Shown: piece by piece, positions 1 to 64,000 of the stretch | How positions within the stretch are numbered: position 1 is the first letter of the stretch | How the letters are laid out: each line of letters opens with the position of its first letter | Assembly (NCBI RefSeq): GCF_058153355.1 | Contig: NZ_CM177019.1 | Length of the DNA: 64,000 nucleotides | Reading direction: 5' to 3' (one strand) | Made by a program: the position numbers and the translations under genes | Notes under the pieces: model-generated | What the model was told of the DNA's origin: nothing | What the model saw: only the letters and a program-made list of their open reading frames with translations | Databases searched by the model: none

Positions 1-289
1 TTGGAATGTTAACGCCTGCAATGACTTCATAATGCTCTTTGTCGACGACAATGCGGCTGGCAGCATTGAACGGGCTGCCTCCCCATGTATCAACGAGAAA
101 CAGCACGCCTTTAGTGGTGTCGAGTTTTGCCAACTGAGCGTTGTACTTTTCAATCAGCGTTTCGGCATTTTCACCTGGAACGAAATCGATCCAGCCGACG
201 TTTTCCTGCTCGCCTAACAGCATTTCTGCCGTTTTAAGCAACTGCTCTGCAGCCCAACCATGTGTGCCTATAACAATAGCAATGGTCAC
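1..289 (-). CDS. manX: PTS mannose-specific EIIAB component, N-terminal part (gene runs off the window start)
   Basis: Minus-strand translation from GTG at 287-289 reads (M)TIAIVIGTHGWAAEQLLKTAEMLLGEQENVGWIDFVPGENAETLIEKYNAQL..., the recognisable ManX N-terminus; divergent from yoaE as in K-12. Confidence 0.85.
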   Translation of the reverse strand, partial: MTIAIVIGTHGWAAEQLLKTAEMLLGEQENVGWIDFVPGENAETLIEKYNAQLAKLDTTKGVLFLVDTWGGSPFNAASRIVVDKEHYEVIAGVNIP

Positions 290-751
290 TTGCTACCTCC
301 TTTATTATCGTTAACACCTCAACGTGCCAGATGTATTTTTGAATCGTCGTCCACAATCGAATCGATTCAGATAAGGGCTACAACAAAAAACCCCTGCGTT
401 TCGCGATTTATTTTAGATATCGAAAAAATTATTTTATGTGATGAAGATCCGTAATTTAACTTTCGATTAGCAGAAATTTCGAAAGGTAAAATATCCTTGT
501 CACATTCGTTTGCAAAGGAAGGTAAATCTTTGCCAAATCAGATGTGTCTCTGATATGTTTAACTCCCGTTTAACAACCATGGAGTATAGGGCAGTAGCCC
601 GCAGTATGGATCGTCACCGACGTCATTTCAGCATCAGGCCTTTTAACGCCTGCCTTTCTGGCACTCTATGCCGCACCTTTCGTTTGCATTTTGTCGTTAC
701 GCCTGCATTATTTCTGGCGTCGAATAGCTATTCCTTAAGCAGGAGCTTGTC

Positions 752-2308
752 ATGGAATTCTTAATGGACCCCTCAATTTGGGCGGGGCTACTCACGCTTG
801 TTGTTCTCGAAATTGTGCTGGGTATCGATAACCTGGTCTTCATCGCCATTCTTGCTGACAAACTGCCGCCAAAACAACGCGATAAAGCGCGTTTGCTGGG
901 ATTATCACTGGCGCTGATTATGCGTCTGGGGCTGCTGTCGCTGATTTCATGGATGGTCACGCTGACCAAACCGCTCTTTACCGTCATGGATTTCTCCTTC
1001 TCCGGACGCGACCTGATTATGTTGTTCGGGGGGATATTCTTGCTGTTCAAAGCAACAACCGAACTGCATGAACGGCTGGAAAACCGCGATCATGATTCCG
1101 GCCACGGTAAAGGCTACGCCAGTTTCTGGGTGGTCGTCACACAGATCGTCATCCTTGACGCCGTCTTCTCGTTGGATGCGGTGATTACTGCTGTAGGGAT
1201 GGTTAACCATCTACCGGTGATGATGGCTGCGGTGGTGATTGCGATGGCGGTTATGCTGCTGGCATCGAAACCGCTGACGCGATTTGTTAACCAGCATCCA
1301 ACGGTGGTGGTGCTCTGTCTGAGCTTCCTGTTAATGATAGGTCTGAGTCTGGTGGCAGAAGGTTTCGGTTTCCACATTCCGAAAGGTTACCTGTATGCCG
1401 CGATTGGCTTCTCGATCATCATCGAAGTGTTTAACCAAATTGCGCGTCGCAACTTTATTCGTCACCAGTCGACTTTGCCGCTGCGAGCGCGTACTGCCGA
1501 TGCCATCCTGCGTTTGATGGGCGGGAAACGTCAGGCCAATGTTCAGCACGATGCCGATAACCCGATACCGATGCCGATCCCGGAAGGCGCGTTTGCCGAA
1601 GAAGAACGTTACATGATTAACGGTGTATTGACGCTGGCGTCGCGTTCTCTGCGCGGGATCATGACGCCGCGCGGTGAAATAAGTTGGGTTGACGCTAATC
1701 TCGGGGTGGATGAAATCCGCGAGCAGCTGCTCTCTTCACCGCACAGTCTGTTCCCGGTATGTCGCGGTGAACTGGATGAAATTATCGGTATCGTGCGTGC
1801 CAAAGAACTGCTGGTGGCGCTGGAAGAGGGCGTTGATGTGGCGGCGATTGCTTCGGCGTCTCCGGCAATTATCGTTCCGGAAACCCTCGACCCGATCAAC
1901 CTGCTGGGCGTGCTGCGTCGTGCTCGCGGGAGCTTCGTTATCGTGACCAACGAGTTTGGTGTGGTACAAGGCCTGGTCACGCCGCTGGATGTGCTGGAAG
2001 CCATTGCGGGTGAATTCCCGGACGCTGACGAAACGCCGGAAATCATTACCGATGGTGACGGCTGGCTGGTAAAAGGCGGTACAGATTTGCATGCCTTGCA
2101 GCAGGCGCTTGATGTTGAGCACCTTGCCGATGACGATGATATCGCGACGGTCGCGGGCCTCGTGATCTCGGCAAATGGTCACATTCCCCGTGTGGGCGAT
2201 GTGATTGATGTAGGGCCACTGCATATCACCATCATTGAAGCCAATGATTATCGTGTTGATCTGGTTCGCATTGTTAAAGAGCAACCGGCGCACGATGAAG
2301 ATGAGTAA
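752..2308 (+). CDS. yoaE: UPF0053 inner membrane protein (TerC-like membrane domain + CBS/CorC domains)
   Basis: 518-aa [37 protein letters not shown]...; length and sequence match my recollection of YoaE; position next to manX. Confidence 0.92.
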
Positions 2309-2311
2309 GCG

Positions 2312-3910
2312 TTAACGTAACGGCATAACGGGCGTGATATGTCCATTATGCCGGGCGGGCGGCGGTTGGCTGCCCGCCAGCCATTTGGGAAAATCATGTA
2401 GCGGCATCGGCTGTGCGTACAAATACCCTTGCAAAATATGCACGCCATGACGGCGCAAATACTTCGCCTGTTCTTGTGTTTCCACACCCTCCGCCACCAG
2501 TTCAATATTCAGTCTTTGCCCCAGTGCGATGATGATATCGGTCACCGTCGAGTTAACCGCGTCAGAACCTATAGCTGCGGTAAATGACTTATCAATTTTC
2601 AGCACGTCAGGACGTAATGTTTCAAGCCAGGAAAATGAACTGTTGCCGGTGCCGAAGTCATCAATCGCCAGTTTGACGTTTTTACGATGCAGCTCGCGGG
2701 CAATCCGATAATCAACATCCAGTAAGGCATCGCGTTCGGTGATTTCGAGGATCAGTTGCTGAATCGGGTGAGCGCTAAACCAGTACTGATTGAGATCTTT
2801 TATCAGCACACCACGGCGAAAATGGCTGGGTGCGACGTTAATGCCAACATGAAACTGACTACTCATTGGGAAAACATGCCGCTGACGGATGGTTTCTGCC
2901 ATCACATAGCGGGTCAGTGGCACAATTAAATGATGTTCTTCCGCGATAGGAATAAACACATCCGGTGAAATCCAGCCCTGACGTGGATTGTTCCAGCGCA
3001 GCAAAATCTCTACACCAATACATTGCTGGCTGCGCGCATTAAGCAAAGGCTGGCAGAACAATTCGAACTCATGTTGCGCCAGGCCCAGATTGATTTCACG
3101 GGAAAAACTCATCCGGTAAGCGGTCGCCAGCCAGGCGATATAGCCCACAAGTAAACTTAGCAGCACCGCCAGCGGTAATTGTGTTGGAAGATAGTGCCAT
3201 GCCAGCGCCGTAGCCCCCGGACCATTAACGTTAATGGTAAAAGGAAAGCGTTGCGAAGAAACATGATAGTTTTCATTGACTTCAGGTTGCGGAAGGGAAT
3301 CTACCAGCCCATTACCATAGAGCAAATGCCGATCGTCCACCGTCAGGCTGGCGCTACTGATTTGCGGCAGTTGTGGCTCAAGCAGCATTGCCGCCAGTAA
3401 GTCGATGTTGATCATCTCCATGACCCCAGCATTGCTACTGCCCGCTGCAGGCGTCCATTGAATCAAAACCGGACTGCCTTTAATCAGGGCATGGTCGGTC
3501 GTCAGTCGTAAAAGTGGTTGCGGTGCAGGAAGTTCAGCCAGAATGTCCACGACGGGCACATTGCGATAACCAAAAATGCTGGAGCAATAAAGTGTGCCGT
3601 CTTGCACCAGGCCAATGGATCGCACAGTTTGGAGTTTTGCCGCCTGTTTACGTAATGGCAAATGGGCGACAGAGCAGGGCAGACCAATTAGCGGAAGTAA
3701 GACTTCGCTACCTGCCTGTAGGGGAAGCAGTACTTTATCTAATTCCTCTACAGCGTGATTGGCGAATTGTACTACCCGTTGTTGATTTAAGTTACGCTGT
3801 GAAATAAATCGCACGCTCAGGGTCGAAGCGAGCGTAACGAGTGCGCAAATCGTACAAACAATCATTCGATTACGGCGATAGGTTTTAATGATCCGTTGTG
3901 CTTTTTGCAT
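2312..3910 (-). CDS. pdeD: c-di-GMP phosphodiesterase, EAL domain with N-terminal membrane/periplasmic sensor
   Basis: ORF 2312-3940; EAL-domain signatures (ELHRKNVKLAIDDFGTGNSSFSWL); start trimmed to ATG at 3908-3910 (MQKAQRII...) giving 532 aa; convergent with yoaE. Confidence 0.85.
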   Translation of the reverse strand: MQKAQRIIKTYRRNRMIVCTICALVTLASTLSVRFISQRNLNQQRVVQFANHAVEELDKVLLPLQAGSEVLLPLIGLPCSVAHLPLRKQAAKLQTVRSIGLVQDGTLYCSSIFGYRNVPVVDILAELPAPQPLLRLTTDHALIKGSPVLIQWTPAAGSSNAGVMEMINIDLLAAMLLEPQLPQISSASLTVDDRHLLYGNGLVDSLPQPEVNENYHVSSQRFPFTINVNGPGATALAWHYLPTQLPLAVLLSLLVGYIAWLATAYRMSFSREINLGLAQHEFELFCQPLLNARSQQCIGVEILLRWNNPRQGWISPDVFIPIAEEHHLIVPLTRYVMAETIRQRHVFPMSSQFHVGINVAPSHFRRGVLIKDLNQYWFSAHPIQQLILEITERDALLDVDYRIARELHRKNVKLAIDDFGTGNSSFSWLETLRPDVLKIDKSFTAAIGSDAVNSTVTDIIIALGQRLNIELVAEGVETQEQAKYLRRHGVHILQGYLYAQPMPLHDFPKWLAGSQPPPARHNGHITPVMPLR

Positions 3911-4040
3911 GCGGGCCACCCTGTAAGCGTATGGCGACAAACGCCTGACGCAACAGTGGAAGTGTAGTGGGGAAAATTACAGCAGACGAGAAAGCAGGGA
4001 TAAATTCGCCCATCCGTTGCAGATGGGCGAGGATAAAGTA

Positions 4041-5405
4041 TTAGTCACACTGGACTTTAATTGCCAGACCACCACGAGACGTTTCGCGGTACTTGGCGTT
4101 CATGTCTTTACCGGTTTCGTACATCGTTTCGATGACTTTATCCAGCGAGACGCGCGGCGCACTGGTGCGACGCAGGGCCATCCGCGCGGCGTTAATCGCC
4201 TTGACTGACGCAATGGCGTTACGTTCAATGCACGGCACCTGAACTTGCCCTGCAACAGGGTCACAGGTCAGACCGAGGTTGTGCTCCATGCCAATTTCCG
4301 CCGCCACACAAACCTGTTCCGGGCTACCGCCCAACAGCTCGGCAAGGCCCGCAGCAGCCATTGAACAGGCAACACCCACTTCGCCCTGGCAACCGACTTC
4401 CGCACCGGAAATAGAGGCGTTCATTTTATACAGTGCACCAATCGCGCCCGCAGCCATAAAGTAACGGGTATAGATGTCCGGGCTAACCGATTCAATAAAG
4501 TGGTCATAATAAGCCAGCACTGCCGGAACAATGCCACAAGCACCGTTGGTTGGCGCAGTTACCACACGACCACCGGCGGCGTTTTCTTCGTTAACTGCCA
4601 GCGCAAACATGTTTACCCAGTCAATGACATTCATCGGATCGTTAGACAGTTTATCGCTGGAAACCAGCATCCGGCGCAGGGCCGACGCACGACGCGGCAC
4701 GCGCAGCGGGCCTGGCAGCACGCCTTCGGTGTTCATTCCGTGATCGATACATGCCTGCATGGTTTGCCAGACATGCGCGAAATACTCGTCGATCTCTTTC
4801 TTGCTGTGCAGCGCCAGTTCGTTCTGCATAGCGAGACCAGACAGCGAATAGCCGCTTTCATTACAGTACGCGAGCAGTTCGGTGGCAGATTTGAACGGAT
4901 ACGGCACGCTCAATTCGTTAGCGGCATCCTGACCAAAGTGTTCTTCATCGACGATAAAACCGCCGCCGATGGAATAATAAGTTTTGCTGTAGACGACTTC
5001 ATCGCCGTTATAGGCGTGGATTTGCATACCGTTTTCATGCAGCGGCAGGTTGCCGTTATGAAAACGCATCCCGTTGTCGCGCGGGAAATCCACTTCATGC
5101 CGTCCCTGTGCCAGCAGCAGACGTTCGCGCTCTTCTACGTCGCGAATAAAACCGGGAATACTGTCGATATCCACGGTGGCAGGTTCGTTACCTGCAAGAC
5201 CCATAATAATGGCGATATCGGTGTGGTGGCCTTTACCCGTCAGCGACAGTGAACCATAAACGTCCACGGCAACGCGAGTAACGCTATCCAGTAAGCCTTT
5301 TTCGACCAGATCATCGACGAACTGTTTACCCGCCTTCATAGGCCCTACGGTATGGGAAGATGAGGGACCAATCCCCACCTTAAACATGTCGAATAGACTA
5401 ATCAC
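4041..5405 (-). CDS. sdaA: L-serine dehydratase 1 (4Fe-4S)
   Basis: 454-aa [29 protein letters not shown]...; full-length match to SdaA by recollection; synteny. Confidence 0.95.
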
Positions 5406-5588
5406 GATAATACTCCTGACAAGGTGACTGGACTTCCAGTAACGAACTAATAACAGCGCATAGTGTAAGAGGGAACGCGGCGACTGGCTTAACTATTCAC
5501 ATGAATTAAACTAATCAAAAACCGCGATTTAACTAATATTGCGATGATTGTCTCAAGTAGTGTTTTGTAGATGTAAAGATAAGTATAG

Positions 5589-6167
5589 TCAGGGTTTCAC
5601 ACCAATTTGCAGCGCCAGCTCACGAATTATGCCTGCGGTCATTCCCCATACAAAATACTGTTCATACCAGGACAGCCATACCCGATGTGAATCGCCACGG
5701 CGGTAGATATCTAAAGGGTGATAACGACCCAGATGTAATGCCTGGGCGAGCGGCATTTCAAACACAGCGGAGACTTCATCTTCACTGGCGCGATACGGTA
5801 GATCGGGCGGGATAATGCCGACCACCGGGGTTACCTGGTAGCCAGTTACGCTATCGACGGGCGGCAGCACGCCGATAACTTCAACGGCGGAAGGCGGTAT
5901 AGCGACCTCTTCTTCAGCTTCGCGCAGCGCAGCGGCGATAACTGACGCGTCCGTATCATCCACTGCGCCGCCTGGAAACGCCACCTGTCCGGCGTGTTTA
6001 CGCAGATGAATGGAGCGTTGGGTAAGCAATAACCCTGGCTGTGGTCGGCGTACAATGGGGATCAACACGGCAGCCTGACGATGATTTAACGTTTCCCGGT
6101 TAATTTGCGGGCGCAAAAGTTGAAAGCGCGATAAAAAATCATCAAGCGTCAGGCTACGGTATTCCAC
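5589..6167 (-). CDS. nudL: CoA pyrophosphohydrolase (Nudix family)
   Basis: 192-aa ORF with Nudix box ([25 protein letters not shown]); synteny sdaA-nudL-pabB. Confidence 0.9.
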
Positions 6168-6169
6168 GT

Positions 6170-7531
6170 TTATTTCTCCAGTTGCTTCAGGATACGATTA
6201 ACTTTATCAAAAGTTTCCTGATATTCCGCTTCTTCCTGGCTATCAGCGACAATACCACCCCCAGCGGAACAGTAAATTTGCCCGTTATACGCAGTCAGCG
6301 TGCGGATAGTAATGCTGGTATCCATGTTGCCGCAAAAGCTCAAATAGCCAATGCTGCCGCACCAGGCATTGCGTCGCTGCGGTTCCAGTTCGTCGATAAT
6401 TTCCATAGCCCGTACTTTCGGTGCTCCAGTTATTGAGCCACCAGGAAAAGCTGCGCGCAGCAGATCGCTGGTGTGTAACTGTTCTGGTAGTTGCGCCGTT
6501 ATGGTGCTGACCAGATGATGCACGGCAGGGAAGGGTTCCACCACGAACAGCTCTGGTACTTTTACCGAACCTGCTACGGCAACACGACCGATATCATTAC
6601 GCATTAAATCGACAATCATCAGATTTTCGGCACGATCTTTCGCTGAGTTCGCCAGTTTTTCTGCTTGTTTGCTATCTTCCTGAGGATCGGGCAGGCGTGG
6701 TAGCGTGCCTTTAATCGGGCGGGTCTGGATTTCACTATTATCACAAAGAATAAACCGCTCTGGCGAAAGGCTTAAAATCGCGCCCTGTTCAAGACGTAAA
6801 TAAGCGCTAAATGGCGCGCGGTTGGCCTGATTAAGCTGAAGGAATGCCTGCCATTCATCGCCAGAATAGGTCGCATGGAAACGCTGGGCGAGATTCACCT
6901 GATAGCAATCACCGCTGTGCAGATATTCCTGTACCTGGCGAAATTTTTCGCCGTACAGCTCGCGGGTCATATTGGATTGCCAGTCGGAAGTGAGCGTGAA
7001 ATCTTCCTGCGGCGAGAATTGCTGGCTTTCCAGCCAGGCCCGACGGGCATTGACATCATTATGACTCAGCAAAGAAACTGTTTGACGCTGGTGGTCGACA
7101 ATGAGCGCCCAGTCGTAGATACCCACAGCCATATCCGGCAGAACGATATCTTGCTGCGCAATTTCTGGCAGTGACTCAAAACGGCGGCCCAGATCGTAGC
7201 CAAACAACCCCAGCGCGCCGCCCTGAAATGGCAAATCTTCGTTATGCGCTGGGCGAATGTCTGCGCGATCCAGCACCTGCTGGAGCACCTGTAGCGGGTC
7301 ATCAGTGGTCGTTGTGCGTTTTTCGCTTTCACTAACAACGGTTTCTTTACCGAAAGTGGTTAAAGTGCAAATCGGCTCGGCGACCACAATATCAAAGCGG
7401 CTATATGGATGATCGGCATAGCCGGAGTGTAAAAGCATCGCCCACGGCAGGTGACTTAAGCGGGAGAAATAAAATTCAGCGGCGTCCTGACGCCAGGGTA
7501 AAGTAATCACAGCGGGAGATAACGTCTTCAT
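6170..7531 (-). CDS. pabB: aminodeoxychorismate synthase component I
   Basis: 453-aa [40 protein letters not shown]...; chorismate-binding fold motifs; synteny. Confidence 0.95.
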
Positions 7532-7604
7532 CAGTCCTGACTCTACTGGCTATGTGCCGGGTAGCATGAAATAATTAGCGCCAACAATTTAGCAGGAGTT
7601 AACA

Positions 7605-7784
7605 ATGTTTGCAGGTTTACCTTCACTCACCCATGAACAGCAGCAAAAAGCCGTTGAGCGGATCCAGGAACTGATGGCACAGGGGATGAGCAGCGGCCAG
7701 GCAATCGCGCTGGTGGCAGAAGAGTTGCGTGCTAACCATTCCGGTGAGCGGATTGTGGCGCGATTTGAGGATGAAGACGAGTAA
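7605..7784 (+). CDS. yoaH: UPF0181 small protein
   Basis: 59-aa ORF below the track cut-off: ATG at 7605, [62 protein letters not shown] at 7782-7784; SD-like AGGAG upstream. Confidence 0.85.
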
Positions 7785-7790
7785 CACAAA

Positions 7791-8243
7791 ATGATCCGTA
7801 TCGATTTCGTCACGGATGACGCCCTGTATCTTGATACGGATAGCCTCATCGGCTGGGATTTTTCCGGCATGAACTTACATCGTGCCATTTTTGACGGTAC
7901 GTGCCTGGACGGCGCGCGGTTTAATCATGCGCATCTGCGTAATATCAGTTTTATCAACGCGTCCCTGATTGGGGCCGACCTCTCGTCCAGCGCACTGATG
8001 TGTGCCTGGTTCAACAGCGCCGATCTGACCAATTGTAATTTTGCTCAGTCACGACCCATTGATGCTGATTTTAGGCATGCACGACTTTGTGGGGCAGATT
8101 TTACCGACACCGATTTAAGAGGTGCTAATTTTTCATCGACACATCTTCAGAATGTTTGTTTTAACGGGGCGCATTATGACAAACGAACTGTCTGGCCCGC
8201 AGAGTTTTATCCAAGGATTAACGGGGCTGTGTTGGTTGATTGA
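7791..8243 (+). CDS. pentapeptide-repeat protein (uncharacterized)
   Basis: 150-aa ORF with tandem A(D/N)LXX pentapeptide repeats (ADLSSSALMCAWFNSADLTNCNFAQS...GADFTDTDLRGANFSSTHLQNV); ATG only 6 bp after the yoaH stop, suggesting co-transcription. Confidence 0.7.
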   Translation: MIRIDFVTDDALYLDTDSLIGWDFSGMNLHRAIFDGTCLDGARFNHAHLRNISFINASLIGADLSSSALMCAWFNSADLTNCNFAQSRPIDADFRHARLCGADFTDTDLRGANFSSTHLQNVCFNGAHYDKRTVWPAEFYPRINGAVLVD

Positions 8244-8332
8244 ATTTGGCGGGGTTTATGATGGCAAGAAAAAGACGCTTTTATGTGGTCAACAAAAGCG
8301 CCCTGGTCAATTTTTGCTGATAGAGAATTAAC

Positions 8333-8632
8333 TCAAACCAGTGCTTTGAGTTCTTCCTGCATGTACGACGAAAAGTATTCTGGGTTTTTAATCACAATAC
8401 GTTCACCAGACTCCATTTTTTTTGCCCATCCCACCATTTTTTCCGTGAATCCAGGATTCCAGCCTTCCTGATCGGCTCGCGCAGTAATATCGGCGGAACT
8501 GGCGGGTACACCCAGGTCATGCAAATATTTAAATATTCCCTTCGCCGTACTTTCATTCATAGAACTTGGTGTTGATGCTGATACATCCATGGCACCAATA
8601 AAATCCAGAGCTTTATCTATTACTGCAGGCAT
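8333..8632 (-). CDS. yoaC: DUF1889-family protein
   Basis: ORF 8333-8656; start placed at ATG 8630-8632 (MPAVIDKALDFIGAMDVSASTPSSMNESTAKGIFKYLHDLG...) giving 99 aa, the length I recall for YoaC. Confidence 0.8.
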   Translation of the reverse strand: MPAVIDKALDFIGAMDVSASTPSSMNESTAKGIFKYLHDLGVPASSADITARADQEGWNPGFTEKMVGWAKKMESGERIVIKNPEYFSSYMQEELKALV

Positions 8633-8984
8633 ATTCTTTTCCTTAAAATTAACCATGTGAACAATAAGGCTATATATGACCTTAAATTGCGTCCAATATC
8701 AAAGGGATTATAACGATATCTCATTAGTTAACCTATTGACATTCAGGTGTTTTAAAGGTAGCAGGTCATAGTCTGTTATGTAGTGATGTACCGCAAATTA
8801 ACTGTAAATAGAAACGCTTCAGCCCAGGTTTTCAAGCAAGAAAGATAGCAAGAAGAAAACCAAAGTAGGCTAATCAGGGAGTTAGCATAATAATTTGATT
8901 TTGCTGATTAATATCAATTGTGTATAAATAACAACGAATCGATAAAAATAAAGAATAAATGACCTGAAGGGGTATTACACATCT

Positions 8985-9016
8985 AAAACACTGACCGTTT
9001 TATTCAAAGTCGGCCA
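8985..9016 (-). terminator. stem-loop downstream of yoaB (possible bidirectional terminator)
   Basis: cactgaccg...cggccagtg inverted repeat followed on the minus strand by a short U-run; sits about 60 bp 3' of the yoaB stop. Confidence 0.3.
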
Positions 9017-9072
9017 GTGTTTTCGATAAATTATTGTGCGACTTTTGCCGTGACAGAATTCTTTTTCTGAAA

Positions 9073-9417
9073 TTAAACCGCCGCGATAATCTTAATTTCA
9101 ACCTTGTACTTCGGGTTCATCAAACCCGCTTGTACCGTGCAGCGCACCGGCGCATGACCCGCGACAACCCAGGCATCCCACGCTTTATTCATCGCCGCGA
9201 AGTCGTTTTTATCAGCCAGGAAAATGGTGGCATCCAGAATGCTCGATTTATTGCTGCCCTGTTTTTCCAGCACGGCGTCAATCTGCGCCAGCGTGTTGGC
9301 GGTTTGCTCAAAGGCATTGGCGTCGAGGTTTTCCGGTACACCAGTGTAGTAGAGCGTGTTGTTGTGGATTACTACATCAGACCAGCGGGCTTCAGCATCG
9401 ATACGAACGATAGTCAT
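9073..9417 (-). CDS. yoaB: RidA/YjgF/TdcF-family protein
   Basis: ORF 9073-9465; start at ATG 9415-9417 (MTIVRIDAEARWSDVVIHNNTLYYTGVPENLDANAFEQTANTLAQIDAVLEKQGS...) giving 114 aa. Confidence 0.85.
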   Translation of the reverse strand: MTIVRIDAEARWSDVVIHNNTLYYTGVPENLDANAFEQTANTLAQIDAVLEKQGSNKSSILDATIFLADKNDFAAMNKAWDAWVVAGHAPVRCTVQAGLMNPKYKVEIKIIAAV

Positions 9418-9524
9418 CATTTTGTCCTCATTATCCTTCCATTTTCGTGCTGCAAAGACTGCCACAATGTGAGGTCGCCGTCACCACTTCAACTGGCGAA
9501 AGCGCCCTCATCCTGACATAATCC

Positions 9525-9540
9525 CTGTTCAAATCAACAG
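9525..9540 (+). promoter_or_regulatory. LexA (SOS) box immediately upstream of yoaA
   Basis: CTGTTCAAATCAACAG fits the CTGT-N8-ACAG LexA consensus, 9 bp upstream of the yoaA start; yoaA is a known SOS-regulon gene. Confidence 0.6.
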
Positions 9541-9548
9541 GGGGTAGT

Positions 9549-11459
9549 GTGACGGACGATTTTGCACCAGACGGTCAGCTGGCGAAAGCGATACCAGGCT
9601 TTAAGCCGCGAGAACCACAGCGTCAGATGGCGGTAGCCGTCGCCGGGGCGATAGATAAAAGCCAGCCGCTGGTGGTGGAGGCCGGAACCGGTACGGGCAA
9701 AACCTACGCTTACCTGGCCCCTGCGCTGCGGGCGAAAAAGAAAGTCATTATCTCGACCGGTTCAAAAGCGTTGCAGGATCAGCTCTACAGCCGCGATTTG
9801 CCAACGGTTTCAAAGGCGTTGAAATATACGGGCAACGTGGCGTTGCTGAAAGGGCGCTCTAACTACCTCTGCCTCGAACGTCTCGAACAGCAGGCGCTGG
9901 CGGGTGGCGATCTACCGGTACAAATTTTAAGCGATGTGATCCTGCTGCGCTCCTGGTCTAATCAAACAGTCGATGGTGATATCAGCACCTGCGTCAGCGT
10001 GGCGGAAGATTCACAGGCGTGGCCGCTGGTCACCAGCACCAACGACAACTGCCTTGGCAGCGACTGCCCGATGTATAAAGATTGCTTTGTGGTCAAAGCA
10101 CGCAAAAAAGCGATGGACGCCGATGTGGTGGTGGTAAACCATCATCTCTTTCTGGCGGATATGGTGGTGAAAGAGAGTGGATTTGGCGAACTGATCCCGG
10201 AAGCTGACGTCATGATCTTCGACGAAGCCCACCAGTTGCCGGATATCGCCAGCCAGTATTTTGGTCAGTCACTCTCCAGTCGACAACTGCTCGACCTGGC
10301 AAAAGACATCACCATCGCCTACCGCACCGAATTAAAAGACACCCAGCAGTTACAAAAGTGCGCCGACCGCCTTGCCCAGAGCGCGCAGGATTTTCGCCTG
10401 CAATTAGGTGAGCCAGGTTATCGTGGCAACCTGCGCGAACTGTTAGCTAATCCGCAAATTCAGCGGGCATTTTTACTGCTCGATGACACCCTTGAACTCT
10501 GTTATGACGTAGCGAAATTGTCGCTGGGGCGTTCCGCCTTGCTGGATGCAGCATTTGAACGCGCCACACTTTATCGTACGCGGCTTAAACGGCTGAAAGA
10601 GATCAATCAGCCGGGTTACAGCTACTGGTATGAATGCACTTCGCGCCATTTTACTCTGGCGCTCACGCCGCTTAGCGTGGCGGATAAATTCAAAGAGTTA
10701 ATGGCGCAAAAACCAGGTAGCTGGATCTTCACCTCAGCAACGCTGTCGGTGAACGACGATCTGCATCATTTTACCTCGCGGCTTGGGATAGAACAGGCGG
10801 AGTCGTTGCTATTGCCAAGCCCCTTTGATTACAGCCGCCAGGCATTACTCTGTGTGCCGCGCAACCTGCCGCAAACCAATCAACCGGGTTCCGCTCGGCA
10901 GCTGGCGGCAATGCTGCGACCGATCATCGAAGCCAATAATGGTCGTTGTTTCATGCTTTGTACCTCGCATGCCATGATGCGCGATCTGGCCGAGCAGTTC
11001 CGCGCCACCATGACGCTTCCCGTTTTATTGCAGGGAGAAACCAGCAAAGGCCAACTGTTGCAGCAGTTTGTCAGTGCCGGTAATGCGCTTCTTGTGGCAA
11101 CCAGCAGCTTCTGGGAAGGGGTGGATGTGCGTGGCGATACATTGTCATTGGTGATTATCGACAAGTTGCCGTTTACCTCACCGGATGATCCACTATTAAA
11201 AGCGCGCATGGAAGATTGCCGTTTGCGTGGAGGCGACCCGTTCGATGAAGTACAGCTGCCGGATGCGGTCATTACTCTCAAGCAGGGGGTAGGGCGACTG
11301 ATTCGCGACGCCGACGATCGAGGGGTTTTGGTGATTTGCGACAATCGGCTGGTGATGCGCCCTTACGGCGCGACGTTTCTCGCCAGTCTGCCGCCAGCGC
11401 CGCGCACCCGTGACATTGCCCGTGCGGTTCGTTTCCTTGCGATACCATCCTCCAGGTAA
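9549..11459 (+). CDS. yoaA: DinG-family ATP-dependent DNA helicase (SOS-inducible)
   Basis: 636-aa ORF with Walker A (AGTGTGKT), DEAH box (FDEAHQL) and Fe-S Cys cluster (CLGSDCPMYKDC); GTG start. Confidence 0.93.
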   Translation: MTDDFAPDGQLAKAIPGFKPREPQRQMAVAVAGAIDKSQPLVVEAGTGTGKTYAYLAPALRAKKKVIISTGSKALQDQLYSRDLPTVSKALKYTGNVALLKGRSNYLCLERLEQQALAGGDLPVQILSDVILLRSWSNQTVDGDISTCVSVAEDSQAWPLVTSTNDNCLGSDCPMYKDCFVVKARKKAMDADVVVVNHHLFLADMVVKESGFGELIPEADVMIFDEAHQLPDIASQYFGQSLSSRQLLDLAKDITIAYRTELKDTQQLQKCADRLAQSAQDFRLQLGEPGYRGNLRELLANPQIQRAFLLLDDTLELCYDVAKLSLGRSALLDAAFERATLYRTRLKRLKEINQPGYSYWYECTSRHFTLALTPLSVADKFKELMAQKPGSWIFTSATLSVNDDLHHFTSRLGIEQAESLLLPSPFDYSRQALLCVPRNLPQTNQPGSARQLAAMLRPIIEANNGRCFMLCTSHAMMRDLAEQFRATMTLPVLLQGETSKGQLLQQFVSAGNALLVATSSFWEGVDVRGDTLSLVIIDKLPFTSPDDPLLKARMEDCRLRGGDPFDEVQLPDAVITLKQGVGRLIRDADDRGVLVICDNRLVMRPYGATFLASLPPAPRTRDIARAVRFLAIPSSR

Positions 11460-11516
11460 TTTGTGATGGAGTATGGTATGATGCGCGCCTTTTTATTGAT
11501 CTAAGCACGAAGACCC

Positions 11517-12212
11517 ATGCGAATTCTGGCTATCGATACCGCGACAGAGGCCTGCTCTGTCGCCCTGTGGAACGACGGTACTGTCAACGCTCATTTTGAG
11601 CTTTGCCCTCGTGAACATACTCAACGAATCTTACCGATGGTGCAGGATATCCTGACCACCAGCGGAACTTCCCTGACGGACATAAATGCTCTGGCTTACG
11701 GGCGCGGCCCCGGTAGCTTTACCGGCGTGCGCATTGGTATTGGCATTGCGCAAGGGCTGGCGCTTGGCGCGGAATTACCGATGATTGGCGTCTCCACGCT
11801 AATGACGATGGCTCAAGGGGCGTGGCGCAAAAACGGCGCAACCCGCGTGCTGGCAGCCATTGACGCGCGAATGGGCGAAGTTTACTGGGCCGAATATCAG
11901 CGTGATGAAAATGGTATCTGGCACGGTGAAGAAACCGAAGCCGTACTCAAACCTGAACTCGTTCATGAACGGATGCAACAGCTTTCCGGCGAATGGGTGA
12001 CGGTAGGGACGGGCTGGCAAGCCTGGCCGGATCTCGGTAAAGAGAGCGGTTTGGCCCTGCGCGATGGCGAAGTGTTACTGCCCGCTGCAGAAGATATGCT
12101 GCCGATTGCTTGTCAGATGTTTGCCGAGGGTAAAACGGTGGCGGTGGAACATGCCGAACCGGTTTATTTACGTAACAACGTCGCGTGGAAGAAACTTCCT
12201 GGCAAAGAATGA
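11517..12212 (+). CDS. tsaB: tRNA threonylcarbamoyladenosine (t6A) biosynthesis protein TsaB
   Basis: 231-aa [26 protein letters not shown]...; YeaZ/TsaB family; synteny. Confidence 0.93.
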
Positions 12213-12250
12213 ATCTTAAGAGTATGCCCTGAGAAAAAAGGAGTCGCATC

Positions 12251-12832
12251 ATGGCGGTTCAAAAGAATGTTATCAAAGGCATACTGGCAGGTACGTTTGC
12301 GCTAATGCTCAGCGGTTGTGTTACTGTGCCGGACGCCATTAAAGGCAGCAGTCCCACGCCGCAACAAGATTTAGTTCGGGTAATGAGTGCGCCGCAGCTG
12401 TACGTTGGTCAGGAGGCACGCTTTGGCGGCAAAGTGGTTGCGGTACAAAACCAGCAAGGGAAAACCCGCCTGGAAATTGCCACCGTACCACTGGACAGCG
12501 GAGCCAGACCGACGCTGGGAGAACCTTCTCGCGGTCGCATTTATGCTGATGTGAACGGTTTTCTGGACCCGGTAGATTTCCGTGGACAACTGGTTACGGT
12601 AGTTGGGCCAATCACCGGTGCGGTTGACGGCAAAATCGGCAACACGCCCTATAAATTTATGGTGATGCAGATAACGGGTTACAAACGTTGGCATTTAACC
12701 CAGCAGGTGATTATGCCGCCTCAGCCGATTGATCCATGGTTTTATGGCGGTCGTGGCTGGCCCTATGGCTACGGTGGATGGGGCTGGTATAATCCCGGCC
12801 CCGCGAGAGTACAAACTGTTGTAACTGAATAA
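12251..12832 (+). CDS. yeaY: Slp-family outer-membrane lipoprotein
   Basis: 193-aa ORF with lipoprotein signal peptide and lipobox (FALMLSGC); synteny between tsaB and fadD. Confidence 0.88.
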
Positions 12833-12947
12833 TTGCTTGTTTTTAAAGAAAAAGAAACAGCGGCTGGTCCGCTGTTTCTGCATTCTTACGGTAAAGATAA
12901 AAATAAATAGTGACGCGCTTCGCAACCTTTTCGTTGGGTAATTATCA

Positions 12948-12964
12948 AGCTGGTATGATGAGTT
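12948..12964 (+). promoter_or_regulatory. FadR operator in the fadD promoter
   Basis: AGCTGGTATGATGAGTT resembles the FadR consensus (ANCTGGTCNGACCNGTT), about 70 bp upstream of the fadD start. Confidence 0.5.
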
Positions 12965-13036
12965 AATATTATGTTAACGGCATGTATATCATTTGGGGTT
13001 GCGATGACGACGAACACGCATTTTAGAGGTGAAGAA

Positions 13037-14722
13037 TTGAAGAAGGTTTGGCTTAACCGTTATCCCGCGGACGTTCCGACGGAGATCAACCCTGACCGTT
13101 ATCAATCTCTGGTAGATATGTTTGAGCAGTCGGTCGCGCGCTACGCCGATCAACCCGCGTTTGTGAATATGGGGGAGGTGATGACCTTCCGCAAACTGGA
13201 AGAACGCAGTCGCGCGTTTGCCGCTTATTTGCAACAAGGGTTGGGACTGAAGAAAGGCGATCGCGTTGCGTTGATGATGCCTAATTTATTGCAATATCCG
13301 GTGGCGCTGTTTGGCATTTTGCGTGCCGGGATGATTGTCGTAAACGTTAACCCGTTGTATACCCCGCGTGAACTTGAGCATCAGCTTAACGATAGCGGCG
13401 CATCGGCGATTGTTATCGTGTCTAACTTTGCCCACACTCTGGAAAAAGTGGTTGATAAAACCGCCGTTCAGCACGTAATTCTGACCCGTATGGGCGATCA
13501 GCTATCCACGGCAAAAGGCACGGTAGTCAACTTCGTTGTTAAATACATCAAGCGTCTGGTGCCGAAATACCATCTGCCAGATGCCATCTCATTTCGCAGC
13601 GCACTGCATAACGGCTACCGGATGCAGTACGTCAAACCCGAACTGGTGCCAGAAGATTTAGCTTTCCTGCAATATACCGGCGGTACCACTGGTGTGGCGA
13701 AGGGCGCGATGCTGACTCACCGCAATATGCTGGCGAATCTGGAACAAGTTAACGCGACTTATGGGCCGCTGTTGCATCCGGGCAAAGAGCTGGTGGTGAC
13801 GGCACTGCCGCTGTATCACATTTTTGCGCTGACCATTAACTGCCTGCTGTTTATTGAACTGGGTGGGCAGAACTTGCTTATCACTAACCCGCGCGATATT
13901 CCGGGGTTGGTAAAAGAGTTAGCGAAATATCCGTTTACCGCGATAACCGGCGTTAACACCTTGTTCAATGCGTTGCTGAACAATAAAGAGTTCCAGCAGC
14001 TGGATTTCTCCAGTCTGCATCTTTCTGCAGGCGGTGGTATGCCTGTTCAACAAGTGGTGGCTGAACGTTGGGTGAAACTGACCGGACAGTATCTGCTGGA
14101 AGGTTATGGCCTGACCGAGTGTGCGCCGCTGGTCAGCGTTAACCCGTATGATATTGATTATCATAGTGGTAGCATCGGTTTGCCGGTGCCGTCGACGGAA
14201 GCCAAACTGGTGGATGATGATGATAACGAAGTACCACCGGGTCAACCGGGTGAGCTTTGTGTCAAAGGACCGCAGGTGATGCTGGGCTACTGGCAGCGTC
14301 CGGATGCTACCGATGAAATCATCAAAAATGGCTGGTTACACACCGGCGACATCGCGGTGATGGATGAAGAAGGATTCCTGCGCATTGTCGATCGTAAAAA
14401 AGACATGATTCTGGTTTCCGGTTTTAACGTCTATCCCAACGAGATTGAAGATGTCGTCATGCAGCATCCTGGCGTACAGGAAGTCGCGGCTGTTGGCGTA
14501 CCTTCCGGCTCCAGTGGTGAAGCGGTGAAAATCTTCGTTGTGAAAAAAGATCCATCGCTTACCGAAGAGTCACTGGTGACTTTTTGCCGCCGTCAGCTCA
14601 CGGGCTACAAAGTACCGAAGCTGGTAGAGTTTCGTGATGAGTTACCGAAATCTAACGTCGGCAAAATTTTGCGACGAGAATTACGTGACGAAGCGCGCGG
14701 CAAAGTGGACAATAAAGCCTGA
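13037..14722 (+). CDS. fadD: long-chain fatty acyl-CoA ligase
   Basis: ORF 12971-14722; start placed at TTG 13037 after SD GAGGTGAAG, giving 561 aa (M)[30 protein letters not shown]...; AMP-binding motif [18 protein letters not shown]. Confidence 0.93.
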
Positions 14723-14741
14723 GCGTTAAGTCAGTCGTCAG

Positions 14742-14767
14742 ACGCCGGTTAATCCGGCGTTTTTTTT
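14742..14767 (+). terminator. rho-independent terminator after fadD
   Basis: Hairpin ACGCCGG-TTAAT-CCGGCGT followed by T7 run, about 20 bp after the fadD stop. This may correspond to the SroD sRNA region of K-12, which I cannot confirm. Confidence 0.7.
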
Positions 14768-14791
14768 GACGCCCACTAAAGAGAATACAAT

Positions 14792-15919
14792 TTGAATTAC
14801 CAAATGATTACCACGGACGATGCGCTGGCTTCTTTGTGTGAAGCTGTCCGTGCCTTTCCGGCGATAGCCCTGGATACTGAATTTGTTCGTACGCGCACCT
14901 ATTACCCGCAGCTGGGTCTAATTCAACTTTTCGATGGCGAGCATCTGGCGCTAATTGATCCTCTCGGGATCTCCGACTGGTCACCGCTGAAAGCGATCCT
15001 GCGCGATCCGTCCATCACAAAATTTCTCCATGCAGGCAGTGAAGATCTGGAAGTGTTCCTCAATGTCTTTGGCGAATTACCACAACCCCTGATTGACACG
15101 CAAATCCTTGCTGCCTTCTGCGGACGCCCGATGTCATGGGGTTTTGCTTCCATGGTGGAAGAGTATTCCGGCGTTACGCTGGACAAGAGTGAATCGCGCA
15201 CCGACTGGCTGGCCAGACCGCTGACTGAACGTCAGTGTGAATACGCAGCGGCGGATGTCTGGTATCTGTTACCGATCACCGCAAAGCTTATGGTAGAAAC
15301 GGAGGCCTCCGGCTGGCTACCTGCGGCGCTGGATGAATGCCGCCTGATGCAAATGCGTCGTCAGGAAGTCGTTGCACCGGAAGATGCCTGGCGTGATATC
15401 ACCAATGCCTGGCAGTTACGCACACGCCAACTGGCCTGTCTGCAACTGTTAGCCGACTGGCGACTGCGCAAGGCGCGGGAGCGCGATCTGGCGGTGAACT
15501 TTGTCGTGCGTGAAGAGCATTTGTGGTCGGTAGCGCGTTATATGCCGGGAAGTTTAGGCGAACTGGACAGCCTGGGCTTATCCGGTAGCGAAATCCGCTT
15601 TCACGGTAAAACGCTGCTGGCGCTGGTGGAAAAAGCGCAGACATTGCCGGAAGAGGCCTTACCGCAGCCGATGCTTAACCTGATGGACATGCCGGGTTAT
15701 CGTAAAGCGTTTAAAGCGATTAAGTCGCTGATTACTGACGTGAGCGAAACACACAAGATCAGCGCCGAATTGCTGGCATCGCGTCGGCAAATCAACCAAC
15801 TGCTGAACTGGCACTGGAAACTGAAACCGCAGAACAATTTACCCGAGCTGATTTCCGGCTGGCGTGGTGAGTTGATGGCGGATTCATTACACAATTTATT
15901 GCAGGATTATCCACAGTAA
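14792..15919 (+). CDS. rnd: ribonuclease D
   Basis: 375-aa ORF starting at TTG 14792, (M)NYQMITTDDALASLCEAVRAFPAIALDTEFVRT...; 3'-5' exonuclease and HRDC domains. Confidence 0.93.
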   Translation: MNYQMITTDDALASLCEAVRAFPAIALDTEFVRTRTYYPQLGLIQLFDGEHLALIDPLGISDWSPLKAILRDPSITKFLHAGSEDLEVFLNVFGELPQPLIDTQILAAFCGRPMSWGFASMVEEYSGVTLDKSESRTDWLARPLTERQCEYAAADVWYLLPITAKLMVETEASGWLPAALDECRLMQMRRQEVVAPEDAWRDITNAWQLRTRQLACLQLLADWRLRKARERDLAVNFVVREEHLWSVARYMPGSLGELDSLGLSGSEIRFHGKTLLALVEKAQTLPEEALPQPMLNLMDMPGYRKAFKAIKSLITDVSETHKISAELLASRRQINQLLNWHWKLKPQNNLPELISGWRGELMADSLHNLLQDYPQ

Positions 15920-15925
15920 AATCTT

Positions 15926-15968
15926 CCGAAGCCGGACTGGGCGCACTCAGCGCTCAGTCCGGCTTCGG
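15926..15968. terminator. stem-loop between convergent rnd and yeaX (likely bidirectional terminator)
   Basis: CCGAAGCCGGACTG...CAGTCCGGCTTCGG, a 14-bp inverted repeat directly after the rnd stop. Confidence 0.55.
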
Positions 15969-15972
15969 CAAA

Positions 15973-16938
15973 CTACAAATCCAACACCAGGCGTTTACCC
16001 TTCGCACGCGAACAACAGATCAACATACTTTGCTGGCTGGCACGCTCTTCATCGCTAAAATACTGATCCCGATGGTCAGCTTCACCTTCCAGTATTGCCG
16101 TTTCGCAGGTTCCGCATACCCCTTCACGACATAAACATTCCACTTTCGCTGCTTTACTATTTTCAATAACCTGCAAAATAGTCATCTCTTCCGGCACCAC
16201 AAACTCTTTTCCGGAACGGGCAAGCACCAGCGTAAATGCATCGCCGGTTTTGTCTTCGATAGCAAATTGCTCAAAGTGCAGCGTATCGGTGGCGATGTCC
16301 AGACGCGCAGCTTCACTTCTTACCGCCTCATTTAGCGCCTCGGGGCCACAGGTATAAACATGTGTGCCAGGTTCGATATCCGCCAACAATCGCGCTAATT
16401 CCAGTCGTGTTCCGGTTGATGAATGATGCAAATGGACTTTCTCGGCCTGCGGATGCTGGACTAGCTCATCACGAAATGCGCAACTTTCTGGATTTCGCGA
16501 GCAGTAATGTAACTGCCAGTCGACGTCGCTGTATTGCAACTCTGCCATGTGCGACAGGAAAGGGGTGATACCAATACCGCCCGCGATAAACAGATGCTTT
16601 CTGGCCGAGGGAATTAGCGCAAACAGATTATTAGGCGTCGAAATGGTCAACCGATCGCCTGCTTTCACCTGCTGATGCAAAAAGCGCGAACCACCGCGCG
16701 AGTTTTCTTCCAGCCGAACGGCAATCTGATAACGAGACGTATCGAGTGGCGAACTCAGCAGTGAGTACGCATTGCTGTACTGGTTATCACCATCGCTCAT
16801 CTGCACAATGATGTGACTTCCTCCAGTAAACGCAGGTAATGGTTTGCCATCGGTTGCCACCAGCGTGAAGCGTTTCACCTGTTCGGTAAGCGGTTCAATT
16901 TGGCTCACCTGTACTTCAAACATTTGATAGTCTGACAT
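15973..16938 (-). CDS. yeaX: carnitine monooxygenase reductase subunit (FNR-like flavin/NAD domains + 2Fe-2S ferredoxin)
   Basis: 321-aa ORF; C-terminal 2Fe-2S Cys motif (CREGVCGTCET); operon partner of the Rieske oxygenase yeaW. Confidence 0.9.
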   Translation of the reverse strand: MSDYQMFEVQVSQIEPLTEQVKRFTLVATDGKPLPAFTGGSHIIVQMSDGDNQYSNAYSLLSSPLDTSRYQIAVRLEENSRGGSRFLHQQVKAGDRLTISTPNNLFALIPSARKHLFIAGGIGITPFLSHMAELQYSDVDWQLHYCSRNPESCAFRDELVQHPQAEKVHLHHSSTGTRLELARLLADIEPGTHVYTCGPEALNEAVRSEAARLDIATDTLHFEQFAIEDKTGDAFTLVLARSGKEFVVPEEMTILQVIENSKAAKVECLCREGVCGTCETAILEGEADHRDQYFSDEERASQQSMLICCSRAKGKRLVLDL

Positions 16939-16993
16939 TGCTGTACTCCATCAAAAATCAGCCCAGCGGCGGAAAATACCGCCGCCGATGTCA

Positions 16994-18118
16994 TTAGTCC
17001 TTAAACACCTGCGCCAGCAGATTATGAAAATGGGCGATACCATGTTCGGAAATTCCGCTACCGCTACTGTCGGCCATGATGCGCCCCTGACCACGATAGC
17101 CACGCGATTTCAGCCCTTTCTGTACGCTTTCAACCAGACGTAAATCTTCCGGACGGAACACATCGCGATACCACTCAATCAGCGATTTTTGCTCGTCGGT
17201 TAACTCTTCATTGGTGAAGTAAATATCGTAGTTTTGCAGGGTAGTTTCAGAATCCACCGGGAATTCATAAATGACCGTCATCATGCCTTTGATCGGGGTG
17301 ACGTTCAGCATCGTGCACGGCCACAGCCAGAAACCATGGAATGCCGCATCCGTGCCCTCTTCGAATTTGAAAGACTGTTCGGACGGTTTGGCGAAACCGT
17401 ACTGCAGCGTCCAGTTACCGTGCATGGTGTGCCAGTAACGATCAACCTGAACGGAGTCGGAGAAACCTGGATGCGCCGGACCACAGTGATAGCACTCGAG
17501 ATAGTTATCGACAATGTTCTTCCAGTTGGCAGGCGTGCGGGTGGTAAAGCGGGCCGCCAGTTTCAGGTTGTGGACTTCCGGGCAGGCTTCCAGCACTTTC
17601 GCCCCCAGACCGGGTAACTGATCTTCTACGCTGGTGGCGTTGGGGTCCATGTTGATGAAGACGAATCCGGCATATTCTTCCAGACATACTGGAACCAGTT
17701 GCGCTTTGTCGCTATCGAAATTGGCAACGTTTTCGCAGTTACGCGCATGGGCCAGGTTGCCATCGAGTTTGAATGCCCAGGCGTGATACGGGCAGGTAAT
17801 CACATTTTTCGCTTTCCCTTCGCCGCTCAATAACTGATGACCACGGTGCGGGCAAACGTTATAGAACGCGCGCAAAACCTTATCACGACCGCGTACCAGC
17901 ACGATGCTTTCGCCAATGATCTCACGCGTCACATAATCATTGGTATTCGCCAGTTCGCTGCTGTGAGCGACGCAAATCCAGCTTTTGGCGAAGACGTTCT
18001 CTTTTTCGTGTTCAAACGCGTTCTGATCGGTATAAAAACGGGCAGGAATGGTCCACGCCTCTTGCGGGTTAGCGCAAAAATTTTCGGGTAGTACAAAGTC
18101 AGGGCTCAGATTGCTCAT
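16994..18118 (-). CDS. yeaW: carnitine monooxygenase oxygenase subunit (Rieske 2Fe-2S)
   Basis: ORF 16994-18238; start at ATG 18116-18118 (MSNLSPDFVLPENF...) giving 374 aa; Rieske motif CPHRGH...CPYHAW. Confidence 0.9.
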   Translation of the reverse strand: MSNLSPDFVLPENFCANPQEAWTIPARFYTDQNAFEHEKENVFAKSWICVAHSSELANTNDYVTREIIGESIVLVRGRDKVLRAFYNVCPHRGHQLLSGEGKAKNVITCPYHAWAFKLDGNLAHARNCENVANFDSDKAQLVPVCLEEYAGFVFINMDPNATSVEDQLPGLGAKVLEACPEVHNLKLAARFTTRTPANWKNIVDNYLECYHCGPAHPGFSDSVQVDRYWHTMHGNWTLQYGFAKPSEQSFKFEEGTDAAFHGFWLWPCTMLNVTPIKGMMTVIYEFPVDSETTLQNYDIYFTNEELTDEQKSLIEWYRDVFRPEDLRLVESVQKGLKSRGYRGQGRIMADSSGSGISEHGIAHFHNLLAQVFKD

Positions 18119-18149
18119 AGGGATACCTTTATCGTTAGGATGATGGCGT

Positions 18150-19760
18150 TCAGTTGTCGCCTTTGAATACGGTTCCAGCAGGAAGCACTGGCGTTTTTTC
18201 CAGGGCTTCAACCGGTGTCTGCGGGAGATAATGTTCAACTTGATGAGCCGGAATGTCGGCGTAATCCTGTTTCAGCCAGCGAATAAATCCGCCGACTTTC
18301 ACCAGTAAAATGACGAGGAAGGGAAGGGCTGTGAGCACGACAGTAGTTTTCATCGTTTCCAGCGACGCGCCAGTGAAAAGAATTGAAAGCGGGATCAGGG
18401 TAATTACCACGCACCAGAAAAGACGCAGCCCACGGTCAGGATCGTCACCTTCCTGGAGATTACGCGTACTGGTTGCCGCCATGGTGTAGGCCACCGCATC
18501 CATATGCGAGGCAAGGAAAATAATCATCACGCCCAGGTATGCAGCGAGGAACAATTTACCGGCTGGCAACGACATCAGAACTTGTTGCACAGCTGTTTCG
18601 CCGCCCAGTGTTTCCAGCACCTGTGGGACGTTGATTACGCCATTGATAAACTGATGAATGGCATAGCTTTCCATTACGCCGAAGAAGAACCAGCAACCGA
18701 CGGTGCTGCCGAGGATCAGTCCCCAGATAACTTCTTTAATCTTACGACCGCGCGAAACTCGGGTGACAAACATTGCTACGCCAGGGGTGTATGAGATCCA
18801 CCACAGCCAGTAGAAAACTGTCCAGTTGCGGGTAAATGAACCATCGCCAAGCGGATCGGTGAATAAGCTCATTTGCAGGAAGTTTTGCGTGGTCAGGCCG
18901 ATGGCATTGATGATGCTGTTGGTAATAAATTCGGTTGGACCGACAATCAGCACCAGCAATGGCAGCAGGAACGCGCCCCAGCCAACCATTTTGCTTAGAC
19001 GTTGCAAACCATTGTTGATACCAATCCACGAGCTTAGGCAAAAAATGCCGCCGGAAAGCAGGATCACAAATGCCTGTACGGTAAAGTTATCGGGTAAACC
19101 GGTCAGCGCGGAAAGCCCACGGGTAAAGGTTGCTGCGGTGACAACAAGGGAAATGGTCAGTGCGCCGACAGTGGCGATCAGGAACATCAAATCGACCAGT
19201 TTCCCCCACGGGCCTTGCGGGCGAACGCCGGTAATAGCAGCAATAATGCCGGAAAGGCTCAGCCCTTTATTTTTCCGCACATGAAAGTGATAAGCCATGA
19301 TTAATGAGGCCAGCGTATAAGTTGCCCAGGCGCTGATGCCCCAGTGGAAGAAGGAGTAGGGAACGCTAAATTCGAGTGCCTGTTGTGAACGCGGTGCGAT
19401 ATTTAATCCAGGCGTTTGATAATAATAGGCCCATTCAGCAACCCCCCAATAAAGCGTAGAAGAACCTAAACCTGCACAAATAAACATAAACAGCCAGGAG
19501 AGCGTGCTGTATTCCGGTTTTCCTTCGCCAAGACGAATATTGCCGTATTTACTGGTGGCTAAATAAATCACCAGTCCCATTGCCAGCAAAACCAATACCT
19601 GTACGGCGGAACCTAACGTACGCGTAACAAAAGTGTATATTGCGTTGGCCGCGTCGGCCGATTGTTGTGGGAAAAGGCTTAATGCAGCTGCGATGAAAAG
19701 AATGGCCACCAGGCTGATGCTTATCAACGGCACATCTTTTTTCTTAACATTGCTCATCAT
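18150..19760 (-). CDS. yeaV: BCCT-family transporter
   Basis: 536-aa ORF, multi-pass membrane protein aligning with CaiT/BetT-type N-termini; exact start (19760 vs 19757) uncertain. Confidence 0.85.
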
Positions 19761-19963
19761 GAGTCATCTCCTGGGCATAAAAGCCCGCCTCTGGCTTTTG
19801 CCAGTTGTAATTATTTGCAGGGTATGAGTTGTATGTTGTGTTTAACAAATTGATTATTTACATGTTACATAAATTAAACAATTAAGAATACGGAAAGCCA
19901 TAAAACACGAAACGGAAACAATAAAAGGTGAAATGACGCAGGTTATTTACTGCAAAGAACGAA

Positions 19964-19990
19964 TAAAAAAACCGCGTCAGTGACGCGGTT
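19964..19990 (-). terminator. rho-independent terminator after dmlA
   Basis: CCGCGTCA/TGACGCGG hairpin flanked by an A8 run on the plus strand (U-run on the minus-strand transcript), 20 bp downstream of the dmlA stop. Confidence 0.7.
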
Positions 19991-20009
19991 CAAATAAACT
20001 GGTTTGACC

Positions 20010-21095
20010 TTAACGCAAAATAATTTTGCAAATCGCGTCGGCAACCTGTGGCGTGGTGGCATTGCCTTTCATATCAGGTGTTTTCGGCCCGTGAGCAATC
20101 ACTTCTTCAATCGCGGCCAGAATACCGTTATGCGCTTGCTGGAAACGCTCATCGCCATTGCCGAGAAAATCGAGCATCATTGCACCGGCCCAAATCGTGG
20201 CGATAGGGTTAGCAATATTTTTCCCGTAGATATCCGGCGCGGAACCGTGGACTGGCTCGAAGAGCGACGGGAAAGTGCGTTCCGGATTCAGGTTGGCGGA
20301 TGGGGCAATGCCAATGGTGCCGGTGCAGGCCGGGCCAAGATCGGAAAGGATATCGCCAAACAAATTGGACGCCACTACCACATCGAAGCGTTCCGGCTGC
20401 ATCACAAAACGTGCGCAGAGAATGTCAATATGCTGCTTGTCCCAGCGGATCTCCGGGTAATTCTCAGCCATTGCTTCCACTCGCTCATCCCAGTACGGCA
20501 TGCTGATGGCTAAACCGTTCGATTTAGTGGCAGAAGTTAGCGTCTTACGTGGGCGGCTTTGCGCAAGTTCAAAGGCATAGCGCAAAATACGATCGACACC
20601 ACGACGAGTAAATACCGATTCCTGAATGACGACTTCATGCTCTGTACCTTCATTCACTCTACCGCCGAGCGAGGAATATTCGCCTTCGGTGTTTTCCCTG
20701 ACCACGTAAAAATCGATGTCGCCAGGCTGTTTTCCCGCCAGCGGGCAGGGAACGCCAGGAAAGAGACGAACCGGGCGCAGGTTGACGTACTGGTCGAACT
20801 CACGACGAAATTTCAGCAGCGAACCCCACAACGAAATATGGTCCGGAACGGTATCCGGCCAGCCGACGGCACCAAAATAGATGGCGTCGAAACGACTAAG
20901 TTGCTTATGCCAGTCGTCCGGCATCATTTTACCGTGATGGCTGTAATACTCGCAGCTCGCCCACTCCATTTGCTCAAAACTCAAGGCGAAGCCCCAGCGC
21001 TCAGCGGCAGCCTGTAACACGCGAATCCCTTCAGGAAGGACTTCTTTGCCAATCCCGTCTCCCGGGATCGCAGCAATACGCATCGTTTTCATCAT
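20010..21095 (-). CDS. dmlA: D-malate dehydrogenase (decarboxylating) / tartrate dehydrogenase family
   Basis: 361-aa ORF MMKTMRIAAIPGDGIGKEVLPEGIRVLQAAAERW...; isocitrate/isopropylmalate dehydrogenase fold; divergent from dmlR. Confidence 0.92.
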   Translation of the reverse strand: MMKTMRIAAIPGDGIGKEVLPEGIRVLQAAAERWGFALSFEQMEWASCEYYSHHGKMMPDDWHKQLSRFDAIYFGAVGWPDTVPDHISLWGSLLKFRREFDQYVNLRPVRLFPGVPCPLAGKQPGDIDFYVVRENTEGEYSSLGGRVNEGTEHEVVIQESVFTRRGVDRILRYAFELAQSRPRKTLTSATKSNGLAISMPYWDERVEAMAENYPEIRWDKQHIDILCARFVMQPERFDVVVASNLFGDILSDLGPACTGTIGIAPSANLNPERTFPSLFEPVHGSAPDIYGKNIANPIATIWAGAMMLDFLGNGDERFQQAHNGILAAIEEVIAHGPKTPDMKGNATTPQVADAICKIILR

Positions 21096-21197
21096 TGGGT
21101 TCTCACTTCCTGACCATCAAAATTGACAATACCCTCATCCTATAATTGACTGAAAAGGAATTAATCCCCGTAACTGGTGAAACATAAAACACGAATC

Positions 21198-22121
21198 ATG
21201 AATAATTTACCGCTGCTGAACGATTTGCGCGTCTTTATGCTGGTGGCTCGCCGGGCTGGTTTTGCCTCCGTGGCAGAAGAATTGGGCGTTTCACCGGCGT
21301 TCGTCAGCAAGCGCATCGCCTTGCTGGAGCAAACGCTAAACGTGGTGTTGTTACACCGCACCACCCGCCGCGTCACCATTACCGAAGAAGGAGAGCGGAT
21401 TTATGAATGGGCGCAGCGGATTTTGCAGGATGTCGGTCAAATGATGGACGAACTTTCTGACGTGCGTCAGGTGCCGCAGGGGATGCTGCGTATTATCAGC
21501 AGCTTTGGTTTTGGACGACAGGTAGTGGCTCCGGCGTTATCAGCGCTGGCGAAAGCGTATCCGCAACTGGAATTACGTTTTGATGTGGAAGACCGGTTGG
21601 TCGATTTGGTCAATGAAGGTGTCGATCTCGATATTCGCATTGGCGATGACATCGCCCCTAATTTAATCGCCCGCAAACTGGCGACCAATTATCGCATTCT
21701 CTGCGCTTCGCCGGAATTTATTGCGCAACATGGCACGCCGAAACATTTAACCGATCTTTCTGCACTGCCATGTCTGGTCATTAAAGAGCGCGATCATCCT
21801 TTTGGTGTCTGGCAATTACGCAATAAAGAAGGCCACCATGCGATTAAAGTCACCGGCCCGCTGTCGTCTAATCATGGAGAAATTGTCCATCAGTGGTGTC
21901 TCGATGGGCAGGGGATTGCTCTGCGCTCCTGGTGGGATGTTAGCGAAAATATTGCCAGTGGACATTTAGTGCAAGTGCTACCGGAGTATTACCAGCCAGC
22001 AAATGTCTGGGCCGTTTATGTTTCAAGGCTGGCGACGTCAGCGAAAGTGCGGATAACGGTAGAATTTTTACGCCAGTATTTTGCCGAGCACTACCCGAAT
22101 TTTTCACTGGACCACGCCTGA
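21198..22121 (+). CDS. dmlR: LysR-family transcriptional regulator of dmlA
   Basis: ORF 21177-22121; start at ATG 21198 (MNNLPLLNDLRVFMLVARRAGFASVAEELGVSPAFVSKRIALLE...) giving 307 aa; HTH LysR N-terminus. Confidence 0.9.
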   Translation: MNNLPLLNDLRVFMLVARRAGFASVAEELGVSPAFVSKRIALLEQTLNVVLLHRTTRRVTITEEGERIYEWAQRILQDVGQMMDELSDVRQVPQGMLRIISSFGFGRQVVAPALSALAKAYPQLELRFDVEDRLVDLVNEGVDLDIRIGDDIAPNLIARKLATNYRILCASPEFIAQHGTPKHLTDLSALPCLVIKERDHPFGVWQLRNKEGHHAIKVTGPLSSNHGEIVHQWCLDGQGIALRSWWDVSENIASGHLVQVLPEYYQPANVWAVYVSRLATSAKVRITVEFLRQYFAEHYPNFSLDHA

Positions 22122-22229
22122 TTAATGATTCAATTATCGGGTTGATATCAGGTTAAACCCTGATTTTCTCCTTTCTAAGCCGCTAGAGATTGGTTAGCAT
22201 ATTCACCTTTAATCGCGCATGATCGATAG

Positions 22230-22886
<657 letters not shown>

Positions 22887-22893
22887 TGCTTTC

Positions 22894-22922
22894 AGCCCGC
22901 GTTATCGCGGGCTTCCTGCCTG
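22894..22922 (+). terminator. possible terminator after leuE
   Basis: AGCCCGCG-TTAT-CGCGGGCT hairpin 8 bp after the leuE stop; downstream U-tract is weak. Confidence 0.4.
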
Positions 22923-22968
22923 TAATCTTTCCTTATTCATCGCTGATACGGTGCTAAAGAGTAACCAA

Positions 22969-22991
22969 TAAATGGTATTTAAAATGCAAAT
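22969..22991 (+). promoter_or_regulatory. NsrR-type operator upstream of yeaR-yoaG
   Basis: TAAATGGTATTTAAAATGCAAAT resembles the NsrR consensus AAGATGCATTTAAAATGCATCTT; yeaR-yoaG is a known NsrR-repressed operon. Confidence 0.45.
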
Positions 22992-23058
22992 TATCAGGCG
23001 TACCCTGAAACGGCTGAAATAAACTGTTTTCAGCACATTCATCGAAGGAGGGAAAAGG

Positions 23059-23418
23059 ATGCTGCAAATCCCACAGAATTATATTCATACGCGCTCAACG
23101 CCTTTCTGGAATAAACAAACTGCGCCTGCCGGAATATTCGAACGTCATCTTGATAAAGGAACGCGCCCGGGGGTTTACCCACGCCTTTCCGTTATGCATG
23201 GGGCGGTCAAATATCTCGGCTACGCTGATGAACACAGTGCAGAGCCTGATCAGGTGATCCTTATCGAAGCGGGGCAGTTTGCGGTGTTTCCGCCAGAAAA
23301 GTGGCACAACATAGAAACCATGACTGACGATACTTATTTCAACATTGACTTCTTCGTTGCTCCTGAAGTCCTGATGGAAGGCGCGCAACAACGGAAAGTC
23401 ATTCATAACGGGAAATGA
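23059..23418 (+). CDS. yeaR: DUF1971-family protein, nitrate/NO-inducible
   Basis: 119-aa ORF MLQIPQNYIHTRSTPFWNKQTAPAGIFERHLDKGTRPGVYPRLSVMHGAVKYLGY...; synteny. Confidence 0.9.
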   Translation: MLQIPQNYIHTRSTPFWNKQTAPAGIFERHLDKGTRPGVYPRLSVMHGAVKYLGYADEHSAEPDQVILIEAGQFAVFPPEKWHNIETMTDDTYFNIDFFVAPEVLMEGAQQRKVIHNGK

Positions 23419-23421
23419 ATC

Positions 23422-23604
23422 ATGGGCAAAGCAACGTATACCGTGACCGTTACCAATAACAGCAATGGTGTTTCTGTTGATTACGAAACAGAGACGCCGA
23501 TGACTTTGCTGGTGCCAGAAGTGGCGGCTGAAGTGATAAAAGATCTGGTGAATACCGTGCGTTCTTATGACACGGAAAACGAACATGATGTTTGTGGTTG
23601 GTAA
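23422..23604 (+). CDS. yoaG: DUF1869-family small protein
   Basis: 60-aa ORF MGKATYTVTVTNNSNGVSVDYETETPMTLLVPEVAAEVIKDLVNTVRSYDTENEHDVCGW, 4 bp after yeaR. Confidence 0.88.
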   Translation: MGKATYTVTVTNNSNGVSVDYETETPMTLLVPEVAAEVIKDLVNTVRSYDTENEHDVCGW

Positions 23605-23737
23605 TTATCACTGATCGTTGATGGCGCAATTTCTGCGCCATCGCAAAAAAATCCTCCGTGATGCTTGTCACAAATCTTGCCCTCCTGATGTTGTGCTATG
23701 CTTTTTATCAGCGACTAACCCGCTAATGCAAAACAGA

Positions 23738-23986
23738 TTGGGCATTCTGTCATGGATTATTTTTGGGCTTATTGCCGGTATTCTGGCGAAGTGGATCATG
23801 CCAGGTAAAGATGGTGGTGGATTCTTTATGACTATCCTGCTGGGGATAGTCGGTGCCGTAGTCGGCGGATGGATCAGCACGCTGTTTGGCTTTGGTAAAG
23901 TCGATGGCTTCAATTTTGGCAGCTTCGTGGTTGCCGTTATTGGTGCGATTGTCGTGCTGTTTATCTACAGAAAGATCAAAAGTTAA
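23738..23986 (+). CDS. yeaQ: GlsB/YeaQ/YmgE-family small membrane protein
   Basis: ORF 23618-23986; start placed at TTG 23738 giving 82 aa (M)GILSWIIFGLIAGILAKWIMPGKDGGGFFMTILLGIVGAVVGGWISTLFGFGKV... Confidence 0.85.
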   Translation: MGILSWIIFGLIAGILAKWIMPGKDGGGFFMTILLGIVGAVVGGWISTLFGFGKVDGFNFGSFVVAVIGAIVVLFIYRKIKS

Positions 23987-24001
23987 CGCGTAAATTGCAC
24001 A

Positions 24002-24034
24002 AAGGCTGCACACAGGCAGCCTTTGCTATTTTTT
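24002..24034. terminator. rho-independent terminator after yeaQ (probably bidirectional, also 3' of yoaJ)
   Basis: AAGGCTGC-ACACAG-GCAGCCTT hairpin followed by T6; A-rich on the other side. Confidence 0.7.
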
Positions 24035-24044
24035 AGATGTGACG

Positions 24045-24119
24045 TTACCACCATCCCAACTCAGTGCCGAGTACGACAATAATCGCCACACCCATCATAA
24101 TAATCGTTGTTTTTTTCAT
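24045..24119 (-). CDS. yoaJ: small membrane protein (24 aa)
   Basis: Minus strand ATG...TAA encoding MKKTTIIMMGVAIIVVLGTELGWW; matches the known K-12 small protein YoaJ; not in the ORF track (under 60 aa). Confidence 0.75.
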   Translation of the reverse strand: MKKTTIIMMGVAIIVVLGTELGWW

Positions 24120-24121
24120 CT

Positions 24122-24220
24122 TTATGCTCCCGGGGCAGCATAGCCGCCAATAAAAAACCATGCTAAAAATACGACCGCTGTAATAAAGATTACAACCGGA
24201 AAAATAATACCGATTCGCAT
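24122..24220 (-). CDS. yoaK: small membrane protein (32 aa)
   Basis: Minus strand encoding MRIGIIFPVVIFITAVVFLAWFFIGGYAAPGA; matches the known small protein YoaK; 2 bp upstream of yoaJ. Confidence 0.75.
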   Translation of the reverse strand: MRIGIIFPVVIFITAVVFLAWFFIGGYAAPGA

Positions 24221-24252
24221 GTTATCACCAATCAAAAGGATGTGAATACGCC

Positions 24253-25278
24253 TCAGGAATGTAGCGCTGGATGCGCGACAAAAGGGGTTTTCTGTTTGTG
24301 TTTTTTCTCCTGATACATCGCGATATCGGCAGCATGCAGGGCGCTGTCTGCATCGGTCGTTTCAGGATCGACTTCTACTATGCCAAGACTGGCACCAGGA
24401 TAATACAAATCAACATCACCTAGGTGATATTCTCCACGTATTTGCTGTTGAATACGTTCTCGCAGCGATGGAATATCCGCATTCTCATTGTTCAGTGAAA
24501 CAACTAAAAACTCATCACCGCCGAGACGACCAATAACTTCGCCATTTTGCTGGAGTGTATTAAGGCGCTCGCCAACCTGAATAAGAAACAGATCGCCACT
24601 ATTATGACCAAAACGATCATTGATTAATTTGAAGTTATCCAGATCGATAAATGCGATCATTATCTTATGGTTAAGATGCCTCGCAAGAGAAAACAGCGTC
24701 GTCAGGTTTTCAAAAATCGCCCGCCGATTCGGTAGCCCGGTTAACGAGTCGGTATACGATTGCGCAATCAGCGCAGCATTAGCTTCGCGCAACTGTTCAA
24801 CCAGCGCCTCTTTTTGAATATATTGTGCAATCAGCCCGGCGAATAACTGCAAAACCTGTTCCGCGTGTTCACTCCACTGGCGCTTCTCACTGCTGGCGGC
24901 GCAAAGCGTGCCATAGAATGATCCATCCGGTAAGTGAATTGGCGTGCTCAGAAATGTGGTGATGCCAAGATTGCGTGCCGCAATACAGTCGCCCCAACGG
25001 TCGGGGACTTCATCGCTGAAAAAGCAGTTTTCATCAATGGCGCGTTTGCATAACGAGTAATCCCACGAGACGGTAAAATTCTCCGGGATGTGCATTTTCT
25101 GGCTATTACGGGCAAACATAATATGCTGCAGGCGCGCTTCGACATCCACTTTGGTCAGGTAGGTTGACTCCATATCAGTGACTATTTCCAGCATCTCCAG
25201 AAGCTGTCGGACCAGACTTTCCAGTGACTGTTCTTTGGCAAGGGATTGCGAGACACGGGCGATAATCTGATCTGACAC
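24253..25278 (-). CDS. dgcP: diguanylate cyclase (GAF-like sensor + GGDEF)
   Basis: ORF 24253-25407; start at GTG 25276-25278 ((M)SDQIIARVSQSLAKEQ...) giving 341 aa; intact GGDEF motif (RLGGDEFLVV). Confidence 0.88.
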   Translation of the reverse strand: MSDQIIARVSQSLAKEQSLESLVRQLLEMLEIVTDMESTYLTKVDVEARLQHIMFARNSQKMHIPENFTVSWDYSLCKRAIDENCFFSDEVPDRWGDCIAARNLGITTFLSTPIHLPDGSFYGTLCAASSEKRQWSEHAEQVLQLFAGLIAQYIQKEALVEQLREANAALIAQSYTDSLTGLPNRRAIFENLTTLFSLARHLNHKIMIAFIDLDNFKLINDRFGHNSGDLFLIQVGERLNTLQQNGEVIGRLGGDEFLVVSLNNENADIPSLRERIQQQIRGEYHLGDVDLYYPGASLGIVEVDPETTDADSALHAADIAMYQEKKHKQKTPFVAHPALHS

Positions 25279-25460
25279 GAAACAACTCCAGGATACGGCG
25301 GGTAAATGCTGATTATTTAATCTTTGCAGGCATGATAAAACATCATCAACAAAGATGAAACAAGACGTAATATGTTTTGAGTGAATGTAATAAAAATAGT
25401 GCTGCAAAACAAAACGATACCGCGATACTCTAAGCTTGGATAAATGTGTGAGATCAATAA

Positions 25461-25715
25461 ATGAAAATTATCAGTTTTGCTCTGCCTTGCTTGCTGGTCC
25501 TGGCTGGCTGTTCAACCCCTTCTCAGCCTGAAGCACCTAAACCGCCGCAGATTGGTATGGCGAATCCGGCGTCGGTCTATTGCCAGCAGAAGGGCGGGAC
25601 GCTCATTCCTGTGCAGACAGCACAAGGGGTCAGCAATAATTGCAAATTACCGGGCGGTGAAACGATTGATGAATGGGCATTGTGGCGACGGGACCATCCG
25701 GCTGGTGAAAAATAA
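25461..25715 (+). CDS. yoaF: DUF333 lipoprotein
   Basis: 84-aa ORF MKIISFALPCLLVLAGCSTPSQPEAPKPPQIGMANPASVYCQQKGG...; lipobox LAGC. Confidence 0.88.
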   Translation: MKIISFALPCLLVLAGCSTPSQPEAPKPPQIGMANPASVYCQQKGGTLIPVQTAQGVSNNCKLPGGETIDEWALWRRDHPAGEK

Positions 25716-25736
25716 CCGCCGGATGCTGCACTAAAA

Positions 25737-26093
25737 TCACAAGCTACGTAGCCAGTCTGCCAGCACCAGCGCATGGTTCTGCGTGGTGTTTTTTGCTGAG
25801 TAGAGCAGGGTTAGCGGCTGTTTTTTGGCGATGTCTGCCAGCCGCTTTCCTGCTTGCTCGTGTTGCGCCAGTTCTGCAAGATATTGCTCGCGAAAGGTTG
25901 CAAAATCGACGACTTCGCCGACTTCGCCGTGAAAGGCTTTGCGCAGTTCCGTTGACGGCGTGATTTCTTTATCCCACTCATCAAGGGCTAAATCGGTTTT
26001 TTTGATACCACGCGGCCAGAGGCGGTCGACCAGTACGCGATAACCATCGCTCTGTTCTGCCGGATCATAAACGCGTTTGCACTGAATATTCAT
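25737..26093 (-). CDS. yeaO: DUF488-family protein
   Basis: ORF 25737-26114; start at ATG 26091-26093 (MNIQCKRVYDPAEQSDGYRVLVDRLWPRGIKK...). Confidence 0.85.
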   Translation of the reverse strand: MNIQCKRVYDPAEQSDGYRVLVDRLWPRGIKKTDLALDEWDKEITPSTELRKAFHGEVGEVVDFATFREQYLAELAQHEQAGKRLADIAKKQPLTLLYSAKNTTQNHALVLADWLRSL

Positions 26094-26147
26094 CGTGTTT
26101 GTTCTCCCTTCCACGCATGATTGGTCACGTCACTATAGCACCGGATA

Positions 26148-27329
26148 TTAGCGAATTTCTTTGTCTCTCCCGGCGCAAAGTCCGAAAATCGCCATCAGTA
26201 GTGAAAGTATGGCAACACCCATCAATGGTATGGACCAGTCACCGTTAGCATCGTGTATTTTACCCATCAGTGGCGGCCCACAGGCTGCCAGCAAATACCC
26301 GACGGATTGTGCCATCCCCGAGAGTGCCGCCGCCTGATGCGCAGAACTTGCCCGCAGACCAATGAACGTCAACCCCAGTATCATTGTTGCGCCGGAACCA
26401 AAACCGAAAAGCAGAGTCCAGGTTATCGCGTGTGCTGGCATAAAGCAGAGCCCAACCGCGCCCACTGCGCACATCAAGGCAACGAACGCTGCAATACCAC
26501 GCTGATCTTTCACATGATGTAAGAAAAGTGGGATCAGCAAACCGGGAGCTGCTGTGGCTAGTTGCAGCAAACCATGCAGTGAACCCGCCTGTGCTTCGCT
26601 ATAGCCGTGACTGATGAGGATCGCCGGAAGCCAGCCAATAATCACGTAATAGACGAGTGAGTTGATCCCAAGAAACAATGTTACCTGCCAAGCAAGCGGC
26701 GAACGCCAGATACCCCGAGTATGTAAGGCGCGTGAGGTACTCAAATTTGCATGTTGTTGACTTCGCCACTGTGGCAGCCATAAAAAAAGAGCCAGCAGAG
26801 GAAAACACATCAGCATGAGCAACGCGCCTTGCCAGCCAAAACCGTTCAAAGCCAGCGGCACGACCATAGCCGATCCCAGTGCCGCCGCAGCTCCCATTGT
26901 CAGGGAATATGCGCCGGTAAGTCTGGCGACGGAATGAGGGAAATCGCGTTTAATTAATCCTGGCAGTAAGACATTGCCTAATGCAATCCCACCGCCAATG
27001 ACCGCTGTACCGCCAAATAATAAGTAAGGCGAAGGGAGAGAGCGAATTGCAATACCAGCACAGATCAAAAGTAACGCGGCAAACAGGCTACGTTCCATAC
27101 CAAAACGTCGCGCCACCGGGGCGGCCAGCGGTGAGATTAGCGCAAAGGCTAATAATGGCAGGGTGGTCAATAAGCCGGTTTGCGCCGTCGTTAGCGAGTA
27201 AGCGGAACGAATCGTATCCAGTAACGGTGCTGCGCCGGTAAAGGTGACGCGTAATGTTGTGGCAATCATCAGAATGCCAGCGATAAGGACAATCCTGTTT
27301 TTACCGCTTAATGAAGTTGAACAGGTCAT
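26148..27329 (-). CDS. nimT: MFS transporter (2-nitroimidazole exporter)
   Basis: 393-aa 12-TM ORF; divergent from the AraC-family gene nimR, as for K-12 yeaN/yeaM. Confidence 0.88.
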   Translation of the reverse strand: MTCSTSLSGKNRIVLIAGILMIATTLRVTFTGAAPLLDTIRSAYSLTTAQTGLLTTLPLLAFALISPLAAPVARRFGMERSLFAALLLICAGIAIRSLPSPYLLFGGTAVIGGGIALGNVLLPGLIKRDFPHSVARLTGAYSLTMGAAAALGSAMVVPLALNGFGWQGALLMLMCFPLLALFLWLPQWRSQQHANLSTSRALHTRGIWRSPLAWQVTLFLGINSLVYYVIIGWLPAILISHGYSEAQAGSLHGLLQLATAAPGLLIPLFLHHVKDQRGIAAFVALMCAVGAVGLCFMPAHAITWTLLFGFGSGATMILGLTFIGLRASSAHQAAALSGMAQSVGYLLAACGPPLMGKIHDANGDWSIPLMGVAILSLLMAIFGLCAGRDKEIR

Positions 27330-27425
27330 ATGCTTCTCATTGTTACAAACGAGGCTGTACCTTACCGTTTTTATTGTTATGTTGAATCAAGCTAAAATGA
27401 CAAAATATCGCTAAATTCGGACAAA

Positions 27426-28247
27426 ATGATGCACAGGTTGAATCTCAATGGCTATGAACCCGACCGACACCATGAAGCCGCGGTCGCATTTTGTATTCAC
27501 GCCGGAACGGATGAGTTAACCAGTCCTGTACATCAGCACCGCAAAGGGCAGTTGATACTGGCACTACATGGTGCAATTACCTGTACGGTGGAAAATGCGT
27601 TGTGGATGGTGCCGCCACAATATGCGGTTTGGATACCGGGCGGGGTGAAACATAGCAATCAAGTGACAGCTAACGCTGAACTCTGTTTTCTGTTTATAGA
27701 GCCCAGCGCAGTGACAATGCCGACAACATGTTGCACATTGAAAATATCGCCCTTATGCCGGGAATTAATTTTAACCCTGGCAAACAGGACGACGACTCAG
27801 CGTGCTGAGCCGATGACCCGCAGATTAATTCAGGTCCTGTTTGATGAACTGCCTCAGCAGCCACAACAACAGCTGCACCTGCCCGTTTCTTCTCATCCTA
27901 AAATCCGCACGATGGTGGAGATGATGGCGAAAGAGCCCGTCGAGTGGGGGTCATTGGGCCAATGGGCTCGCTTTTTCGCGATGAGTGAACGCAATCTTGC
28001 CCGGCTGATAGTGAAAGAGACGGGGTTGAGTTTTCGCCAGTGGCGTCAGCAGTTACAGTTGATTATGGCGCTTCAGGGATTAGTGAAAGGCGATACAGTA
28101 CAGAAAGTTGCACATACGCTGGGGTATGATTCAACAACGGCCTTTATTACTATGTTTAAGAAAGGCCTGGGGCAAACGCCAGGCCGATATATTGCGGGAT
28201 TAACTACTGTTTCCCCACAATCAGCGAAACCAGACCCGCGGCAATAA
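27426..28247 (+). CDS. nimR: AraC-family transcriptional regulator
   Basis: 273-aa ORF with cupin-like N-terminus and C-terminal AraC HTH ([28 protein letters not shown]). Confidence 0.88.
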
Positions 28248-28650
28248 GCGGGCCAACCGGTACGCCGCGAAACAGCGCCACGCCCAAAACAGTGCCCACC
28301 AGCAGCCCGGCGACCAGTTGCGGCTAGCTGCCCATTAACGTCACGCCGCGCCCACCTAGCCAGGAGACAATAACGCCTACTGCAATTGCCACCAGCGATT
28401 TCCAGTTCAGAAACGAGTGAATCAGGGGTGAGGGCGGTAGCGTCCCGCTGGCGATGGGGGCCATAACGCCAATAGTCAGAATGATTATCCCGATACTTAG
28501 CCCCTGTTTTTCAATCCACGGGAAAAAGGTGCTTAACGGTGTGACGCGGACAATGATCAACACCAGAATTGAAACGGCGACAGTGGTGTTATGACTGATA
28601 AAGCCCAGCGCAGCTAACCCGAGCAGGATCAGCAAAGTGACATCAAACAT
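28204..28650 (-). pseudogene. yeaL: UPF0756/DUF441 membrane protein gene interrupted by an in-frame amber codon
   Basis: Frame opens at ATG 28648-28650 ([23 protein letters not shown]...) and hits TAG at 28324-28326 after 108 codons; the same frame continues [39 protein letters not shown] to a stop at 28204-28206, which would give the 148-aa length I recall for K-12 YeaL. Confidence 0.55.
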
Positions 28651-28749
28651 CGTGGTTTCCTTGCCAAAAAAAAATAAGCCTGCTTACTTTACGCTTGCTG
28701 CAGGAAGGAGGTACAAAATCTTTATGTTTTTTGCATAAATTCAGGCGTA

Positions 28750-28767
28750 CTGTCATCAAACTGCCAT
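28750..28767 (+). promoter_or_regulatory. Pho box (PhoB binding site) upstream of yoaI
   Basis: CTGTCAT-CAAA-CTGCCAT matches the direct-repeat Pho-box consensus (CTGTCAT-N4-CTGTCAT), about 50 bp upstream of the yoaI ATG. Confidence 0.45.
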
Positions 28768-28816
28768 TTGTACACGCTATCAATAACGTGAAAACAGTTA
28801 TCTCCCGGGGCATACC

Positions 28817-28921
28817 ATGAACGATCAAATGTTCGTTGAGACACTGATTATCACGTCATCGTTTTTTGTTATTGCTGTTGTGCTAGTTTTGTCCGTTCTG
28901 CTTATTGAACGGACAGGCTAG
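28817..28921 (+). CDS. yoaI: small membrane protein (34 aa)
   Basis: ATG 28817 to TAG 28919-28921 encodes [34 protein letters not shown], matching the known small protein YoaI; under the 60-aa track cut-off. Confidence 0.75.
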
Positions 28922-29425
28922 TTACGCAGTGCGGCGGAAATTCACCAGTTCTGGTTGCGCAATGCGCAGATAATCCGCAGTTTTCAAAATAACGGATTTA
29001 TTCAGCATGCCTGCATTAAAGGCGATTTCATCGAATCGCTCGAAGAGCAATGGGTCGGCGACCAGTTTGAGTTTTGGATGGAAGCTGAAAGGGGGGATCG
29101 CGCCAAAGACACAGCCTGTCAGTTCATCGACTTCCGCAGGACTGGCCAACGAAGCGCGTAATCCGCCTATATGACTGGCGAGTTGGCTCAGATCGGCCTG
29201 TTGATCGGCAGCGAGGATCGCCAGAACATGTTGATTCACGCCATTGCCTTTGACTTTACATACCAGCGCTTTTGCACCCTGGCCTAAAGCGGTGCCACGA
29301 ATTTCTGACACCGCTTCACATTTACCTACCGCTTCGTGGGTAACGACGCGGAAGTCAGCACCTTCTTGTGATAATAAAGCGATTAACCGCTGATGCGTCA
29401 CGCTTCCTTTAGCCATTTCAGTCAT
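28922..29425 (-). CDS. yeaK: YbaK/ProX-like aminoacyl-tRNA deacylase
   Basis: 167-aa ORF MTEMAKGSVTHQRLIALLSQEGADFRVVTHEAVGKCEAVSEIRGTALGQGAKALVCKV... Confidence 0.88.
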   Translation of the reverse strand: MTEMAKGSVTHQRLIALLSQEGADFRVVTHEAVGKCEAVSEIRGTALGQGAKALVCKVKGNGVNQHVLAILAADQQADLSQLASHIGGLRASLASPAEVDELTGCVFGAIPPFSFHPKLKLVADPLLFERFDEIAFNAGMLNKSVILKTADYLRIAQPELVNFRRTA

Positions 29426-29463
29426 TTCACGCTCCTGAGATTACAAACAACCACAGAAGATTA

Positions 29464-30954
29464 TCATGAACGGCTGTTTTTGTTCTGCTTATTGACATAT
29501 AAACGCTCATCGGAAGCTTTATACGCATCATGTAACGTATCGTTTTCTTTCATCGCATAAATACCGGAAGAAAAGCCGATCTCTTTTTGCGGCGCGATAT
29601 GTTGCAGACGTTTTTCGATACGTTCAGGCAGTTGTGCTGCAATTTGCGGCGTCGAATCGACAAGAATGATGCAGAATTCATCGCCACCGAGTCGGATGGC
29701 ATAATCACTTTTACGAATCGACTGTTTAATCGCCTGAGCTAATAACGTAATCGCTAAATCTCCTTCCTGATGACCGAGCGTGTCATTTATTTGCTTTAAC
29801 TTGTCCATGTCAATTGCAATAAACATCACCGAAGAACCAGATTGCACCAGTTTTTGCAACCGCTGCTCCAGTTCAGGGGTTAATATTTTGCGATTATACA
29901 GTCCGGTCATCGCATCACTAATATTTTCTCGCGACACGTTTTGGTATAAACGGAAGTGCATCCGGACCATATTCAGCAAAATTAACGCCGTCAAAATCCA
30001 GAACAGAACGCTTTTCCACGAAGACGTGATAAAGTAAAGAATATCAATGGATAACGAGACACGAATACCGCCCGGTAAGTCATGGACGTAACTGACATAC
30101 TGGAACAGATTATCTTCGCTCTGGTTGATGATAATGTCGCGCCCTGAATCTGTATCAGTTAGCGTGACATTGAGAAAACGCCAGAGGAGAGGGCGGTCAT
30201 GAGTGTAAAAGATATTCCGCAGATTGTTTTTGTTAATATCCAGCAGCACAATCCCTTTTAGCTGCCCTGCGACATATACCGGCGTCAGCAAACTCATCAC
30301 GTTCTGTTTAGTACGCTGATCCTGGTAAATGCTCGATAATACGGTACGCCCGGTAAATACCTTTTCAATATCTTTGCGATCGATGCCAATACTTCCTGAC
30401 TGCAGGAAGGACCAGTTATTCATCGCAAAGTACTCAACATTAACCGGCTCATAAAAATAGACATAGCGGTCATTGAGATCGAGATAATAGTGAAATTTCT
30501 CTTCGGCCATTCCAAGACCTGAACCGTAATCATCCTGGTGGCGGTTGCCTTCCACTGCCTGATCAAAAGCGGGTAATAGTGCTGCAGCTTCCACAATTGT
30601 GTCGCAGTCAGTGGATGCGGTTTGTAGTGTGCCGCGTAAGCCCGGGTATTTATGGGCAGTCAGGTTTAAGCCATGGGTATTATTGGCAGACTCAAAAGCC
30701 TCGCAGATGGCGCGCCGCTGTTCTGGCGACACTTCCGACTGCTCAGCAGCGAGAGCGCGCATCACATGCGCGGCAATACTCTGATTCTGATACTTATCAT
30801 AAAGAAAGGAGGAATCTGCTCTCTGCACGATATAGCGCAGATAGGCACTCATTGCTCTGTCGCTGGCGACAAGTTCAAAAATAAGGAAGGAAGATGTCAG
30901 CACAATGACACTTGCGGCGATAAAATGCCGGAGCATTCTATGGTGCAATTTCAT
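29464..30954 (-). CDS. dgcJ: diguanylate cyclase (membrane-anchored, periplasmic sensor + GGDEF)
   Basis: ORF 29464-31134; start at ATG 30952-30954 (MKLHHRMLRHFIAASVIVL...) giving 496 aa; intact GGDEF (RLGGDEFCIIL). Confidence 0.88.
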   Translation of the reverse strand: MKLHHRMLRHFIAASVIVLTSSFLIFELVASDRAMSAYLRYIVQRADSSFLYDKYQNQSIAAHVMRALAAEQSEVSPEQRRAICEAFESANNTHGLNLTAHKYPGLRGTLQTASTDCDTIVEAAALLPAFDQAVEGNRHQDDYGSGLGMAEEKFHYYLDLNDRYVYFYEPVNVEYFAMNNWSFLQSGSIGIDRKDIEKVFTGRTVLSSIYQDQRTKQNVMSLLTPVYVAGQLKGIVLLDINKNNLRNIFYTHDRPLLWRFLNVTLTDTDSGRDIIINQSEDNLFQYVSYVHDLPGGIRVSLSIDILYFITSSWKSVLFWILTALILLNMVRMHFRLYQNVSRENISDAMTGLYNRKILTPELEQRLQKLVQSGSSVMFIAIDMDKLKQINDTLGHQEGDLAITLLAQAIKQSIRKSDYAIRLGGDEFCIILVDSTPQIAAQLPERIEKRLQHIAPQKEIGFSSGIYAMKENDTLHDAYKASDERLYVNKQNKNSRS

Positions 30955-31134
30955 GATAAATGGCACTCCTTCGGTTAGTGAAACGAGAAAACCAGATAAA
31001 GTTCGATTGCGGCCTGGCACAGGGGCGCTAATTATACTCATCTCTGCGCCGCTGGGGAGGGGAAATTTAGGGGTAATAGTAATAAATTGTATGCAAAAGC
31101 CACGCAAAAAGCATGGCTCTGAATATTTTTGCAC

Positions 31135-32610
31135 TTAAATATGATGAATAATCACTTTGTTGCCCCCCTCGCTTTTCGCTTCGCGTAAGGCTTTATCTGC
31201 TTCCGTCATGACAAGCGAGATATTACGCGTGTCACCCGTTGAAAAAACCGTGCCAATACTGATGGTCATTTGTTCAGGAACATCATATCTGTTACTAAAA
31301 CCGGTCAGGAGTTCGACATTTTTACGCATACGTTCCGCAATGATTTTTGCCTGGGCACTATTGAGTTCGGTAAATAGCAAGCCAAACACCTCACCCTCCA
31401 GTCGCGCTAAAATATCATCGGGGCGGATGCTTTGCTGGATAATATCGACAATTGAAACCAGCACTTTATCACCCACACGATGTCCCCATTGGGCATTGAT
31501 GCGCTTGAACTGATTAATATCAACCAGCATGACACAAAAGTCCTTAACAACAGGTCGCGACAATAATGACTCTACGCTGTTGAAAAAGTAGCGCCGATTA
31601 TAAATATTGGTCAGTACATCATGAACTGCCAGTTTGCTGGAGAGTTGCAGTTCCTGAAAAATGTTATAAATCAGAAAAGACACAACAAACAGTTTACTGG
31701 AAACTTCAATCCCGCGACTGATATACCAGATGGTGTAATTATACTCATCCAGAGTCAGTAGAAGTAAGTTGCAGCATAGCGATGCCAGACATAATAATGC
31801 TATTAACGGCCATAGTTCGCTGGCTAATCGTGTACGCATGATAATAAAGAACAGTAAAAATGCCCACAAACAAACCAATATTTTTGTATAGTTGATTCCC
31901 CAGGTCGCAGTATGGTTGTCCGGACAGTAATCGACGACATACAAAGAATAGTCAGCGTTATAACTGCTCAGATTGTGTGCCAGAAGGGGGAAAACTAAAA
32001 AAGGAATCAGCGCCAGCAACAGAATGCCAGTTTTTTTCTTATTGTTGTCAAGGATGTTGTCTTTCCCATAACAAAAGAGCGCCAGCGAGGTTAAACAAAT
32101 GAAACTGAGTTGGCGGAAAATATAGAAAATAGAAACATCATTCGACTTTGTCTGGATCAGTGTACTGCCGTTGATTGGTTTATGGATAATTACAATGGTT
32201 TCAACTAAATAGATAAGGCCACTTAAAAATGCAAGGCTTAAAATGAGTGTTGGTAAAATTTGTTTGTTAGTGAAATACTTCATTAACATGAAAAGAAAAA
32301 TGACGGCGTTAAGGAAAAACAAAGCCACAACAACCATCAGGTAATTCATCTGTGGAATGAGTTTTACATTCGTGTTTTCGTTATATAAGGTGGTGATGCA
32401 AAATAAAATTAACGTCAGCAATAAGCTGAAAATAAAAAAGCCTTGAGCTTTTAATTTTTGTGTACCCATAGAAACCATAAAAAGGAGAGCAATGTGAGTG
32501 CTGGATTTTATTGATGGCAGAGATATATGGTTTTGACCAGGATCAATTTTCGTTGACGATAAAAAATAATTAAAGAATAACCCCAGGGAAATACGTGTTG
32601 ACCGAATCAT
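31135..32610 (-). CDS. dgcI: GGDEF-domain protein with degenerate active-site motif (EGEVF)
   Basis: 491-aa ORF, multi-TM N-terminus plus GGDEF domain in which the GG(D/E)EF motif reads EGEVF (ARLEGEVFGLLF); paralog of the adjacent dgcJ. Confidence 0.88.
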   Translation of the reverse strand: MIRSTRISLGLFFNYFLSSTKIDPGQNHISLPSIKSSTHIALLFMVSMGTQKLKAQGFFIFSLLLTLILFCITTLYNENTNVKLIPQMNYLMVVVALFFLNAVIFLFMLMKYFTNKQILPTLILSLAFLSGLIYLVETIVIIHKPINGSTLIQTKSNDVSIFYIFRQLSFICLTSLALFCYGKDNILDNNKKKTGILLLALIPFLVFPLLAHNLSSYNADYSLYVVDYCPDNHTATWGINYTKILVCLWAFLLFFIIMRTRLASELWPLIALLCLASLCCNLLLLTLDEYNYTIWYISRGIEVSSKLFVVSFLIYNIFQELQLSSKLAVHDVLTNIYNRRYFFNSVESLLSRPVVKDFCVMLVDINQFKRINAQWGHRVGDKVLVSIVDIIQQSIRPDDILARLEGEVFGLLFTELNSAQAKIIAERMRKNVELLTGFSNRYDVPEQMTISIGTVFSTGDTRNISLVMTEADKALREAKSEGGNKVIIHHI

Positions 32611-32756
32611 TTTTCCGAATGATTGTTTTCTGAAACTAAATTGTGTAAAGGTTATGCTGTCATATTTAAAGCGATTGTAAGCTAATGTATGTAATAAATG
32701 AGATAATTTACAGTGAGCTAAAAATCAGCCAGGCGATAATGACCCGGCTGACAGTT

Positions 32757-34052
<1,296 letters not shown>

Positions 34053-34152
34053 CTACATTTGCCAACTGTTTGCTACGCCTGTGTTGCCGCTTCTCTGGCC
34101 CACGGTTCGCTGTCGTTGTAGGCCCGGTAGCATGCGTACCGGGCCATGGTTG

Positions 34153-36087
34153 TTAAGACGATTTACGTACGCGCAAATACCATTCGCACAGTAAACGCAC
34201 CTGTTTACGGGTGTAGCCTTTTTCCATCATACGGTCGACAAAATCGTCGTGTTTCTTCTGCTCGTCGGTTGACGTTTTGGCGTTAAACGAAATAACTGGC
34301 AACAGCTCCTCGGTATTAGAGAACATTTTCTTCTCAATAACCGTGCGCAGTTTTTCATAGCTGGTCCAGTTCGGATTGCGTCCGCTGTTATTCGCTCTGG
34401 CGCGCAGTACGAAGTTGACAATCTCGTTGCGGAAATCTTTTGGATTACTGATCCCCGCCGGTTTCTCAATTTTCTCTAGCTCAGCGTTGAGAGATTCGCG
34501 GTCAAATAGCTGCCCGGTATCCGGGTCGCGATACTCCTGATCCTGAATCCAGAAATCTGCATACGTGACATAACGGTCAAAAATGTTTTGTCCATATTCA
34601 GAATAGGATTCAAGATACGCAGTCTGAATCTCTTTACCGATAAACTCGGCATATTTCGGAATCAAGTAACCTTTCAGGAACTCGAGATAACGCTCAGCCT
34701 GCTCCTGAGGGAACTGCTCGCGCTCGATCTGCTGTTCCAGGACGTAGAACAGATGAACAGGGTTTGCTGCCACTTCCACGTGGTCGAAGTTGAACACGCG
34801 AGAGAGGATCTTAAACGCAAAACGCGTGGACAGACCGTTCATCCCTTCATCAACGCCTGCGTAGTCTCGATATTCCTGATACGACTTGGCTTTCGGATCG
34901 GTGTCTTTCAGACTTTCGCCATCATAAACCCGCATCTTCGAATAAATGCTGGAGTTTTCCGGCTCTTTCAGACGCGAAAGAATGGAAAAACGAGACAGCG
35001 TTTCCAGCGTGCCAGGTGCGCATGGGGCGTGAGTCAGTTCACTGTGATTAAGCAATTTCTCGTAGATTTTGATCTCTTCGGAAATACGCAAGCAATATGG
35101 CACCTTCACGATATAAACACGATCGAGGAAGGCTTCGTTGTTCTTGTTATTACGGAAAGTGACCCATTCGGATTCGTTCGAATGGGCGAGAATAATCCCG
35201 TTAAACGGCAGGGCGGAGATACCTTCCGTCCCGTTGTAGTTACCTTCCTGAGTGGCGGTTAACAGGGGATGCAGCACTTTAATCGGTGCTTTAAACATCT
35301 CGACAAACTCCATGATCCCCTGGTTGGCGCGGCATAGTGCACCGGAATATCCGTAGGCGTCCGGATCGTTCTGCGCGTAGTGTTCGAGTTTACGGATATC
35401 GACTTTCCCTACCAGCGCTGAGATGTCCTGGTTGTTCTCATCGCCAGGTTCCGTTTTGGCGATAGCAATTTGTTGCAGAATTGACGGCCAGACCTTTACC
35501 ACCCGGAACTTAGTAATATCGCCACCAAATTCATGCAGGCGTTTTGCTGCCCACGGCGACATGATGGTGCCAAGATAGCGTCGAGGAATGCCATACTCTT
35601 TTTCCAGAATCTGCGCATCTTCTTGCGGATTGAAAAGACAGAACGGATGATCGTTGACCGGGCTCCGCTCACCGTTAGCGCTTAATACATAGATCGGCAC
35701 GAGCTGCATTAATGATTTCAGTCGCTCAGCAAGCGATGATTTACCCCCACCCACAGGCCCCAGCAGATACAGGATTTGTTTCTTCTCCTCCAGCCCCTGA
35801 GCCGCGTGTTTCAGATAAGAGACAATCTGTTCAATCGCGTCTTCCATGCCGTAAAACTCTTCAAAGGCCGGGTAACGTGCAATGACCCGGTTAGAAAAGA
35901 GTCGAGAAAGTCTGGGTTCCTGGGCTGTATCGACCATGACAGGCTCACCGATAGCCATCAATAGCCGCTCAGCCGCGTTGGCATAAGCACTGCGATCTTG
36001 CCGACAAGTGGTAAGAAACTCCTGCAGTGTGAACTCTTCGTCCTTGGCAGCTTCATATCGCTGGCGATAGTGATCGAATATATTCAT
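34153..36087 (-). CDS. yeaG: PrkA-family serine protein kinase
   Basis: 644-aa ORF with Walker A (GPVGGGKSS) and PrkA AAA/kinase architecture; long 435-bp upstream region consistent with a complex promoter. Confidence 0.93.
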   Translation of the reverse strand: MNIFDHYRQRYEAAKDEEFTLQEFLTTCRQDRSAYANAAERLLMAIGEPVMVDTAQEPRLSRLFSNRVIARYPAFEEFYGMEDAIEQIVSYLKHAAQGLEEKKQILYLLGPVGGGKSSLAERLKSLMQLVPIYVLSANGERSPVNDHPFCLFNPQEDAQILEKEYGIPRRYLGTIMSPWAAKRLHEFGGDITKFRVVKVWPSILQQIAIAKTEPGDENNQDISALVGKVDIRKLEHYAQNDPDAYGYSGALCRANQGIMEFVEMFKAPIKVLHPLLTATQEGNYNGTEGISALPFNGIILAHSNESEWVTFRNNKNNEAFLDRVYIVKVPYCLRISEEIKIYEKLLNHSELTHAPCAPGTLETLSRFSILSRLKEPENSSIYSKMRVYDGESLKDTDPKAKSYQEYRDYAGVDEGMNGLSTRFAFKILSRVFNFDHVEVAANPVHLFYVLEQQIEREQFPQEQAERYLEFLKGYLIPKYAEFIGKEIQTAYLESYSEYGQNIFDRYVTYADFWIQDQEYRDPDTGQLFDRESLNAELEKIEKPAGISNPKDFRNEIVNFVLRARANNSGRNPNWTSYEKLRTVIEKKMFSNTEELLPVISFNAKTSTDEQKKHDDFVDRMMEKGYTRKQVRLLCEWYLRVRKSS

Positions 36088-36522
36088 GGTATGCCGTCCT
36101 TTCGTTTTTTAGCACAGGTTAAGAGCCGTTCATATGAATAGTAGAGGCTCCCGGAAGAGGTAAACTGAACGACGTCTCTTGCTAAAACACAGCAACTCTC
36201 ATGCCATTTTAACGACGATGAGAACAACGTGCCCGGTGATACACCTTCAAAATTAAGCGTAGATGGCAAATGGAAAACTTGCCTGCACGGCTTTCTTAAT
36301 TTCAATGGCATATCAACAACTCATCCATAAAATTTGCATAATTAATGTAAAGACCAGGGTCGCCAGTAACGCGTAATTCATTTGGCTGTAAGCGTGGTGT
36401 CATCTGCGTCAGGAAAATTAAACAGTTACTTTAAAAAATGAAAACGTAAAAAGGTTGGGTTTCGATGTATTGACGGGTAAACTTTGTCGCCCGCTAAACA
36501 TTTGTTTAAGGAATGATTAATT

Positions 36523-37269
36523 GTGACCAAACTCAAACTTCTGGCACTTGGAGTGCTTATCGCAACGTCTGCAGGCGTAGCGCACGCTGAAGGTAAATTT
36601 TCCCTGGGCGCAGGCGTAGGTGTCGTTGAACACCCATATAAAGATTACGATACCGATGTTTACCCAGTACCGGTAATCAACTATGAAGGCGATAACTTCT
36701 GGTTCCGTGGCTTAGGTGGTGGTTACTACCTGTGGAATGACGCAACGGATAAACTTTCAATTACCGCTTACTGGTCGCCGCTTTACTTCAAAGCTAAAGA
36801 CAGTGGCGATCACCAAATGCGTCACCTGGATGACCGTAAGAGCACCATGATGGCTGGTCTGTCTTATGCTCACTTTACCCAGTACGGTTACCTGCGTACC
36901 ACCCTGGCTGGCGATACCCTGGATAACAGCAACGGCATCGTCTGGGATATGGCCTGGTTGTATCGTTACACCAACGGTGGCCTGACCGTGACTCCGGGTA
37001 TTGGTGTGCAGTGGAACAGCGAAAACCAGAACGAATACTATTATGGCGTATCGCGCAAAGAGTCCACTCGCAGCGGTCTGCGTGGCTATAACCCGAACGA
37101 CAGCTGGAGCCCTTACCTGGAGCTGAGTGCCAGCTACAACTTCCTCGGTGACTGGAGTGTTTACGGTACCGCGCGCTACACCCGTCTGTCTGATGAAGTT
37201 ACTGACAGCCCAATGGTGGATAAATCCTGGACTGGCCTGATTTCTACCGGGATCACCTACAAATTCTGA
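36523..37269 (+). CDS. mipA: MltA-interacting outer-membrane protein
   Basis: 248-aa ORF, GTG start, signal peptide (MTKLKLLALGVLIATSAGVAHA) and C-terminal aromatic beta-barrel signature (ITYKF). Confidence 0.92.
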   Translation: MTKLKLLALGVLIATSAGVAHAEGKFSLGAGVGVVEHPYKDYDTDVYPVPVINYEGDNFWFRGLGGGYYLWNDATDKLSITAYWSPLYFKAKDSGDHQMRHLDDRKSTMMAGLSYAHFTQYGYLRTTLAGDTLDNSNGIVWDMAWLYRYTNGGLTVTPGIGVQWNSENQNEYYYGVSRKESTRSGLRGYNPNDSWSPYLELSASYNFLGDWSVYGTARYTRLSDEVTDSPMVDKSWTGLISTGITYKF

Positions 37270-37302
37270 TAATGCATCTTTCCAGGGCATTTTGTGCATA
37301 AA

Positions 37303-37326
37303 AACAGGGCGTAATGCCCTGTTTTG
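37303..37326 (+). terminator. rho-independent terminator after mipA
   Basis: AACAGGGC-GTAAT-GCCCTGTT hairpin followed by TTTT, about 35 bp after the mipA stop. Confidence 0.65.
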
Positions 37327-37358
37327 CATTACGGTGGTGCAATACCTGGGAGGAAACA

Positions 37359-38213
37359 ATGCAACAAAAAATGATTCAATTTAGTGGCGATGTCTCACTG
37401 CCAGCCATAGGGCAGGGAACATGGTATATGGGCGAAGATGCCAGTCAGCGTAAAACAGAAGTTGCTGCACTACGCGCGGGCATTGAACTCGGTTTAACCC
37501 TCATTGATACCGCCGAAATGTATGCCGATGGCGGTGCCGAAAAAGTGGTTGGGGAAGCATTAACCGGTCTGCGTGAGAACGTCTTTCTCGTCTCTAAAGT
37601 CTATCCGTGGAATGCTGGCGGGCAAAAAGCGATAAATGCATGCGAAGCCAGTTTACGCCGTCTCAATACTGATTATCTCGATCTCTACTTATTACACTGG
37701 TCTGGCAGTTTCGCTCTCGAAGAGACTGTCGCAGCGATGGAAAAATTGATCGCCCAGGGAAAAATCCGCCGCTGGGGCGTTTCTAACCTTGATTATGCCG
37801 ATATGCAGGAACTCTGGCAGCTGCCGGGGGGAAATCAGTGTGCCACTAATCAGGTGCTTTACCATCTCGGTTCACGAGGGATTGAGTATGATCTACTCCC
37901 CTGGTGCCAGAAACAGCAGATGCCGGTGATGGCTTACAGTCCATTAGCCCAGGCCGGGCGGTTGCGCAATGGACTGTTAAAAAATGCGGTAGTCAACGAA
38001 ATTGCACATGCTCACAATATCAGTGCGGCACAAGTATTGTTGGCGTGGGTAATCAGCCATCAGGGTGTGATGGCGATTCCAAAAGCGGCAACTGTCGCAC
38101 ATGTCCAACAAAATGCGGCTGTGCTTGAGGTTGAACTTTCGTCAGCGGAATTAGTTATGCTGGATAAAGCGTATCCGGCACCAAAAGGAAAAACTGCGCT
38201 GGATATGGTGTGA
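37359..38213 (+). CDS. yeaE: aldo-keto reductase (methylglyoxal reductase)
   Basis: ORF 37314-38213; start at ATG 37359 after SD GGGAGG (MQQKMIQFSGDVSLPAIGQGTWYMGED...) giving 284 aa. Confidence 0.9.
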   Translation: MQQKMIQFSGDVSLPAIGQGTWYMGEDASQRKTEVAALRAGIELGLTLIDTAEMYADGGAEKVVGEALTGLRENVFLVSKVYPWNAGGQKAINACEASLRRLNTDYLDLYLLHWSGSFALEETVAAMEKLIAQGKIRRWGVSNLDYADMQELWQLPGGNQCATNQVLYHLGSRGIEYDLLPWCQKQQMPVMAYSPLAQAGRLRNGLLKNAVVNEIAHAHNISAAQVLLAWVISHQGVMAIPKAATVAHVQQNAAVLEVELSSAELVMLDKAYPAPKGKTALDMV

Positions 38214-38263
38214 TGTTGATACGTGCCGGATGCATCGCACCCGGCACACAATATTAACGCAAA

Positions 38264-39148
38264 TTAACGTTTCGCAACGCGAATGGATTGCGCCAGATGT
38301 GCAGGTTTCTCTTTGGTGACTTTTTGCGTTTCTGAAGCGTATGCCGTTTCTACACAAACAAAGGTCTTGTAGCCATCATCCGGCATATCGCCCATGCTAA
38401 CTGAAAGCGCCGGTCCTGGGTTCCAGCCTACAACGTTCAGATGATGCTGGTGGCCTACGGCGATAATACGATTCAGCGCTTCGTCATTAATTACGCTGCA
38501 ATCTTGCGGATTCAGATACACGCGATCGGTACGGTCAGGGAAGGTCTGAATACCGTCGGTCAGTACATCTTCTTTCGCGTCATTTACTTTATCAATGAAG
38601 CGATCGCCTAGTCCACTGACGCTTACCTTAGCGATATCACCCACGTTAAAGTAGGTATGCAGAGCAGAGGTAGTTTCAAATTCGCCGTGTGCTTCAAGAT
38701 CGATTTCACAGGCTTTACCTACGCGGAAATGCGCTAACAGCGTAAAGTCGTGCGGCCAGAATTTTTTCGTCTCTTCGCTTTGTGTCAATTCAAAAGTCAG
38801 CGCTACACCATCAGCATCTTCACGATGTGATTTCAGCGTCCACGGCAGGTTGCGGGCAAAACCGTGCGCAGGCAGACCTTGTTGTGCAGCCGGACCAAAC
38901 CACGGCCAGCAAACCGGTATGCCACCGCGAATGGCGACGCCATTTTTGAACGGTGTGTTGTTACTCAACCACAGAACTTCTTCTTCACCCGCAGGTTTCC
39001 ACGAGAGAAGGTGTGCGCCCTGTAATGCAAAAGAGGCTTTTACCTGGGGATGATCGACCACAATGAGGTCCAGTTCATCCAGTTTACGACGGGAGAGGAC
39101 AGGGGAGATTTGTTCGATGACCGGAAGGGCAAAAATTTTCTTAATCAT
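38264..39148 (-). CDS. yeaD: glucose-6-phosphate 1-epimerase (aldose 1-epimerase family)
   Basis: ORF 38264-39169; start at ATG 39146-39148 (MIKKIFALPVIEQISPVLSRRKLDEL...) giving 294 aa. Confidence 0.9.
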   Translation of the reverse strand: MIKKIFALPVIEQISPVLSRRKLDELDLIVVDHPQVKASFALQGAHLLSWKPAGEEEVLWLSNNTPFKNGVAIRGGIPVCWPWFGPAAQQGLPAHGFARNLPWTLKSHREDADGVALTFELTQSEETKKFWPHDFTLLAHFRVGKACEIDLEAHGEFETTSALHTYFNVGDIAKVSVSGLGDRFIDKVNDAKEDVLTDGIQTFPDRTDRVYLNPQDCSVINDEALNRIIAVGHQHHLNVVGWNPGPALSVSMGDMPDDGYKTFVCVETAYASETQKVTKEKPAHLAQSIRVAKR

Positions 39149-39178
39149 GACGCAGTCCTTTAACTTCATTTTATCAGG

Positions 39179-39210
39179 TAAAAAAAAGAGCGACCGAAGT
39201 CGCTCTTTTT
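39179..39210 (-). terminator. rho-independent terminator after gapA
   Basis: AGAGCGAC-CGAA-GTCGCTCT hairpin flanked by A8 (plus strand) and T5; on the minus-strand gapA transcript the stem is followed by a U-run. Confidence 0.8.
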
Positions 39211-39231
39211 AGATCACAGAGTCATCTCAAC

Positions 39232-40239
<1,008 letters not shown>

Positions 40240-40568
40240 CTATTTGTTAGTGAATAAAAGGTTGCCTGTAAAATTACAAAAACCTTACGCAGCGTCAAGC
40301 GGAATCGTGTCAATCATTGCGACAAATCAATCCTGTGCCTAAGCATTATGCGACTGACTCGCCTCACTCTTCCTTTGGGCTTGAGACCACATGGGGTCGG
40401 CGCCCCGAATTTTAAAGGGCAATTACGATAAAAATGTGATTTTCATCACGATTTAGGTGCAGCCATTTCGTCGAGATCAAGTTTAGGACAAAATTTTGCC
40501 AGTTGGTGTTAATGTTTTGTTGGAATCAGTCACGTAATGTGAGTACGATTAAAGTGAGATGTGAGCAA

Positions 40569-40982
40569 ATGGCTAATAAACCTTCGGCAGAAGAACTGAA
40601 AAAAAATTTGTCCGAGATGCAGTTCTACGTGACGCAGAATCATGGGACAGAGCCGCCATTTACGGGTCGTTTACTGCATAACAAGCGTGACGGCGTATAT
40701 CACTGTTTGATCTGCGATGCCCCGCTGTTTCATTCCCAAACCAAGTATGATTCCGGCTGTGGTTGGCCCAGTTTCTACGAACCGGTGAGTGAAGAATCCA
40801 TTCGTTATATCAAAGACTTGTCACATGGAATGCAGCGCATAGAAATTCGTTGCGGTAACTGTGATGCCCATCTGGGGCATGTCTTCCCCGACGGGCCGCA
40901 GCCAACGGGTGAACGTTATTGTGTTAACTCAGCCTCTTTACGCTTTACCGATGGCGAAAACGGCGAAGAAATCAACGGTTGA
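40569..40982 (+). CDS. msrB: peptide methionine-(R)-sulfoxide reductase
   Basis: ORF 40503-40982; start at ATG 40569 ([33 protein letters not shown]...) giving 137 aa; zinc-binding CxxC pairs (CLICDAP, CGNCDAH). Confidence 0.93.
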
Positions 40983-41023
40983 AAAAACGATTCAGCAACT
41001 TATTCCACAGGAGCGGAAAAATT

Positions 41024-41296
41024 ATGAATCTTGATGACATTATCAACAGCATGACGCCTGATGTATACCAGCGTTTGTCGACTGCCGTTGAGCTGGGGAA
41101 ATGGCCCGATGGCGTTGCGCTGACCGAGGAACAAAAAGAGAACTGCCTACAGCTGGTGATGCTGTGGCAAGCCCGCCATAATACCGAAGCACAGCATATG
41201 ACAATTGACACACATGGTCAGATGGTTATGAAGAGCAAACAACAGTTAAAAGAAGATTTTGGTATCTCAGCAAAGCCTATTGCCATGTTTAAATGA
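41024..41296 (+). CDS. yeaC: DUF1315-family protein
   Basis: ORF 40979-41296; start at ATG 41024 after SD GGAGCGG (MNLDDIINSMTPDVYQRLSTAVELGKWPDG...) giving 90 aa. Confidence 0.85.
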   Translation: MNLDDIINSMTPDVYQRLSTAVELGKWPDGVALTEEQKENCLQLVMLWQARHNTEAQHMTIDTHGQMVMKSKQQLKEDFGISAKPIAMFK

Positions 41297-41464
41297 TTGA
41301 ATTATTCAGCTTTTTGAGTCTGTTATTAAGTGCGAACAAAAATACTTGTTTGACGTCTTGATTGTTCGATTTAGCGGTTGATAGGTTAAATGCAACACTG
41401 ACGAGTATAACCTGGCCTACGATGTCAATGAGGAAATGTAGGCCAGAGATGTATTCAACTAATA

Positions 41465-42106
41465 TTACTCCTGCGTCTCTTCCCAGTCTGCCAGCGTATA
41501 TAGCGTTGCCCCAGCTGCTGACATCTCCATAAACGCGTGCGCACTGTCCTGTGGCTGGATATTCACGCCACGACAACCATCGGTAATCACATTAACCTTA
41601 TAACCTAACTGTAACGCGTCCAGCACGGTAAACTTCACGCAATAGTCAGTAGCCAGGCCCATAATGATCAATTCATCGATTTCATGATCGCGTAACCAGT
41701 CATCGAGCGTGGTTTTCTGCCGACGGCCGTTATCAAAAAAGGCACTGTAACTGTCAACTAAAGGATTTTCGCCTTTATGGAACACCGCTGCGATCGCTTT
41801 TTGGTTCAGTAACGGATGTAATTGTGCGCCTTCACTGTTCTGCACACAGTGATCTGGCCAGAAGGTTTGTGGCAAACCGTCGAGTTGGCCTGGCGTATAA
41901 GGCTCTACACCGTGCTGACTGGCAAAACTGCCGTGATTCGCCGGGTGCCAGTCTTGACTGGCGATAACCGCTTCACCGCGCGACTGGCACCAGTCAATCA
42001 GGCGGTTAGCGACATCCACCGTACTGTCACCTTCCGGCACGGCGAGCGCGCCACCAGCACAGAAATCATTTTGTAAATCGACCAGTAACAGGGCGCGAGG
42101 GGGCAT
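41465..42106 (-). CDS. pncA: nicotinamidase / pyrazinamidase
   Basis: ORF 41465-42124; start at ATG 42104-42106 (MPPRALLLVDLQNDFCAGGALAV...) giving 213 aa. Confidence 0.93.
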   Translation of the reverse strand: MPPRALLLVDLQNDFCAGGALAVPEGDSTVDVANRLIDWCQSRGEAVIASQDWHPANHGSFASQHGVEPYTPGQLDGLPQTFWPDHCVQNSEGAQLHPLLNQKAIAAVFHKGENPLVDSYSAFFDNGRRQKTTLDDWLRDHEIDELIIMGLATDYCVKFTVLDALQLGYKVNVITDGCRGVNIQPQDSAHAFMEMSAAGATLYTLADWEETQE

Positions 42107-42116
42107 TGCAGTCTCC

Positions 42117-43133
42117 TTAATCATCCGGCGTCAGTTCGCCGCGCAGGTTTTGGCTCATGGCCTTGCGAATGGTTTCAGTATCCAGTTCCTGGCTAAGCAG
42201 GTAATGCAGTTTGGTTAGCGTGGCTTCTACAGTCATATCTGCACCGCCAATAACGCCGGCATGGGCGAGGGCGTTACCGGTGGCATAACCCCCCATGTTC
42301 ACTTTACCGGACATACATTGTGTCAGGTTGACTACCACAATTCCGCGATCGCTGGCTTCTTGTAATTCTTGCAGGAAGGCTTTGTTTTGTGGCGCATTAC
42401 CCACGCCATATGAGCGCAGAATCAATGCTTTCACCGGTTGGCGCAGAAAATTGCGCACGACGTCAGCAGAAATCCCCGGATAAATCGTCACTACGCCAAT
42501 TGGTTGTGGGGTGATTGGATGAACGATCAATTCCCCTTCACCGTGCGGGGCTGGGGGGGTATTCAAACGACGAATGTGGATACCTGCTTCCAGTAACGGA
42601 GGAAGGTTTGGAGAGGCAAACGCATCAAAACCATCGGCATGGGCTTTGGTGGTACGGTTGCCACGATAAAGTCGATTATTAAAAAAGAGAGTTACTTCGT
42701 TGATAGGATAATTCGCCGCAACGTACAACGCATTCAGCAGATTAATTTGTCCGTCAGAGCGTAACTCAGCCAGCGGGATTTGTGACCCTGTCACAATGAC
42801 CGGTTTACCGAGATTCTCGAGCATGAACGACAGCGCAGAGGCGGTATACGCCATCGTGTCGGTGCCGTGCAGAATGACAAAACCATCATAGTCGTCATAA
42901 TGCGCTTTAATATCTTCAGCAATATGCTGCCAGTCTTCTGGCGTCATATCTGAAGAGTCCATCAGCGGCGTATATTCATGAATGGTGAAATCTGGCATCT
43001 CCGGGCGATGGAATTCCGGCATCAGCGCCAGTTGGCGTTGTAGATGACCTGACACCGGAATATAACCCTGCTCGGAACGCTGCATCCCGATGGTCCCGCC
43101 CGTGTAGGCGACGTAAATTGATTTCTTTTGCAT
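42117..43133 (-). CDS. ansA: cytoplasmic L-asparaginase I
   Basis: 338-aa ORF MQKKSIYVAYTGGTIGMQRSEQGYIPVSGHLQRQLALMPEFHRPEMPDF...; asparaginase TGGTIG motif. Confidence 0.95.
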   Translation of the reverse strand: MQKKSIYVAYTGGTIGMQRSEQGYIPVSGHLQRQLALMPEFHRPEMPDFTIHEYTPLMDSSDMTPEDWQHIAEDIKAHYDDYDGFVILHGTDTMAYTASALSFMLENLGKPVIVTGSQIPLAELRSDGQINLLNALYVAANYPINEVTLFFNNRLYRGNRTTKAHADGFDAFASPNLPPLLEAGIHIRRLNTPPAPHGEGELIVHPITPQPIGVVTIYPGISADVVRNFLRQPVKALILRSYGVGNAPQNKAFLQELQEASDRGIVVVNLTQCMSGKVNMGGYATGNALAHAGVIGGADMTVEATLTKLHYLLSQELDTETIRKAMSQNLRGELTPDD

Positions 43134-43264
43134 GATATTGATATGAATGATATCGAAAGAGCAAAAGTATATACGTGAGGGGCAGCGAGCGCACCTGGTT
43201 ACTCTGTGGATATGAGAAAAGTCCGGCAGAACGGAGGGATTAGTGTCCCGCCGGAGAAAAGTGG

Positions 43265-43987
43265 TTAATCCTGCAACGCATAGGTTACGGTGGTGACTAC
43301 GCGTACCGTTTTATTAATCGCCGTAGGATCATCTTCATCACTGCCACTGGCGAAGATCTGGAACACGCCTTGTGAGGCATCGCTAATTGACCCCACCTGG
43401 CTACCTGAGTCCGTTGCAAATTGTAATGCTGCGTTGCGTGCATCTTTGGTGGCGGCGGCAATCATCTCAGCGCGCAGTGCGCCAATACCATTAAAGCGAT
43501 AGGCGACTTTGCTCTCAGCGATAGCGCCCTCCGTAGCGACTTGCAGTTCGTTTAATTTCGCGACGACTTTTTCGACAGCAGCAACATTATGGGTTTTTAT
43601 CGTCACTGACCCGTCTGCGTTATAGCGTGGCATTGTGGGATCATCTTTCAGATAAAAGGAATCTGTTCGCTTGCTTTTCCATTGGCCCAGGGTTATCTCT
43701 TTCTCGTTAATCCCCTGAGCATTGAGTTCGGCAACAATTTTTTTCTGCGCGTCTTCCAGTTTCGGGAACAGTTCGCCGGGAATATTACCCTTAAAGTTAA
43801 TCGCAATTGTTAATTCTGCCGTATCTGCGCGAACTTCTTTTTCAGAAAGCCCACGCACATTTACATAACGGTTATTGGTTTTTAAATGTTTAACACCATC
43901 GCCAACAAAATAACCACAGGCGCTAATCCCCAGTCCGAGGACGATAGCGGCAATTAAAGAGGGGGCCTTATTCACTGATAACTCCAT
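43265..43987 (-). CDS. SIMPL-domain (DUF541, YggE/BP26-like) protein with N-terminal signal anchor
   Basis: ORF 43265-44077 (270 aa from GTG); the more plausible start is ATG 43985-43987 (MELSVNKAPSLIAAIVLGLGISACGYFVGD...), 240 aa, a hydrophobic N-terminus followed by a SIMPL-like domain; sits between sppA and ansA. Confidence 0.7.
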   Translation of the reverse strand: MELSVNKAPSLIAAIVLGLGISACGYFVGDGVKHLKTNNRYVNVRGLSEKEVRADTAELTIAINFKGNIPGELFPKLEDAQKKIVAELNAQGINEKEITLGQWKSKRTDSFYLKDDPTMPRYNADGSVTIKTHNVAAVEKVVAKLNELQVATEGAIAESKVAYRFNGIGALRAEMIAAATKDARNAALQFATDSGSQVGSISDASQGVFQIFASGSDEDDPTAINKTVRVVTTVTYALQD

Positions 43988-44090
43988 ATCAGATGCTAAA
44001 TGAGCAAGGGAATGTAGTGGAGAGAGGGAGTGAAAGACAGTCCGATTCAGGAGTGTGGCCGACAGCATATCGGCCACATTTTTGCAGGAT

Positions 44091-45947
44091 TTAACGCACG
44101 TTGGCGCAGGTCAGGCAAAACGCATAACGGTTTTGTGGGTCGTTAAACGCTGCCAGCTTGTCGCTTTCACTTTTAACGGTAGAGGCTACCGAGGCCAGCG
44201 GTGCAGGTAACATGGCCTGGAACGCATCTGGCAACATTGCCCGGACAGAACCAGACATATTGTCCATCACTTTGTCGAAGATGGTCGGTTCATCAACGTA
44301 GTATTCCAGATGCCACTGTTTCACTTTTGCCAGCTCTGCTGCTTTGGCAACCGCATCATCGAAATCCCCGAGACTATCGACCAGCCCGTTAGCTTTTGCA
44401 TCCTGACCGGTCCAGACGTGGCCCTGGGCGATTTTATCAATCTGCTCCGGCGTCGAATGACGCGCATCAGCAACCAGCGTGATAAAGCGTTTATAGCCAT
44501 TCTCAATGCTTAACTGCATCATCTGCTGCGCTTCCGGCGGCAGTGCCTTGGTGATAGAAACATCCGCCAGCGGTGAAGTTGAGACGCCATCGGTATGAAC
44601 ACCAATCGAATCCAAACTATTTTCTACGGTAGTGATCACGCCGAAGATACCGATAGAACCGGTCAGGGTGCTGGGGTTAGCCACAATGTAATTAGCTGGC
44701 GTGGAAATCCAGTAACCACCAGATGCCGCCATGCCGCCCATCGATACAACCACAGGCTTACCCGCTGCCCTGGCGGCTGCCAGTTCAGCGCGAATCACTT
44801 CAGAGGCGGTAACGCTGCCGCCAGGGCTATTAACACGCAGAACAATCGCTTTCACTTTCGGGTCAAGGCGAGCGTCGCGGATTTGTGCCGCAGTGGTATC
44901 ACCGCCAACATTCCCCTGAGTTTCCTCGCCATCCATAATTGCGCCATTCGCGAAGACGACACCGATGCTGTCACCGGTATCTGCCGGCGTTTTCAATGCG
45001 TAATCGTAATAACTGATGGCGCGATAATTTTTATCAGTCTTACTCCAGCCGAACTCTTTGGTCAGAGCTTTTTCGATTTCGGCACTTGATGCCAGTGCAT
45101 CGACCAGCTTGTTTTCCAGCGCATATTTCGCGGTATCGCCACCTGTTTTGGTTAAACCCTCAAGCAACCCTTGCGCACCAGGGAATACCTGCTGAGCAGG
45201 GATCTGCCGGTTAGCGGCAACAGTATTCAGATAGTTTTGCCACAGCTCACCGATCCAGCGGCTGTTAGCTTCGCGGGCTGCCGGTGACATATCATCACGA
45301 ATAAACGGTTCAACGGCAGATTTATACGTACCCACGCGGAACACATGGGTGGAGACTTTCAGCTTATCCAGTAACGATTTGTAGTACAGACCGTTGGTAG
45401 CAAAACCGTGCAGATCCACCACGCCTTGTGGAGATAGCCAAATTTTGTTGGCGAAACTGGCGAGATAATATTGCCCCTGGCTGTAGTTCTCGCCTATGGC
45501 ATAAACTGGTTTCCCGCTGTCACGAAACTCTTTCAGGGCTTTGCCGATGTACTGCATAGACGGCTGGTCGCCGCCTGCGAAGTTTTTCAGATCCATCACG
45601 ATACCGGTGATATTGCGGTCGTCCTTTGCCTGGCGAATGGTGTTGACGATATCAAACAGTGAGTTTTCCTGCAGACGATCGGAACTGGCACCAAGGAGCT
45701 GGCGGCTTAGCTTACTAAACCGCTGAGAACTGTCGGGTTTATCGACGATTACACCAGATATGTCCAGCAGCAGCGCGCCACGACTGGCCGTTTCTTTCGA
45801 ATCACCACCACTGACCTGCATCCAGATCCCCACACCAACCAGTACGAGAAAAATAAAGAACAGGTTAAGTACCATTTCACGGACGAAATTCAGCAGACGC
45901 CACGTCCATTTAAAAAATCCGGCAATAAATCGCCAAAGGGTTCGCAT
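44091..45947 (-). CDS. sppA: signal peptide peptidase A (protease IV)
   Basis: ORF 44091-46091; start at ATG 45945-45947 ([38 protein letters not shown]...) giving 618 aa; tandem S49 peptidase domains. Confidence 0.93.
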
Positions 45948-46107
45948 GTATTCTCCCAACTTAAGGTCACACCTGTCACAGGCGCAATAGATGTGGTTAT
46001 CGTAATGACCCAACCGGCACTTGTCAGCAGGAATTGCGGACTGTGCTGTAACAAAATCCACTCTCGTGTTAATTTTGTGAATAAATATCATGACAGGAGT
46101 TAATCAA

Positions 46108-46659
46108 ATGGATGCACTCGAACTATTGATCAATCGCCGTAGCGCCTCCCGCCTGGCTGAACCTGCGCCAACGGGTGAACAACTGCAAAACATACTGCGA
46201 GCGGGTATGCGTGCCCCGGACCATAAGTCCATGCAACCGTGGCATTTTTTTGTGATTGAAGGGGAAGGACGCGAGCGTTTCAGCGCATTATTGGAACAGG
46301 GGGCGATTGCTGCCGGTAGTGATGACAAAGCTATCGTCAAAGCGCGTAATGCGCCGTTCCGCGCACCGCTCATCATAACGGTGGTGGCAAAATGCGAAGA
46401 AAATCATAAAGTCCCGCGCTGGGAACAGGAAATGTCTGCGGGATGTGCGGTCATGGCGATGCAAATGGCAGCAGTTGCCCAGGGGTTTGGCGGCATCTGG
46501 CGCAGTGGCGCATTAACTGAAAGTCCGGTAGTGCGTGAAGCATTCGGTTGCCGTGAGCAGGATAAAATGGTCGGTTTTCTCTACCTTGGTACGCCGCAGT
46601 TGAAAGCATCTACATCGATAAACGTTCCGGACCCGACGCCGTTTGTGACTTATTTCTGA
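46108..46659 (+). CDS. ydjA: nitroreductase-family protein
   Basis: ORF 46090-46659; start at ATG 46108 ([39 protein letters not shown]...) giving 183 aa. Confidence 0.9.
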
Positions 46660-46775
46660 TAATTGTCGCGAAACTGTCTGGATTGTGAGCAAAGGCGCAG
46701 GAATTCAGACACTCTCACTTATCACTTCATGGAATGAGGGTTACCATACCCGGATTGCATTGACAGGAGATGTCC

Positions 46776-47819
46776 ATGAGCGAGAACTCGATTCGTTTGA
46801 CCCAATACAGCCACGGTGCAGGTTGCGGCTGTAAAATTTCCCCAAAAGTGTTGGAAACCATCCTGCACAGTGAGCAGGCGAAGTTTGTTGATCCGAATTT
46901 GCTTGTGGGTAATGAAACCCGCGACGATGCGGCGGTGTACGATCTGGGCAATGGCACCAGCGTTATCAGTACCACCGACTTCTTTATGCCGATCGTTGAT
47001 AATCCTTTCGATTTTGGCCGCATTGCGGCGACTAACGCCATCAGCGATATCTTCGCGATGGGTGGCAAACCGATTATGGCGATTGCGATCCTCGGCTGGC
47101 CTATTAACAAACTTTCCCCTGAAATTGCCCGCGAAGTAACCGAAGGTGGACGCTATGCATGCCGTCAGGCGGGTATTGCGCTGGCTGGCGGTCACTCCAT
47201 CGATGCGCCGGAGCCGATTTTTGGTCTGGCGGTAACGGGGATCGTACCGACCGAGCGGGTGAAGAAAAACAGTACTGCACAAGCCGGATGCAAACTGTTC
47301 CTGACGAAACCGCTGGGAATTGGCGTTCTTACTACGGCTGAGAAAAAATCACTGCTGAAACCAGAACATCAGGGACTAGCGACGGAAGTGATGTGCCGGA
47401 TGAACATCGCAGGCGCGTCCTTTGCCAACATCGAAGGCGTAAAAGCGATGACTGACGTGACTGGTTTTGGTCTGCTGGGGCATTTGAGCGAAATGTGTCA
47501 GGGTGCTGGTGTGCAGGCGCGAGTCGACTATGAAGCGATCCCGAAACTGCCGGGGGTTGAAGAGTACATTAAGTTGGGCGCAGTGCCTGGCGGCACCGAA
47601 CGTAACTTTGCCAGCTATGGGCATCTGATGGGTGAAATGCCGCGTGAAGTGCGCGATCTGCTGTGCGATCCGCAAACTTCTGGCGGTCTGCTGCTGGCGG
47701 TCATGCCGGAAGCAGAAAATGAGGTCAAAGCTACAGCCGCCGAGTTTGGCATTGAACTGACGGCGATTGGCGAACTGGTGCCAGCGCGCGGCGGTCGTGC
47801 CATGGTTGAGATCCGTTAA
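46776..47819 (+). CDS. selD: selenide, water dikinase (selenophosphate synthetase)
   Basis: ORF 46770-47819; start at ATG 46776 ([30 protein letters not shown]...) giving 347 aa; Cys17 in the glycine-rich loop. Confidence 0.95.
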
Positions 47820-47823
47820 TTCA

Positions 47824-49779
47824 ATGCGGTTGTTTATTGCCGAAAAACCGAGTCTGGCGCGCGCCATTGCTGATGTCCTGCCCAAACCGCACCGGAAAGG
47901 CGATGGCTTTATCGAGTGCGGTAATGGCCAGGTGGTGACCTGGTGTATCGGTCACCTGCTTGAGCAGGCGCAGCCAGACGCCTACGACAGTCGCTATGCG
48001 CGCTGGAACCTGGCCGATCTCCCCATTGTCCCGGAAAAGTGGCAATTACAGCCACGACCCTCCGTGACCAAACAACTTAACGTCATCAAACGCTTTCTGC
48101 ATGAAGCCAGCGAAATCGTTCACGCCGGTGACCCGGACCGTGAAGGGCAATTGCTGGTAGATGAAGTGCTGGACTACCTGCAACTGGCACCAGAAAAGCG
48201 CCAGCAGGTACAGCGTTGTTTGATAAACGACCTGAACCCGCAGGCGGTTGAGCGGGCTATCGATCGTCTTCGCTCCAATAGCGAGTTTGTACCACTGTGC
48301 GTTTCTGCGCTGGCGCGAGCACGAGCCGACTGGTTATACGGCATCAATATGACCCGCGCGTACACCATTCTCGGTCGTAATGCGGGTTATCAGGGCGTGC
48401 TTTCCGTGGGACGCGTGCAGACGCCCGTGCTCGGGCTGGTGGTGCGCCGCGATGAAGAAATTGAAAACTTCGTGGCGAAAGACTTCTTTGAAGTCAAAGC
48501 GCATATCGTGACACCTGCCGATGAGCGGTTTACCGCTATCTGGCAACCGAGCGAAGCGTGTGAACCGTACCAGGATGAAGAAGGGCGCTTGTTACATCGT
48601 CCGCTGGCGGAGCATGTGGTCAACCGCATCAGCGGCCAACCGGCTATTGTCACCAGCTATAACGATAAACGGGAATCAGAATCCGCACCGCTGCCGTTTT
48701 CGCTTTCGGCGTTGCAGATTGAAGCGGCTAAACGCTTTGGTCTGAGTGCGCAGAACGTGCTTGATATCTGCCAGAAGTTGTACGAAACGCACAAGCTAAT
48801 CACTTATCCGCGTTCCGATTGTCGCTATCTGCCAGAAGAGCATTTTGCCGGACGCCACGCGGTGATGAATGCTATCGGCGTCCATGCGCCGGATCTGTTG
48901 CCGCAACCAGTGGTAGATCCAGATATACGCAACCGCTGTTGGGATGACAAAAAGGTCGATGCGCACCACGCCATCATCCCGACCGCGAGGAGTTCTGCCA
49001 TCAACCTGACGGAAAACGAGGCGAAGGTCTATAACCTGATTGCTCGTCAGTATTTGATGCAGTTCTGTCCGGACGCGGTGTTCCGCAAGTGTGTTATCGA
49101 ACTGGAAATAGCCAAAGGCAAATTTGTCGCTAAAGCCCGTTTTCTTGCTGAAGCAGGCTGGCGCACACTGTTAGGCAGCAAAGAGCGCGATGAAGAAAAC
49201 GACGGCACGCCACTGCCTGTGGTGGCGAAAGGCGATGAGTTGCTGTGTGAAAAAGGTGAAGTGGTAGAGCGGCAAACCCAGCCGCCGCGCCATTTTACCG
49301 ATGCAACACTGCTTTCGGCGATGACCGGGATCGCGCGCTTTGTGCAGGATAAAGATCTGAAAAAGATCCTTCGTGCCACCGATGGTCTGGGGACAGAAGC
49401 AACCCGTGCCGGGATTATTGAACTGCTGTTCAAGCGTGGCTTTCTGACCAAAAAAGGGCGCTATATCCACTCCACCGACGCCGGAAAAGCGTTATTCCAT
49501 TCACTGCCAGAAATGGCTACGCGACCGGACATGACCGCGCACTGGGAATCGGTGCTGACGCAAATCAGCGAAAAGCAGTGCCGCTATCAGGACTTTATGC
49601 AACCGTTGGTGGGGACGCTGTATCAGTTGATTGATCAGGCCAAACGTACGCCGGTGCGGCAGTTTCGCGGCATAGTGGCTCCAGATGGCGGAGAAGGAAA
49701 TAAGAAGACTTCACCCCGTAAGCGAGCAGCGAAAAAAAGCCCGCCATCAGCAGAGGCGGGCAGTGGAGTGATAATGTAA
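47824..49779 (+). CDS. topB: DNA topoisomerase III
   Basis: ORF 47767-49779; start at ATG 47824 ([47 protein letters not shown]...); Toprim and topoisomerase IA domains; 4 bp after the selD stop. Confidence 0.95.
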
Positions 49780-49799
49780 TGCTCTGATGCAGTCAGTTT

Positions 49800-52158
49800 G
49801 TCGGGTAGCAGCGATTCATTACTGTCTCGCCGCCCCCTAAGAACGGTACGTGCGAGTTTCCCCGCATACCGCTCAAGCCTTTATAAGCCTCCACCTTGTG
49901 GGAGACCAGCGTCATTACTATGTAGTTGTCGATGGCAGTTGGGATGGAGTAGGACTAAATTGCTCACATCATCGCTACCGCCAAGAGATTTCTTGAGCAA
50001 ATGATGAACATTCCATCCTGTATCGCGATTAATCGGTTGCTCACATAAAGGGCAGCGCGATCCTTGCCTTTTCCATATAGCGAGAATCCTTTTCTGCCCC
50101 TGTTGGGATTTCTTCCATGAGTAGTCCAGCCTTCTTTCGAAGTATGTTTCCCACTCGGGATCATATGGATTTGCCGTTCCCTTTATTTTTATATAGCGAT
50201 TAATATGGATGTCGCTGGCCCGGGACAGAACATATTTCCTACCCTCCGGATCGACTCCATAAAATCGACCATGACACATTTTTATTGTCGTGTGGTACTT
50301 TCGGAAGATCCATCTCCGGCCTTTGCCGGGATGTCTCCTTCTGCACCACTGCCAGATTTTGCGCCAGATTTGGTTGTCGACATAGTTAAATGTCTCTGCC
50401 GATGCTACATGTTGGTGATAGTTTGCCCACCCGGTGATGATTGGATTAAGCAGATTTATTAGCACCCATGCAGGAACCGTTCGGTTACCTTCAATAGTCT
50501 CTCTGATCTTGCTAAGAAATTGTTTAACGTTTTTCTTGGCTGGTCTGATTATGAGTTTTCTACCGAAGCGTCGGACGTGCTGCCCAAGGAAATCAAATCC
50601 GTCAGTAATGTGAGTGATGACCGTTTTCTCTTCGGATAACGTCAGCCCTCTTTCTGCAAGAAATGATTTCACCAACGGAAGAACATTCTCCTCCAGAAGT
50701 TCTTTCGACTTTCCGGAAATGATGAAATCATCAGCATACCGGACGAAGTGAACCTGATGTTTCCTGAATGTTTTTGAGCGTTTCGGACCAAAGCGATTTT
50801 GCAGCAGTCTTTCCAGTCCATCCAGGGCCATGTTTGCCAGAACTGGAGATATGATTCCTCCCTGGGGTGTACCCGAGAGAGTTTTGCTGAATATGCTTTT
50901 TTCGATGATCCCGGCTTTCAACCAATTACGGAGTATTTGCTTGTCCATAGGAATATTTTCAAGCAGCCACTCGTGGCTAATGTGTTCAAAGCATCCTTTA
51001 ATATCGCCTTCCAGAACCCATTTCGAGGCGTTCCGGGAACTATACATATTACATACCTGTTGAATGGCGTCAGCCGTACATCGCGCTGGTCTGAAACCAT
51101 AACTGTTGTGATCTGCATTAGTTTCCGATACAGGCTCCAATCCCAGCAGATGCAGGGCCTGCATTGCCCTGTCAAGCATGACGGGGATTCCTAATGGTCT
51201 TTTCTTGCCATTAGATTTGGGTATAAAAACTCTTTTTAGCGGTAGGGGCTTGTACCCTTTTCGCCTGAGTTTGAATATCGCTTCCCATTTTGATTCTGGA
51301 GTACTCCAGATTTGACCATCAACTCCGGGGGTTTTACGCCCGCTATTTTCCGTAACTCGTTTCACCGCCAGTGCTCTGGCGCTGAATGAGCGAACCAGCA
51401 ATCGTTGCAATCTACCGACTGTACGCCATTGCTGGTTACATGCCGCCTTTGCGATTCTTGTCTGTATGGTTTTAACGTGTTGATGGCATTTCTTCCAGTT
51501 AATGGAATGCCAACCTTTTCCGTTGATGACCGCAGTTACATTGTTAGATGTAATTTTCATACATGTCATCCAAAGAAACCTTCGCAGATGTTTCGCAATT
51601 AAAGACCAGATGGAAGTCAGCACGGTTTCCCGTTAAGGCAAATATTGAACCTCTATCCGCACGATTACAGTCCGGCTTTCGCTTTTTCCATCCTCCTTTA
51701 CCCGCATTCTCATCAGTTTGCCTTACGGTGCCCCTGCCACTAGGGCGAGAATTCGGGCTTACCAAGTTCCGACCAACATACAAAGAACGGGTTAGGTTCT
51801 GTCTATCCGCCGGGGGAGTTATTGTCCATGTATTCCCACTACGAACAGGAATAGCCTTACCCCTTACCTTTTGGTGCAAGCCTATCAGCATCTTTGGCTC
51901 GTTCTCTGTTACGACGTTTAACGACAGTTCACTATGTTAACCATACCGCCCAGCCTAGCGCTCTCGCCGCATGATGCTTGTAGCGATCAGGTTTTCTCAC
52001 GATTAACTGAAGCAATATTTGCTAAGCTACATTGTCCCAAGGGCTTCAGACAGAGCCGTTACCAGCTTTGCCTGCCTCAGTAGGCTACAACTAATGGAAT
52101 AGTTGGTTTTATATAAATAATTTATCAAAACAATATGTTGGACGACTTCTTGTCGCAC
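49800..52158 (-). mobile_element. group II intron, full length with intact intron-encoded protein (boundaries approximate, +/- 10 bp)
   Basis: Minus strand: 5' end GTGCGACAAG... at 52158; about 535 nt of domains I-III; ORF in domain IV (49881-51560); canonical 34-nt domain V GAGCGGTATGCGGGGAAACTCGCACGTACCGTTC at 49842-49875 (AGC triad, GAAA tetraloop) 6 nt after the ORF stop; short domain VI ending about 49800. Confidence 0.85.
49881..51560 (-). CDS. group II intron reverse transcriptase/maturase with C-terminal HNH endonuclease domain
   Basis: ORF 49881-51623; likely start MKITSNNV... at ATG 51558-51560; RT block with YADD catalytic motif (VHFVRYADDFIISG), maturase X region, and HNH/En motif (CPLCEQP...WNVHHLLKKSLGGSDDVSNLVLLHPNCHRQLH). 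Confidence 0.88.
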   Translation of the reverse strand: MKITSNNVTAVINGKGWHSINWKKCHQHVKTIQTRIAKAACNQQWRTVGRLQRLLVRSFSARALAVKRVTENSGRKTPGVDGQIWSTPESKWEAIFKLRRKGYKPLPLKRVFIPKSNGKKRPLGIPVMLDRAMQALHLLGLEPVSETNADHNSYGFRPARCTADAIQQVCNMYSSRNASKWVLEGDIKGCFEHISHEWLLENIPMDKQILRNWLKAGIIEKSIFSKTLSGTPQGGIISPVLANMALDGLERLLQNRFGPKRSKTFRKHQVHFVRYADDFIISGKSKELLEENVLPLVKSFLAERGLTLSEEKTVITHITDGFDFLGQHVRRFGRKLIIRPAKKNVKQFLSKIRETIEGNRTVPAWVLINLLNPIITGWANYHQHVASAETFNYVDNQIWRKIWQWCRRRHPGKGRRWIFRKYHTTIKMCHGRFYGVDPEGRKYVLSRASDIHINRYIKIKGTANPYDPEWETYFERRLDYSWKKSQQGQKRILAIWKRQGSRCPLCEQPINRDTGWNVHHLLKKSLGGSDDVSNLVLLHPNCHRQLHSNDAGLPQGGGL

Positions 52159-52160
52159 TC

Positions 52161-52195
52161 GTAGGCCAGATAAGGCGTTCACGCCGCATCTGGCA
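52161..52195. repeat. REP (repetitive extragenic palindrome) element downstream of gdhA
   Basis: GTAGGCCAGATAAGGCGTTCACGCCGCATCTGGCA matches the E. coli REP consensus family (GCCGGATGCGGCGTGAACGCCTTATCCGGCCTAC) with a G-to-A variant in each arm. Confidence 0.75.
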
Positions 52196-52221
52196 TAAAC
52201 GCCTGAAACGGCGCTAATGAC

Positions 52222-53565
52222 TTAAATCACCCCCTGCGCCAGCATCGCATCGGCAACCTTCACAAAACCGGCAATGTTCGCGCCCTGCACGTAGTTGGTT
52301 TGCTCACCTTCACCACCATGCTCAACACAGGCATGGTGGATATCCAGCATGATGTGATGCAAACGTGCGTCAACTTTCTCGGCTTTCCAGCCCAGGCGCG
52401 CAGCGTTTTGCGCCATTTCCAGGCCGGATGTAGCTACGCCACCAGCATTAGCCGCTTTACCCGGTGCAAACAGTACGCCTGCCTGCTGGAACAGTTCAGT
52501 CGCTTCGATGGTGGTCGGCATATTTGCCCCTTCGGCGACGGCTTTAACGCCATTGGCGATAAGCTGATGCGCGGCGTCTACATCCAGTTCGTTCTGGGTG
52601 GCGCAAGGCAGGGCGATATCAACCGGTACAGACCACGGCTGTTGGCCTTCGAGATAGACCAGGCCAAATTCTTTGGCGTAATCTGCCACTCGACCATCGC
52701 GGCTGGCTTTGATTTCGATAAGACGTGCCAGTTTCTCTTTAGTGAATCCGCTTTCATCAACGACAGTGCCACTGGAATCTGACGCAGTAATCACACGGGC
52801 ACCAAATTCCATCGCTTTTTCGATAGCGTACTGAGCGACGTTGCCGGAGCCAGAAACGGAAACGCGCATCCCTTCAAAACCCATACCGTGGCGTTTTAGC
52901 ATTGCTTCTGTGAAATAAACCAGACCGTAGCCGGTTGCTTCCGGGCGAATAAGACTGCCGCCAAAAGAAAGCCCCTTACCGGTGAAGACGCAGGCGGTAT
53001 TGTTGGAGAGCTTTTTCATCATCCCCGCCATAAAGCCGACTTCACGACCACCAACGCCGATATCGCCCGCCGGAACGTCGGTATCTGCGCCCAGGTGGCG
53101 ATACAGTTCAGTCATTAGCGCCTGGCAGAACCGCATCACTTCGCCTTCGCTTTTCCCTTTCGGGTCGAAATCGCTGCCGCCTTTACCACCGCCCATTGGC
53201 AGAGTTGTCAGGGCATTTTTGAAGGTTTGTTCAAAGCCGAGGAATTTGAGAATGGAGAGGTTTACCGACGGATGGAAGCGCATACCACCTTTGTACGGGC
53301 CGATGGCGGAGCTGAACTGCACGCGCCATGCACGGTTGACCTGCACCTGGTTGCGATCGTCAACCCATACCACGCGAAACTGGATCACGCGCTCCGGCTC
53401 AACCAAGCGCTCCAGTAATGACATTTGGCGATATTTTGGATTTTGTTCAAGAAAAGGCCAGAGTGTGGTCATTACTTCACGAACGGCTTGCGCGAACTCG
53501 GTTTGATTCGGGTCGCGCTTTTGGACATGGTTGAGGAATGACTCCAGAGAATATGTCTGATCCAT
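52222..53565 (-). CDS. gdhA: NADP-specific glutamate dehydrogenase
   Basis: 447-aa ORF MDQTYSLESFLNHVQKRDPNQTEFAQAVREVMTTLWPFLEQNPKYRQ...; matches E. coli GdhA. Confidence 0.97.
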   Translation of the reverse strand: MDQTYSLESFLNHVQKRDPNQTEFAQAVREVMTTLWPFLEQNPKYRQMSLLERLVEPERVIQFRVVWVDDRNQVQVNRAWRVQFSSAIGPYKGGMRFHPSVNLSILKFLGFEQTFKNALTTLPMGGGKGGSDFDPKGKSEGEVMRFCQALMTELYRHLGADTDVPAGDIGVGGREVGFMAGMMKKLSNNTACVFTGKGLSFGGSLIRPEATGYGLVYFTEAMLKRHGMGFEGMRVSVSGSGNVAQYAIEKAMEFGARVITASDSSGTVVDESGFTKEKLARLIEIKASRDGRVADYAKEFGLVYLEGQQPWSVPVDIALPCATQNELDVDAAHQLIANGVKAVAEGANMPTTIEATELFQQAGVLFAPGKAANAGGVATSGLEMAQNAARLGWKAEKVDARLHHIMLDIHHACVEHGGEGEQTNYVQGANIAGFVKVADAMLAQGVI

Positions 53566-53800
53566 AGATATAAAACCCTTATATATTAATACGATTATGC
53601 TTATGTTGTTTATGTCATGTGCTTTTGCAGTTTTCGACTATACCATCAAGAATGTGACGGTAAGCAAGAAAAAAATGACTCACGAAAGCAAATTAATAAC
53701 GGGAGAAATCTCATAACCAAAAGCGATAACTCAGACGCTAAAGTTTTGCCGCCAGGCTACCGTTATCAGTAGCAGAGACAAAAACGTTAAGGAGTTCCCT

Positions 53801-54073
53801 GTGAGTCGAGCATTGTTCGCCCTAGCATTGGCATTTCCATTCATTGCACTGGCTAACCCGCATTATCGTCCGGACGTGGAGGTGAACGTACCGCCAGAAG
53901 TGTTCAGTTCAGGCGGGCAGTCAGCGCAGCCCTGTACTCAGTGCTGCGTTTATCAGGATAAAAATTATTCTGAAGGGGCGGTAATTAAAGCCGAAGGAAT
54001 ACTCCTGCAATGCCAGCGGGATGACAAAACCCTTAGCACTAATCCGCTGGTCTGGCGGCGCGTAAAGCCATAA
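53801..54073 (+). CDS. ynjH: DUF1496 secreted protein
   Basis: 90-aa ORF with signal peptide (MSRALFALALAFPFIALA); divergent from gdhA; 3' end overlaps nudG by 35 bp. Confidence 0.85.
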   Translation: MSRALFALALAFPFIALANPHYRPDVEVNVPPEVFSSGGQSAQPCTQCCVYQDKNYSEGAVIKAEGILLQCQRDDKTLSTNPLVWRRVKP

Positions 54074-54446
54074 ACGCCTCTAATAGTGGAATGTCAGCAG
54101 GGGCCAGCGGATATTGCAGCGCCTCTTCAGGTGAGCACCAGACTAGCGCCTGATGTTCATGTGCCTGTAACGTCCCGTGGAAGTCGGGTACGTGCCAGGC
54201 ATGAAGATGGATAATCCGCCCCGACACTTCTCGTTGATGGCTGGCAACATACTCACCCACAGTTGCTTCGATGCCCAATTCTTCGCGTAACTCACGCACC
54301 AGCGCCTGCCGCTGGCTTTCATCCGGCTCGACTTTACCACCGGCAAACTCCCATAATCCCGCCTGATCGCTATGGGCGGGGCGTTGAGCGAGTAAAATTT
54401 TGCCATCACGTTCGATGATGGCGGCAACAACTTCAATCATATTCAT
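54039..54446 (-). CDS. nudG: CTP/dCTP pyrophosphohydrolase (Nudix)
   Basis: 135-aa ORF with Nudix box (GGKVEPDESQRQALVRELREELGI). Confidence 0.9.
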   Translation of the reverse strand: MNMIEVVAAIIERDGKILLAQRPAHSDQAGLWEFAGGKVEPDESQRQALVRELREELGIEATVGEYVASHQREVSGRIIHLHAWHVPDFHGTLQAHEHQALVWCSPEEALQYPLAPADIPLLEAFMALRAARPAD

Positions 54447-54532
54447 AAATTACACACGGGCAGATAAGCGAAAAATGCCATAATATCCGCACTGTTGCTC
54501 AATCAGAAAGGCTTTATATTTAAGGAGTGCCT

Positions 54533-55153
54533 GTGTTAGACCGCCATCTTCATCCCCGAATTAAACCTTTGTTGCATCAGTGTGTGAAGGTGCTGGATAA
54601 ACCCGGCATTACGCCAGATGGTTTAACATTAGTGGGATTTGCCATCGGCGTGCTGGCACTGCCGTTTCTGGCGCTGGGCTGGTATCTGGCGGCGCTAATC
54701 GTCATTTTGTTGAACAGGCTGCTGGATGGTCTGGACGGCGCGTTGGCGCGGCGAAGAGGACTTACCGACGCGGGTGGCTTTCTCGATATTTCTCTCGATT
54801 TTCTTTTTTACGCACTGGTGCCTTTTGGGTTTATCCTCGCCGCACCGGAGCAAAACGCGCTGGCAGGCGGCTGGCTGCTGTTTGCGTTTATCGGCACGGG
54901 CAGCAGTTTTCTCGCTTTTGCTGCGCTGGCGGCGAAACATCAGATTGATAATCCCGGTTATGCGCATAAATCGTTTTATTATCTGGGCGGGTTAACCGAA
55001 GGCAGCGAGACGATTTTGCTGTTTGTTCTGAGTTGCCTCTTGCCAGCTTATTTTCCGTGGTTTGCGTGGGTATTTGGTGCGTTGTGCTGGATGACGACCT
55101 TTACGCGGGTGTGGAGTGGGTATCTGACGCTGAAGTCGCTCCAGCGCCAGTAA
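54533..55153 (+). CDS. ynjF: CDP-alcohol phosphatidyltransferase-family membrane protein
   Basis: ORF 54527-55153; start placed at second GTG 54533 (5 nt after SD AAGGAG) giving 206 aa; D-G-x2-A-R...G-x3-D motif region (LDGLDGALARRRGLTDAGGFLD). Confidence 0.85.
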   Translation: MLDRHLHPRIKPLLHQCVKVLDKPGITPDGLTLVGFAIGVLALPFLALGWYLAALIVILLNRLLDGLDGALARRRGLTDAGGFLDISLDFLFYALVPFGFILAAPEQNALAGGWLLFAFIGTGSSFLAFAALAAKHQIDNPGYAHKSFYYLGGLTEGSETILLFVLSCLLPAYFPWFAWVFGALCWMTTFTRVWSGYLTLKSLQRQ

Positions 55154-55161
55154 TTGCAATG

Positions 55162-56469
55162 TTATTTGCTGCTGTCCGGGCCGCGCTCACCGGTTGCTAC
55201 GGGATTTTTCGGATCGCTGCTCCATTCGTACCAGCCGCCGTCGTAAACGGAGACGTTATTCCAGCCCATTGCTCGTGCGTACATAAAGGTTTCGGACGCG
55301 CGCCAGCCGGTGCCGCAGTAGAATGAAACTTGCTGATCTGGTTTGATATTCCATGCTTTCCACATAGCGGCAATATCATCGGCGCTACGCATGGTGCCAT
55401 CCGGGTTATGGAAATCCTCCATATGCGTCGAGTCGCTACCAGCGTGTCCCCAACGGGCTCCGGCTATTTCACCTTTTGGCTTAATATAGCTGTAACCACT
55501 GGTCGTACCGATAAATTCTGGCCACGAACGAATGCTCACCAGCGATGCATCCTGGCGATGCAGCAGCCCACGGGCCTGTTCCATATCAAGCATCAACTGC
55601 GGTTGCGCCGGGATCTTCACGCCGAAATCCGGTTCAGCTTTCACTTTCGGTGGCGTTCCGCGCTCAACAGGCAGTCCCGCGTCGGACCAGGTTTGCCAGC
55701 CGCCGTCCAGCAGGCGCACATCTTTCACCCCTGCATAGAGCATAATCTGTGCTACACGCGCTGCTGCGTATACATCACGACCATATAGAATCACCGTGGT
55801 GTCATGACGAATGCCATGCTTTGCCAGCATCGCTTTCAGTTGTTCATCAGAGACTTTATTCCACAGCGGTTCGCTTTCCACTTCATTGGTATCGATGTAA
55901 TCCGCGCCGGGAATATGGCTGATAAGGTAAAGCTTAGGAGCGCCCCAGGCCGCTTCAATGACTTTCCAGTCACCGGCAGGTTTCGCCGTAACCTCTTTAC
56001 CCTGTTGCAGGTCATGCAGCCATTGCGGATAAACCAGCTGCTCAAAGTGCGGCAGTTTTTGCAGACGGGAAGGTTCGCTTAGCGCGTCACTCAGGATGGA
56101 GATATGCGTAAAACCTGCTTTTTGCAGTCGCGTTTTGACGGCGTCGACATCTTTGTCATTACCGTACAGCGCCACCGGAGCGTCGGTTTTCAGGTTATGT
56201 TGCTTGATCCACGCGTTGAGCTGTTCGGTGCTCATTTTGTCGAGCCAGCTAGCAGAGAGGTTTAAGGCGGCAGGTTCATGACCAGAAGGGCCATTTAAGG
56301 TTTGTGGCCAGCCGTTATAAAACGCGCTGGGGCGAGTATCTATCGCTTTGCCATTTTGTTGTTGAAGCTGGTCAAGTGTAAGAGGCTTCGCCAGTTCAGC
56401 GGCCCACGAAGAAGCGCAAGCCAGCCCTAAAGCCATTGCCAGCGCGGTCATTTGAGAAACACGTTTCAT
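55162..56469 (-). CDS. ynjE: periplasmic sulfurtransferase with tandem rhodanese domains
   Basis: ORF 55162-56484; start at ATG 56467-56469 (MKRVSQMTALAMALGLACASSWA...) giving 435 aa with signal peptide; active-site Cys loop (CGTGWRAS). Confidence 0.88.
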   Translation of the reverse strand: MKRVSQMTALAMALGLACASSWAAELAKPLTLDQLQQQNGKAIDTRPSAFYNGWPQTLNGPSGHEPAALNLSASWLDKMSTEQLNAWIKQHNLKTDAPVALYGNDKDVDAVKTRLQKAGFTHISILSDALSEPSRLQKLPHFEQLVYPQWLHDLQQGKEVTAKPAGDWKVIEAAWGAPKLYLISHIPGADYIDTNEVESEPLWNKVSDEQLKAMLAKHGIRHDTTVILYGRDVYAAARVAQIMLYAGVKDVRLLDGGWQTWSDAGLPVERGTPPKVKAEPDFGVKIPAQPQLMLDMEQARGLLHRQDASLVSIRSWPEFIGTTSGYSYIKPKGEIAGARWGHAGSDSTHMEDFHNPDGTMRSADDIAAMWKAWNIKPDQQVSFYCGTGWRASETFMYARAMGWNNVSVYDGGWYEWSSDPKNPVATGERGPDSSK

Positions 56470-56535
56470 CGAAAATCCCGACATTGTAGTTTTGAGTGCG
56501 CCATTCTGAACTGACGCATTGGGAAAAACTTTGCG

Positions 56536-57189
56536 TTATCGCAGTTTGTTGTAATTTTCTGACCACTGCGCCATATCCAGAACAGAACTATCAGCAGGAA
56601 CATCCTGGAGATCGTGCGTTACCTGAACGACGGGGATCGCCAGTTCGCGAACTTCGCTGAACACCCACTGGCGAAAATTATCGCGCAGAGCTACATCAAG
56701 ACGGCTGAACGGCTCATCCAGGAGTAACGCTTTTGGCTGGGCGAGAAGGGCGCGTAGCAGAGCAACGCGCGCTCGCTGACCACCAGACAAAGTGGCAGGA
56801 TCCTGATGGAAAGCTCCGTCAAGGCCTGAACGCTCAAGTGCATCATTCACGGCATTACGTCGGGCATTCCCCTTAAGTGTCTCCGGTAGCGCCAGCAATA
56901 AATTTTGCCCGACGCTGAACTGGTCAAATAACAGCGCATCCTGGAAAAGAATGCCAATCTGACGCTGTGCGGTGGGTAGCATGTCAATCCGTTGCTCATT
57001 GAGCCATAGCTCACCTGTACAAGAAAACTGTCCTGCCAGCGCACCAATCATCCATGAAAACAGAGAAGATTTACCACAGCCTGAGGGACCCATTAACGTG
57101 ACAATGTCACCTTTATTGACCGTAAAGTTAACGTTTGTCAGCAAAGGCCTTTCAGGCAAACGTAGCGAAACATCTTTCACGCAGAGCAT
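56536..57189 (-). CDS. ynjD: ABC transporter ATP-binding protein
   Basis: ORF 56536-57276; start at ATG 57187-57189 (MLCVKDVSLRLPERPLLTNVNFTVNKGDIVTLMGPSGCGKSSLF...) giving 217 aa; Walker A, signature LSGGQRARVAL, Walker B LLLDEPFS; 1-nt overlap with ynjC stop. Confidence 0.9.
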   Translation of the reverse strand: MLCVKDVSLRLPERPLLTNVNFTVNKGDIVTLMGPSGCGKSSLFSWMIGALAGQFSCTGELWLNEQRIDMLPTAQRQIGILFQDALLFDQFSVGQNLLLALPETLKGNARRNAVNDALERSGLDGAFHQDPATLSGGQRARVALLRALLAQPKALLLDEPFSRLDVALRDNFRQWVFSEVRELAIPVVQVTHDLQDVPADSSVLDMAQWSENYNKLR

Positions 57190-58724
57190 TAGCGGAGTCC
57201 TTGTCTGACATAACCTACCCATTTTGCAAGCAGGGCGGTCAGGGCAAAAATAATAAGCGGTAATAGCAGTTGCCAAAGGGCCTGGGCAGCGAGAATACCG
57301 TTACTGCCGCCGCTGCTTAATGCCACCGCTTCAGTGGTGAGCGTCGGAAAACGCCCCGCGCCCAGCCACAGCGTCGGCATATACTGCGCAATACTGACTG
57401 AAAATCCCACCGCGAAGGTAATCAGCGCAGGGCGCAACATGAGTGGGCATTTCACGTAAAAGAAGATTTTAGCCCGCGACCAGCCCAGTGTTTGCGCAAT
57501 CAAAATTAACCGTGAATCAATGCGCTGCCAGGCGGGTTGCAGGATAAACAGCATCCACGGCATTACCCACAGCAGATGCCCCCAGACCACCGCTGTCCAG
57601 CTCCCATCTATGTTCAGCCATAGCGCCAGCATGTACTGGCCCGCCACCAGCGGCAGAGCGGGTAACAATATGGGCAACCATAGCCAGAATTGCCTCCGTA
57701 GTGATCCCCATTCCAGCCAGGCCAGTAACAGGATTAAAGCGAGAAACGTCGCGGTAAGTCCCATCGTCAGGCTGTTGATGAGCGCTTCACTATTGATCGT
57801 CGACTGATCCGCGAGGATCGCCAGCAGAGCCACACAGAGCACACCGGTTAAGGGTAAAAAAATCGCCAGTGTATTACCGGGTAATAAAGGCGTGGCGTGC
57901 TTACGAACGCCATCTTCCTGGGGGATCGTGCGTCGCCAGGCGCGCCATAACAGATAACCCAGCAAAACGTAGGCGGCGAGTAACAGCATCAGCAGCAGGC
58001 TGGCAAGCGCGCCTTTTGTCTGTTGGTCAATGCCACCCTGGGTTAGCCACTGCCAGCTAATTACCGCCAGCGTCGGTGGATTACCCGGCCCGAGAATAAT
58101 TGCCACATCCACGACCGACAACGACCATGCCACAATAGCCAGCATCGCCATTGCCAGTGCAGGCGCGACGGAGGGCAACAACAACCAGTTCAGACATTGC
58201 CAGCGGCTGTAGCCCAGCGAATCCAGTACAATAACCTGCTGCAACAGCCGTTTCTCGCTCAATACTGCCGCTAAGATCCACAGCAGAAATGCGCTTTCTT
58301 TCACCGCCAGGGTAAGGCCCAGCCCAATACCCAATTTATCCATCGGCGGAGTGAGAAAAGGAAAAAACTGATAAACCAGGCCACCTTCAGCAAACAGCAA
58401 CAGGGCGCTGGTGGCAAAAGCCACATGGGGAATGGCGAGCAGCCACGGCAGACGGGCGCACATACGCTGCCATTTCGGCCCAGGCCACAGCGCCATAATT
58501 ACCAGCAGGGCAATCGTCAATGCGCCGAGCGCCGCGATGGTTGTTGACACCAGCGTCGCCAGTAATGCCTGCGGTAGCTGCGGATCGGCAAATAACGCCT
58601 GCCAGTGTGCCAACGACAAAGCAGGCGATATCAGCGTGAACGCCGCCGGAATCAGCGGTGCGTAAATCACCGCCATCAGTGACCACAGCAGAAAGATTAA
58701 TGCGTACCGTAACGGCGTAGCCAT
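57189..58724 (-). CDS. ynjC: ABC transporter permease (fused two-domain)
   Basis: 511-aa multi-TM ORF; overlaps upstream ynjB by 28 bp and ends 1 nt into the ynjD start. Confidence 0.88.
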   Translation of the reverse strand: MATPLRYALIFLLWSLMAVIYAPLIPAAFTLISPALSLAHWQALFADPQLPQALLATLVSTTIAALGALTIALLVIMALWPGPKWQRMCARLPWLLAIPHVAFATSALLLFAEGGLVYQFFPFLTPPMDKLGIGLGLTLAVKESAFLLWILAAVLSEKRLLQQVIVLDSLGYSRWQCLNWLLLPSVAPALAMAMLAIVAWSLSVVDVAIILGPGNPPTLAVISWQWLTQGGIDQQTKGALASLLLMLLLAAYVLLGYLLWRAWRRTIPQEDGVRKHATPLLPGNTLAIFLPLTGVLCVALLAILADQSTINSEALINSLTMGLTATFLALILLLAWLEWGSLRRQFWLWLPILLPALPLVAGQYMLALWLNIDGSWTAVVWGHLLWVMPWMLFILQPAWQRIDSRLILIAQTLGWSRAKIFFYVKCPLMLRPALITFAVGFSVSIAQYMPTLWLGAGRFPTLTTEAVALSSGGSNGILAAQALWQLLLPLIIFALTALLAKWVGYVRQGLR

Positions 58725-59863
58725 TCTTGTTCCAGCGCATTTACCCAGCCAGCATGCGGTTCCGCCAGTACCGGCGGCAGATCCTGCGGCATTCTTGATT
58801 GTAAAGTTTCACGCTGCCCGGCAGGCAGTTTTTGTGGATCGAGAACCGATGGATCACCCCAGACAGCAGGATCTGCCTTACGTAGCTGTGCATCAGGTGA
58901 GAGCAGGAAATTGGCAACCACCTTCGCCGCAGCACTGGCATTCGCGTTGGCAGGAACGGTGACGAAATGCACGTTGCCAATCATCCCCTCGCGAAAGCCA
59001 AAACTGTAACTGCTTGCTGGCAATTCGCCACTGGCGATTTTTTGCTGGGCATGTGCAGGATTAAAGGTCAGCGACAGGCGCAATGTGCCAGTTTTCAGCA
59101 GAGCATCCATCCGCGCGGGCGAAGGTGGGAAATCCTTTCCTTCGCGCCATAGATACGGATGCAGCGCATCAAGATATTGCCACAAGGGCGCAGTGATACG
59201 GGCGAAAGTCGCATCGTTCGGCGCTTTCTTTAATGCTGCGGGATCTGGCGTCAGCATAATCAGTAACTGTTCAAGAAATGCGGTGCCAGTAAAGTCTGGC
59301 GGGCGCGGATAGGTAACCGTGCCAGGATTGGCTTTAGCGAATTCCAGTAAGGCTTGCGGTGTTTGTGGTGGCAGTGGCGTAACATCGCGGCGGGCGATAA
59401 ACGTCAGTTGTGCGCCGCCCCACGGCGATTCTGCGCCTTCGACAGGTACAGAAAAATCTTCCCGTACCGGCAGTTGTGTATCGACATAACGCCAGTTTGG
59501 CAGAGTCTCAGCCCAGCCGGTTTGCAGTAAATTGGCCTCTTTTAAGGTGCGGAAGTTTTCGCCGTTCACCCAGAGCAGATCCACCGAACCGCCTGTCTCG
59601 CGCCCGGCTGCGGCTTCGGTCTGAATGCGCTTCACCGCGTCTGCGGCATCCGCCAGGCGGACAATCTTCAGGTTTATATCATAATGGGTTTTCATCTCGC
59701 CGCTAACCCAGTCGAGATAGCGGTTAATTGCGGTATCGCCGCCCCAGGCGTTAAACCAGACGGTTTGCCCTTTGGCCTCATTTTTAACTTCCTGCCAGTC
59801 ACTGGCATGTGTTGCCAGAGAAAACAGCGATAACAATCCCAGCAACCACCCACAATGGCGCAT
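58697..59863 (-). CDS. ynjB: ABC transporter periplasmic substrate-binding protein
   Basis: ORF 58697-59866; signal peptide MRHCGWLLGLLSLFSLATHA; start at either of two adjacent ATGs (59863 or 59866). Confidence 0.88.
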   Translation of the reverse strand: MRHCGWLLGLLSLFSLATHASDWQEVKNEAKGQTVWFNAWGGDTAINRYLDWVSGEMKTHYDINLKIVRLADAADAVKRIQTEAAAGRETGGSVDLLWVNGENFRTLKEANLLQTGWAETLPNWRYVDTQLPVREDFSVPVEGAESPWGGAQLTFIARRDVTPLPPQTPQALLEFAKANPGTVTYPRPPDFTGTAFLEQLLIMLTPDPAALKKAPNDATFARITAPLWQYLDALHPYLWREGKDFPPSPARMDALLKTGTLRLSLTFNPAHAQQKIASGELPASSYSFGFREGMIGNVHFVTVPANANASAAAKVVANFLLSPDAQLRKADPAVWGDPSVLDPQKLPAGQRETLQSRMPQDLPPVLAEPHAGWVNALEQEWLRRYGTH

Positions 59864-59872
59864 CATCTCTCC

Positions 59873-60421
59873 TTAAGAACGTTTTTCAGGAATACGGCAC
59901 AGCCCCTGAGCGGGAATGTCCATGGCAGAATTAAAACGGGCTGACAGGTTTTGCAGGCCGATCAATGCCGTCAGTTCGGTGAGCGCCTGGGCGTCAAAAT
60001 GCGCAGCCAGTCGGGTACGCAGGGCATCATCGACCGTTGGCGGCGTTACGCTTGCGGCTTCGGCGTACTCCAGCGCCAGCCGTTCTTCATCGCTAAAGAG
60101 CGGGCTTTGCCGCCAGTCAGCCACTGCCAGCAGTTTATCGGTGCTGCCAGTGCGCTCGGCGACTTTCATACTGGTGATATCCACGCAAAATTCACACAGG
60201 CACATTTGCGCAATGCGTGCGCTGACAAGCGATCGCACTACCGGATCGAGCGGTGAGCGTTTACGCTCCAGCCAACCGACAAACATCGACACCAGATAAA
60301 AGATAAACGGGATCCGTCCCCACCAGCGAATTGGACTTAGCACCTCGCCGTAATGGCGACGATGCAGCCACGCCTGCGGACGTAAACTTAAAGGAATTTT
60401 GCTAAGCGGTGGTAAACCCAT
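59873..60421 (-). CDS. ynjA: carboxymuconolactone decarboxylase-family (AhpD-like) protein
   Basis: 182-aa ORF; AhpD-like Cys pair (QMCLCEFCVDI); start overlaps the ydjZ stop. Confidence 0.88.
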   Translation of the reverse strand: MGLPPLSKIPLSLRPQAWLHRRHYGEVLSPIRWWGRIPFIFYLVSMFVGWLERKRSPLDPVVRSLVSARIAQMCLCEFCVDITSMKVAERTGSTDKLLAVADWRQSPLFSDEERLALEYAEAASVTPPTVDDALRTRLAAHFDAQALTELTALIGLQNLSARFNSAMDIPAQGLCRIPEKRS

Positions 60422-61128
60422 CAGGCATTCCTCTTCTGGCGTTCAAGCCATATTTTTTTCGCCATAAAAATCACCACGGTCAGGGCAAACAGAATAAACA
60501 GTCCGGTGACAAACCAGAAGGTACCGCCCGTTAACATACTGCCCGCCCAGGAATAAACAATAGTCGCCGGTAATTGACCAAGCCCGGTGGCGATAAAAAA
60601 CGAGCGAAAACGTATTGACGTCAAACCGGCAGCATAGCTGATTGGATCGAAAGGGACAAAAGGCAATAACCGGCATACCAGGATAGTGTGTTTGCCGTAG
60701 CGAGTGAAAAAGCCGTCCATACTGTCAAGCACGGTTTTACCGGTTAATTTTTCCACCACTTCGCGGCCCATCACTCTGGCGATAAAAAAGCATAGCGCCG
60801 CGCCTGCCATAGAACTGGTCCACGACAGCAAGCCCCCCCAGAACGCGCCAAACAACGACGCATTAGCAAAGGTAATTAAAAACGCAGGCAGCGGTGCAGC
60901 AATGGCCTGTAAAATCATCAAAATGAACGAGACAACGGCTGCCAGTGCGCCGTAAGACTGAATAAAGCGCTCTATACCCTGTTGGTCCACGGCGGCAAAC
61001 GCCGCAACGCTGCGATTGATAAACTGATGGACGCCGGGAAGCAGTGCCCATGCCAGCAGCATAGCGAACAACAGGATGATGAGGGTTATACGGTAGTACC
61101 AGATTTTACGCGATTGCATCTTCATCAT
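60421..61128 (-). CDS. ydjZ: TVP38/TMEM64 (DedA-related) inner membrane protein
   Basis: 235-aa multi-TM ORF MMKMQSRKIWYYRITLIILLFAMLLAWALLPG... Confidence 0.88.
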   Translation of the reverse strand: MMKMQSRKIWYYRITLIILLFAMLLAWALLPGVHQFINRSVAAFAAVDQQGIERFIQSYGALAAVVSFILMILQAIAAPLPAFLITFANASLFGAFWGGLLSWTSSMAGAALCFFIARVMGREVVEKLTGKTVLDSMDGFFTRYGKHTILVCRLLPFVPFDPISYAAGLTSIRFRSFFIATGLGQLPATIVYSWAGSMLTGGTFWFVTGLFILFALTVVIFMAKKIWLERQKRNA

Positions 61129-61142
61129 CCTTTATCGTGGCT

Positions 61143-61820
61143 TTATTCGGTGATTTTAAAGGTAACCGTAGCCAGCGTGTTATCTGCCGGGAGAACCGAG
61201 GCATTGCCTTTGAATTGCACTTCACCACGTTTTTCCACCGCACCATAAGTGTATGTTGCATTGCTGACGATGCCGACCGGGCAGCTATCCAGACATACCA
61301 GGCAGCCCGTTTTCTTCTCTTCTGCGGCGGCTAAATTACCGCCAAAGCGCATGTCCAGTTTTTTACCGTTATTGTCGACAATCACCTCATCGAATGAATA
61401 CGCTTTTGCTGCCCCTTGCCAGTTGACCGAAATATCCAGTTTGCTGCCCGCTACATGAGTCGTTTCTTTATTATCCATCGTCATGTTTTCGCCCGGGATA
61501 CCACCGGCTTGTTTCAGTGCTTCATAAAATGCTTTCGGGGTCGCATAACCCATAAACAGCGATTTATGTCCGTTGGAGCCATCTTTAAACACTATGCCGT
61601 GTCGAGTGTCGTCTGTCAGGAAACGGCCATTAATTTGTACCAGCATGGTGACCGTATGGTTATTGGTATCGACACGCAGTGGTTGGCTGTCTGAAAGACC
61701 GTCGTATTCCACTTTTGCTGCCGCATTCTCTTTTTGATCGCAGCCACTAAGCCCCGCAACGGCCAGTAAACACAGTGCAGCCAGTCCTTTTTTCCATGAC
61801 GCTGAATAATGTTGCAACAT
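61143..61820 (-). CDS. ydjY: exported lipoprotein-like protein with C-terminal CxxCxxxC motif
   Basis: ORF 61143-61982; start at ATG 61818-61820 (MLQHYSASWKKGLAALCLLAVAGLSGCDQ...) giving 225 aa; lipobox LSGC; C-terminal CLVCLDSCP. Confidence 0.85.
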   Translation of the reverse strand: MLQHYSASWKKGLAALCLLAVAGLSGCDQKENAAAKVEYDGLSDSQPLRVDTNNHTVTMLVQINGRFLTDDTRHGIVFKDGSNGHKSLFMGYATPKAFYEALKQAGGIPGENMTMDNKETTHVAGSKLDISVNWQGAAKAYSFDEVIVDNNGKKLDMRFGGNLAAAEEKKTGCLVCLDSCPVGIVSNATYTYGAVEKRGEVQFKGNASVLPADNTLATVTFKITE

Positions 61821-61824
61821 CGTT

Positions 61825-62535
61825 CTATCCTTCTTTTTTTGGGTGAGTAAGTGGGCTGCGGCGCGAAGCAGACAGATCCACGTGTTTGTGTCGGGCGTAG
61901 AGTTTGGCAAGCTGGACGAGAATAAACAGTGCAAGGCCCGCCAGACAGAGTTGTAAAATAAAGCGCAGCGTAATGCCTTCACTGGCGAGATCGCTGGCCA
62001 TCACGGTATAAATAACGATACCGGGCAGGGTAGTGAGTGCCGAAATAAAGGTATAAGGCCAGAAGGCGATAGTGGTTAATCCGTAGGCGTAATTTTGAAT
62101 ATTGTAAGGAAACAGCGGGATTAAGCGGGTAAGAATTAAAAAATCGATACCGTTATGTGCAATGCCTTTTTCAATGGCCTGGAAGGTATGGCTGTGACCA
62201 ACGTATTTCAGCAATAAATCGCGCCCCAAAAAGCGTGCCAACAGGAATGAACTCGAGGAGGCCAGCGTAGCGGCAATTAATGAGAGTAGTGTCCCTAAGA
62301 TCGGGCCAAAAACTATGCCTCCAGTGATCACCAGTATGCTTCCTGGTAACAGAAAGAGGGTGGCAATGATGAATAACACAATATAAAGGCAATAACCGAA
62401 CAATCCGCTCTGGCGAATGAGAGTTTGTAAGTGGGGTAAATCGGTGAGCAGATCGAATAAACCGCAAGCGTGGATAGCGTAAATGACCAGCGCAAAAATA
62501 AAACAGGCAAAAAGAAATTTACGCTCAGCGTTCAT
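61825..62535 (-). CDS. ydjX: TVP38/TMEM64 (DedA-related) inner membrane protein
   Basis: ORF 61825-62583; start at ATG 62533-62535 (MNAERKFLFACFIFALVIYAIHA...) giving 236 aa; paralog of ydjZ. Confidence 0.88.
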   Translation of the reverse strand: MNAERKFLFACFIFALVIYAIHACGLFDLLTDLPHLQTLIRQSGLFGYCLYIVLFIIATLFLLPGSILVITGGIVFGPILGTLLSLIAATLASSSSFLLARFLGRDLLLKYVGHSHTFQAIEKGIAHNGIDFLILTRLIPLFPYNIQNYAYGLTTIAFWPYTFISALTTLPGIVIYTVMASDLASEGITLRFILQLCLAGLALFILVQLAKLYARHKHVDLSASRRSPLTHPKKEG

Positions 62536-62701
62536 TGTGGAGTTTCCTATATCAAACTTGATAATAGAGAAGTGGTCAGACAACTAAAAACGCTGTGACG
62601 GTATAACAAAGGACGACAAGCAACAAATCATTACTGACAGTTTGTTGATTTTTCTCAAGGTTAATTCTCCTGACTCCGTTTGAGCCAGGAGAGCAGCTAA
62701 A

Positions 62702-63508
62702 TTAGCGGCGGAAGGTCGCCCACACAGGCGCGTGATCGGACGGTTTTTCCATGCTGCGGATTTCATAGTCGATGCCGGTTTCTACGCAACAGTCTGCCAG
62801 CGGTTGGCTGGCGAGCAGCAGGTCGATACGCAGACCACGGTTATCGTCAAAACCTTTTGAGCGGTAATCAAACCATGAGAAACGATCTGCTGTTTCCGGA
62901 TTCGCATGGCGGAAGGTATCCACCAGCCCCCAACTTATCAGCCTGTCCATCCATTCACGTTCTTCAGGCAGGAAAGAACATTTACCAGTACGCAGCCAGC
63001 GTTTGCGGTTCTCTTCGCCAATGCCGATATCCAGGTCGGTGGGGCTGATATTCATATCGCCCATAATCAGCACCGGATTTTCGCGCTTAAGTTCGGTTTC
63101 GAGATAGTTTTGCAGGTTCTGATAAAACTGCGCTTTCGCCGGGAATTTAATCGGATGGTCGCGACTTTCGCCCTGTGGGAAGTAACCGTTGATCACGGTG
63201 ACATTACCCAGCGGCGAGGGGATTTCCGCCATAATAATTCGCCGTTGTGCCTCTTCGCCGTCGTCAGGGAAGCCGCGACGCACAGCAATCGGCGTCTCTT
63301 TGGTCAACAATGCCACGCCGTAATGGCCTTTCTGCCCGTGATAAAACACGTTGTAGCCGAGCTTTGCCACCTCTTCGAGCGGAAACATATCGTCATGAAC
63401 TTTTGTCTCCTGCAGGCCAATCACATCTGGTTGGTGCTTTTCGACGATGGCTTCAAGCTGGTGAGGTCTGGCGCGCAGGCCGTTGATATTAAAAGAGACA
63501 AATTTCAT
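62702..63508 (-). CDS. xthA: exodeoxyribonuclease III (AP endonuclease)
   Basis: ORF 62702-63691; start at ATG 63506-63508 ([47 protein letters not shown]...) giving 268 aa, matching E. coli XthA. Confidence 0.96.
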
Positions 63509-63865
63509 AGTCGCTGCCATTAATTCAGATAAAGAATGCGTGGATGGTAGCAGAATTTCGCTTTGCTTACCGCCTGTTGTTAAGTGATTTGATCGATGGT
63601 TGTTAATGATGTCAACGATGGCGCAAAAAATGCCCGCTTTTGGTGCGCGCTGCGTCAGAATGGCGCAGTAATTTCCAGTAAATTTCGTCAATGATCACAA
63701 TTCCAGAATTATATTTTACTTCTGCATAACATTGCGTTTTTTATTCTTTTTATTCACCTACATCGCAAACGTATTCACTTTATATGCACTTTAAATGCAT
63801 ATGGTTTGGTTATAACTCCTTGATTTCCAGTTAGCCACCGCGGTTTATGCACTTTTATCACTGGC

Positions 63866-63882
63866 TGGCACGAACCCTGCAA
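63866..63882 (+). promoter_or_regulatory. sigma-54 (-24/-12) promoter of astC
   Basis: TGGCACGAACCCTGCAA fits TGGCAC-N5-TTGCA (one mismatch in the -12 element), about 70 bp upstream of the astC ATG; the ast operon is known to have a sigma-54 promoter. Confidence 0.55.
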
Positions 63883-63953
63883 TCTACATTTACAGCGCAA
63901 ACATTACTTATTATTAACATATAAATAACTAATTATTTACTGTAGAGGTCGCT

Positions 63954-64000
63954 ATGTCTCAGCCAATTACGCGTGAAAACTTTGATGAATGGATGATACC
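63954..64000 (+). CDS. astC: succinylornithine transaminase, N-terminal 15 codons (gene runs off the window end)
   Basis: ATG at 63954 after SD GAGGTC; MSQPITRENFDEWMIP matches the AstC N-terminus; position next to xthA as in K-12. Confidence 0.8.
   Translation, partial: MSQPITRENFDEWMI

Follow-up and report, generated by a model that had tools for sequence, protein, structure and literature searches.

The yeaC-pncA junction of an Escherichia coli strain without ydjE-ydjL: a known gene-content polymorphism and a probably REP-derived inverted repeat beside pncA

In Escherichia coli K-12, eight genes (ydjE to ydjL) lie between pncA and yeaC, whereas in the strain studied here the two outer genes are neighbours. 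The question raised by this locus is whether the short gap between them is an ancestral empty site or the scar of a deletion, the two readings offered by the initial annotation, and whether an inverted repeat found inside the gap marks the point at which the block was lost. Our analysis is based on a stretch of 64,000 nucleotides, hereafter the window. The yeaC stop codon (TGA, 41294-41296) and the pncA stop codon (41465-41467, reverse strand) leave 168 bp between the genes, at 41297-41464, as had been claimed. The annotation of MG1655 gives the order pncA-ydjE-F-G-H-I-J-K-L-yeaC, so that the K-12 arrangement had been stated correctly, and the block is indeed absent from this locus: tblastn with the K-12 proteins detected no ydj gene in the 64-kb window, the sole match being that of YdjG to its paralogue yeaE, at 27% identity.

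The features discussed below are listed in window coordinates. Among them are sequences related to REPs (repetitive extragenic palindromes), which are GTAG-headed elements of ~35 nt that often occur in inverted pairs (BIMEs).

40569-40982, + strand: msrB, the upstream partner in the msrB-yeaC pair; 100% identity to K-12 MsrB (tblastn); coordinates transferred from the annotation of strain EC42405.
41024-41296, + strand: yeaC (DUF1315), identified by translation; Pfam PF07023, E 1e-27; 95.6% identity to K-12 YeaC (tblastn).
41297-41464, no strand: yeaC-pncA spacer of the ydj-less haplotype, 168 bp, 36% G+C.
41297-41389, no strand: spacer segment specific to the ydj-less haplotype; the apparently decayed counterpart of a hairpin in the first ~35-45 nt, the remainder without detectable counterpart.
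41386-41420, - strand: probable REP remnant; the head-proximal 9-13 nt (GTAGGCCAG...) still recognisable, the distal stem arm gone.
41390-41464, no strand: pncA-proximal segment, present in ydj-carrying alleles too, where it corresponds to the K-12 ydjE-pncA intergenic region (blastn and alignments).
41412-41420, + strand: left arm of the inverted repeat, CTGGCCTAC; alignment columns 17-24 invariant in seven Escherichia alleles.
41421-41437, + strand: loop of the inverted repeat, 17 nt, variable among alleles (7 of 17 columns invariant; a 2-nt deletion in locus L013).
41438-41446, + strand: right arm of the inverted repeat, GTAGGCCAG; probably a lone inverted REP head that lacks a REP body.
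41465-42106, - strand: pncA (nicotinamidase), identified by translation and the EC42405 annotation; 98.6% identity to K-12 PncA.
52161-52195: a typical REP, GTAGGCCAGATAAGGCGTTCACGCCGCATCTGGCA, with the same head as both arms of the inverted repeat.

The ansA-pncA pair is convergent on yeaC. With yeaC and pncA contiguous, a type-1 spacer of the 160-168-bp class between them and zero ydj genes, the E. coli strain from which the window derives carries the ydj-less haplotype at the yeaC-pncA interval.

This haplotype is widespread. We found the junction as a single contiguous piece in 1,090 of 5,426 complete E. coli genomes (20.1% without the ydj block), and the K-12 ydj block, searched with an 8.7-kb query, in the other 4,336. 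With every one of the 5,426 genomes accounted for by these two counts, E. coli has two haplotypes at the yeaC-pncA site. A single spacer architecture is common to all 1,090 ydj-less genomes, which include ECOR29 and O111:H8 strains; the common 160-bp spacer was detected in every one of them, and in 1,088 at full length with at least 90% identity. The 55 bp that adjoin yeaC in occupied alleles were present in 4,334 of the 5,426 genomes. The missing ydj genes are a normal population variant, neither an assembly error nor a strain-specific event.

The absence of ydj is itself already on record as an ordinary gene-content polymorphism, dependent on phylogroup and seen mainly in B1, and it concerns the identical eight genes between pncA and yeaC. 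YdjH and YdjI were reportedly characterised by Huddleston and Raushel in 2019, who are said to have placed the ydj cluster in ~80% of E. coli genomes, a prevalence that our 20.1% of ydj-less genomes fits. The strain studied here is accordingly expected to be without the YdjH/YdjI pathway for long-chain sugar acids (octuluronate). One published study tied the presence of ydj to niche and to lactic-acid tolerance. The Ydj cluster has been counted among strain-variable functions (PMC4556653), and the prevalence of ydjI was given as 96.6% in phylogroup A, 29.9% in B1, 100% in B2, 50% in C, 100% in D and 100% in E (PMC9602453), a B1-biased absence that fits ECOR29 and O111:H8 strains being ydj-less. 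Neither of these two papers describes the junction. What our data add is the junction anatomy and the observation that one spacer family serves all ydj-less E. coli.

Within this family the window carries a rare allele. Its spacer is collinear with the common ydj-less type, but the left 93 bp (41297-41389) are only 68-72% identical to the common spacers and to the spacer of a second Escherichia species with the same ydj-less architecture (L013). At 99% identity or more, the left-half variant was found in only 2 of the 5,426 genomes, EC42405 (cattle, France) and N96 (Tibetan pig), and GAACAAAAATACTTGTTTGACGTCTTGATTGTTCG can be used as a search sequence for it. The left half differs by ~30% from the spacers of the other 1,088 ydj-less E. 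coli, even where the flanks are up to 100% identical; Z0117EC0005, for example, has flanks 98-100% identical to those of the window, yet carries the common spacer. Such a pattern suggests that the left half is a short-patch replacement of non-coding DNA. The situation recalls the switched intergenic regions of E. coli, reportedly described by Oren and colleagues in 2014 and by Thorpe and colleagues in 2018 as exchanged between near-identical genes, in that a ~93-bp segment is ~30% divergent while the flanking genes are 98-100% identical (window versus Z0117EC0005). It differs from them in lying between two gene ends instead of in a promoter region, so that a regulatory effect is not obvious. 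An inversion as the source of the low left-half identity was rejected, because the alleles are collinear with scattered substitutions. A 22-codon hydrophobic ORF, MIELFSFLSLLLSANKNTCLTS (41293-41361, + strand), overlaps the yeaC stop codon through the motif ATGA; it is not conserved in the common or the L013 spacer alleles and is probably spurious. The source lineage of the window as a whole is poorly represented among complete genomes, the best match over 20 kb among the 5,426 E. coli being about 98.8-99.0% identical (all at least 94%).

The inverted repeat itself is real. The perfect 9-bp repeat with a 17-nt loop described at 41412-41446 is present in the sequence, and no second inverted repeat of 8 nt or more exists in the interval 41200-41560. 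A search of the 64-kb window for the pattern GGCCTAC-N(1-30)-GTAGGCC gave one match, and 100 shuffles gave 0. The hairpin is situated between the convergent yeaC and pncA, 18 nt from the pncA stop codon, and its folding energy is -17.6 kcal/mol for the + strand and -16.9 kcal/mol for the - strand (z -3.9 and -5.1, respectively), 0 of 200 shuffles being as stable in either case. Among seven distinct Escherichia alleles, the core arm columns are invariant (16 of 16, versus 11 of 47 other columns; Fisher 4e-8). No covariation was found in the stem of these seven alleles, 8 of the 9 pairs never varying; because the stems are invariant, the evidence for a constraint on the hairpin is that of conservation alone.

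The idea that the repeat marks the junction did not hold once ydj-carrying alleles were compared. In K-12 this hairpin stands between pncA and ydjE (TTGGCCTAC, 17 nt and GTAGGCCAG), and E. whittamii and Escherichia sp. E1V33, which also carry ydj, have it adjoining pncA as well. It is found likewise in the ydj-less alleles of E. coli and of the second Escherichia species. Its presence beside pncA in ydj-carrying alleles places the hairpin inside DNA common to both allele types, and the boundary at which their similarity ends is near 41390, ~20-25 bp to the left of the repeat. The hairpin is therefore older than the loss of the ydj block and is neither a product of the rearrangement nor a deletion scar, so that the repeat beside pncA should not be taken as one. 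That we are dealing with a known polymorphism, and with a hairpin that existed before ydj was lost, is almost certain as a joint statement.

Where the hairpin comes from is indicated by the same ydj-carrying alleles, which bear out the likeness to a REP terminus noticed at the outset. The REP at 52161-52195 can be aligned over its full length with the ~36 nt leading up to and including the left arm in E1V33, E. whittamii and K-12, with scores of 15-20 versus 6.2 +/- 1.1 for shuffles (0 of 500 as high). In these orthologous occupied alleles, the left arm thus forms the final 9 nt of a complete REP of ~36 nt, which ends ...TTATCTGGCCTAC. The REP of E1V33, TGCCAGATGCAACGTTGACGTGTTTTATCTGGCCTAC, contains the palindrome GCCAGAT...ATCTGGC and reaches a score of 20, equalled by 0 of 500 shuffles. 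Ydj-less alleles, by contrast, retain no more than the final 9-13 nt of the REP. Only the terminal 9 nt, CTGGCCTAC, of the allele in the window align with the REP at 52161-52195 (score 9; 12 of 500 shuffles as high), and the ~35-nt palindrome that a REP should have of its own, present in the occupied alleles, is gone. What forms the hairpin of the window is two REP heads paired with each other, rather than a REP stem.

Two other properties agree with this relationship. Both arms of the window carry a GTAG(GCC) head, GTAGGCCAG(A), which is the head of the REP at 52161, and the right-arm sequence GTAGGCCAGA is identical to the first 10 nt of that element. The position is extragenic, after the 3' ends of the convergent yeaC and pncA. 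The second copy does not make the locus a BIME, being a 9-10-nt head without body in every Escherichia allele examined. A true head-to-head REP pair is found at the yeaC-pncA site in L053, and REP pairs or single REPs occupy the same site in other genera (L053, L015, L082). The 64-kb window contains one clear REP with the same head (52161) and one REP of another type (34118); GTAGGCC occurs in it 6 times, versus 4.6 expected, and is not over-represented. It is very probable that the inverted repeat is of REP origin, consisting of the last 9 nt of a REP and an isolated inverted REP head.

The position of the hairpin invites a functional reading, in which it would be a bidirectional intrinsic terminator for msrB-yeaC and ansA-pncA, conserved for termination. 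It has a G+C-containing stem close downstream of two stop codons, the stem is stable on both strands, the spacer holds no other strong structure and the arms are invariant across Escherichia; moreover, the corresponding place beside pncA is taken in other genera by a different G+C-rich hairpin. However, no T/U run follows the stem on either strand, the loop has 17 nt instead of 3-8 nt, a terminator scan called no site in 40900-41800 and the stem shows no covariation. In addition, the K-12 Term-seq tables assign no 3' end to pncA and place a region of Rho termination ~450 nt beyond the hairpin, antisense inside ydjE (Adams et al. 2021 supplement), from which it follows that transcription apparently reads through the hairpin. 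A conserved terminator is thus an improbable explanation. The hairpin is no intrinsic terminator and at most a REP-type stem-loop in the 3' untranslated RNA of convergent transcripts. Judged from sequence, some role in RNA is conceivable, though we lean against it. The invariant arms could also stem from gene conversion by other REP copies, without local function, and an inert relic maintained in this way is equally possible as a stem-loop with a REP-type role. A promoter scan of the spacer gave nothing meaningful, and a search of the spacer region against Rfam returned only a chance match (E 3.6; 14 bits versus a gathering score of 65).

The other end of the spacer tells a different story. 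In occupied alleles and in E. albertii, a strong hairpin, ATCCCCTTT...AAAGGGGAT, stands directly 3' of yeaC; in the occupied alleles it folds with -22.2 kcal/mol (z -3.3), and the primary 3' end of the K-12 yeaC mRNA lies 14 nt past it (Adams et al. 2021 supplement). As ydjL is downstream of yeaC on the same strand in occupied strains, this hairpin would insulate the ydj promoter. No stable fold exists on the yeaC side of ydj-less alleles (41297-41389; -7.6 kcal/mol, z about 0). Between 41297-41389 and the intergenic region of occupied alleles there is little similarity (matched in score by 11 to 26 of 300 shuffles), and L013 shares with the occupied alleles the first 11 nt, GTGGTTTATCC, immediately past the yeaC stop codon. 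In the ydj-less alleles this looks like decay of the hairpin after its role was lost, because no ydj promoter was left to insulate.

To place the two haplotypes in time, we turn to the loci of 80 species, a set to which E. fergusonii, E. marmotae, E. ruysiae and the E. coli representative do not belong. The ydj block occupies the same slot in E. whittamii, E1V33, Citrobacter amalonaticus S646, the C. freundii complex, the K. oxytoca complex, Intestinirhabdus and UBA3516, and is missing from the site in Salmonella, Kosakonia, Phytobacter and others, so that a vertical history requires many losses. Identity at the DNA level between E. coli and other Escherichia is 86-92% for ydj and 84-89% for the flanks; between E. 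coli and Citrobacter it is 75-83% and 69-84%, respectively. With the same slot used in several genera and a divergence that tracks that of the flanks, an ancient deletion is favoured over an ancestral empty site. Nor does the block look like a genomic island or mobile element. In K-12 it consists of ydjE-L only, with no integrase or transposase, its composition is not strongly atypical (46.4% G+C versus 49-52% in the flanks) and the longest direct repeat at its borders is 9 nt (TATTTGGCC; ~0.1 expected by chance), which is not significant. These 9-nt repeats were also considered as a deletion substrate and rejected, since the predicted product does not match the spacer.

Across Enterobacteriaceae, the yeaC-pncA slot is a variable site with multiple cargoes. 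A GH18 chitinase-like gene (~430 aa), with or without a small HNH protein, is found there in Citrobacter, Enterobacter, Klebsiella and relatives (L017, L027, L034 and others; 10271 to ~12300), and ~8 kb of other DNA in Kluyvera. Between C. braakii (L034) and K. oxytoca (L071), ydjL-ydjF are 85-87% identical while msrB and yeaC are 78-81% identical, and the C. freundii and K. oxytoca complexes have an extra 2-kb gene upstream in common. This hints at an old transfer of the whole ydj segment between the genera of these two complexes.

The spacer does not correspond to a plain subset of the occupied flanks. When it was compared with both K-12 flanks and with the whole 9.7-kb interval, only the pncA-proximal ~75 bp matched, and we rejected a simple deletion model; the occupied alleles offer no counterpart for ~50 nt of the ydj-less spacer. 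Over the pncA-proximal segment (41390-41464), blastn gave 77% identity to E1V33 over 75 bp and 76% to K-12 over 51 bp; these 75 bp of the ydj-less allele are equally distant from K-12 (76%) and from another species (77-84%). The spacer as a whole is 16-30% diverged from the flanks of occupied alleles, while the adjacent genes differ by 1-5%, which suggests that the genes were homogenised by recombination around an old intergenic haplotype. In L013, the flanks are 91-93% identical to the window and the spacer is 22-34% diverged. A recent introgression of the ydj-less allele from that species was rejected, as the flanks are not unusually alike (10-16 mismatches per 100 bp). Relics of other cargo were sought by blastn and tblastx with three spacer alleles against the 80 outgroup loci, and only Escherichia spacers matched; a local alignment for a relic of the ydjE 3' end in the spacer did not outscore shuffles. 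Escherichia sp. MOD1-EC7003 (L009, 10274-10378) has lost ydj independently; there the first 55 bp of the occupied yeaC-ydjL intergenic region are kept and are followed by a different hairpin before pncA. That junction is plainly derived from a deletion, and its type occurs in 0 of the 5,426 complete E. coli genomes.

Overall, these data are probably best explained by an ancient ydj deletion that has persisted as an alternative haplotype. The ~9.1-kb ydjLKJIHGFE sugar-acid cluster would be an old resident of the yeaC-pncA slot, from which a single ancient deletion may have removed it, with the pncA-side end falling in or beside the distal arm of a REP. The hairpin on the yeaC side would then have decayed, and the ydj-less haplotype would have persisted and moved among E. 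coli lineages, mainly B1, via homologous recombination. On this account the spacer can be divided into three parts: what may be the decayed form of the yeaC terminator hairpin of ydj-carrying strains, ~50 nt of putative haplotype-specific filler, and the ~75 bp that apparently adjoin pncA in every Escherichia allele and include the inverted repeat. The locus would represent an old alternative haplotype retained within the species, in which a terminator hairpin is decaying and a REP has been truncated. Matters of observation are the anatomy, the frequencies in the population and the relations of homology; from them we infer the direction of change (deletion, not insertion), the endpoint inside the REP and any function of the hairpin. 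The REP-internal breakpoint is suggested by a similarity drop of ~10 nt in fast-evolving DNA, which three transitions could mimic.

Of the either/or posed at the beginning, the deletion scar has to be given up in the sense of a recent event. On that reading, the inverted repeat or REP would have mediated the excision of ydjE-L within this strain or a group of near relatives; in its favour, REPs are known join-points of rearrangements, and the REP-like arms are close to the similarity boundary. However, 1,090 genomes and a further Escherichia species have the same architecture, the occupied alleles already have the hairpin, and a spacer 16-30% away from the occupied flanks beside genes that differ by 1-5% is not what a young event would leave; such an origin is extremely improbable. 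A separate reading takes the deletion end inside the distal REP arm as a sign of cleavage or recombination at the REP. In it, REP-guided loss of the operon (for example through a REP-associated transposase or REP-REP exchange) was followed in this lineage by a 93-bp patch from a distant Escherichia lineage, placed between flanks that remained identical. It appears unlikely to us; if true, the yeaC-pncA gap would be a small, repeatedly remodelled recombination hotspot.

The choice between an ancient deletion and an ancestral empty site is less clear-cut. The short spacer could be original in Escherichia, with ydj inserted later via horizontal transfer and flank recombination. Salmonella, Kosakonia, Phytobacter and several Citrobacter and Enterobacter have yeaC beside pncA or unrelated cargo between them, and an interval that accepts GH18 chitinase-like genes, HNH genes and, in Kluyvera, ~8 kb of other DNA might have accepted ydj too. 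The slightly low G+C of the block, the hint of one inter-genus transfer between C. braakii and K. oxytoca, and the ~50 nt of spacer without occupied counterpart point in the same direction. Against these stand the identical slot and orientation of ydj in at least four genera, with a divergence matching the flanks, and a block with no integrase or tRNA in the K-12 annotation and no significant flanking direct repeat. The yeaC hairpin, moreover, has kept its structure in every occupied allele, as in E. albertii, and is apparently decayed in the ydj-less alleles, L013 still keeping 11 nt; the REP is of full length in the occupied and truncated in the ydj-less alleles; and Escherichia sp. MOD1-EC7003 provides a second, clearly deletion-derived junction. 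We therefore regard insertion into an empty site as the weaker, rather doubtful alternative, and a deletion, ancient in age, as the likelier origin of the ydj-less allele as far as the sequence comparisons go: the synteny across genera favours it without proving it.

The importance of these results is small beyond bookkeeping, although the yeaC-pncA locus may be of use as a simple marker of lineages. Another small difference in gene content lies 2 kb from the junction, where an additional SIMPL/DUF541 gene is found between ansA and sppA (43220-44053; ORF 43265-44077, - strand; Pfam E 6e-18). This gene is missing in K-12 and L013 and present in EC42405 and MOD1-EC7003. Farther along the window, a complete group II intron (49800-52106, - strand) is situated between topB and gdhA, where K-12 has ynjI. 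Rfam recognises its domains D1-D4 at 51959-52106 (112 bits) and D5/D6 at 49800-49876 (65 bits), and its ORF (49881-51623) encodes a reverse transcriptase/maturase/HNH protein (RVT_1, E 8e-41; GIIM, E 3e-23). The REP at 52161 immediately adjoins this intron.

Follow-up and report, generated by a model that had tools for sequence, protein, structure and literature searches.

What stands between sppA and ansA, and how did it come to be there? We analyzed 64,000 nt of the E. coli chromosome (contig NZ_CM177019.1; this whole stretch is called the window below), and in it the spacer between these two genes measures 957 bp (43134–44090), against 166 bp in K-12. The initial annotation, made from the letters of the sequence, had put the K-12 gap at under 200 bp, had estimated about 0.8 kb of extra sequence, and had placed within it a SIMPL-domain gene co-directional with both neighbors, which it described as inserted. 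The gap, the excess (about 790 bp), and the gene (43265–43975, minus strand) were all borne out. The word "inserted" is another matter, and most of what follows concerns the direction of the event. We consider it very probable that the gene is ordinary and chromosomal, that it encodes an envelope protein with a SIMPL fold, and that it already stood between sppA and ansA before the species of Escherichia split; on this view the strain of the window has kept it, and an old deletion allele has taken its place in K-12 and about 83% of sequenced E. coli.

Layout of the sppA–ansA Locus

Genes in this part of the window run in the order gapA, msrB, yeaC, pncA, ansA, the SIMPL gene, sppA, ydjA, selD, and topB; ansA, the SIMPL gene, and sppA are all encoded on the minus strand. 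EC42405 has a near-identical locus, whose RefSeq annotation was mapped onto window coordinates. The features, listed from sppA toward ansA, are as follows.

44091–45947, minus strand: sppA, signal peptide peptidase S49, the upstream neighbor (Pfam Peptidase_S49, E = 4.6e-103; RefSeq annotation).
44054–44078, minus strand: post-sppA hairpin, just past the sppA stop codon (folding and alignment).
43976–44053, minus strand: leader (78 nt) preceding the SIMPL coding sequence; its Shine-Dalgarno sequence is GGAG at 43982–43985 (sequence reading, alignment).
43265–43975, minus strand: SIMPL-domain gene, 236 aa, GTG start, stop codon included (Pfam SIMPL, RefSeq, AF2, Foldseek, dN/dS, hydropathy).
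43213–43255, minus strand: terminator-like hairpin of the SIMPL gene, with its stem-loop at 43222–43255 and a U-rich tail at 43213–43221 (folding).
43134–43212, minus strand: region upstream of ansA that is common with K-12 and has the conserved ACGTATATACT motif within it (alignment).
42117–43133, minus strand: ansA, cytoplasmic L-asparaginase 1, the downstream neighbor (Pfam Asparaginase, E = 9.9e-64; RefSeq annotation).

The open reading frame had been put at 240–270 aa. The upper figure agrees with the frame as listed mechanically (270 aa, 43265–44077), but alignment with E. albertii and E. fergusonii shows a GTG, at 43975, to be the conserved start; GGAG lies six bases 5′ of this codon, and translation from it gives a protein of 236 aa; the in-frame ATG at 43987 is not conserved in the same alignments. 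The shorter extent is also that of the RefSeq call WP_001030438.1, "SIMPL domain-containing protein," and RefSeq already annotates the gene, both in ST131 and in genomes of the O157:H7/O55:H7 type. The copy in the window carries one private non-synonymous change, Lys100 (43677), at a position where all eight of the other copies compared, from Escherichia species and two enterobacterial contigs, have Thr.

The Encoded Protein

The domain assignment was confirmed by a match to Pfam SIMPL/DUF541 (PF04402) that spans the whole profile (positions 1–205 of 205) and scores 66.3 bits (E = 5.9e-18; the cutoff is 25.2 bits). The initial annotation had allowed that the gene might turn out to be carried by K-12 or most E. 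coli, or to have no SIMPL match; K-12 and most E. coli are without it, and the match is present. In the AF2 model (pLDDT 89.6), residues 4–34 form a long helix and the SIMPL alpha/beta domain follows; used as a Foldseek query, the model matched PDB entries of the SIMPL fold, 7c50 with E = 6.7e-18 and a target TM-score of 0.78 and 4hvz with E = 5e-13.

An N-terminal anchor had also been proposed, and we find one strongly hydrophobic segment, at residues 7–25 (Kyte-Doolittle 2.1), and none elsewhere in the protein. We suppose that this single helix sets the protein in the inner membrane and that the SIMPL domain would lie in the periplasm, an orientation for which net charge gives no guide, as it is similar on either side of the helix throughout the family. 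An alternative is possible in Escherichia, where the sequence ISAC may allow cleavage and lipidation at Cys20; a lipobox-like motif of this kind occurs only in Escherichia and one close relative. ISAC/ITAC with Cys20 fits a PROSITE-type lipobox in E. coli, E. albertii, and L093, and one UniRef entry gives the protein the name "Lipoprotein"; the ITVC of E. fergusonii fails the pattern, and Cys occupies the lipobox column in only four of 65 family members. The family as a whole is of the anchor-helix type.

Insertion or Deletion: The Other Species

The order sppA–SIMPL–ansA is found also in E. albertii, in E. fergusonii, and in two further enterobacterial metagenome contigs, and the occupation of the same site in these taxa shows that "inserted" had the direction of the event wrong. 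Identity of the SIMPL protein to the window copy is 99.6% in ST131 and 98% in O55:H7, then 96% in E. marmotae (protein-level evidence only, from entries inside the 90% protein cluster of the window protein), 86% in E. albertii, and 69% in E. fergusonii. It is 67% in the first metagenome contig, where SppA is 90% identical, and 63% or 65%, depending on the comparison, in the second, where SppA is 75–80% identical. At the protein level these steps follow species distance, in the order that would be expected under vertical descent. Same-site synteny in sister taxa, taken together with this decay of identity, leads us to conclude that the SIMPL gene is ancestral here and that K-12 lost it.

For the SIMPL gene, a dN/dS of 0.07–0.13, compared with 0.02–0.05 for sppA and about 0.01 for ansA, indicates that it is under purifying selection and is evolving faster than either neighbor. 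Synonymous divergence between the two classes of SIMPL allele in E. coli is 0.076, of the same order as the 0.11 of the flanking genes.

E. fergusonii deserves separate comment. Along an E. fergusonii-type contig (L005, positions 1–7495, compared with window 41465–48900) divergence is mosaic: in selD and topB, identity to all E. coli is 94–96%, higher than the 90% of E. albertii, and in the adjoining ydjA–sppA–ansA–pncA block it is only 77–81%. Such a pattern is suggestive of recombination between species, in E. fergusonii, at this locus. Since the ydjA–pncA block is unusually divergent there, at 78–80% nucleotide identity against 95–96% in the neighboring selD–topB, the locus is mosaic and offers no clean vertical outgroup.

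Two Alleles within E. coli

To survey the species we used 5426 complete E. coli genomes and queried the K-12 spacer across its junction for the empty allele. That the gene is strain-variable, as had been surmised, is plain from the counts. It is present in 943 of the 5426, always as one copy and always on the chromosome, and a full-length match to the K-12-type empty spacer, with at least 96% identity, occurs in 4481, including ATCC 25922 (an ST73 strain of phylogroup B2); the two states together account for 5424 of the 5425 genomes that match. Among the SIMPL-bearing genomes, 585 have a gene at least 99% identical to that of the window, O25b:H4-ST131 (phylogroup B2) among them, and the other 358 stand at 95–99%, most at about 97.6%, with O157:H7, O55:H7, and O145 (phylogroup E) included. 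The distribution does not cleanly follow the phylogroups: B2 is divided, with the gene in ST131 and the empty allele in ATCC 25922.

All gene-less strains have one junction in common, and this common empty allele points to a single deletion that is old. The empty spacers of K-12 and ATCC 25922 differ at 5 of 166 bases, from which it follows that the empty allele is old too. The deletion would have removed roughly 790 bp, namely the coding sequence with its leader and possibly a portion of the 3′ tail.

Alignment of the two alleles bounds the scar. On the left, the empty spacer of K-12 is homologous as far as the post-sppA hairpin, whose stem, GUGGCCGA/UCGGCCAC, is found in the window, E. albertii, and K-12 and is one stem base shorter in E. 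fergusonii. On the right, homology is clear from about 85 nt upstream of ansA; 60 of the 66 bases directly 5′ of the ansA ATG are the same in the window and K-12, and the ACGTATATACT motif is kept in L093 and L096 as well. We infer that the region of this motif is the ansA promoter. Between the two flanks, 46 nt of the K-12 mid-spacer bear a marginal resemblance to the tail that follows the SIMPL gene (p about 0.045 in a shuffle test); even the tails of the window and of E. albertii, though homologous by position, do no better. Placement of the breakpoint by alignment with a cheap long gap returned only scattered noise. The notion that the post-sppA hairpin was inverted between the alleles was rejected because the loop comparison was uninformative and E. 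fergusonii carries both A- and T-tracts.

The window and ST131 differ at only four positions across 43038–44090, but by 2–5% in both flanks. Near-identity over this interval amid diverged flanks indicates that a SIMPL haplotype of about 1 kb has been exchanged by recombination. The same exchange lends itself to a different history, in which the ancestor of E. coli had the empty allele and the SIMPL gene was brought back into a few lineages (ST131, phylogroup E, and that of the window) by homologous recombination from another Escherichia species; the split within phylogroup B2 and the visibly mosaic character of the locus would also sit well with such an account. We nevertheless regard it as very unlikely. 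The SIMPL proteins of E. coli are 4% (E. marmotae) to 14% (E. albertii) removed from those of the nearest other species, and no donor was found. Moreover, the O157-type and ST131-type alleles are 2.4% apart, like ordinary E. coli core genes, and the empty alleles have diverged as well, so that both states look old in the species.

Retention of an ancestral gene beside an old deletion allele, which is the history we favor, invites speculation as to why both persist. The presence and absence of the SIMPL gene could be an ancient two-allele polymorphism kept by balancing selection rather than a case of neutral loss, with both alleles present since early E. coli, shuffled on the haplotype of about 1 kb, and with a protein that has a cost as well as a benefit. 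We rate this as very unlikely. If it were true, the cost might, for example, be that the protein is an exposed target for phage, colicin, or host immunity (compare the immunogenic BP26), and the benefit might be protection of the envelope.

Damaged copies of the locus were also seen. In at least nine genomes of the window's lineage, an IS200/IS605 tnpA lies between sppA and the SIMPL gene, near the hairpin (positions 1277–2102 of L101, equivalent to window 43976–44090; matches H18–H21). In at least three genomes IS1 splits the SIMPL gene, and one variant of the protein (P0002, 220 aa) lacks an internal segment. It appears that the gene is still being lost. Because most E. coli are without the gene and it is often lost, the protein is dispensable.

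The lineage of the window is itself rare. Over the 24 kb from 30000 to 54000, 12 to 18 of the 5426 genomes (N96, EC42405, AST85, 2013C-4282, and others) are about 99% identical or more, and the next matches listed stand at 96.8–97.2%. Synonymous divergence of the window's sppA is 0.11–0.12 to K-12 and O55:H7, and nucleotide divergence to ATCC 25922 and ST131 is similar.

Transcription and the Relation to SppA

A consensus promoter and terminator scan of 42900–44400 found nothing, and an Rfam scan of the sppA–ansA spacer found no RNA family; after the consensus scan had given no result, the hairpins were folded directly. The post-sppA hairpin (44054–44078) has a dG of about −18 to −20 kcal/mol (z −3.9) and is conserved across all Escherichia alleles. 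K-12 and E. fergusonii have a T-run after it; the window and E. albertii have none. On the plus strand (44054–44083), the window's hairpin is followed by TTTTT, which on the gene strand is an A-tract that precedes the hairpin. In this respect it resembles a terminator facing the opposite way, though no plus-strand gene runs into it; at the E. fergusonii hairpin both tracts are found, as expected of a bidirectional terminator.

A GC-rich hairpin after the SIMPL gene had been reported at 43215–43250, and we find it at 43222–43255: it has 11 bp and a dG of −18.6 kcal/mol (z −3.6; 0 of 200 shuffles were as stable) and is followed by the tail ACUUUUCUC, with 5 U in 9. The terminator scan missed this hairpin because its loop is 12 nt. 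E. albertii, L093, and L096 also have a hairpin at this position, though of differing sequence. We suggest that the SIMPL transcript ends at this putative terminator, the gene's own hairpin with its U-rich tail. As to where the transcript begins, the promoter scan found no sigma-70 consensus site in the 78-nt leader, and this, with the lack of a U-tract at the post-sppA hairpin, makes read-through from sppA the simplest model; the SIMPL gene is probably transcribed in this way. The idea is weakened by E. fergusonii and the contig L096, which keep a canonical T-run terminator between sppA and the SIMPL gene, and the IS200/IS605 element found between the two genes in at least nine related genomes counts against it as well.

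A link to the neighboring protease gene had been suggested. One possible form of it is that the SIMPL protein would be a functional partner of SppA (e.g., a membrane adaptor or a substrate-related factor) and that the genes would form a conserved operon. The SIMPL gene and sppA are indeed adjacent and co-directional in at least six enterobacterial taxa, the spacer between them is only 55 nt in L096, the post-sppA hairpin is without a U-tract in E. albertii and in the SIMPL-bearing allele of E. coli, and both products are associated with the envelope. We still find the proposal highly improbable. An SppA or AnsA homologue lies within 4–6 kb in 0 of 86 loci of more distant homologues, and the three distant neighborhoods examined have no gene in common, the SIMPL gene standing alone among unrelated neighbors in each. 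In addition, SppA works without the SIMPL protein in most E. coli, and the canonical terminators of E. fergusonii and L096 separate the two genes. Adjacency to sppA is therefore positional and confined to the enterobacteria, and outside that group the suggested link is unsupported.

Mobility and Neighboring Variation

That a foreign SIMPL gene recently entered the spacer of this strain or lineage by horizontal transfer is scarcely credible. In favor of such an event, K-12 and 83% of E. coli do not have the gene, the protein matches include no orthologue from a named Salmonella, Citrobacter, or Klebsiella, and the nearest non-enterobacterial homologues are only 50–58% identical. Against it, the gene occupies this site in four further taxa (E. 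albertii, E. fergusonii, and the two enterobacterial contigs), the E. marmotae protein is 96% identical, protein identity tracks species distance, the two E. coli alleles stand at a synonymous divergence (0.076) typical of old intraspecies divergence, and the GC content is normal, with no mobility genes or target duplications.

The particulars are these. GC across the locus is 0.43–0.51, like that of the flanks, and neither the window's open reading frames nor its sequence gave an integrase, transposase, repeat, or target duplication there. Of the usual marks of an island or mobile element, namely mobility genes, a target-site duplication, odd composition, and absence from the site in sister species, the locus has none. 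PHROG and PADLOC searches of the locus returned no match, and for that reason an origin in phage or defense systems was dropped.

Two other differences of gene content lie nearby. Between topB and gdhA the window has a complete group II intron (49800–52106, minus strand), with Rfam matches to Intron_gpII at 49800–49876 and to group-II-D1D4-7 at 51959–52106 and a protein of 580 aa (49881–51623) that has RVT_N, RVT_1, GIIM, and HNH domains. The closest genomes leave the intron uncovered (about 10% of the 24-kb query is unmatched). The topB–gdhA gap is variable in content, holding ynjI in K-12, Hsp70/J-domain genes in ATCC 25922, and nothing in ST131 or EC42405. The second difference is the ydjE–ydjL sugar-acid cluster, about 9 kb between pncA and yeaC in K-12, which is missing from the window, where pncA adjoins yeaC at about 41297–41464. 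The cluster is missing also from EC42405 and from the E. fergusonii contig, and at least part of it lies beside pncA in ATCC 25922, ST131, O55:H7, and E. albertii. The indel of this cluster and that of the SIMPL gene are independent events.

Significance

The result is in the first place an evolutionary correction: at sppA–ansA, K-12 is the derived state, and its use as the reference makes an ancestral Escherichia SIMPL gene look like an insertion. Beyond annotation hygiene the finding has little significance, the gene being evolutionarily ordinary. A widespread subfamily of anchored SIMPL proteins that is polymorphic in E. coli does, however, provide natural strains with and without the gene, together with easy genetics, for assigning a function.

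Comparison with Known SIMPL Proteins

Three groups of known proteins invite comparison. The first is the oxidative stress defense protein of NCBIfam NF008299, known as YggE in E. coli and as OsdY in Yersinia pestis; it is in the same Pfam family (SIMPL/DUF541), is an envelope protein, and is of similar size. The signal peptide of YggE is of the ordinary cleavable kind, in place of a conserved anchor helix. In K-12, yggE adjoins argO, a locus other than sppA–ansA. The initial annotation had spoken of a YggE paralog, a description that stands at the superfamily level only: the window protein scores 20 bits against NF008299, whose equivalog cutoff is 249 (E = 3.7e-4), and BLASTP against K-12 YggE detects no pairwise similarity (E = 33). 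On these grounds the possibility that the protein is the YggE orthologue was rejected. YggE and OsdY are tied to oxidative-stress tolerance, in the passage of PMC11329713 that cites Kim et al. (2005) and in the work of Acuna et al. (2009) as it is cited in PMC3522674.

Brucella BP26/Omp28 (PDB 4hvz), the second-best structural match, likewise has the SIMPL fold and a periplasmic or envelope location. It differs in that identity is 16% and the TM-score only about 0.5, and neither its channel-like oligomer nor its immunogenicity is transferable to the window protein. By analogy with other SIMPL proteins, the most likely role is that of a non-enzymatic, possibly oligomeric, accessory protein of the envelope, either stress-protective or structural.

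The SIMPL-like protein of Campylobacter jejuni (PDB 7c50/7c51) comes closest, being the best structural match to the AF2 model, at 31% identity. A protein near-identical to that of 7c50 has been deposited as PDB 10am, "Periplasmic protein," with nine chains of this sequence. A search of the literature on SIMPL, DUF541, the C. jejuni protein, and the cryo-EM context of 10am returned nothing on this subfamily and no functional data. The subfamily itself is large, with 1830 clusters at 50% identity matching at E ≤ 1e-3 and 647 at E ≤ 1e-10; those of the 647 that stand among the 150 best listed are mostly 225–260 aa and align from about residue 6, and an alignment of 65 family sequences has 19 invariant columns. 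A contig scan with the family alignment found, among the matches listed, homologues of 32–39% identity in Bacteroidales, Sutterella, Alphaproteobacteria, Synergistaceae, and various Gammaproteobacteria.

The C. jejuni protein is only about 31–35% identical to that of the window and has no Cys or lipobox at the end of its helix. In other respects the two are built alike, with 231 aa against 236 and nearly full-length phmmer matches to 10am and 7c50 (E = 1.4e-27 and 6e-26) that begin inside the hydrophobic helix. The better of these, query residues 9–236 against 10am_A, places the window protein in the C. jejuni SIMPL-like subfamily, which has an anchor helix followed by a SIMPL domain in about 230–250 aa, and the window protein and 7c50/10am both carry the C-terminal motif block AEMIxxAT.xARNAAxxFAxDSxSxxGxIxxASQG.

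Follow-up and report, generated by a model that had tools for sequence, protein, structure and literature searches.

A IIB1/CL1-like group II intron at the tail of a REP element between gdhA and topB of Escherichia coli, and its recurrence at other REP tails

The stretch of E. coli DNA analysed in this study (the window, 64,000 nucleotides) carries a full-length group II intron between the convergent genes topB and gdhA, inserted at the end of a REP element. The features upon which the analysis is based are the following (EBS and IBS denote the pairing sites of the intron and its 5' exon, respectively).

47824-49779, plus strand: topB, DNA topoisomerase III, transcribed towards gdhA and the intron (Pfam; 1,956-nt coding sequence from orthologous annotation)
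49731-49762, minus strand: terminator-like hairpin, GCCCGCC...GGCGGGC then U7 on the gdhA-sense strand (terminator scan, RNA fold)
49780-49799, minus strand: 3' exon, the 20-nt spacer from the intron to the topB stop, with the +1 A at 49799 (empty allele of EC42405)
49800-52158, minus strand: full-length IIB1/CL1-like group II intron, 2,359 nt (Rfam RF02012 and RF00029)
49881-51560, minus strand: intron-encoded protein (IEP), 559 aa, with RT, maturase (X) and HNH endonuclease domains (Pfam, translation)
51839-51844, minus strand: EBS1, 5'-UCGUAG-3', intron nt 315-320, pairing with IBS1 CTACGA (covariation across copies)
51904-51910, minus strand: EBS2, 5'-CAGAG-3' (nt 251-255), and EBS2a, A (nt 249) (EcI5 alignment, covariation)
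52159-52164, 52167-52171 and 52172, minus strand: IBS1, IBS2 and IBS2a, within the REP 5' exon
52159-52195, minus strand: REP TGCCAGATGCGGCGTGAACGCCTTATCTGGCCTAC plus GA, forming the 5' exon (palindrome, dispersed copies, consensus of PMC12306157)
52222-53565, minus strand: gdhA, NADP glutamate dehydrogenase, in intron orientation (Pfam, orthologous locus annotation)

Concerning the intron itself, Rfam matches above the gathering score were obtained for RF02012 (group-II-D1D4-7; 51959-52106, minus strand, 112.5 bits) and RF00029 (domains V/VI; 49800-49876, minus strand, 65.5 bits), and both consensus ends are present, GTGCG at 52158 as the 5' end and ...CCCGAC (...CTACCCGAC) up to 49800 as the 3' end. 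The boundaries were set by alignment to an empty site. The open reading frame of the IEP is complete, with RVT_N, RVT_1, GIIM and HNH domains and an intact YADD motif, and of the solved structures the TeI4h maturase-RT matches the IEP best (6me0_C, E=2e-187, residues 35-572); the CL1 grouping of the IEP is based on this match and on approximately 53% identity to the EcI5 IEP rather than on a tree. The ends, domain V and the domains of the open reading frame thus fit a mobile group II intron of the IIB1/CL1-like subgroup. Its nearest plasmid relative, on pRHB33-C08_2, is 99.6% identical, and the copy at gdhA-topB may be currently active in mobility, splicing and transcription.

An intron-less allele of this locus occurs in E. 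coli EC42405, in which 161 of 161 positions are identical to the joined flanks of the window, the topB-gdhA spacer is 83 bp as in those joined flanks, and the segment 49780-49799 is contiguous with the REP; insertion was therefore precise, with neither duplication nor deletion. The sequence-only reading had placed the intron 2-3 bp from a REP palindrome and about 20 bp from the topB stop (codon at 49777-49779), and the measured distances are 2 nt, to a 35-nt palindrome, and 20 nt. Eighteen of 5,426 complete genomes possess the ynjI-less spacer at ≥99% identity, 15 of these with a 1-base indel in it; they are the closest complete genomes (99.2-99.3% identical across 13.8 kb), and none of them has the intron.

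The same reading had pointed out that no ynjI-like gene lies here, as it does in K-12 (b1762, DUF1266), and a tblastn search with YnjI against the whole window indeed returned nothing significant (best E-value 0.007, 54 aa). It had offered two alternatives, that the lineage lacked ynjI and the intron entered an existing REP-containing spacer, or that acquisition was coupled to a deletion. A gain of the intron tied to ynjI loss, either by deletion at insertion or by replacement of the ynjI segment, could be proposed as ynjI occupies exactly this interval in K-12 and in 65% of complete genomes. Against this stand the base-exact junctions, the identical 83-bp spacer of the intron-less, ynjI-less allele, the ≥99% identity of that spacer in all 18 nearest relatives, and a different short spacer, also without ynjI, in a further ~1,500 genomes (1,920 of 5,426 complete genomes lack ynjI altogether). 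The empty site rules out a coupled deletion, leaving next to no probability for this explanation, and the first alternative is the one borne out. The spacer has three alleles and the target is found only on the rarest of these, the REP of the common short-spacer allele (WCHEC4533 type) being without the GGCCTACGA tail; ynjI is irrelevant to the insertion, and the ynjI-less allele of a rare lineage merely has the right REP tail.

The REP element (52161-52195, minus strand, TGCCAGATGCGGCGTGAACGCCTTATCTGGCCTAC) is an imperfect palindrome, an inverted repeat located extragenically between the stop codons of gdhA and topB. The published E. coli REP consensus is GCCGGATGCGGCGTGAACGCCTTATCCGGCCTACGA, with ...GGCCTACGA as its last bases (PMC12306157), and the element agrees with the corresponding ...GCCGGATGCGGCGTGAACGCCTTATCCGGCCTAC(GA) at 34 of 36 positions, the two departures (G to A and C to T) preserving a stem pair. 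Since the consensus takes in the two bases GA that appeared to be a gap, the intron begins exactly where the consensus stops. The feature table of the K-12 record returned no REP annotation, and the element was therefore identified from the published consensus and from its dispersed copies: the same 35 nt recur in further E. coli intergenic regions, with an identical element at yhgF-feoA and at ybaL-gsk and a median of 2 places per genome (megablast).

Approximately 30 related copies of the intron lie within Hok-family toxin genes of IncF-type plasmids, at (L/M)-A-Y-E codons. The majority of the 20 full-length plasmid copies are annotated beside Hok-family toxins, PF01848 (HOK_GEF) genes are called directly upstream of intron copies, and hok or srnB sites are also seen in metagenome and draft-genome copies. 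Joining of the exons restores an intact Hok-family open reading frame, reading ...AAFMAY^ESGK in Hok or ...VTLAY^EARK in SrnB (here and below, ^ marks the insertion point), and the spliced Hok product is identical to R1 Hok. The plasmid hok/srnB toxin gene is the main home of the family. Literature searches on group II introns within hok/srnB, or at the REPs of E. coli, gave no specific report; an F33 plasmid intron described as 'downstream of ycjA' is another element. Scans of genome contigs with a 36-nt pattern from the intron 5' end gave 0 matches, while a 17-nt pattern gave 112, nearly all of them unrelated Bacteroidales or other introns, and the only relevant one, from Pluralibacter, proved to be a different intron.

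Target recognition was deduced from covariation between these copies and their sites. EBS1 TCGTAG accompanies GGCCTACGA and TCGTAA accompanies GGCTTACGA, with C or T at -6 of IBS1, while EBS2 CAGAG accompanies CTCTG (srnB) and CATGA accompanies TCATG (hok), such that two EBS1/EBS2 types follow two target types over more than 30 copies. The EBS2a and EBS2 positions align one-for-one with those of EcI5 (PMC8643678). At the REP tail, IBS1 CTACGA pairs at 6/6 positions with EBS1 UCGUAG and IBS2 ATCTG at 4/5 with EBS2 CAGAG; the REP sites are imperfect targets, as an A at -13 is opposed to the 3'-terminal G of EBS2. The EBS2a A, assigned by homology to EcI5, complements T-14 at all three REP sites and mismatches A-14 of srnB, and hok-type copies have a G at EBS2a facing T-14. 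The +1 base is A in every copy for which the 3' junction was seen. Over -12 to +1 the gdhA-topB site (TCTGGCCTACGA^A) is the same as the srnB site (CTCTGGCCTACGA^A) of a copy whose intron is 99.6% identical to that of the window (L004). Positions -15 to -19 of the 5' exon differ between the REP sites and srnB, and part of these positions is read by the RT in EcI5. Elsewhere in the window no exact 10- to 13-mer of the target occurs, and a scan of it for EBS-compatible sites allowing G-T wobble was dropped as far too permissive (~100 matches). Specificity resides in sequence pairing (EBS1, EBS2, putatively EBS2a, and +1 if EBS3 pairs) and not in REP structure; the mechanism is ordinary, and the target class is new.

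Chromosomal copies, reached by exact-protein look-ups of part of a 193-member cluster, form a small sample of four loci in about seven assemblies or read sets, and none was found in a complete E. coli genome. At ybaL-gsk, the same 38-nt REP plus A is occupied by two copies (L134, L135), the empty site being contiguous in 4,692 of 5,426 genomes. The REP at leuQPV-rsmC is another one, though its tail is the same, and it is occupied in L130 (3' junction, the 5' flank being only 12 nt) and L153 (5' junction, without a 3' junction), and the empty site is present in KE55. The fourth locus is the coding sequence of ptrB, where one copy stands at the non-REP site ...ATCTACGA^. As three intron haplotypes are distributed over the REP sites, at least five REP insertions are independent, and the occurrence of close copies at the same REP-tail position of two other loci places the adjacency to a REP beyond chance. 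The yhgF-feoA REP, identical at -35 to -1 and with T at +1, was not seen occupied, which is weak evidence since the intron is rare. In one contig (L136) the intron has a plasmid srnB flank on its 5' side and a chromosomal gsk flank on its 3' side, indicating that copies do recombine or become mis-assembled with one another. Targeting of REPs, judged from these sites, is real and recurrent, operating through RNA-DNA pairing and not hairpin recognition; the earlier proposal of REP-boundary targeting is borne out by the copies at ybaL-gsk and leuQPV-rsmC, the hok/srnB and ptrB sites being non-REP.

With ynjI set aside, the insertion might be a one-off coincidence in which the intron retrotransposed to a random target-like site and the adjoining REP is irrelevant. 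Low-frequency retrotransposition of group II introns to look-alikes of the homing site is known, the ptrB copy lies in a coding sequence without a REP, and complete E. coli genomes are devoid of chromosomal copies. However, REP tails are occupied at three chromosomal loci in several assemblies and in different haplotypes, and IBS1 lies within the REP consensus itself (PMC12306157). Coincidence is thereby largely refuted and improbable. Alternatively, the RNP or the IEP might recognise the REP hairpin as such, in the way that terminator or attC stem-loops are read by class C (IIC) introns and REPs by certain IS transposases. At the three REP sites the intron indeed sits at the same position directly 3' of the stem-loop, as do IIC introns at intergenic stem-loops, and in P. 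putida KT2440 an association with REPs was already tabulated for 2/9 group II intron copies (Tobes & Pareja, PMC1525189). IIC introns, however, lack EBS2 (PMC8643678) and read the hairpin as structure, whereas the window intron is a IIB1 intron with a covarying EBS2 and the IEP is closest to that of the CL1 intron TeI4h; the IIC characteristics (no EBS2, a small ORF without En, a stem-loop with short IBS1/IBS3) do not describe it. The commonest sites (hok and srnB) and ptrB are coding sequence without a REP hairpin, the two REPs used have unlike stems and loops and the same tail, and IBS2, being part of the 3' stem arm, would be hidden in a folded hairpin. Hairpin recognition is rejected on the covarying EBS2 and the hairpin-free targets, and we consider it improbable.

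Spread between REP loci could also have proceeded through shared REP homology, by recombination or gene conversion and without reverse splicing. The identical 38-nt 5' flank at gdhA-topB and ybaL-gsk would favour this, as would the chimera of srnB and gsk flanks. The 3' flanks, however, have the +1 A alone in common and so provide no second-side homology, the rsmC REP is internally different, and the srnB donor site is without a REP. On the 3' flanks this explanation was rejected, and it is very improbable.

Among known systems, EcI5 of E. coli pO157 (IIB1, CL1 RT) resembles the window intron in its 5' end (GTGCGACA.GAAGTCG), in the placement of EBS2a-A-EBS2 at nt ~249-255 and of the EBS1 loop in the alignment, and in an IEP with RT, X and En domains (~53% identity by tblastn against a pO157-type plasmid). 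EcI5 reads its target through EBS1/IBS1, EBS2/IBS2 (-13 to -9), EBS2a/IBS2a (-14) and EBS3/+1, the Watson-Crick EBS2a-IBS2a pair at -14 being a feature of IIB1/IIB2 introns (PMC8643678). Its DNA is too divergent from the window intron for megablast, its target is ...CCAAACTGGTGCTCGAAT^ as against TCTGGCCTACGA^A, and an association with hok or with REPs has not been reported for it. TeI4h and Th.e.I3 of Thermosynechococcus (IIB1/CL1; cryo-EM 6ME0/6MEC) belong to the same class and share the mode of DNA target recognition, but have a cyanobacterial host and different targets. IS621, of the IS110 family, targets REPs via a bridge RNA, with ATCAGGCCTAC as its natural target (PMC11208160). The end of the E. 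coli REP that it reads is also the one read by the window intron, as ATCTGGCCTACGA^A, yet IS621 works with a recombinase, a bridge RNA and a circle of dsDNA and the intron with a ribozyme, an RT and reverse splicing; IS621 uses the abundant ATCAGG tails (129 sites), while the intron is best matched by a rare tail, ATCTGG with GAA after it. Movement from a plasmid or other mobile element to chromosomal look-alikes of the homing site is likewise seen in the ectopic retrotransposition of Ll.LtrB and in Enterobacteriales, where Kl.pn.I5 retrohomes from plasmid to chromosome (PMC3522654). The window intron differs from both in that a repeated element provides its look-alike site, and sites of one kind are therefore struck repeatedly.

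Taken together, we consider it likely, with a probability of roughly 0.85, that a plasmid intron of the IIB1/CL1 class homing to hok/srnB reverse-spliced into a REP tail that has the same sequence as the portion of its target read by RNA. The source would be a plasmid-borne copy homing to the C-terminal (L/M)-A-Y-E codons of hok and srnB on F-like plasmids, and the ectopic chromosomal site is the REP 3' tail ...TTATCTGGCCTACGA then A, in the topB-gdhA spacer, short and without ynjI, of a rare E. coli lineage. The tail supplies IBS1 at 6/6, four of five IBS2 pairs, a T at -14 able to pair with EBS2a, and the +1 A. By the standard route, the IEP with its HNH domain would then synthesise cDNA by target-primed reverse transcription, giving a precise junction with no duplication or deletion. 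The intron stands in the gdhA sense orientation between the REP and the terminator-like hairpin, which sits within the final codons of topB; should this hairpin act as the gdhA terminator, as terminator scan and RNA fold suggest, the intron would be within the gdhA 3' UTR, where it is probably co-transcribed and may be able to splice out. In the sub-lineage with EBS1 UCGUAG, EBS2 CAGAG and EBS2a A, we somewhat favour the view that the REP subfamily tail (...CTTATCTGGCCTACGA^A) serves regularly as a secondary site of homing.

Bacterial group II introns are mostly confined to other mobile DNA, and to our knowledge the manner in which they reach safe chromosomal sites is understood in part only. 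As the final 12-13 bases of a REP subfamily are those of the L-A-Y-E codons of the toxin, a toxin-gene intron finds a ready-made chromosomal target, and this provides a definite route by which a plasmid intron may reach the chromosome, one open to testing. If this is true, REPs would serve as chromosomal landing pads through which a plasmid intron settles in the 3' UTRs of housekeeping genes (gdhA, ybaL), the rsmC region being another such pad with the intron antisense to rsmC. IS621 with its bridge RNA and the intron would then be two unrelated RNA-guided elements that converged on REP tails. In any case a retroelement joins IS621 and IS1397, the latter likewise known to target REPs, on the list of elements targeting E. 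coli REPs. REP tails which differ at single IBS positions, occupied or not, provide a natural test set. The mechanism is nothing unusual, and the value of the finding lies in target-site biology and in annotation, where the gdhA-topB intron is to be regarded as no ynjI-related event.

Between the stop codons of topB and gdhA, the interval 49780-52221 harbours a complete group II intron adjoining a REP element, and the relevant features are as follows:

49800-52158, minus strand: group II intron, complete, 2,359 nt (Rfam and ends)
51959-52106, minus strand: match to the D1-D4 model RF02012 (Rfam, 112.5 bits)
49881-51560, minus strand: ORF for the intron-encoded protein (IEP), 559 aa, in domain IV, with RVT_N, RVT_1, GIIM and HNH
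49800-49876, minus strand: match to the domain V/VI model RF00029 (Rfam, 65.5 bits)
52161-52195, minus strand as read: REP, reading TGCCAGATGCGGCGTGAACGCCTTATCTGGCCTAC, an imperfect palindrome matching the consensus

The intron RNA runs from GTGCG at 52158 to ...CTACCCGAC at 49800, YADD is intact in the translated IEP, and the element looks intact as judged from its sequence; a search of the whole window revealed a single copy. The nearest solved structure to the IEP is the TeI4h maturase-RT of a IIB1/CL1 intron (E=2e-187), and the IEP is ~53% identical to that of an intron on a pO157-type plasmid, identified by sequence as EcI5 since its flank has the published C-18, C-17, A-15 and A-14 (PMC8643678). 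The mechanism of the window intron is the standard one of EcI5 and TeI4h (IIB1/CL1). A group of IEPs ~60% identical to that of the window is widespread on IncF plasmids of E. coli and Klebsiella.

The REP is located on the 5' side of the intron, between it and the gdhA stop (52222), and on the 3' side the topB stop (49777-49779) lies 20 nt away. Rechecking of the REP, the intron ends and the topB stop upheld the coordinates of the sequence-only reading, as well as the adjacency of the REP. The 2-bp gap described there was not upheld: the REP fits the consensus GCCGGATGCGGCGTGAACGCCTTATCCGGCCTACGA, built from 224 of the 356 annotated K-12 REPs (PMC12306157), and since this consensus contains the GA in question, the intron abuts its end exactly. 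In E. coli EC42405, an intron-less 83-bp spacer plus its surroundings is identical to the window flanks joined between 49799 and 52159 (161/161), indicating that the insertion is exact to the base, without target duplication and without deletion.

K-12 does carry ynjI (b1762, DUF1266) between gdhA and topB, and tblastn of the whole window returned no ynjI-like sequence, in agreement with the absence of such an ORF reported earlier. Two histories had been put forward, namely that the intron entered the REP-containing spacer of a lineage without ynjI, or that its acquisition was coupled to a deletion. ynjI is an ordinary presence/absence polymorphism, being present in 3,506 of 5,426 complete E. 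coli genomes, while topB and gdhA are parted by a short spacer alone in 1,513. These short spacers are of two kinds: the first, ~79% identical to that of the window (~1,500 genomes, e.g. WCHEC4533), has a REP-like hairpin ending ...CCGGCAATAAAAA and lacks the GGCCTACGA tail; the second, the window type at ≥99% identity, occurs in 18 genomes only, which are also the nearest relatives of the window (99.2-99.3% over 13.8 kb versus ~97% for other E. coli), none of which contains the intron. The EC42405 empty site and these relatives confirm entry into a pre-existing spacer, and deletion-coupled acquisition is rejected as nothing is lost relative to the EC42405 allele.

Most of the relatives H145-H153 are ~700 bp longer than window 36000-49799 (two aligned pieces, 14,503 versus 13,800 bp), which implies a small indel at some point upstream of topB. 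TopB of the window lineage departs from that of K-12 (L003) in its C-terminal ~30 residues, small indels included (window 49680-49779), and the variable region of the topB-gdhA locus extends into the topB tail.

Only 2 of the 5,426 complete genomes contain the intron, in each case on a plasmid and next to a Hok-family toxin. PLSDB holds 20 full-length copies (77-99.6% identity) from Escherichia, E. albertii, Salmonella, Citrobacter and Enterobacter, most of them annotated with a Hok-family toxin, and metagenome and draft-genome copies occupy the same hok/srnB sites. Exon joining restores ...REVAAFMAY^ESGK (Hok) or ...NTVVQVTLAY^EARK (SrnB), the Glu codon being split by the intron as GA/A (a slash marks the insertion point). 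The homing site of the intron family is thus formed by the conserved (L/M)-A-Y-E codons of hok/srnB carried on F-like plasmids; no hok/srnB-homing intron was found described in the literature. A different group II intron in Pluralibacter sp. UBA7423 (L020; DKMD01000026.1, 214-300), with only the first 17 nt in common, lies at ...GTTCTCGCCTACGAATCGAGG/GTGCG... followed by AAGTGA, apparently another Hok-family C-terminus, 8 nt further downstream than the insertion point of the window's family; the hok 3' end seems to be a target of more than one intron lineage. In the leading region of plasmid pCRST030_1 (L002 9164-10370), an unrelated second ltrA (WP_058914895.1) is located 3 kb from a hok-inserted intron.

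Exon-binding sequences (EBS) were placed by alignment with EcI5 (EBS1, intron nt 315-320; EBS2, intron nt 251-255; EBS2a, intron nt 249). Two intron types were distinguished, and the EBS of each fits its own targets, a covariation which establishes the pairings:

hok-type intron: EBS1 TCGTAA, EBS2 CATGA, EBS2a G; target ...TCATGGCTTACGA/A
srnB-type intron, including the window copy: EBS1 TCGTAG, EBS2 CAGAG, EBS2a A; target ...CTCTGGCCTACGA/A

The window site ...TTATCTGGCCTACGA/A equals, at -12 to +1, the srnB site of L004, the closest copy (99.6% identical). Its intron-binding sequence IBS1 is paired at 6/6 positions and IBS2 at 4/5 (A at -13), T-14 can pair with EBS2a(A) where srnB has A, and +1 is A here and in every copy seen. 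Over the positions read by the RNA the REP site equals the srnB site in quality, its tail spelling the same bases as the Leu-Ala-Tyr-Glu codons. Two GGCCTAC heptamers in opposite orientation, 24 bp apart, were also observed at window 41414-41444, one of which reads CCTGGCCTACGA/T (IBS1 perfect, IBS2 3/5, T at +1); the site is not a canonical REP and has no intron in place.

Further copies of the srnB-type intron in chromosomal DNA were obtained at other loci by looking up exact protein matches to the IEP and to further proteins of its 193-member cluster, and two of these loci again proved to be REPs. Two NCBI assemblies, L134 and L135, have the intron at ybaL-gsk, where an identical 38-nt REP ...ATGCCAGATGCGGCGTGAACGCCTTATCTGGCCTACGA forms the 5' exon and ACCGACG follows; once joined, these flanks form an unbroken stretch in 4,692 of the 5,426 complete genomes, with 100% identity in many of them. 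At leuQPV-rsmC the 5' junction involves a different REP, ...TGCCAGATGCGACGCGGGCGCGTCTTATCTGGCCTACGA/ (L153), the 3' junction /AGGGCTAACG... continues into rsmC (L130), and the empty site in KE55 lies within an inverted REP pair. A further copy (L152) resides in the coding sequence of ptrB at ...AAACTGATCTACGA/, which is not a REP (IBS1 6/6, IBS2 3/5 paired). Comparison over the first 2,100 nt of the intron distinguished three haplotypes:

Haplotype A: window, L130, L131; 9 differences from B, 7 from C
Haplotype B: plasmid srnB copies, L134; 2 differences from C
Haplotype C: L135, L152, L153; 7 differences from A, 2 from B

As ybaL-gsk holds B and C, and rsmC holds A and C, at least five independent REP insertions are required. 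Among the copies retrieved, none of the hok type was at a REP; the odd hok-type sites (L006, L126, L144) match the IBS in part and are otherwise unrelated in sequence.

Certain contigs warrant comment. L136 (GCA_042204225.1, ABUXTC010000036.1, 54.8 kb) has the plasmid srnB 5' flank, with an SMC-like gene upstream, on one side of the intron and the chromosomal gsk-aes 3' flank on the other; either the assembly was joined wrongly across the 2.36-kb repeat, or recombination between intron copies produced a genuine plasmid-chromosome cointegrate. The Logan contig L131 (SRR34880567, 2,360 nt) comprises the intron and the +1 A, breaking at the intron ends, and L130 starts at -12, with a 5' flank of 12 nt; such breaks would be expected if the sample has at least two copies with flanks diverging at -13, e.g. 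srnB plus a REP copy.

REP targeting, as raised by the sequence-only reading, is thus real and recurrent (three REP loci), and is explained by sequence mimicry. A hairpin is not needed for insertion: none is present at the srnB, hok and ptrB sites, the REP stem has IBS2 in its 3' arm, and two REPs that differ in their stems both serve as targets. RNA-DNA pairing is thus the mode of targeting, in contrast to that of REP-specific transposases and of class C introns, which read stem-loops. IS621, also RNA-guided, reads the same REP end, a resemblance and not a relationship; it targets the abundant ATCAGGCCTAC tail (129 sites; PMC11208160), which, like the consensus tail ATCCGGCCTACGA, mismatches EBS2 at -10. 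All three occupied REPs are of the rarer ATCTGG form. Megablast puts the window REP variant at a median of two sites per genome, taken to be yhgF-feoA and ybaL-gsk. The yhgF-feoA REP is identical at -35 to -1, has T at +1 and was not seen occupied, which fits an EBS3/+1 requirement, albeit as weak evidence given that the intron is rare.

Intron and gdhA are oriented alike, and a further feature was found by terminator scan and RNA fold:

49731-49762, minus strand (gdhA-sense): GC-rich hairpin then U7, in the last ~15 codons of convergent topB

This hairpin may be the gdhA terminator, with gdhA transcription ending inside topB; on the topB-sense strand the A-run lies upstream of the hairpin, which would not terminate topB. 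If the hairpin is the gdhA terminator, the intron would lie in the gdhA 3' UTR between REP and terminator and would be co-transcribed with gdhA, in which case splicing and expression of its IEP could take place. The ybaL-gsk intron is sense to the upstream gene ybaL and the rsmC intron antisense to rsmC, indicating that orientation follows the REP and not the host gene.

Ectopic and plasmid-to-chromosome intron moves have been documented in Enterobacteriales (PMC3522654), and two of nine group II intron copies in P. putida KT2440 were tabulated with REPs (PMC1525189). No description of a IIB1 intron that repeatedly uses E. coli REP tails was found in the literature, and these tails represent a new class of target for an element of known type.

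Follow-up and report, generated by a model that had tools for sequence, protein, structure and literature searches.

An EcI5-like group II intron, probably derived from a plasmid toxin gene, in a chromosomal REP element of Escherichia coli

In Escherichia coli, group II introns seldom occur outside insertion sequences and plasmids, and demonstrably active ones are few. We asked what kind of element occupies the spacer between the chromosomal genes topB and gdhA in a 64,000-nt stretch of contig NZ_CM177019.1 (assembly GCF_058153355.1; hereafter the window), where it came from and whether it could move again. A preliminary description had placed a full-length group II intron at 49800-52158; these coordinates proved exact and all the features described are present. 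We consider it very likely that the element is an EcI5-like intron of the IIB1/chloroplast-like-1 (CL1) type whose home is a Hok-family toxin gene, that a copy borne by a plasmid srnB gene reverse-spliced into a REP element between gdhA and topB, and that the resulting insertion is intact and probably transcribed by read-through. Three aspects of the locus, namely the REP insertion site, the plasmid home in a Hok-family toxin gene and the recurrence of insertion into REPs, had been overlooked in the preliminary description.

Anatomy of the intron

The intron lies on the minus strand and measures 2,359 nt (49800-52158), running from 5' GUGCGAC to CUACCCGAC at its 3' end. Its limits were set from the sequence itself, from Rfam matches to domain 1 and to domains 5 and 6, and from the fact that its excision yields a known empty site; the terminal GUGCG (52158-52154) and GAC (49802-49800) fit the consensus 5' GUGYG and 3' AY. 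The convergent topB (47824-49779, plus strand) ends with a stop codon at 49777-49779, 20 nt from the intron 3' end, just as the preliminary estimate had it, while gdhA (52222-53565, minus strand) lies upstream in the same orientation as the intron, with 63 nt between its stop codon (52222-52224) and the intron 5' end. Both genes were recognized as open reading frames and from the annotation of the matching empty-site genome.

The ribozyme was recovered at both ends. RF02012 (group-II-D1D4-7) matched a domain 1 segment at 51959-52106 (minus strand) over the full model (1-151; 112.5 bits against a gathering score of 34, E = 7e-24), and RF00029 (domains V/VI) matched 49800-49876, also over its full length, with 65.5 bits against a gathering score of 40, so that the domain V/VI structure on which the preliminary description had staked its claim is present. 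The latter match covers the D5 helix, with its AGC triad and 2-nt bulge, and the bulged A of D6 near the 3' end. Delimited by the same alignment, domain 5 (GAGCGGUAUGCGGGGAAACUCGCACGUACCGUUC; 49841-49874, minus strand) is invariant in 10 of 10 aligned family members and occurs once in the window against a chance expectation of 0; it begins 6 nt past the TAA stop of the reading frame, and both string and spacing are exactly as first described. Domain 6 and the 3' end follow at 49800-49838 (minus strand, RF00029 alignment), where we assigned by inspection the bulged A at 49806, the 7th nucleotide from the 3' end, as the branch point; the D6 stem shows compensatory changes between E. coli and Salmonella copies. 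For the 5' 600 nt, the RNAalifold consensus of nine copies contains 176 pairs, 55 of them with compensatory (double) changes, and has a covariation term of -12.2 kcal/mol.

Pairing of the intron with its exons could be followed in the same way. EBS1 (UCGUAG; 51839-51844, minus strand; intron nt 315-320) sits in a hairpin loop that is retained in the RNAalifold consensus and is the perfect complement of CUACGA in the 5' exon; across the family, its G or A covaries with C or U at exon position -6 in 8 of 10 copies, the remaining two forming G.U. EBS2 (CAGAG; 51904-51908, minus strand; intron nt 251-255) was located by positional homology with the EBS2 of EcI5, ACCAG at 253-257 (PMC8643678), and its variants CAGAG and CAUGA(A) covary with IBS2 CUCUG and (U)UCAUG, respectively, in plasmid copies. 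The middle A (51910) of the 3-nt spacer UAA (51909-51911, minus strand) is a putative EBS2a. The first 3' exon nucleotide, a putative IBS3 (49799, minus strand), is A at 10 of 10 aligned sites as well as at the rsmC and gsk sites considered below.

Domain 4 contains the gene for the intron-encoded protein (IEP; 49881-51569, minus strand, stop codon TAA at 49881-49883), with no internal stop and with Pfam matches to RVT_N, RVT_1, GIIM and HNH. The earlier reading of an intact frame of 560 aa stands as to its integrity but not its length, since the likely starts at ATG 51569 and ATG 51560 give 562 and 559 aa; the second is the start annotated on plasmid copies, and the frame listed by the program counts 580 codons from GTG 51623. 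Likewise, the RNA ahead of the frame, put at about 535 nt, is in fact about 590-598 nt long. The YADD and HNH motifs align with those of EcI5 (53% identity) and of PDB 6ME0 chain C (627 bits), and a dN/dS of 0.06-0.15 in the intron family indicates that the IEP evolves under purifying selection. That the enzyme is instead a retron, DGR or defence-type reverse transcriptase, an alternative already raised in the preliminary description, we regard as virtually excluded: retron and Drt models do match the IEP weakly, at 19-51 bits, but this is far under their cut-offs of 200-600. TIGR04416, by contrast, is matched at 369.5 bits (cut-off 300), and ribozyme matches (D1 and D5/D6) flank the reading frame. 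The covariance models agree with the protein profiles and with the EBS/IBS pairing to the flanks, which confirms at the sequence level the proposed mobile group II intron, complete with ribozyme and RT-maturase-HNH protein.

Classification and nearest relatives

The element is probably a IIB1/CL1-type intron. Position +1 is A at every site and the EBS2 loop aligns with that of EcI5, but the predicted EBS2a-IBS2a pair is non-Watson-Crick at the plasmid sites. Its nearest characterized proteins are those of EcI5 (53% identity) and Th.e.I3 (627 bits), whose reverse transcriptases are both termed CL1 (PMC8643678). EcI5 (E.c.I5, of pO157), which experiments have shown to be highly mobile in E. coli (PMC8643678), is the closest characterized relative; it has in common with the window intron the host species, a plasmid origin, the domain order RT-X-D-HNH, a D1 that aligns, with EBS2 and its spacer equally placed, and a match to RF02012 (133 bits for EcI5, 112 for the window intron). 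Yet the proteins are only 53% identical, there is no DNA similarity by megablast (pO157 records were unmatched), EBS1, EBS2 and the 5' exon are different, and EcI5 homes to a site in pO157 with C-18, C-17, A-15 and A-14, whereas the sites of the window intron are a Hok-family toxin gene or a REP. A copy of EcI5 is ruled out by the protein identity, the missing megablast match and the 5' exon, and the window element is, by sequence, a distinct intron within a known class of mobile group II introns.

The best relative of solved structure is Th.e.I3 (TeI4h) of Thermosynechococcus, known from the RNPs in PDB 6ME0 and 6MEC and likewise a IIB1 intron with a CL1 reverse transcriptase (PMC8643678). 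Its 627-bit match spans residues 15-551 with colinear domains, but it belongs to a cyanobacterial thermophile, has another target and is only distantly similar in nucleotide sequence. Group IIC introns also resemble the element in that they insert between genes a few nucleotides past a hairpin, and the window intron lies 6 nt after the REP stem. IIC introns, however, lack EBS2 and the En domain and recognize the hairpin itself (PMC8643678), whereas the window intron has a IIB-type D1, an HNH domain and an EBS2 that covaries with its target; the last two exclude membership of group IIC. Linear sequence mimicry of the srnB target accounts for the match to the REP.

A plasmid home and a chromosomal REP target

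Full-length copies of the intron numbered 20 in PLSDB, from Escherichia, Salmonella, Citrobacter and Enterobacter. Where flanks of plasmid copies were read, 8 of 9 interrupt Hok/Gef genes at one shared codon, and EBS1 and EBS2 covary with the hok and srnB variants of the target. These sites place the home of the family on F-type plasmids, at the conserved '...AYE' codons toward the 3' end of toxin genes of the Hok family (hok and srnB-like). An uninterrupted srnB-like target is available in 2,738 plasmids, F included. On an NCBI contig, a Hok/Gef (srnB-like) gene downstream of traX-finO is interrupted by a copy that matches the window intron with 100% identity over 2,333 nt. In a metagenome scan, five loci turned up that all belong to the hok-type (A-variant) lineage, together with one non-hok site and no further REP sites. 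The window itself holds no plasmid sequence.

On the chromosome, the 5' exon is a REP element (UGCCAGAUGCGGCGUGAACGCCUUAUCUGGCCUACGA; 52159-52195, minus strand), with a weak Rfam match to naRNA4/REP, that contains IBS1 (52159-52164) and IBS2 (52167-52171). The intron sits at the REP 3' end, ATCTGGCCTACGA/A (the slash marks the insertion point), in a mimic of the srnB target: compared with srnB CUCUGGCCUACGA/A, the REP AUCUGGCCUACGA/A forms all 6 pairs with EBS1 and 4 of the 5 with EBS2, the mismatch being at -13, and +1 is A in both. Excision of 49800-52158 restores the empty site CTTATCTGGCCTACGA/AAACTGAC as found in E. coli 2013C-4282, with neither duplication nor deletion, and the flanks in empty-site E. 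coli chromosomes are 99.1% identical to the window. This comparison with intron-less genomes, suggested in the preliminary description, defines the exact boundaries and the insertion site; the remark there that K-12 has no intron at this locus is correct, K-12 having ynjI and a different REP instead.

We propose that a copy borne by a plasmid srnB gene gave rise to intron RNP, that this RNP reverse-spliced into the gdhA-topB spacer of the chromosome, at the REP 3' end, where the REP mimics the srnB target, and that cDNA synthesis by the intron's own reverse transcriptase then fixed the insertion. The transfer would have run from plasmid to chromosome, and the HNH endonuclease may have been used in it. 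A mis-joining of a plasmid-borne intron during assembly is a highly improbable source of the chromosomal location. The repeat can confuse assemblers, as a chimeric contig in one draft assembly indicates, with a plasmid 5' flank and a chromosomal 3' flank (L151, GCA_042204225.1: srnB joined to gsk across the intron). However, the two flanks in the window are chromosomal sequence that is continuous in empty-site genomes, a mis-join cannot yield a clean insertion whose junctions both coincide with the intron ends, and equivalent junctions occur at other REPs in independent assemblies.

Indeed, insertion into REPs has recurred. A copy next to rsmC in draft assemblies differs by 1 nt from the window intron and lies at CTTATCTGGCCTACGA/A of another REP, and a 99.6% variant between ybaL and gsk occupies the identical position of a third REP in two assemblies. 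Copies differing by 0-1 nt are found at at least 4 distinct sites. These near-identical copies near rsmC and at ybaL-gsk indicate that the intron was recently active and that its insertion into REPs recurs. Possible targets abound: each E. coli chromosome contains at least 40 places similar to the 38-mer REP target including the +1 A, 4,872 records have this target in exact form, and among complete E. coli genomes about 90% have the exact 38-nt target free. Nevertheless, no chromosomal copy of the intron exists in the 5,426 complete E. coli genomes, and only 2 plasmids of that set carry one, which implies rare insertion or a very young lineage. Consistent with rarity, the intron 5' end (36 nt) had 0 matches in 100,044 species-representative genomes; the target 14-mer ATCTGGCCTACGAA gave, among the matches listed for such genomes, only chance ones in unrelated phyla.

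It is possible, if rather doubtful, that this REP subtype is a second genuine homing-site class and that a sub-lineage is shifting or expanding from the plasmid toxin gene to chromosomal repeats. Three independent REPs (gdhA-topB, near rsmC and ybaL-gsk) are occupied at exactly the same nucleotide, all CTTATCTGGCCTACGA/A, and the putative EBS2a (A), as assigned by homology with EcI5 (PMC8643678), would pair with T-14 of the REPs and not with A-14 of srnB. Yet that assignment is by homology only and also misfits the hok-type copies, whose sites offer it only G.T; the REP sites are only three, all in rare isolates, with 0 complete genomes occupied despite near-universal free targets; and an E. 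albertii srnB-borne copy has EBS sequences identical to those of the window intron, so that no change is specific to the REPs. The reading that we prefer, reverse splicing of the plasmid-borne intron into a chromosomal mimic of its home site, has a difficulty of its own. Where the protein of EcI5-type introns touches DNA, from -14 to -25 and from +2 to +10, the REP bears almost no resemblance to the srnB site, and this, together with the EBS2 mismatch, should make it a poor canonical retrohoming target.

Activity, expression and significance

The preliminary description held the intron to be probably still retrohoming-competent, and the case is strengthened by copies only 0-1 nt apart, one of them in an srnB-like gene of a plasmid and others at further chromosomal sites, and by the low dN/dS of the family. 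The window copy is intact and would be expected to remain capable of splicing and moving. As to transcription, the intron stands in sense orientation between the gdhA stop codon with its REP and the only terminator-like hairpin with a U-run (49731-49754, minus strand; a pattern match from a consensus scan), which is downstream of the intron inside the 3' end of the topB coding sequence. It therefore probably lies in the 3' UTR of gdhA and is transcribed by read-through from that gene, and we infer splicing from such a transcript. The earlier statement that the intron is not inside a gene consequently holds for coding sequence but probably not for the gdhA transcript.

We think it unlikely that the window copy is an inert relic, complete in structure but silent at this locus, with transcription, splicing and mobility all lost. 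A promoter scan found no convincing promoter directly upstream of the intron, the one weak match (51569-51540) lying over the start of the intron ORF; the REP hairpin just upstream could block read-through and sequester IBS2; and the sub-lineage carries a G-to-A change at intron nt 178 that leaves an A.C mismatch in a D1 hairpin. Against this, the ORF is intact and identical to those of copies at other sites, the A.C variant is common to all recently moved copies, and co-transcription is made likelier by the position of the intron, which follows gdhA in sense and precedes the only terminator-like site. A178 as decay peculiar to the window copy was ruled out, as plasmid and other chromosomal copies carry it too.

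REPs are also recurrent, presumably neutral chromosomal landing sites for certain insertion sequences (surveyed in PMC1525189); those are DNA transposons with transposases, whereas the window intron is a retroelement that targets by RNA-DNA base pairing. In the openly accessible literature we found nothing relevant linking group II introns with hok, REP or BIME. If the REP-target reading is true, this would, to our knowledge, be the first case in E. coli of a group II intron tied to REPs. The REP subtype CTTATCTGGCCTACGA/A would then constitute a multi-copy, selectively neutral target for a IIB retroelement in nearly every E. coli genome, and the locus a natural example of a plasmid-confined group II intron starting to colonize a chromosome. 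Such a native E. coli intron, which has an endonuclease domain and whose spread can be read directly from sequence, may offer a tractable natural system for how target mimicry leads to retroelement escape from a home site and to chromosomal proliferation, and would bear on intron proliferation generally. It is also a candidate scaffold for gene-targeting vectors, alongside EcI5, and its homing into the hok/srnB genes of post-segregational killing raises the question of whether splicing controls toxin expression. For the strain itself the practical consequence is probably small, the insertion being intergenic. As to strand bias in relation to replication, GC skew in the window is weak, and going by the K-12 map the gdhA-topB and rsmC insertions have opposite polarity relative to fork movement.

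Intron anatomy and affiliation

Read on the minus strand from 52158 to 49800, the element comprises 2,359 nt in total and runs GUGCGACAAG…GCUGCUACCCGAC; the boundaries 49800-52158 and the intron features assigned to it in the preliminary description proved correct by sequence, Rfam, Pfam and TIGR04416. The covariance-model search proposed there was run as an Rfam scan of 48000-54000 and returned two above-threshold intron matches, RF02012 (group-II-D1D4-7) at 51959-52106 (112.5 bits versus a gathering score of 34, full model) and RF00029 (domains V/VI) at 49800-49876 (65.5 bits versus a gathering score of 40). No further intron pieces emerged when the entire window was scanned; an intron-unrelated match to the sRNA sroD lies at 14681-14766 on the plus strand (115 bits). 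The domain V string had been placed 6 nt past the ORF stop, and it is indeed present exactly at 49841-49874, next to the TAA at 49881-49883, as a single occurrence in the window for which a chance match is not expected.

The frame of the intron-encoded protein (IEP) is open from a GTG at 51623 to this TAA. [quoted passage not shown] The protein carries the Pfam domains RVT_N, RVT_1, GIIM and HNH and scores 369.5 bits against TIGR04416 (cut-off 300). An RT of the retron, DGR or defence type is excluded, because retron and Drt models fell far under their cut-offs whereas TIGR04416 was above its own.

The IEP is 53% identical to the protein of EcI5, an intron of plasmid pO157 whose own sequence matches the same Rfam D1 family (RF02012), and its closest relative of solved structure is the Th.e.I3/TeI4h maturase-RT (PDB 6ME0; 627 bits, residues 15-551 colinear). 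Since PMC8643678 assigns both EcI5 and Th.e.I3/TeI4h to IIB1 and their reverse transcriptases to CL1, we file the window intron, by its nearest characterised relatives, as EcI5-like IIB1/CL1-type and distinct from EcI5. Elements of this kind are well known, their ORFs being labelled ltrA by PGAP. A search of the openly accessible literature gave no account of this intron, a Hok-family homing site or any connection of group II introns with REP elements.

It seems improbable that the window copy is an inert relic at the gdhA-topB locus. The IEP ORF has a dN/dS of 0.06-0.15 against relatives, and of the 176 pairs in the 5' structure common to nine copies including EcI5, 55 are maintained via double substitutions. 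In one D1 hairpin, a conserved G-C pair has become A.C through a G-to-A substitution at window 51981 (intron nt 178). We rejected this mismatch as a sign of decay because it is common to the window, plasmid and other chromosomal copies of the sub-lineage, in which it is evidently tolerated.

The Hok-family home site on plasmids

Among 5,426 complete E. coli genomes there were no chromosomal copies and only two plasmid copies (97.2% identity), and of about 15 billion proteins only 193 fall into the 90%-identity cluster of the IEP. Full-length copies in PLSDB number 20, with 77-99.6% identity, and their hosts are E. coli, E. albertii, Salmonella, Citrobacter and Enterobacter. A Hok/Gef-family toxin gene is interrupted in 8 of the 9 plasmid copies whose flanks were read, always at the same codon (directly after …AYE), 13 nt before the stop, so that annotated Hok proteins run into the intron. 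These type I toxin genes (hok, srnB-like) belong to F-type plasmids (loci L001, L002, L005, L007-L010, L020, L142 and L158), and splicing might govern toxin expression or mRNA 3'-end folding in them. Two variants of the plasmid family have altered ORFs. The closest PLSDB variant (L004, protein P0004) terminates prematurely, 5 codons short of the normal IEP end (557 aa); as this type occurs at plasmid and chromosomal sites, the last IEP residues seem dispensable. The Enterobacter plasmid copy L010 (2090-3780; 77% identity), with a frameshifted ORF, many stops and no ltrA annotation, is a decayed family member.

Two target variants are tracked by matching exon-binding site (EBS) variants of the intron. 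The hok-type 5' exon, …UUCAUGGCUUACGA, is accompanied by EBS1 UCGUAA and EBS2 CAUGA(A), and the srnB-like 5' exon, …CUCUGGCCUACGA, by EBS1 UCGUAG and EBS2 CAGAG; in the remaining hok-site copies pairing is kept via G.U. This covariation identifies EBS1 at 51839-51844 and EBS2 at 51904-51908 (both minus strand), the latter also aligning with the experimentally defined EBS2 of EcI5 (PMC8643678). As the srnB-like target is uninterrupted in 2,738 PLSDB plasmids, F itself among them, less than one percent of such sites are occupied. One plasmid copy (L006, 1401-1500) and a few metagenome/ENA copies (L019, 1960-1997; L143, 1420-1446), all of the hok-type A-variant, lie at non-hok sites resembling the target (…TCATGGCTTTCGA, …TTGATGGCTTACGA and …TCATGGTTAACGA, respectively), indicating that near-cognate sites are tolerated by the family.

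Insertion into a REP element behind gdhA

The flanks in the window are ordinary E. coli chromosome, in which selD-topB are plus-strand genes and gdhA is a minus-strand gene; strains such as 2013C-4282 match them at 99.1% identity. The comparison with intron-less genomes suggested earlier fixes the exact intron boundaries: in 2013C-4282-like strains the flanks …GAACGCCTTATCTGGCCTACGA and AAACTGACTGCATCAG… are contiguous, and relative to these strains the insertion is nucleotide-exact, with no target duplication or deletion, the product expected of reverse splicing. K-12 has no intron here, as had been noted; it has ynjI between gdhA and topB (L011, 2716-3999) and a different REP behind gdhA (…TTATCAGGCCTACAAA…). 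The window lineage is without ynjI, and its gdhA-topB spacer (49780-52221) measures 83 bp minus the intron. The intron has the orientation of gdhA and starts 63 nt past its stop codon, and the sole terminator-like hairpin on the intron strand (49754-49731) lies downstream of it, within the end of convergent topB; on this arrangement we infer that the gdhA 3' UTR most likely includes the intron.

A REP element forms the 5' exon. E. coli chromosomes have 40 or more sites each that resemble its 38-mer (TGCCAGATGCGGCGTGAACGCCTTATCTGGCCTACGA plus A), and 4,872 records contain the 38-mer unaltered; the naRNA4/REP Rfam match at this exon is weak. Over positions -12 to +1 the REP 3' end (ATCTGGCCTACGA, then A after the insertion point) equals the srnB target (CTCTGGCCTACGA, then A), and it pairs at 6/6 positions of EBS1 and 4/5 of EBS2, with an A.G mismatch at -13. 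Homology with EcI5 points to the A in the spacer UAA as a putative EBS2a; this base would find a pairing partner in the REP (T-14) and none in srnB (A-14). Outside this core the REP and srnB sites have almost nothing in common at -14 to -25 or +2 to +10, regions within which the EcI5 protein recognises positions (PMC8643678). That these distal and 3'-exon positions are not conserved at the REP suggests a low-frequency retrotransposition-like event, not efficient retrohoming.

Near-identical copies and the probable route to the chromosome

The exact window IEP is also found on an NCBI contig (GCA_043012465.1) carrying traX, finO, hha and a Hok/Gef gene followed by the intron, which has an srnB-type 5' exon and matches the window copy at 100% identity across the full 2,333 nt that can be compared. 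The same IEP occurs in a second REP on Logan contig SRR31800506 (L013, 1-2400), between the leu-tRNA cluster and rsmC, in an intron 1 nt different from that of the window; its 5' exon ends at the same REP position (TCTGGCCTACGA), its 3' exon lies next to rsmC, and the empty site in strain KE55 (L021, 1470-1510; GCGTCTTATCTGGCCTACGA joined to AGGGCTAACG) belongs to another REP copy. The third REP lies between ybaL and gsk; there a 99.6% variant matching plasmid pRHB33-C08_2 is inserted after …GCCTTATCTGGCCTACGA in two NCBI draft assemblies (L149 and L150; 2860-2915 and 5260-5300). O157:H7 and thousands of other genomes have this site perfect and unoccupied (L168, 2001-2038), and an exact, empty 38-nt target is present in about 90% of the complete E. 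coli genomes.

Three independent REP insertions thus occurred at the same nucleotide. It is very unlikely that the chromosomal location is an assembly artefact, since both junctions are chromosomal and the same pattern recurs in independent assemblies. The REP may alternatively be a genuine second target class, a reading compatible with the data that we regard as possible rather than probable. We favour transfer from plasmid to chromosome because the family resides in Hok-family genes across genera and the chromosomal copies are near-identical and sporadic. The sequences show that both ribozyme and IEP are complete, that the insertion is precise, that a plasmid copy is identical and that the REP mimics the srnB target. 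By established group II intron biology, the donor copy would be transcribed and spliced with the help of the IEP to a lariat RNP, in which EBS1, EBS2 and EBS3 would recognise the DNA top strand; reverse splicing into the target would be followed by HNH cleavage of the bottom strand, or use of a replication primer, and by cDNA synthesis and then repair. Although the intron is of an ordinary type, its natural record of recent movement and repeat-directed entry into the chromosome is unusually clear.

One contig (L151, GCA_042204225.1; 2780-5300) joins a plasmid srnB 5' flank, one intron and a chromosomal gsk-aes-hemH 3' flank, and may be either an assembler path across the repeated intron or a real recombination between plasmid and chromosomal copies. 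Both this chimeric contig and the intron-only contigs seen in at least 18 assemblies fit several copies per genome.
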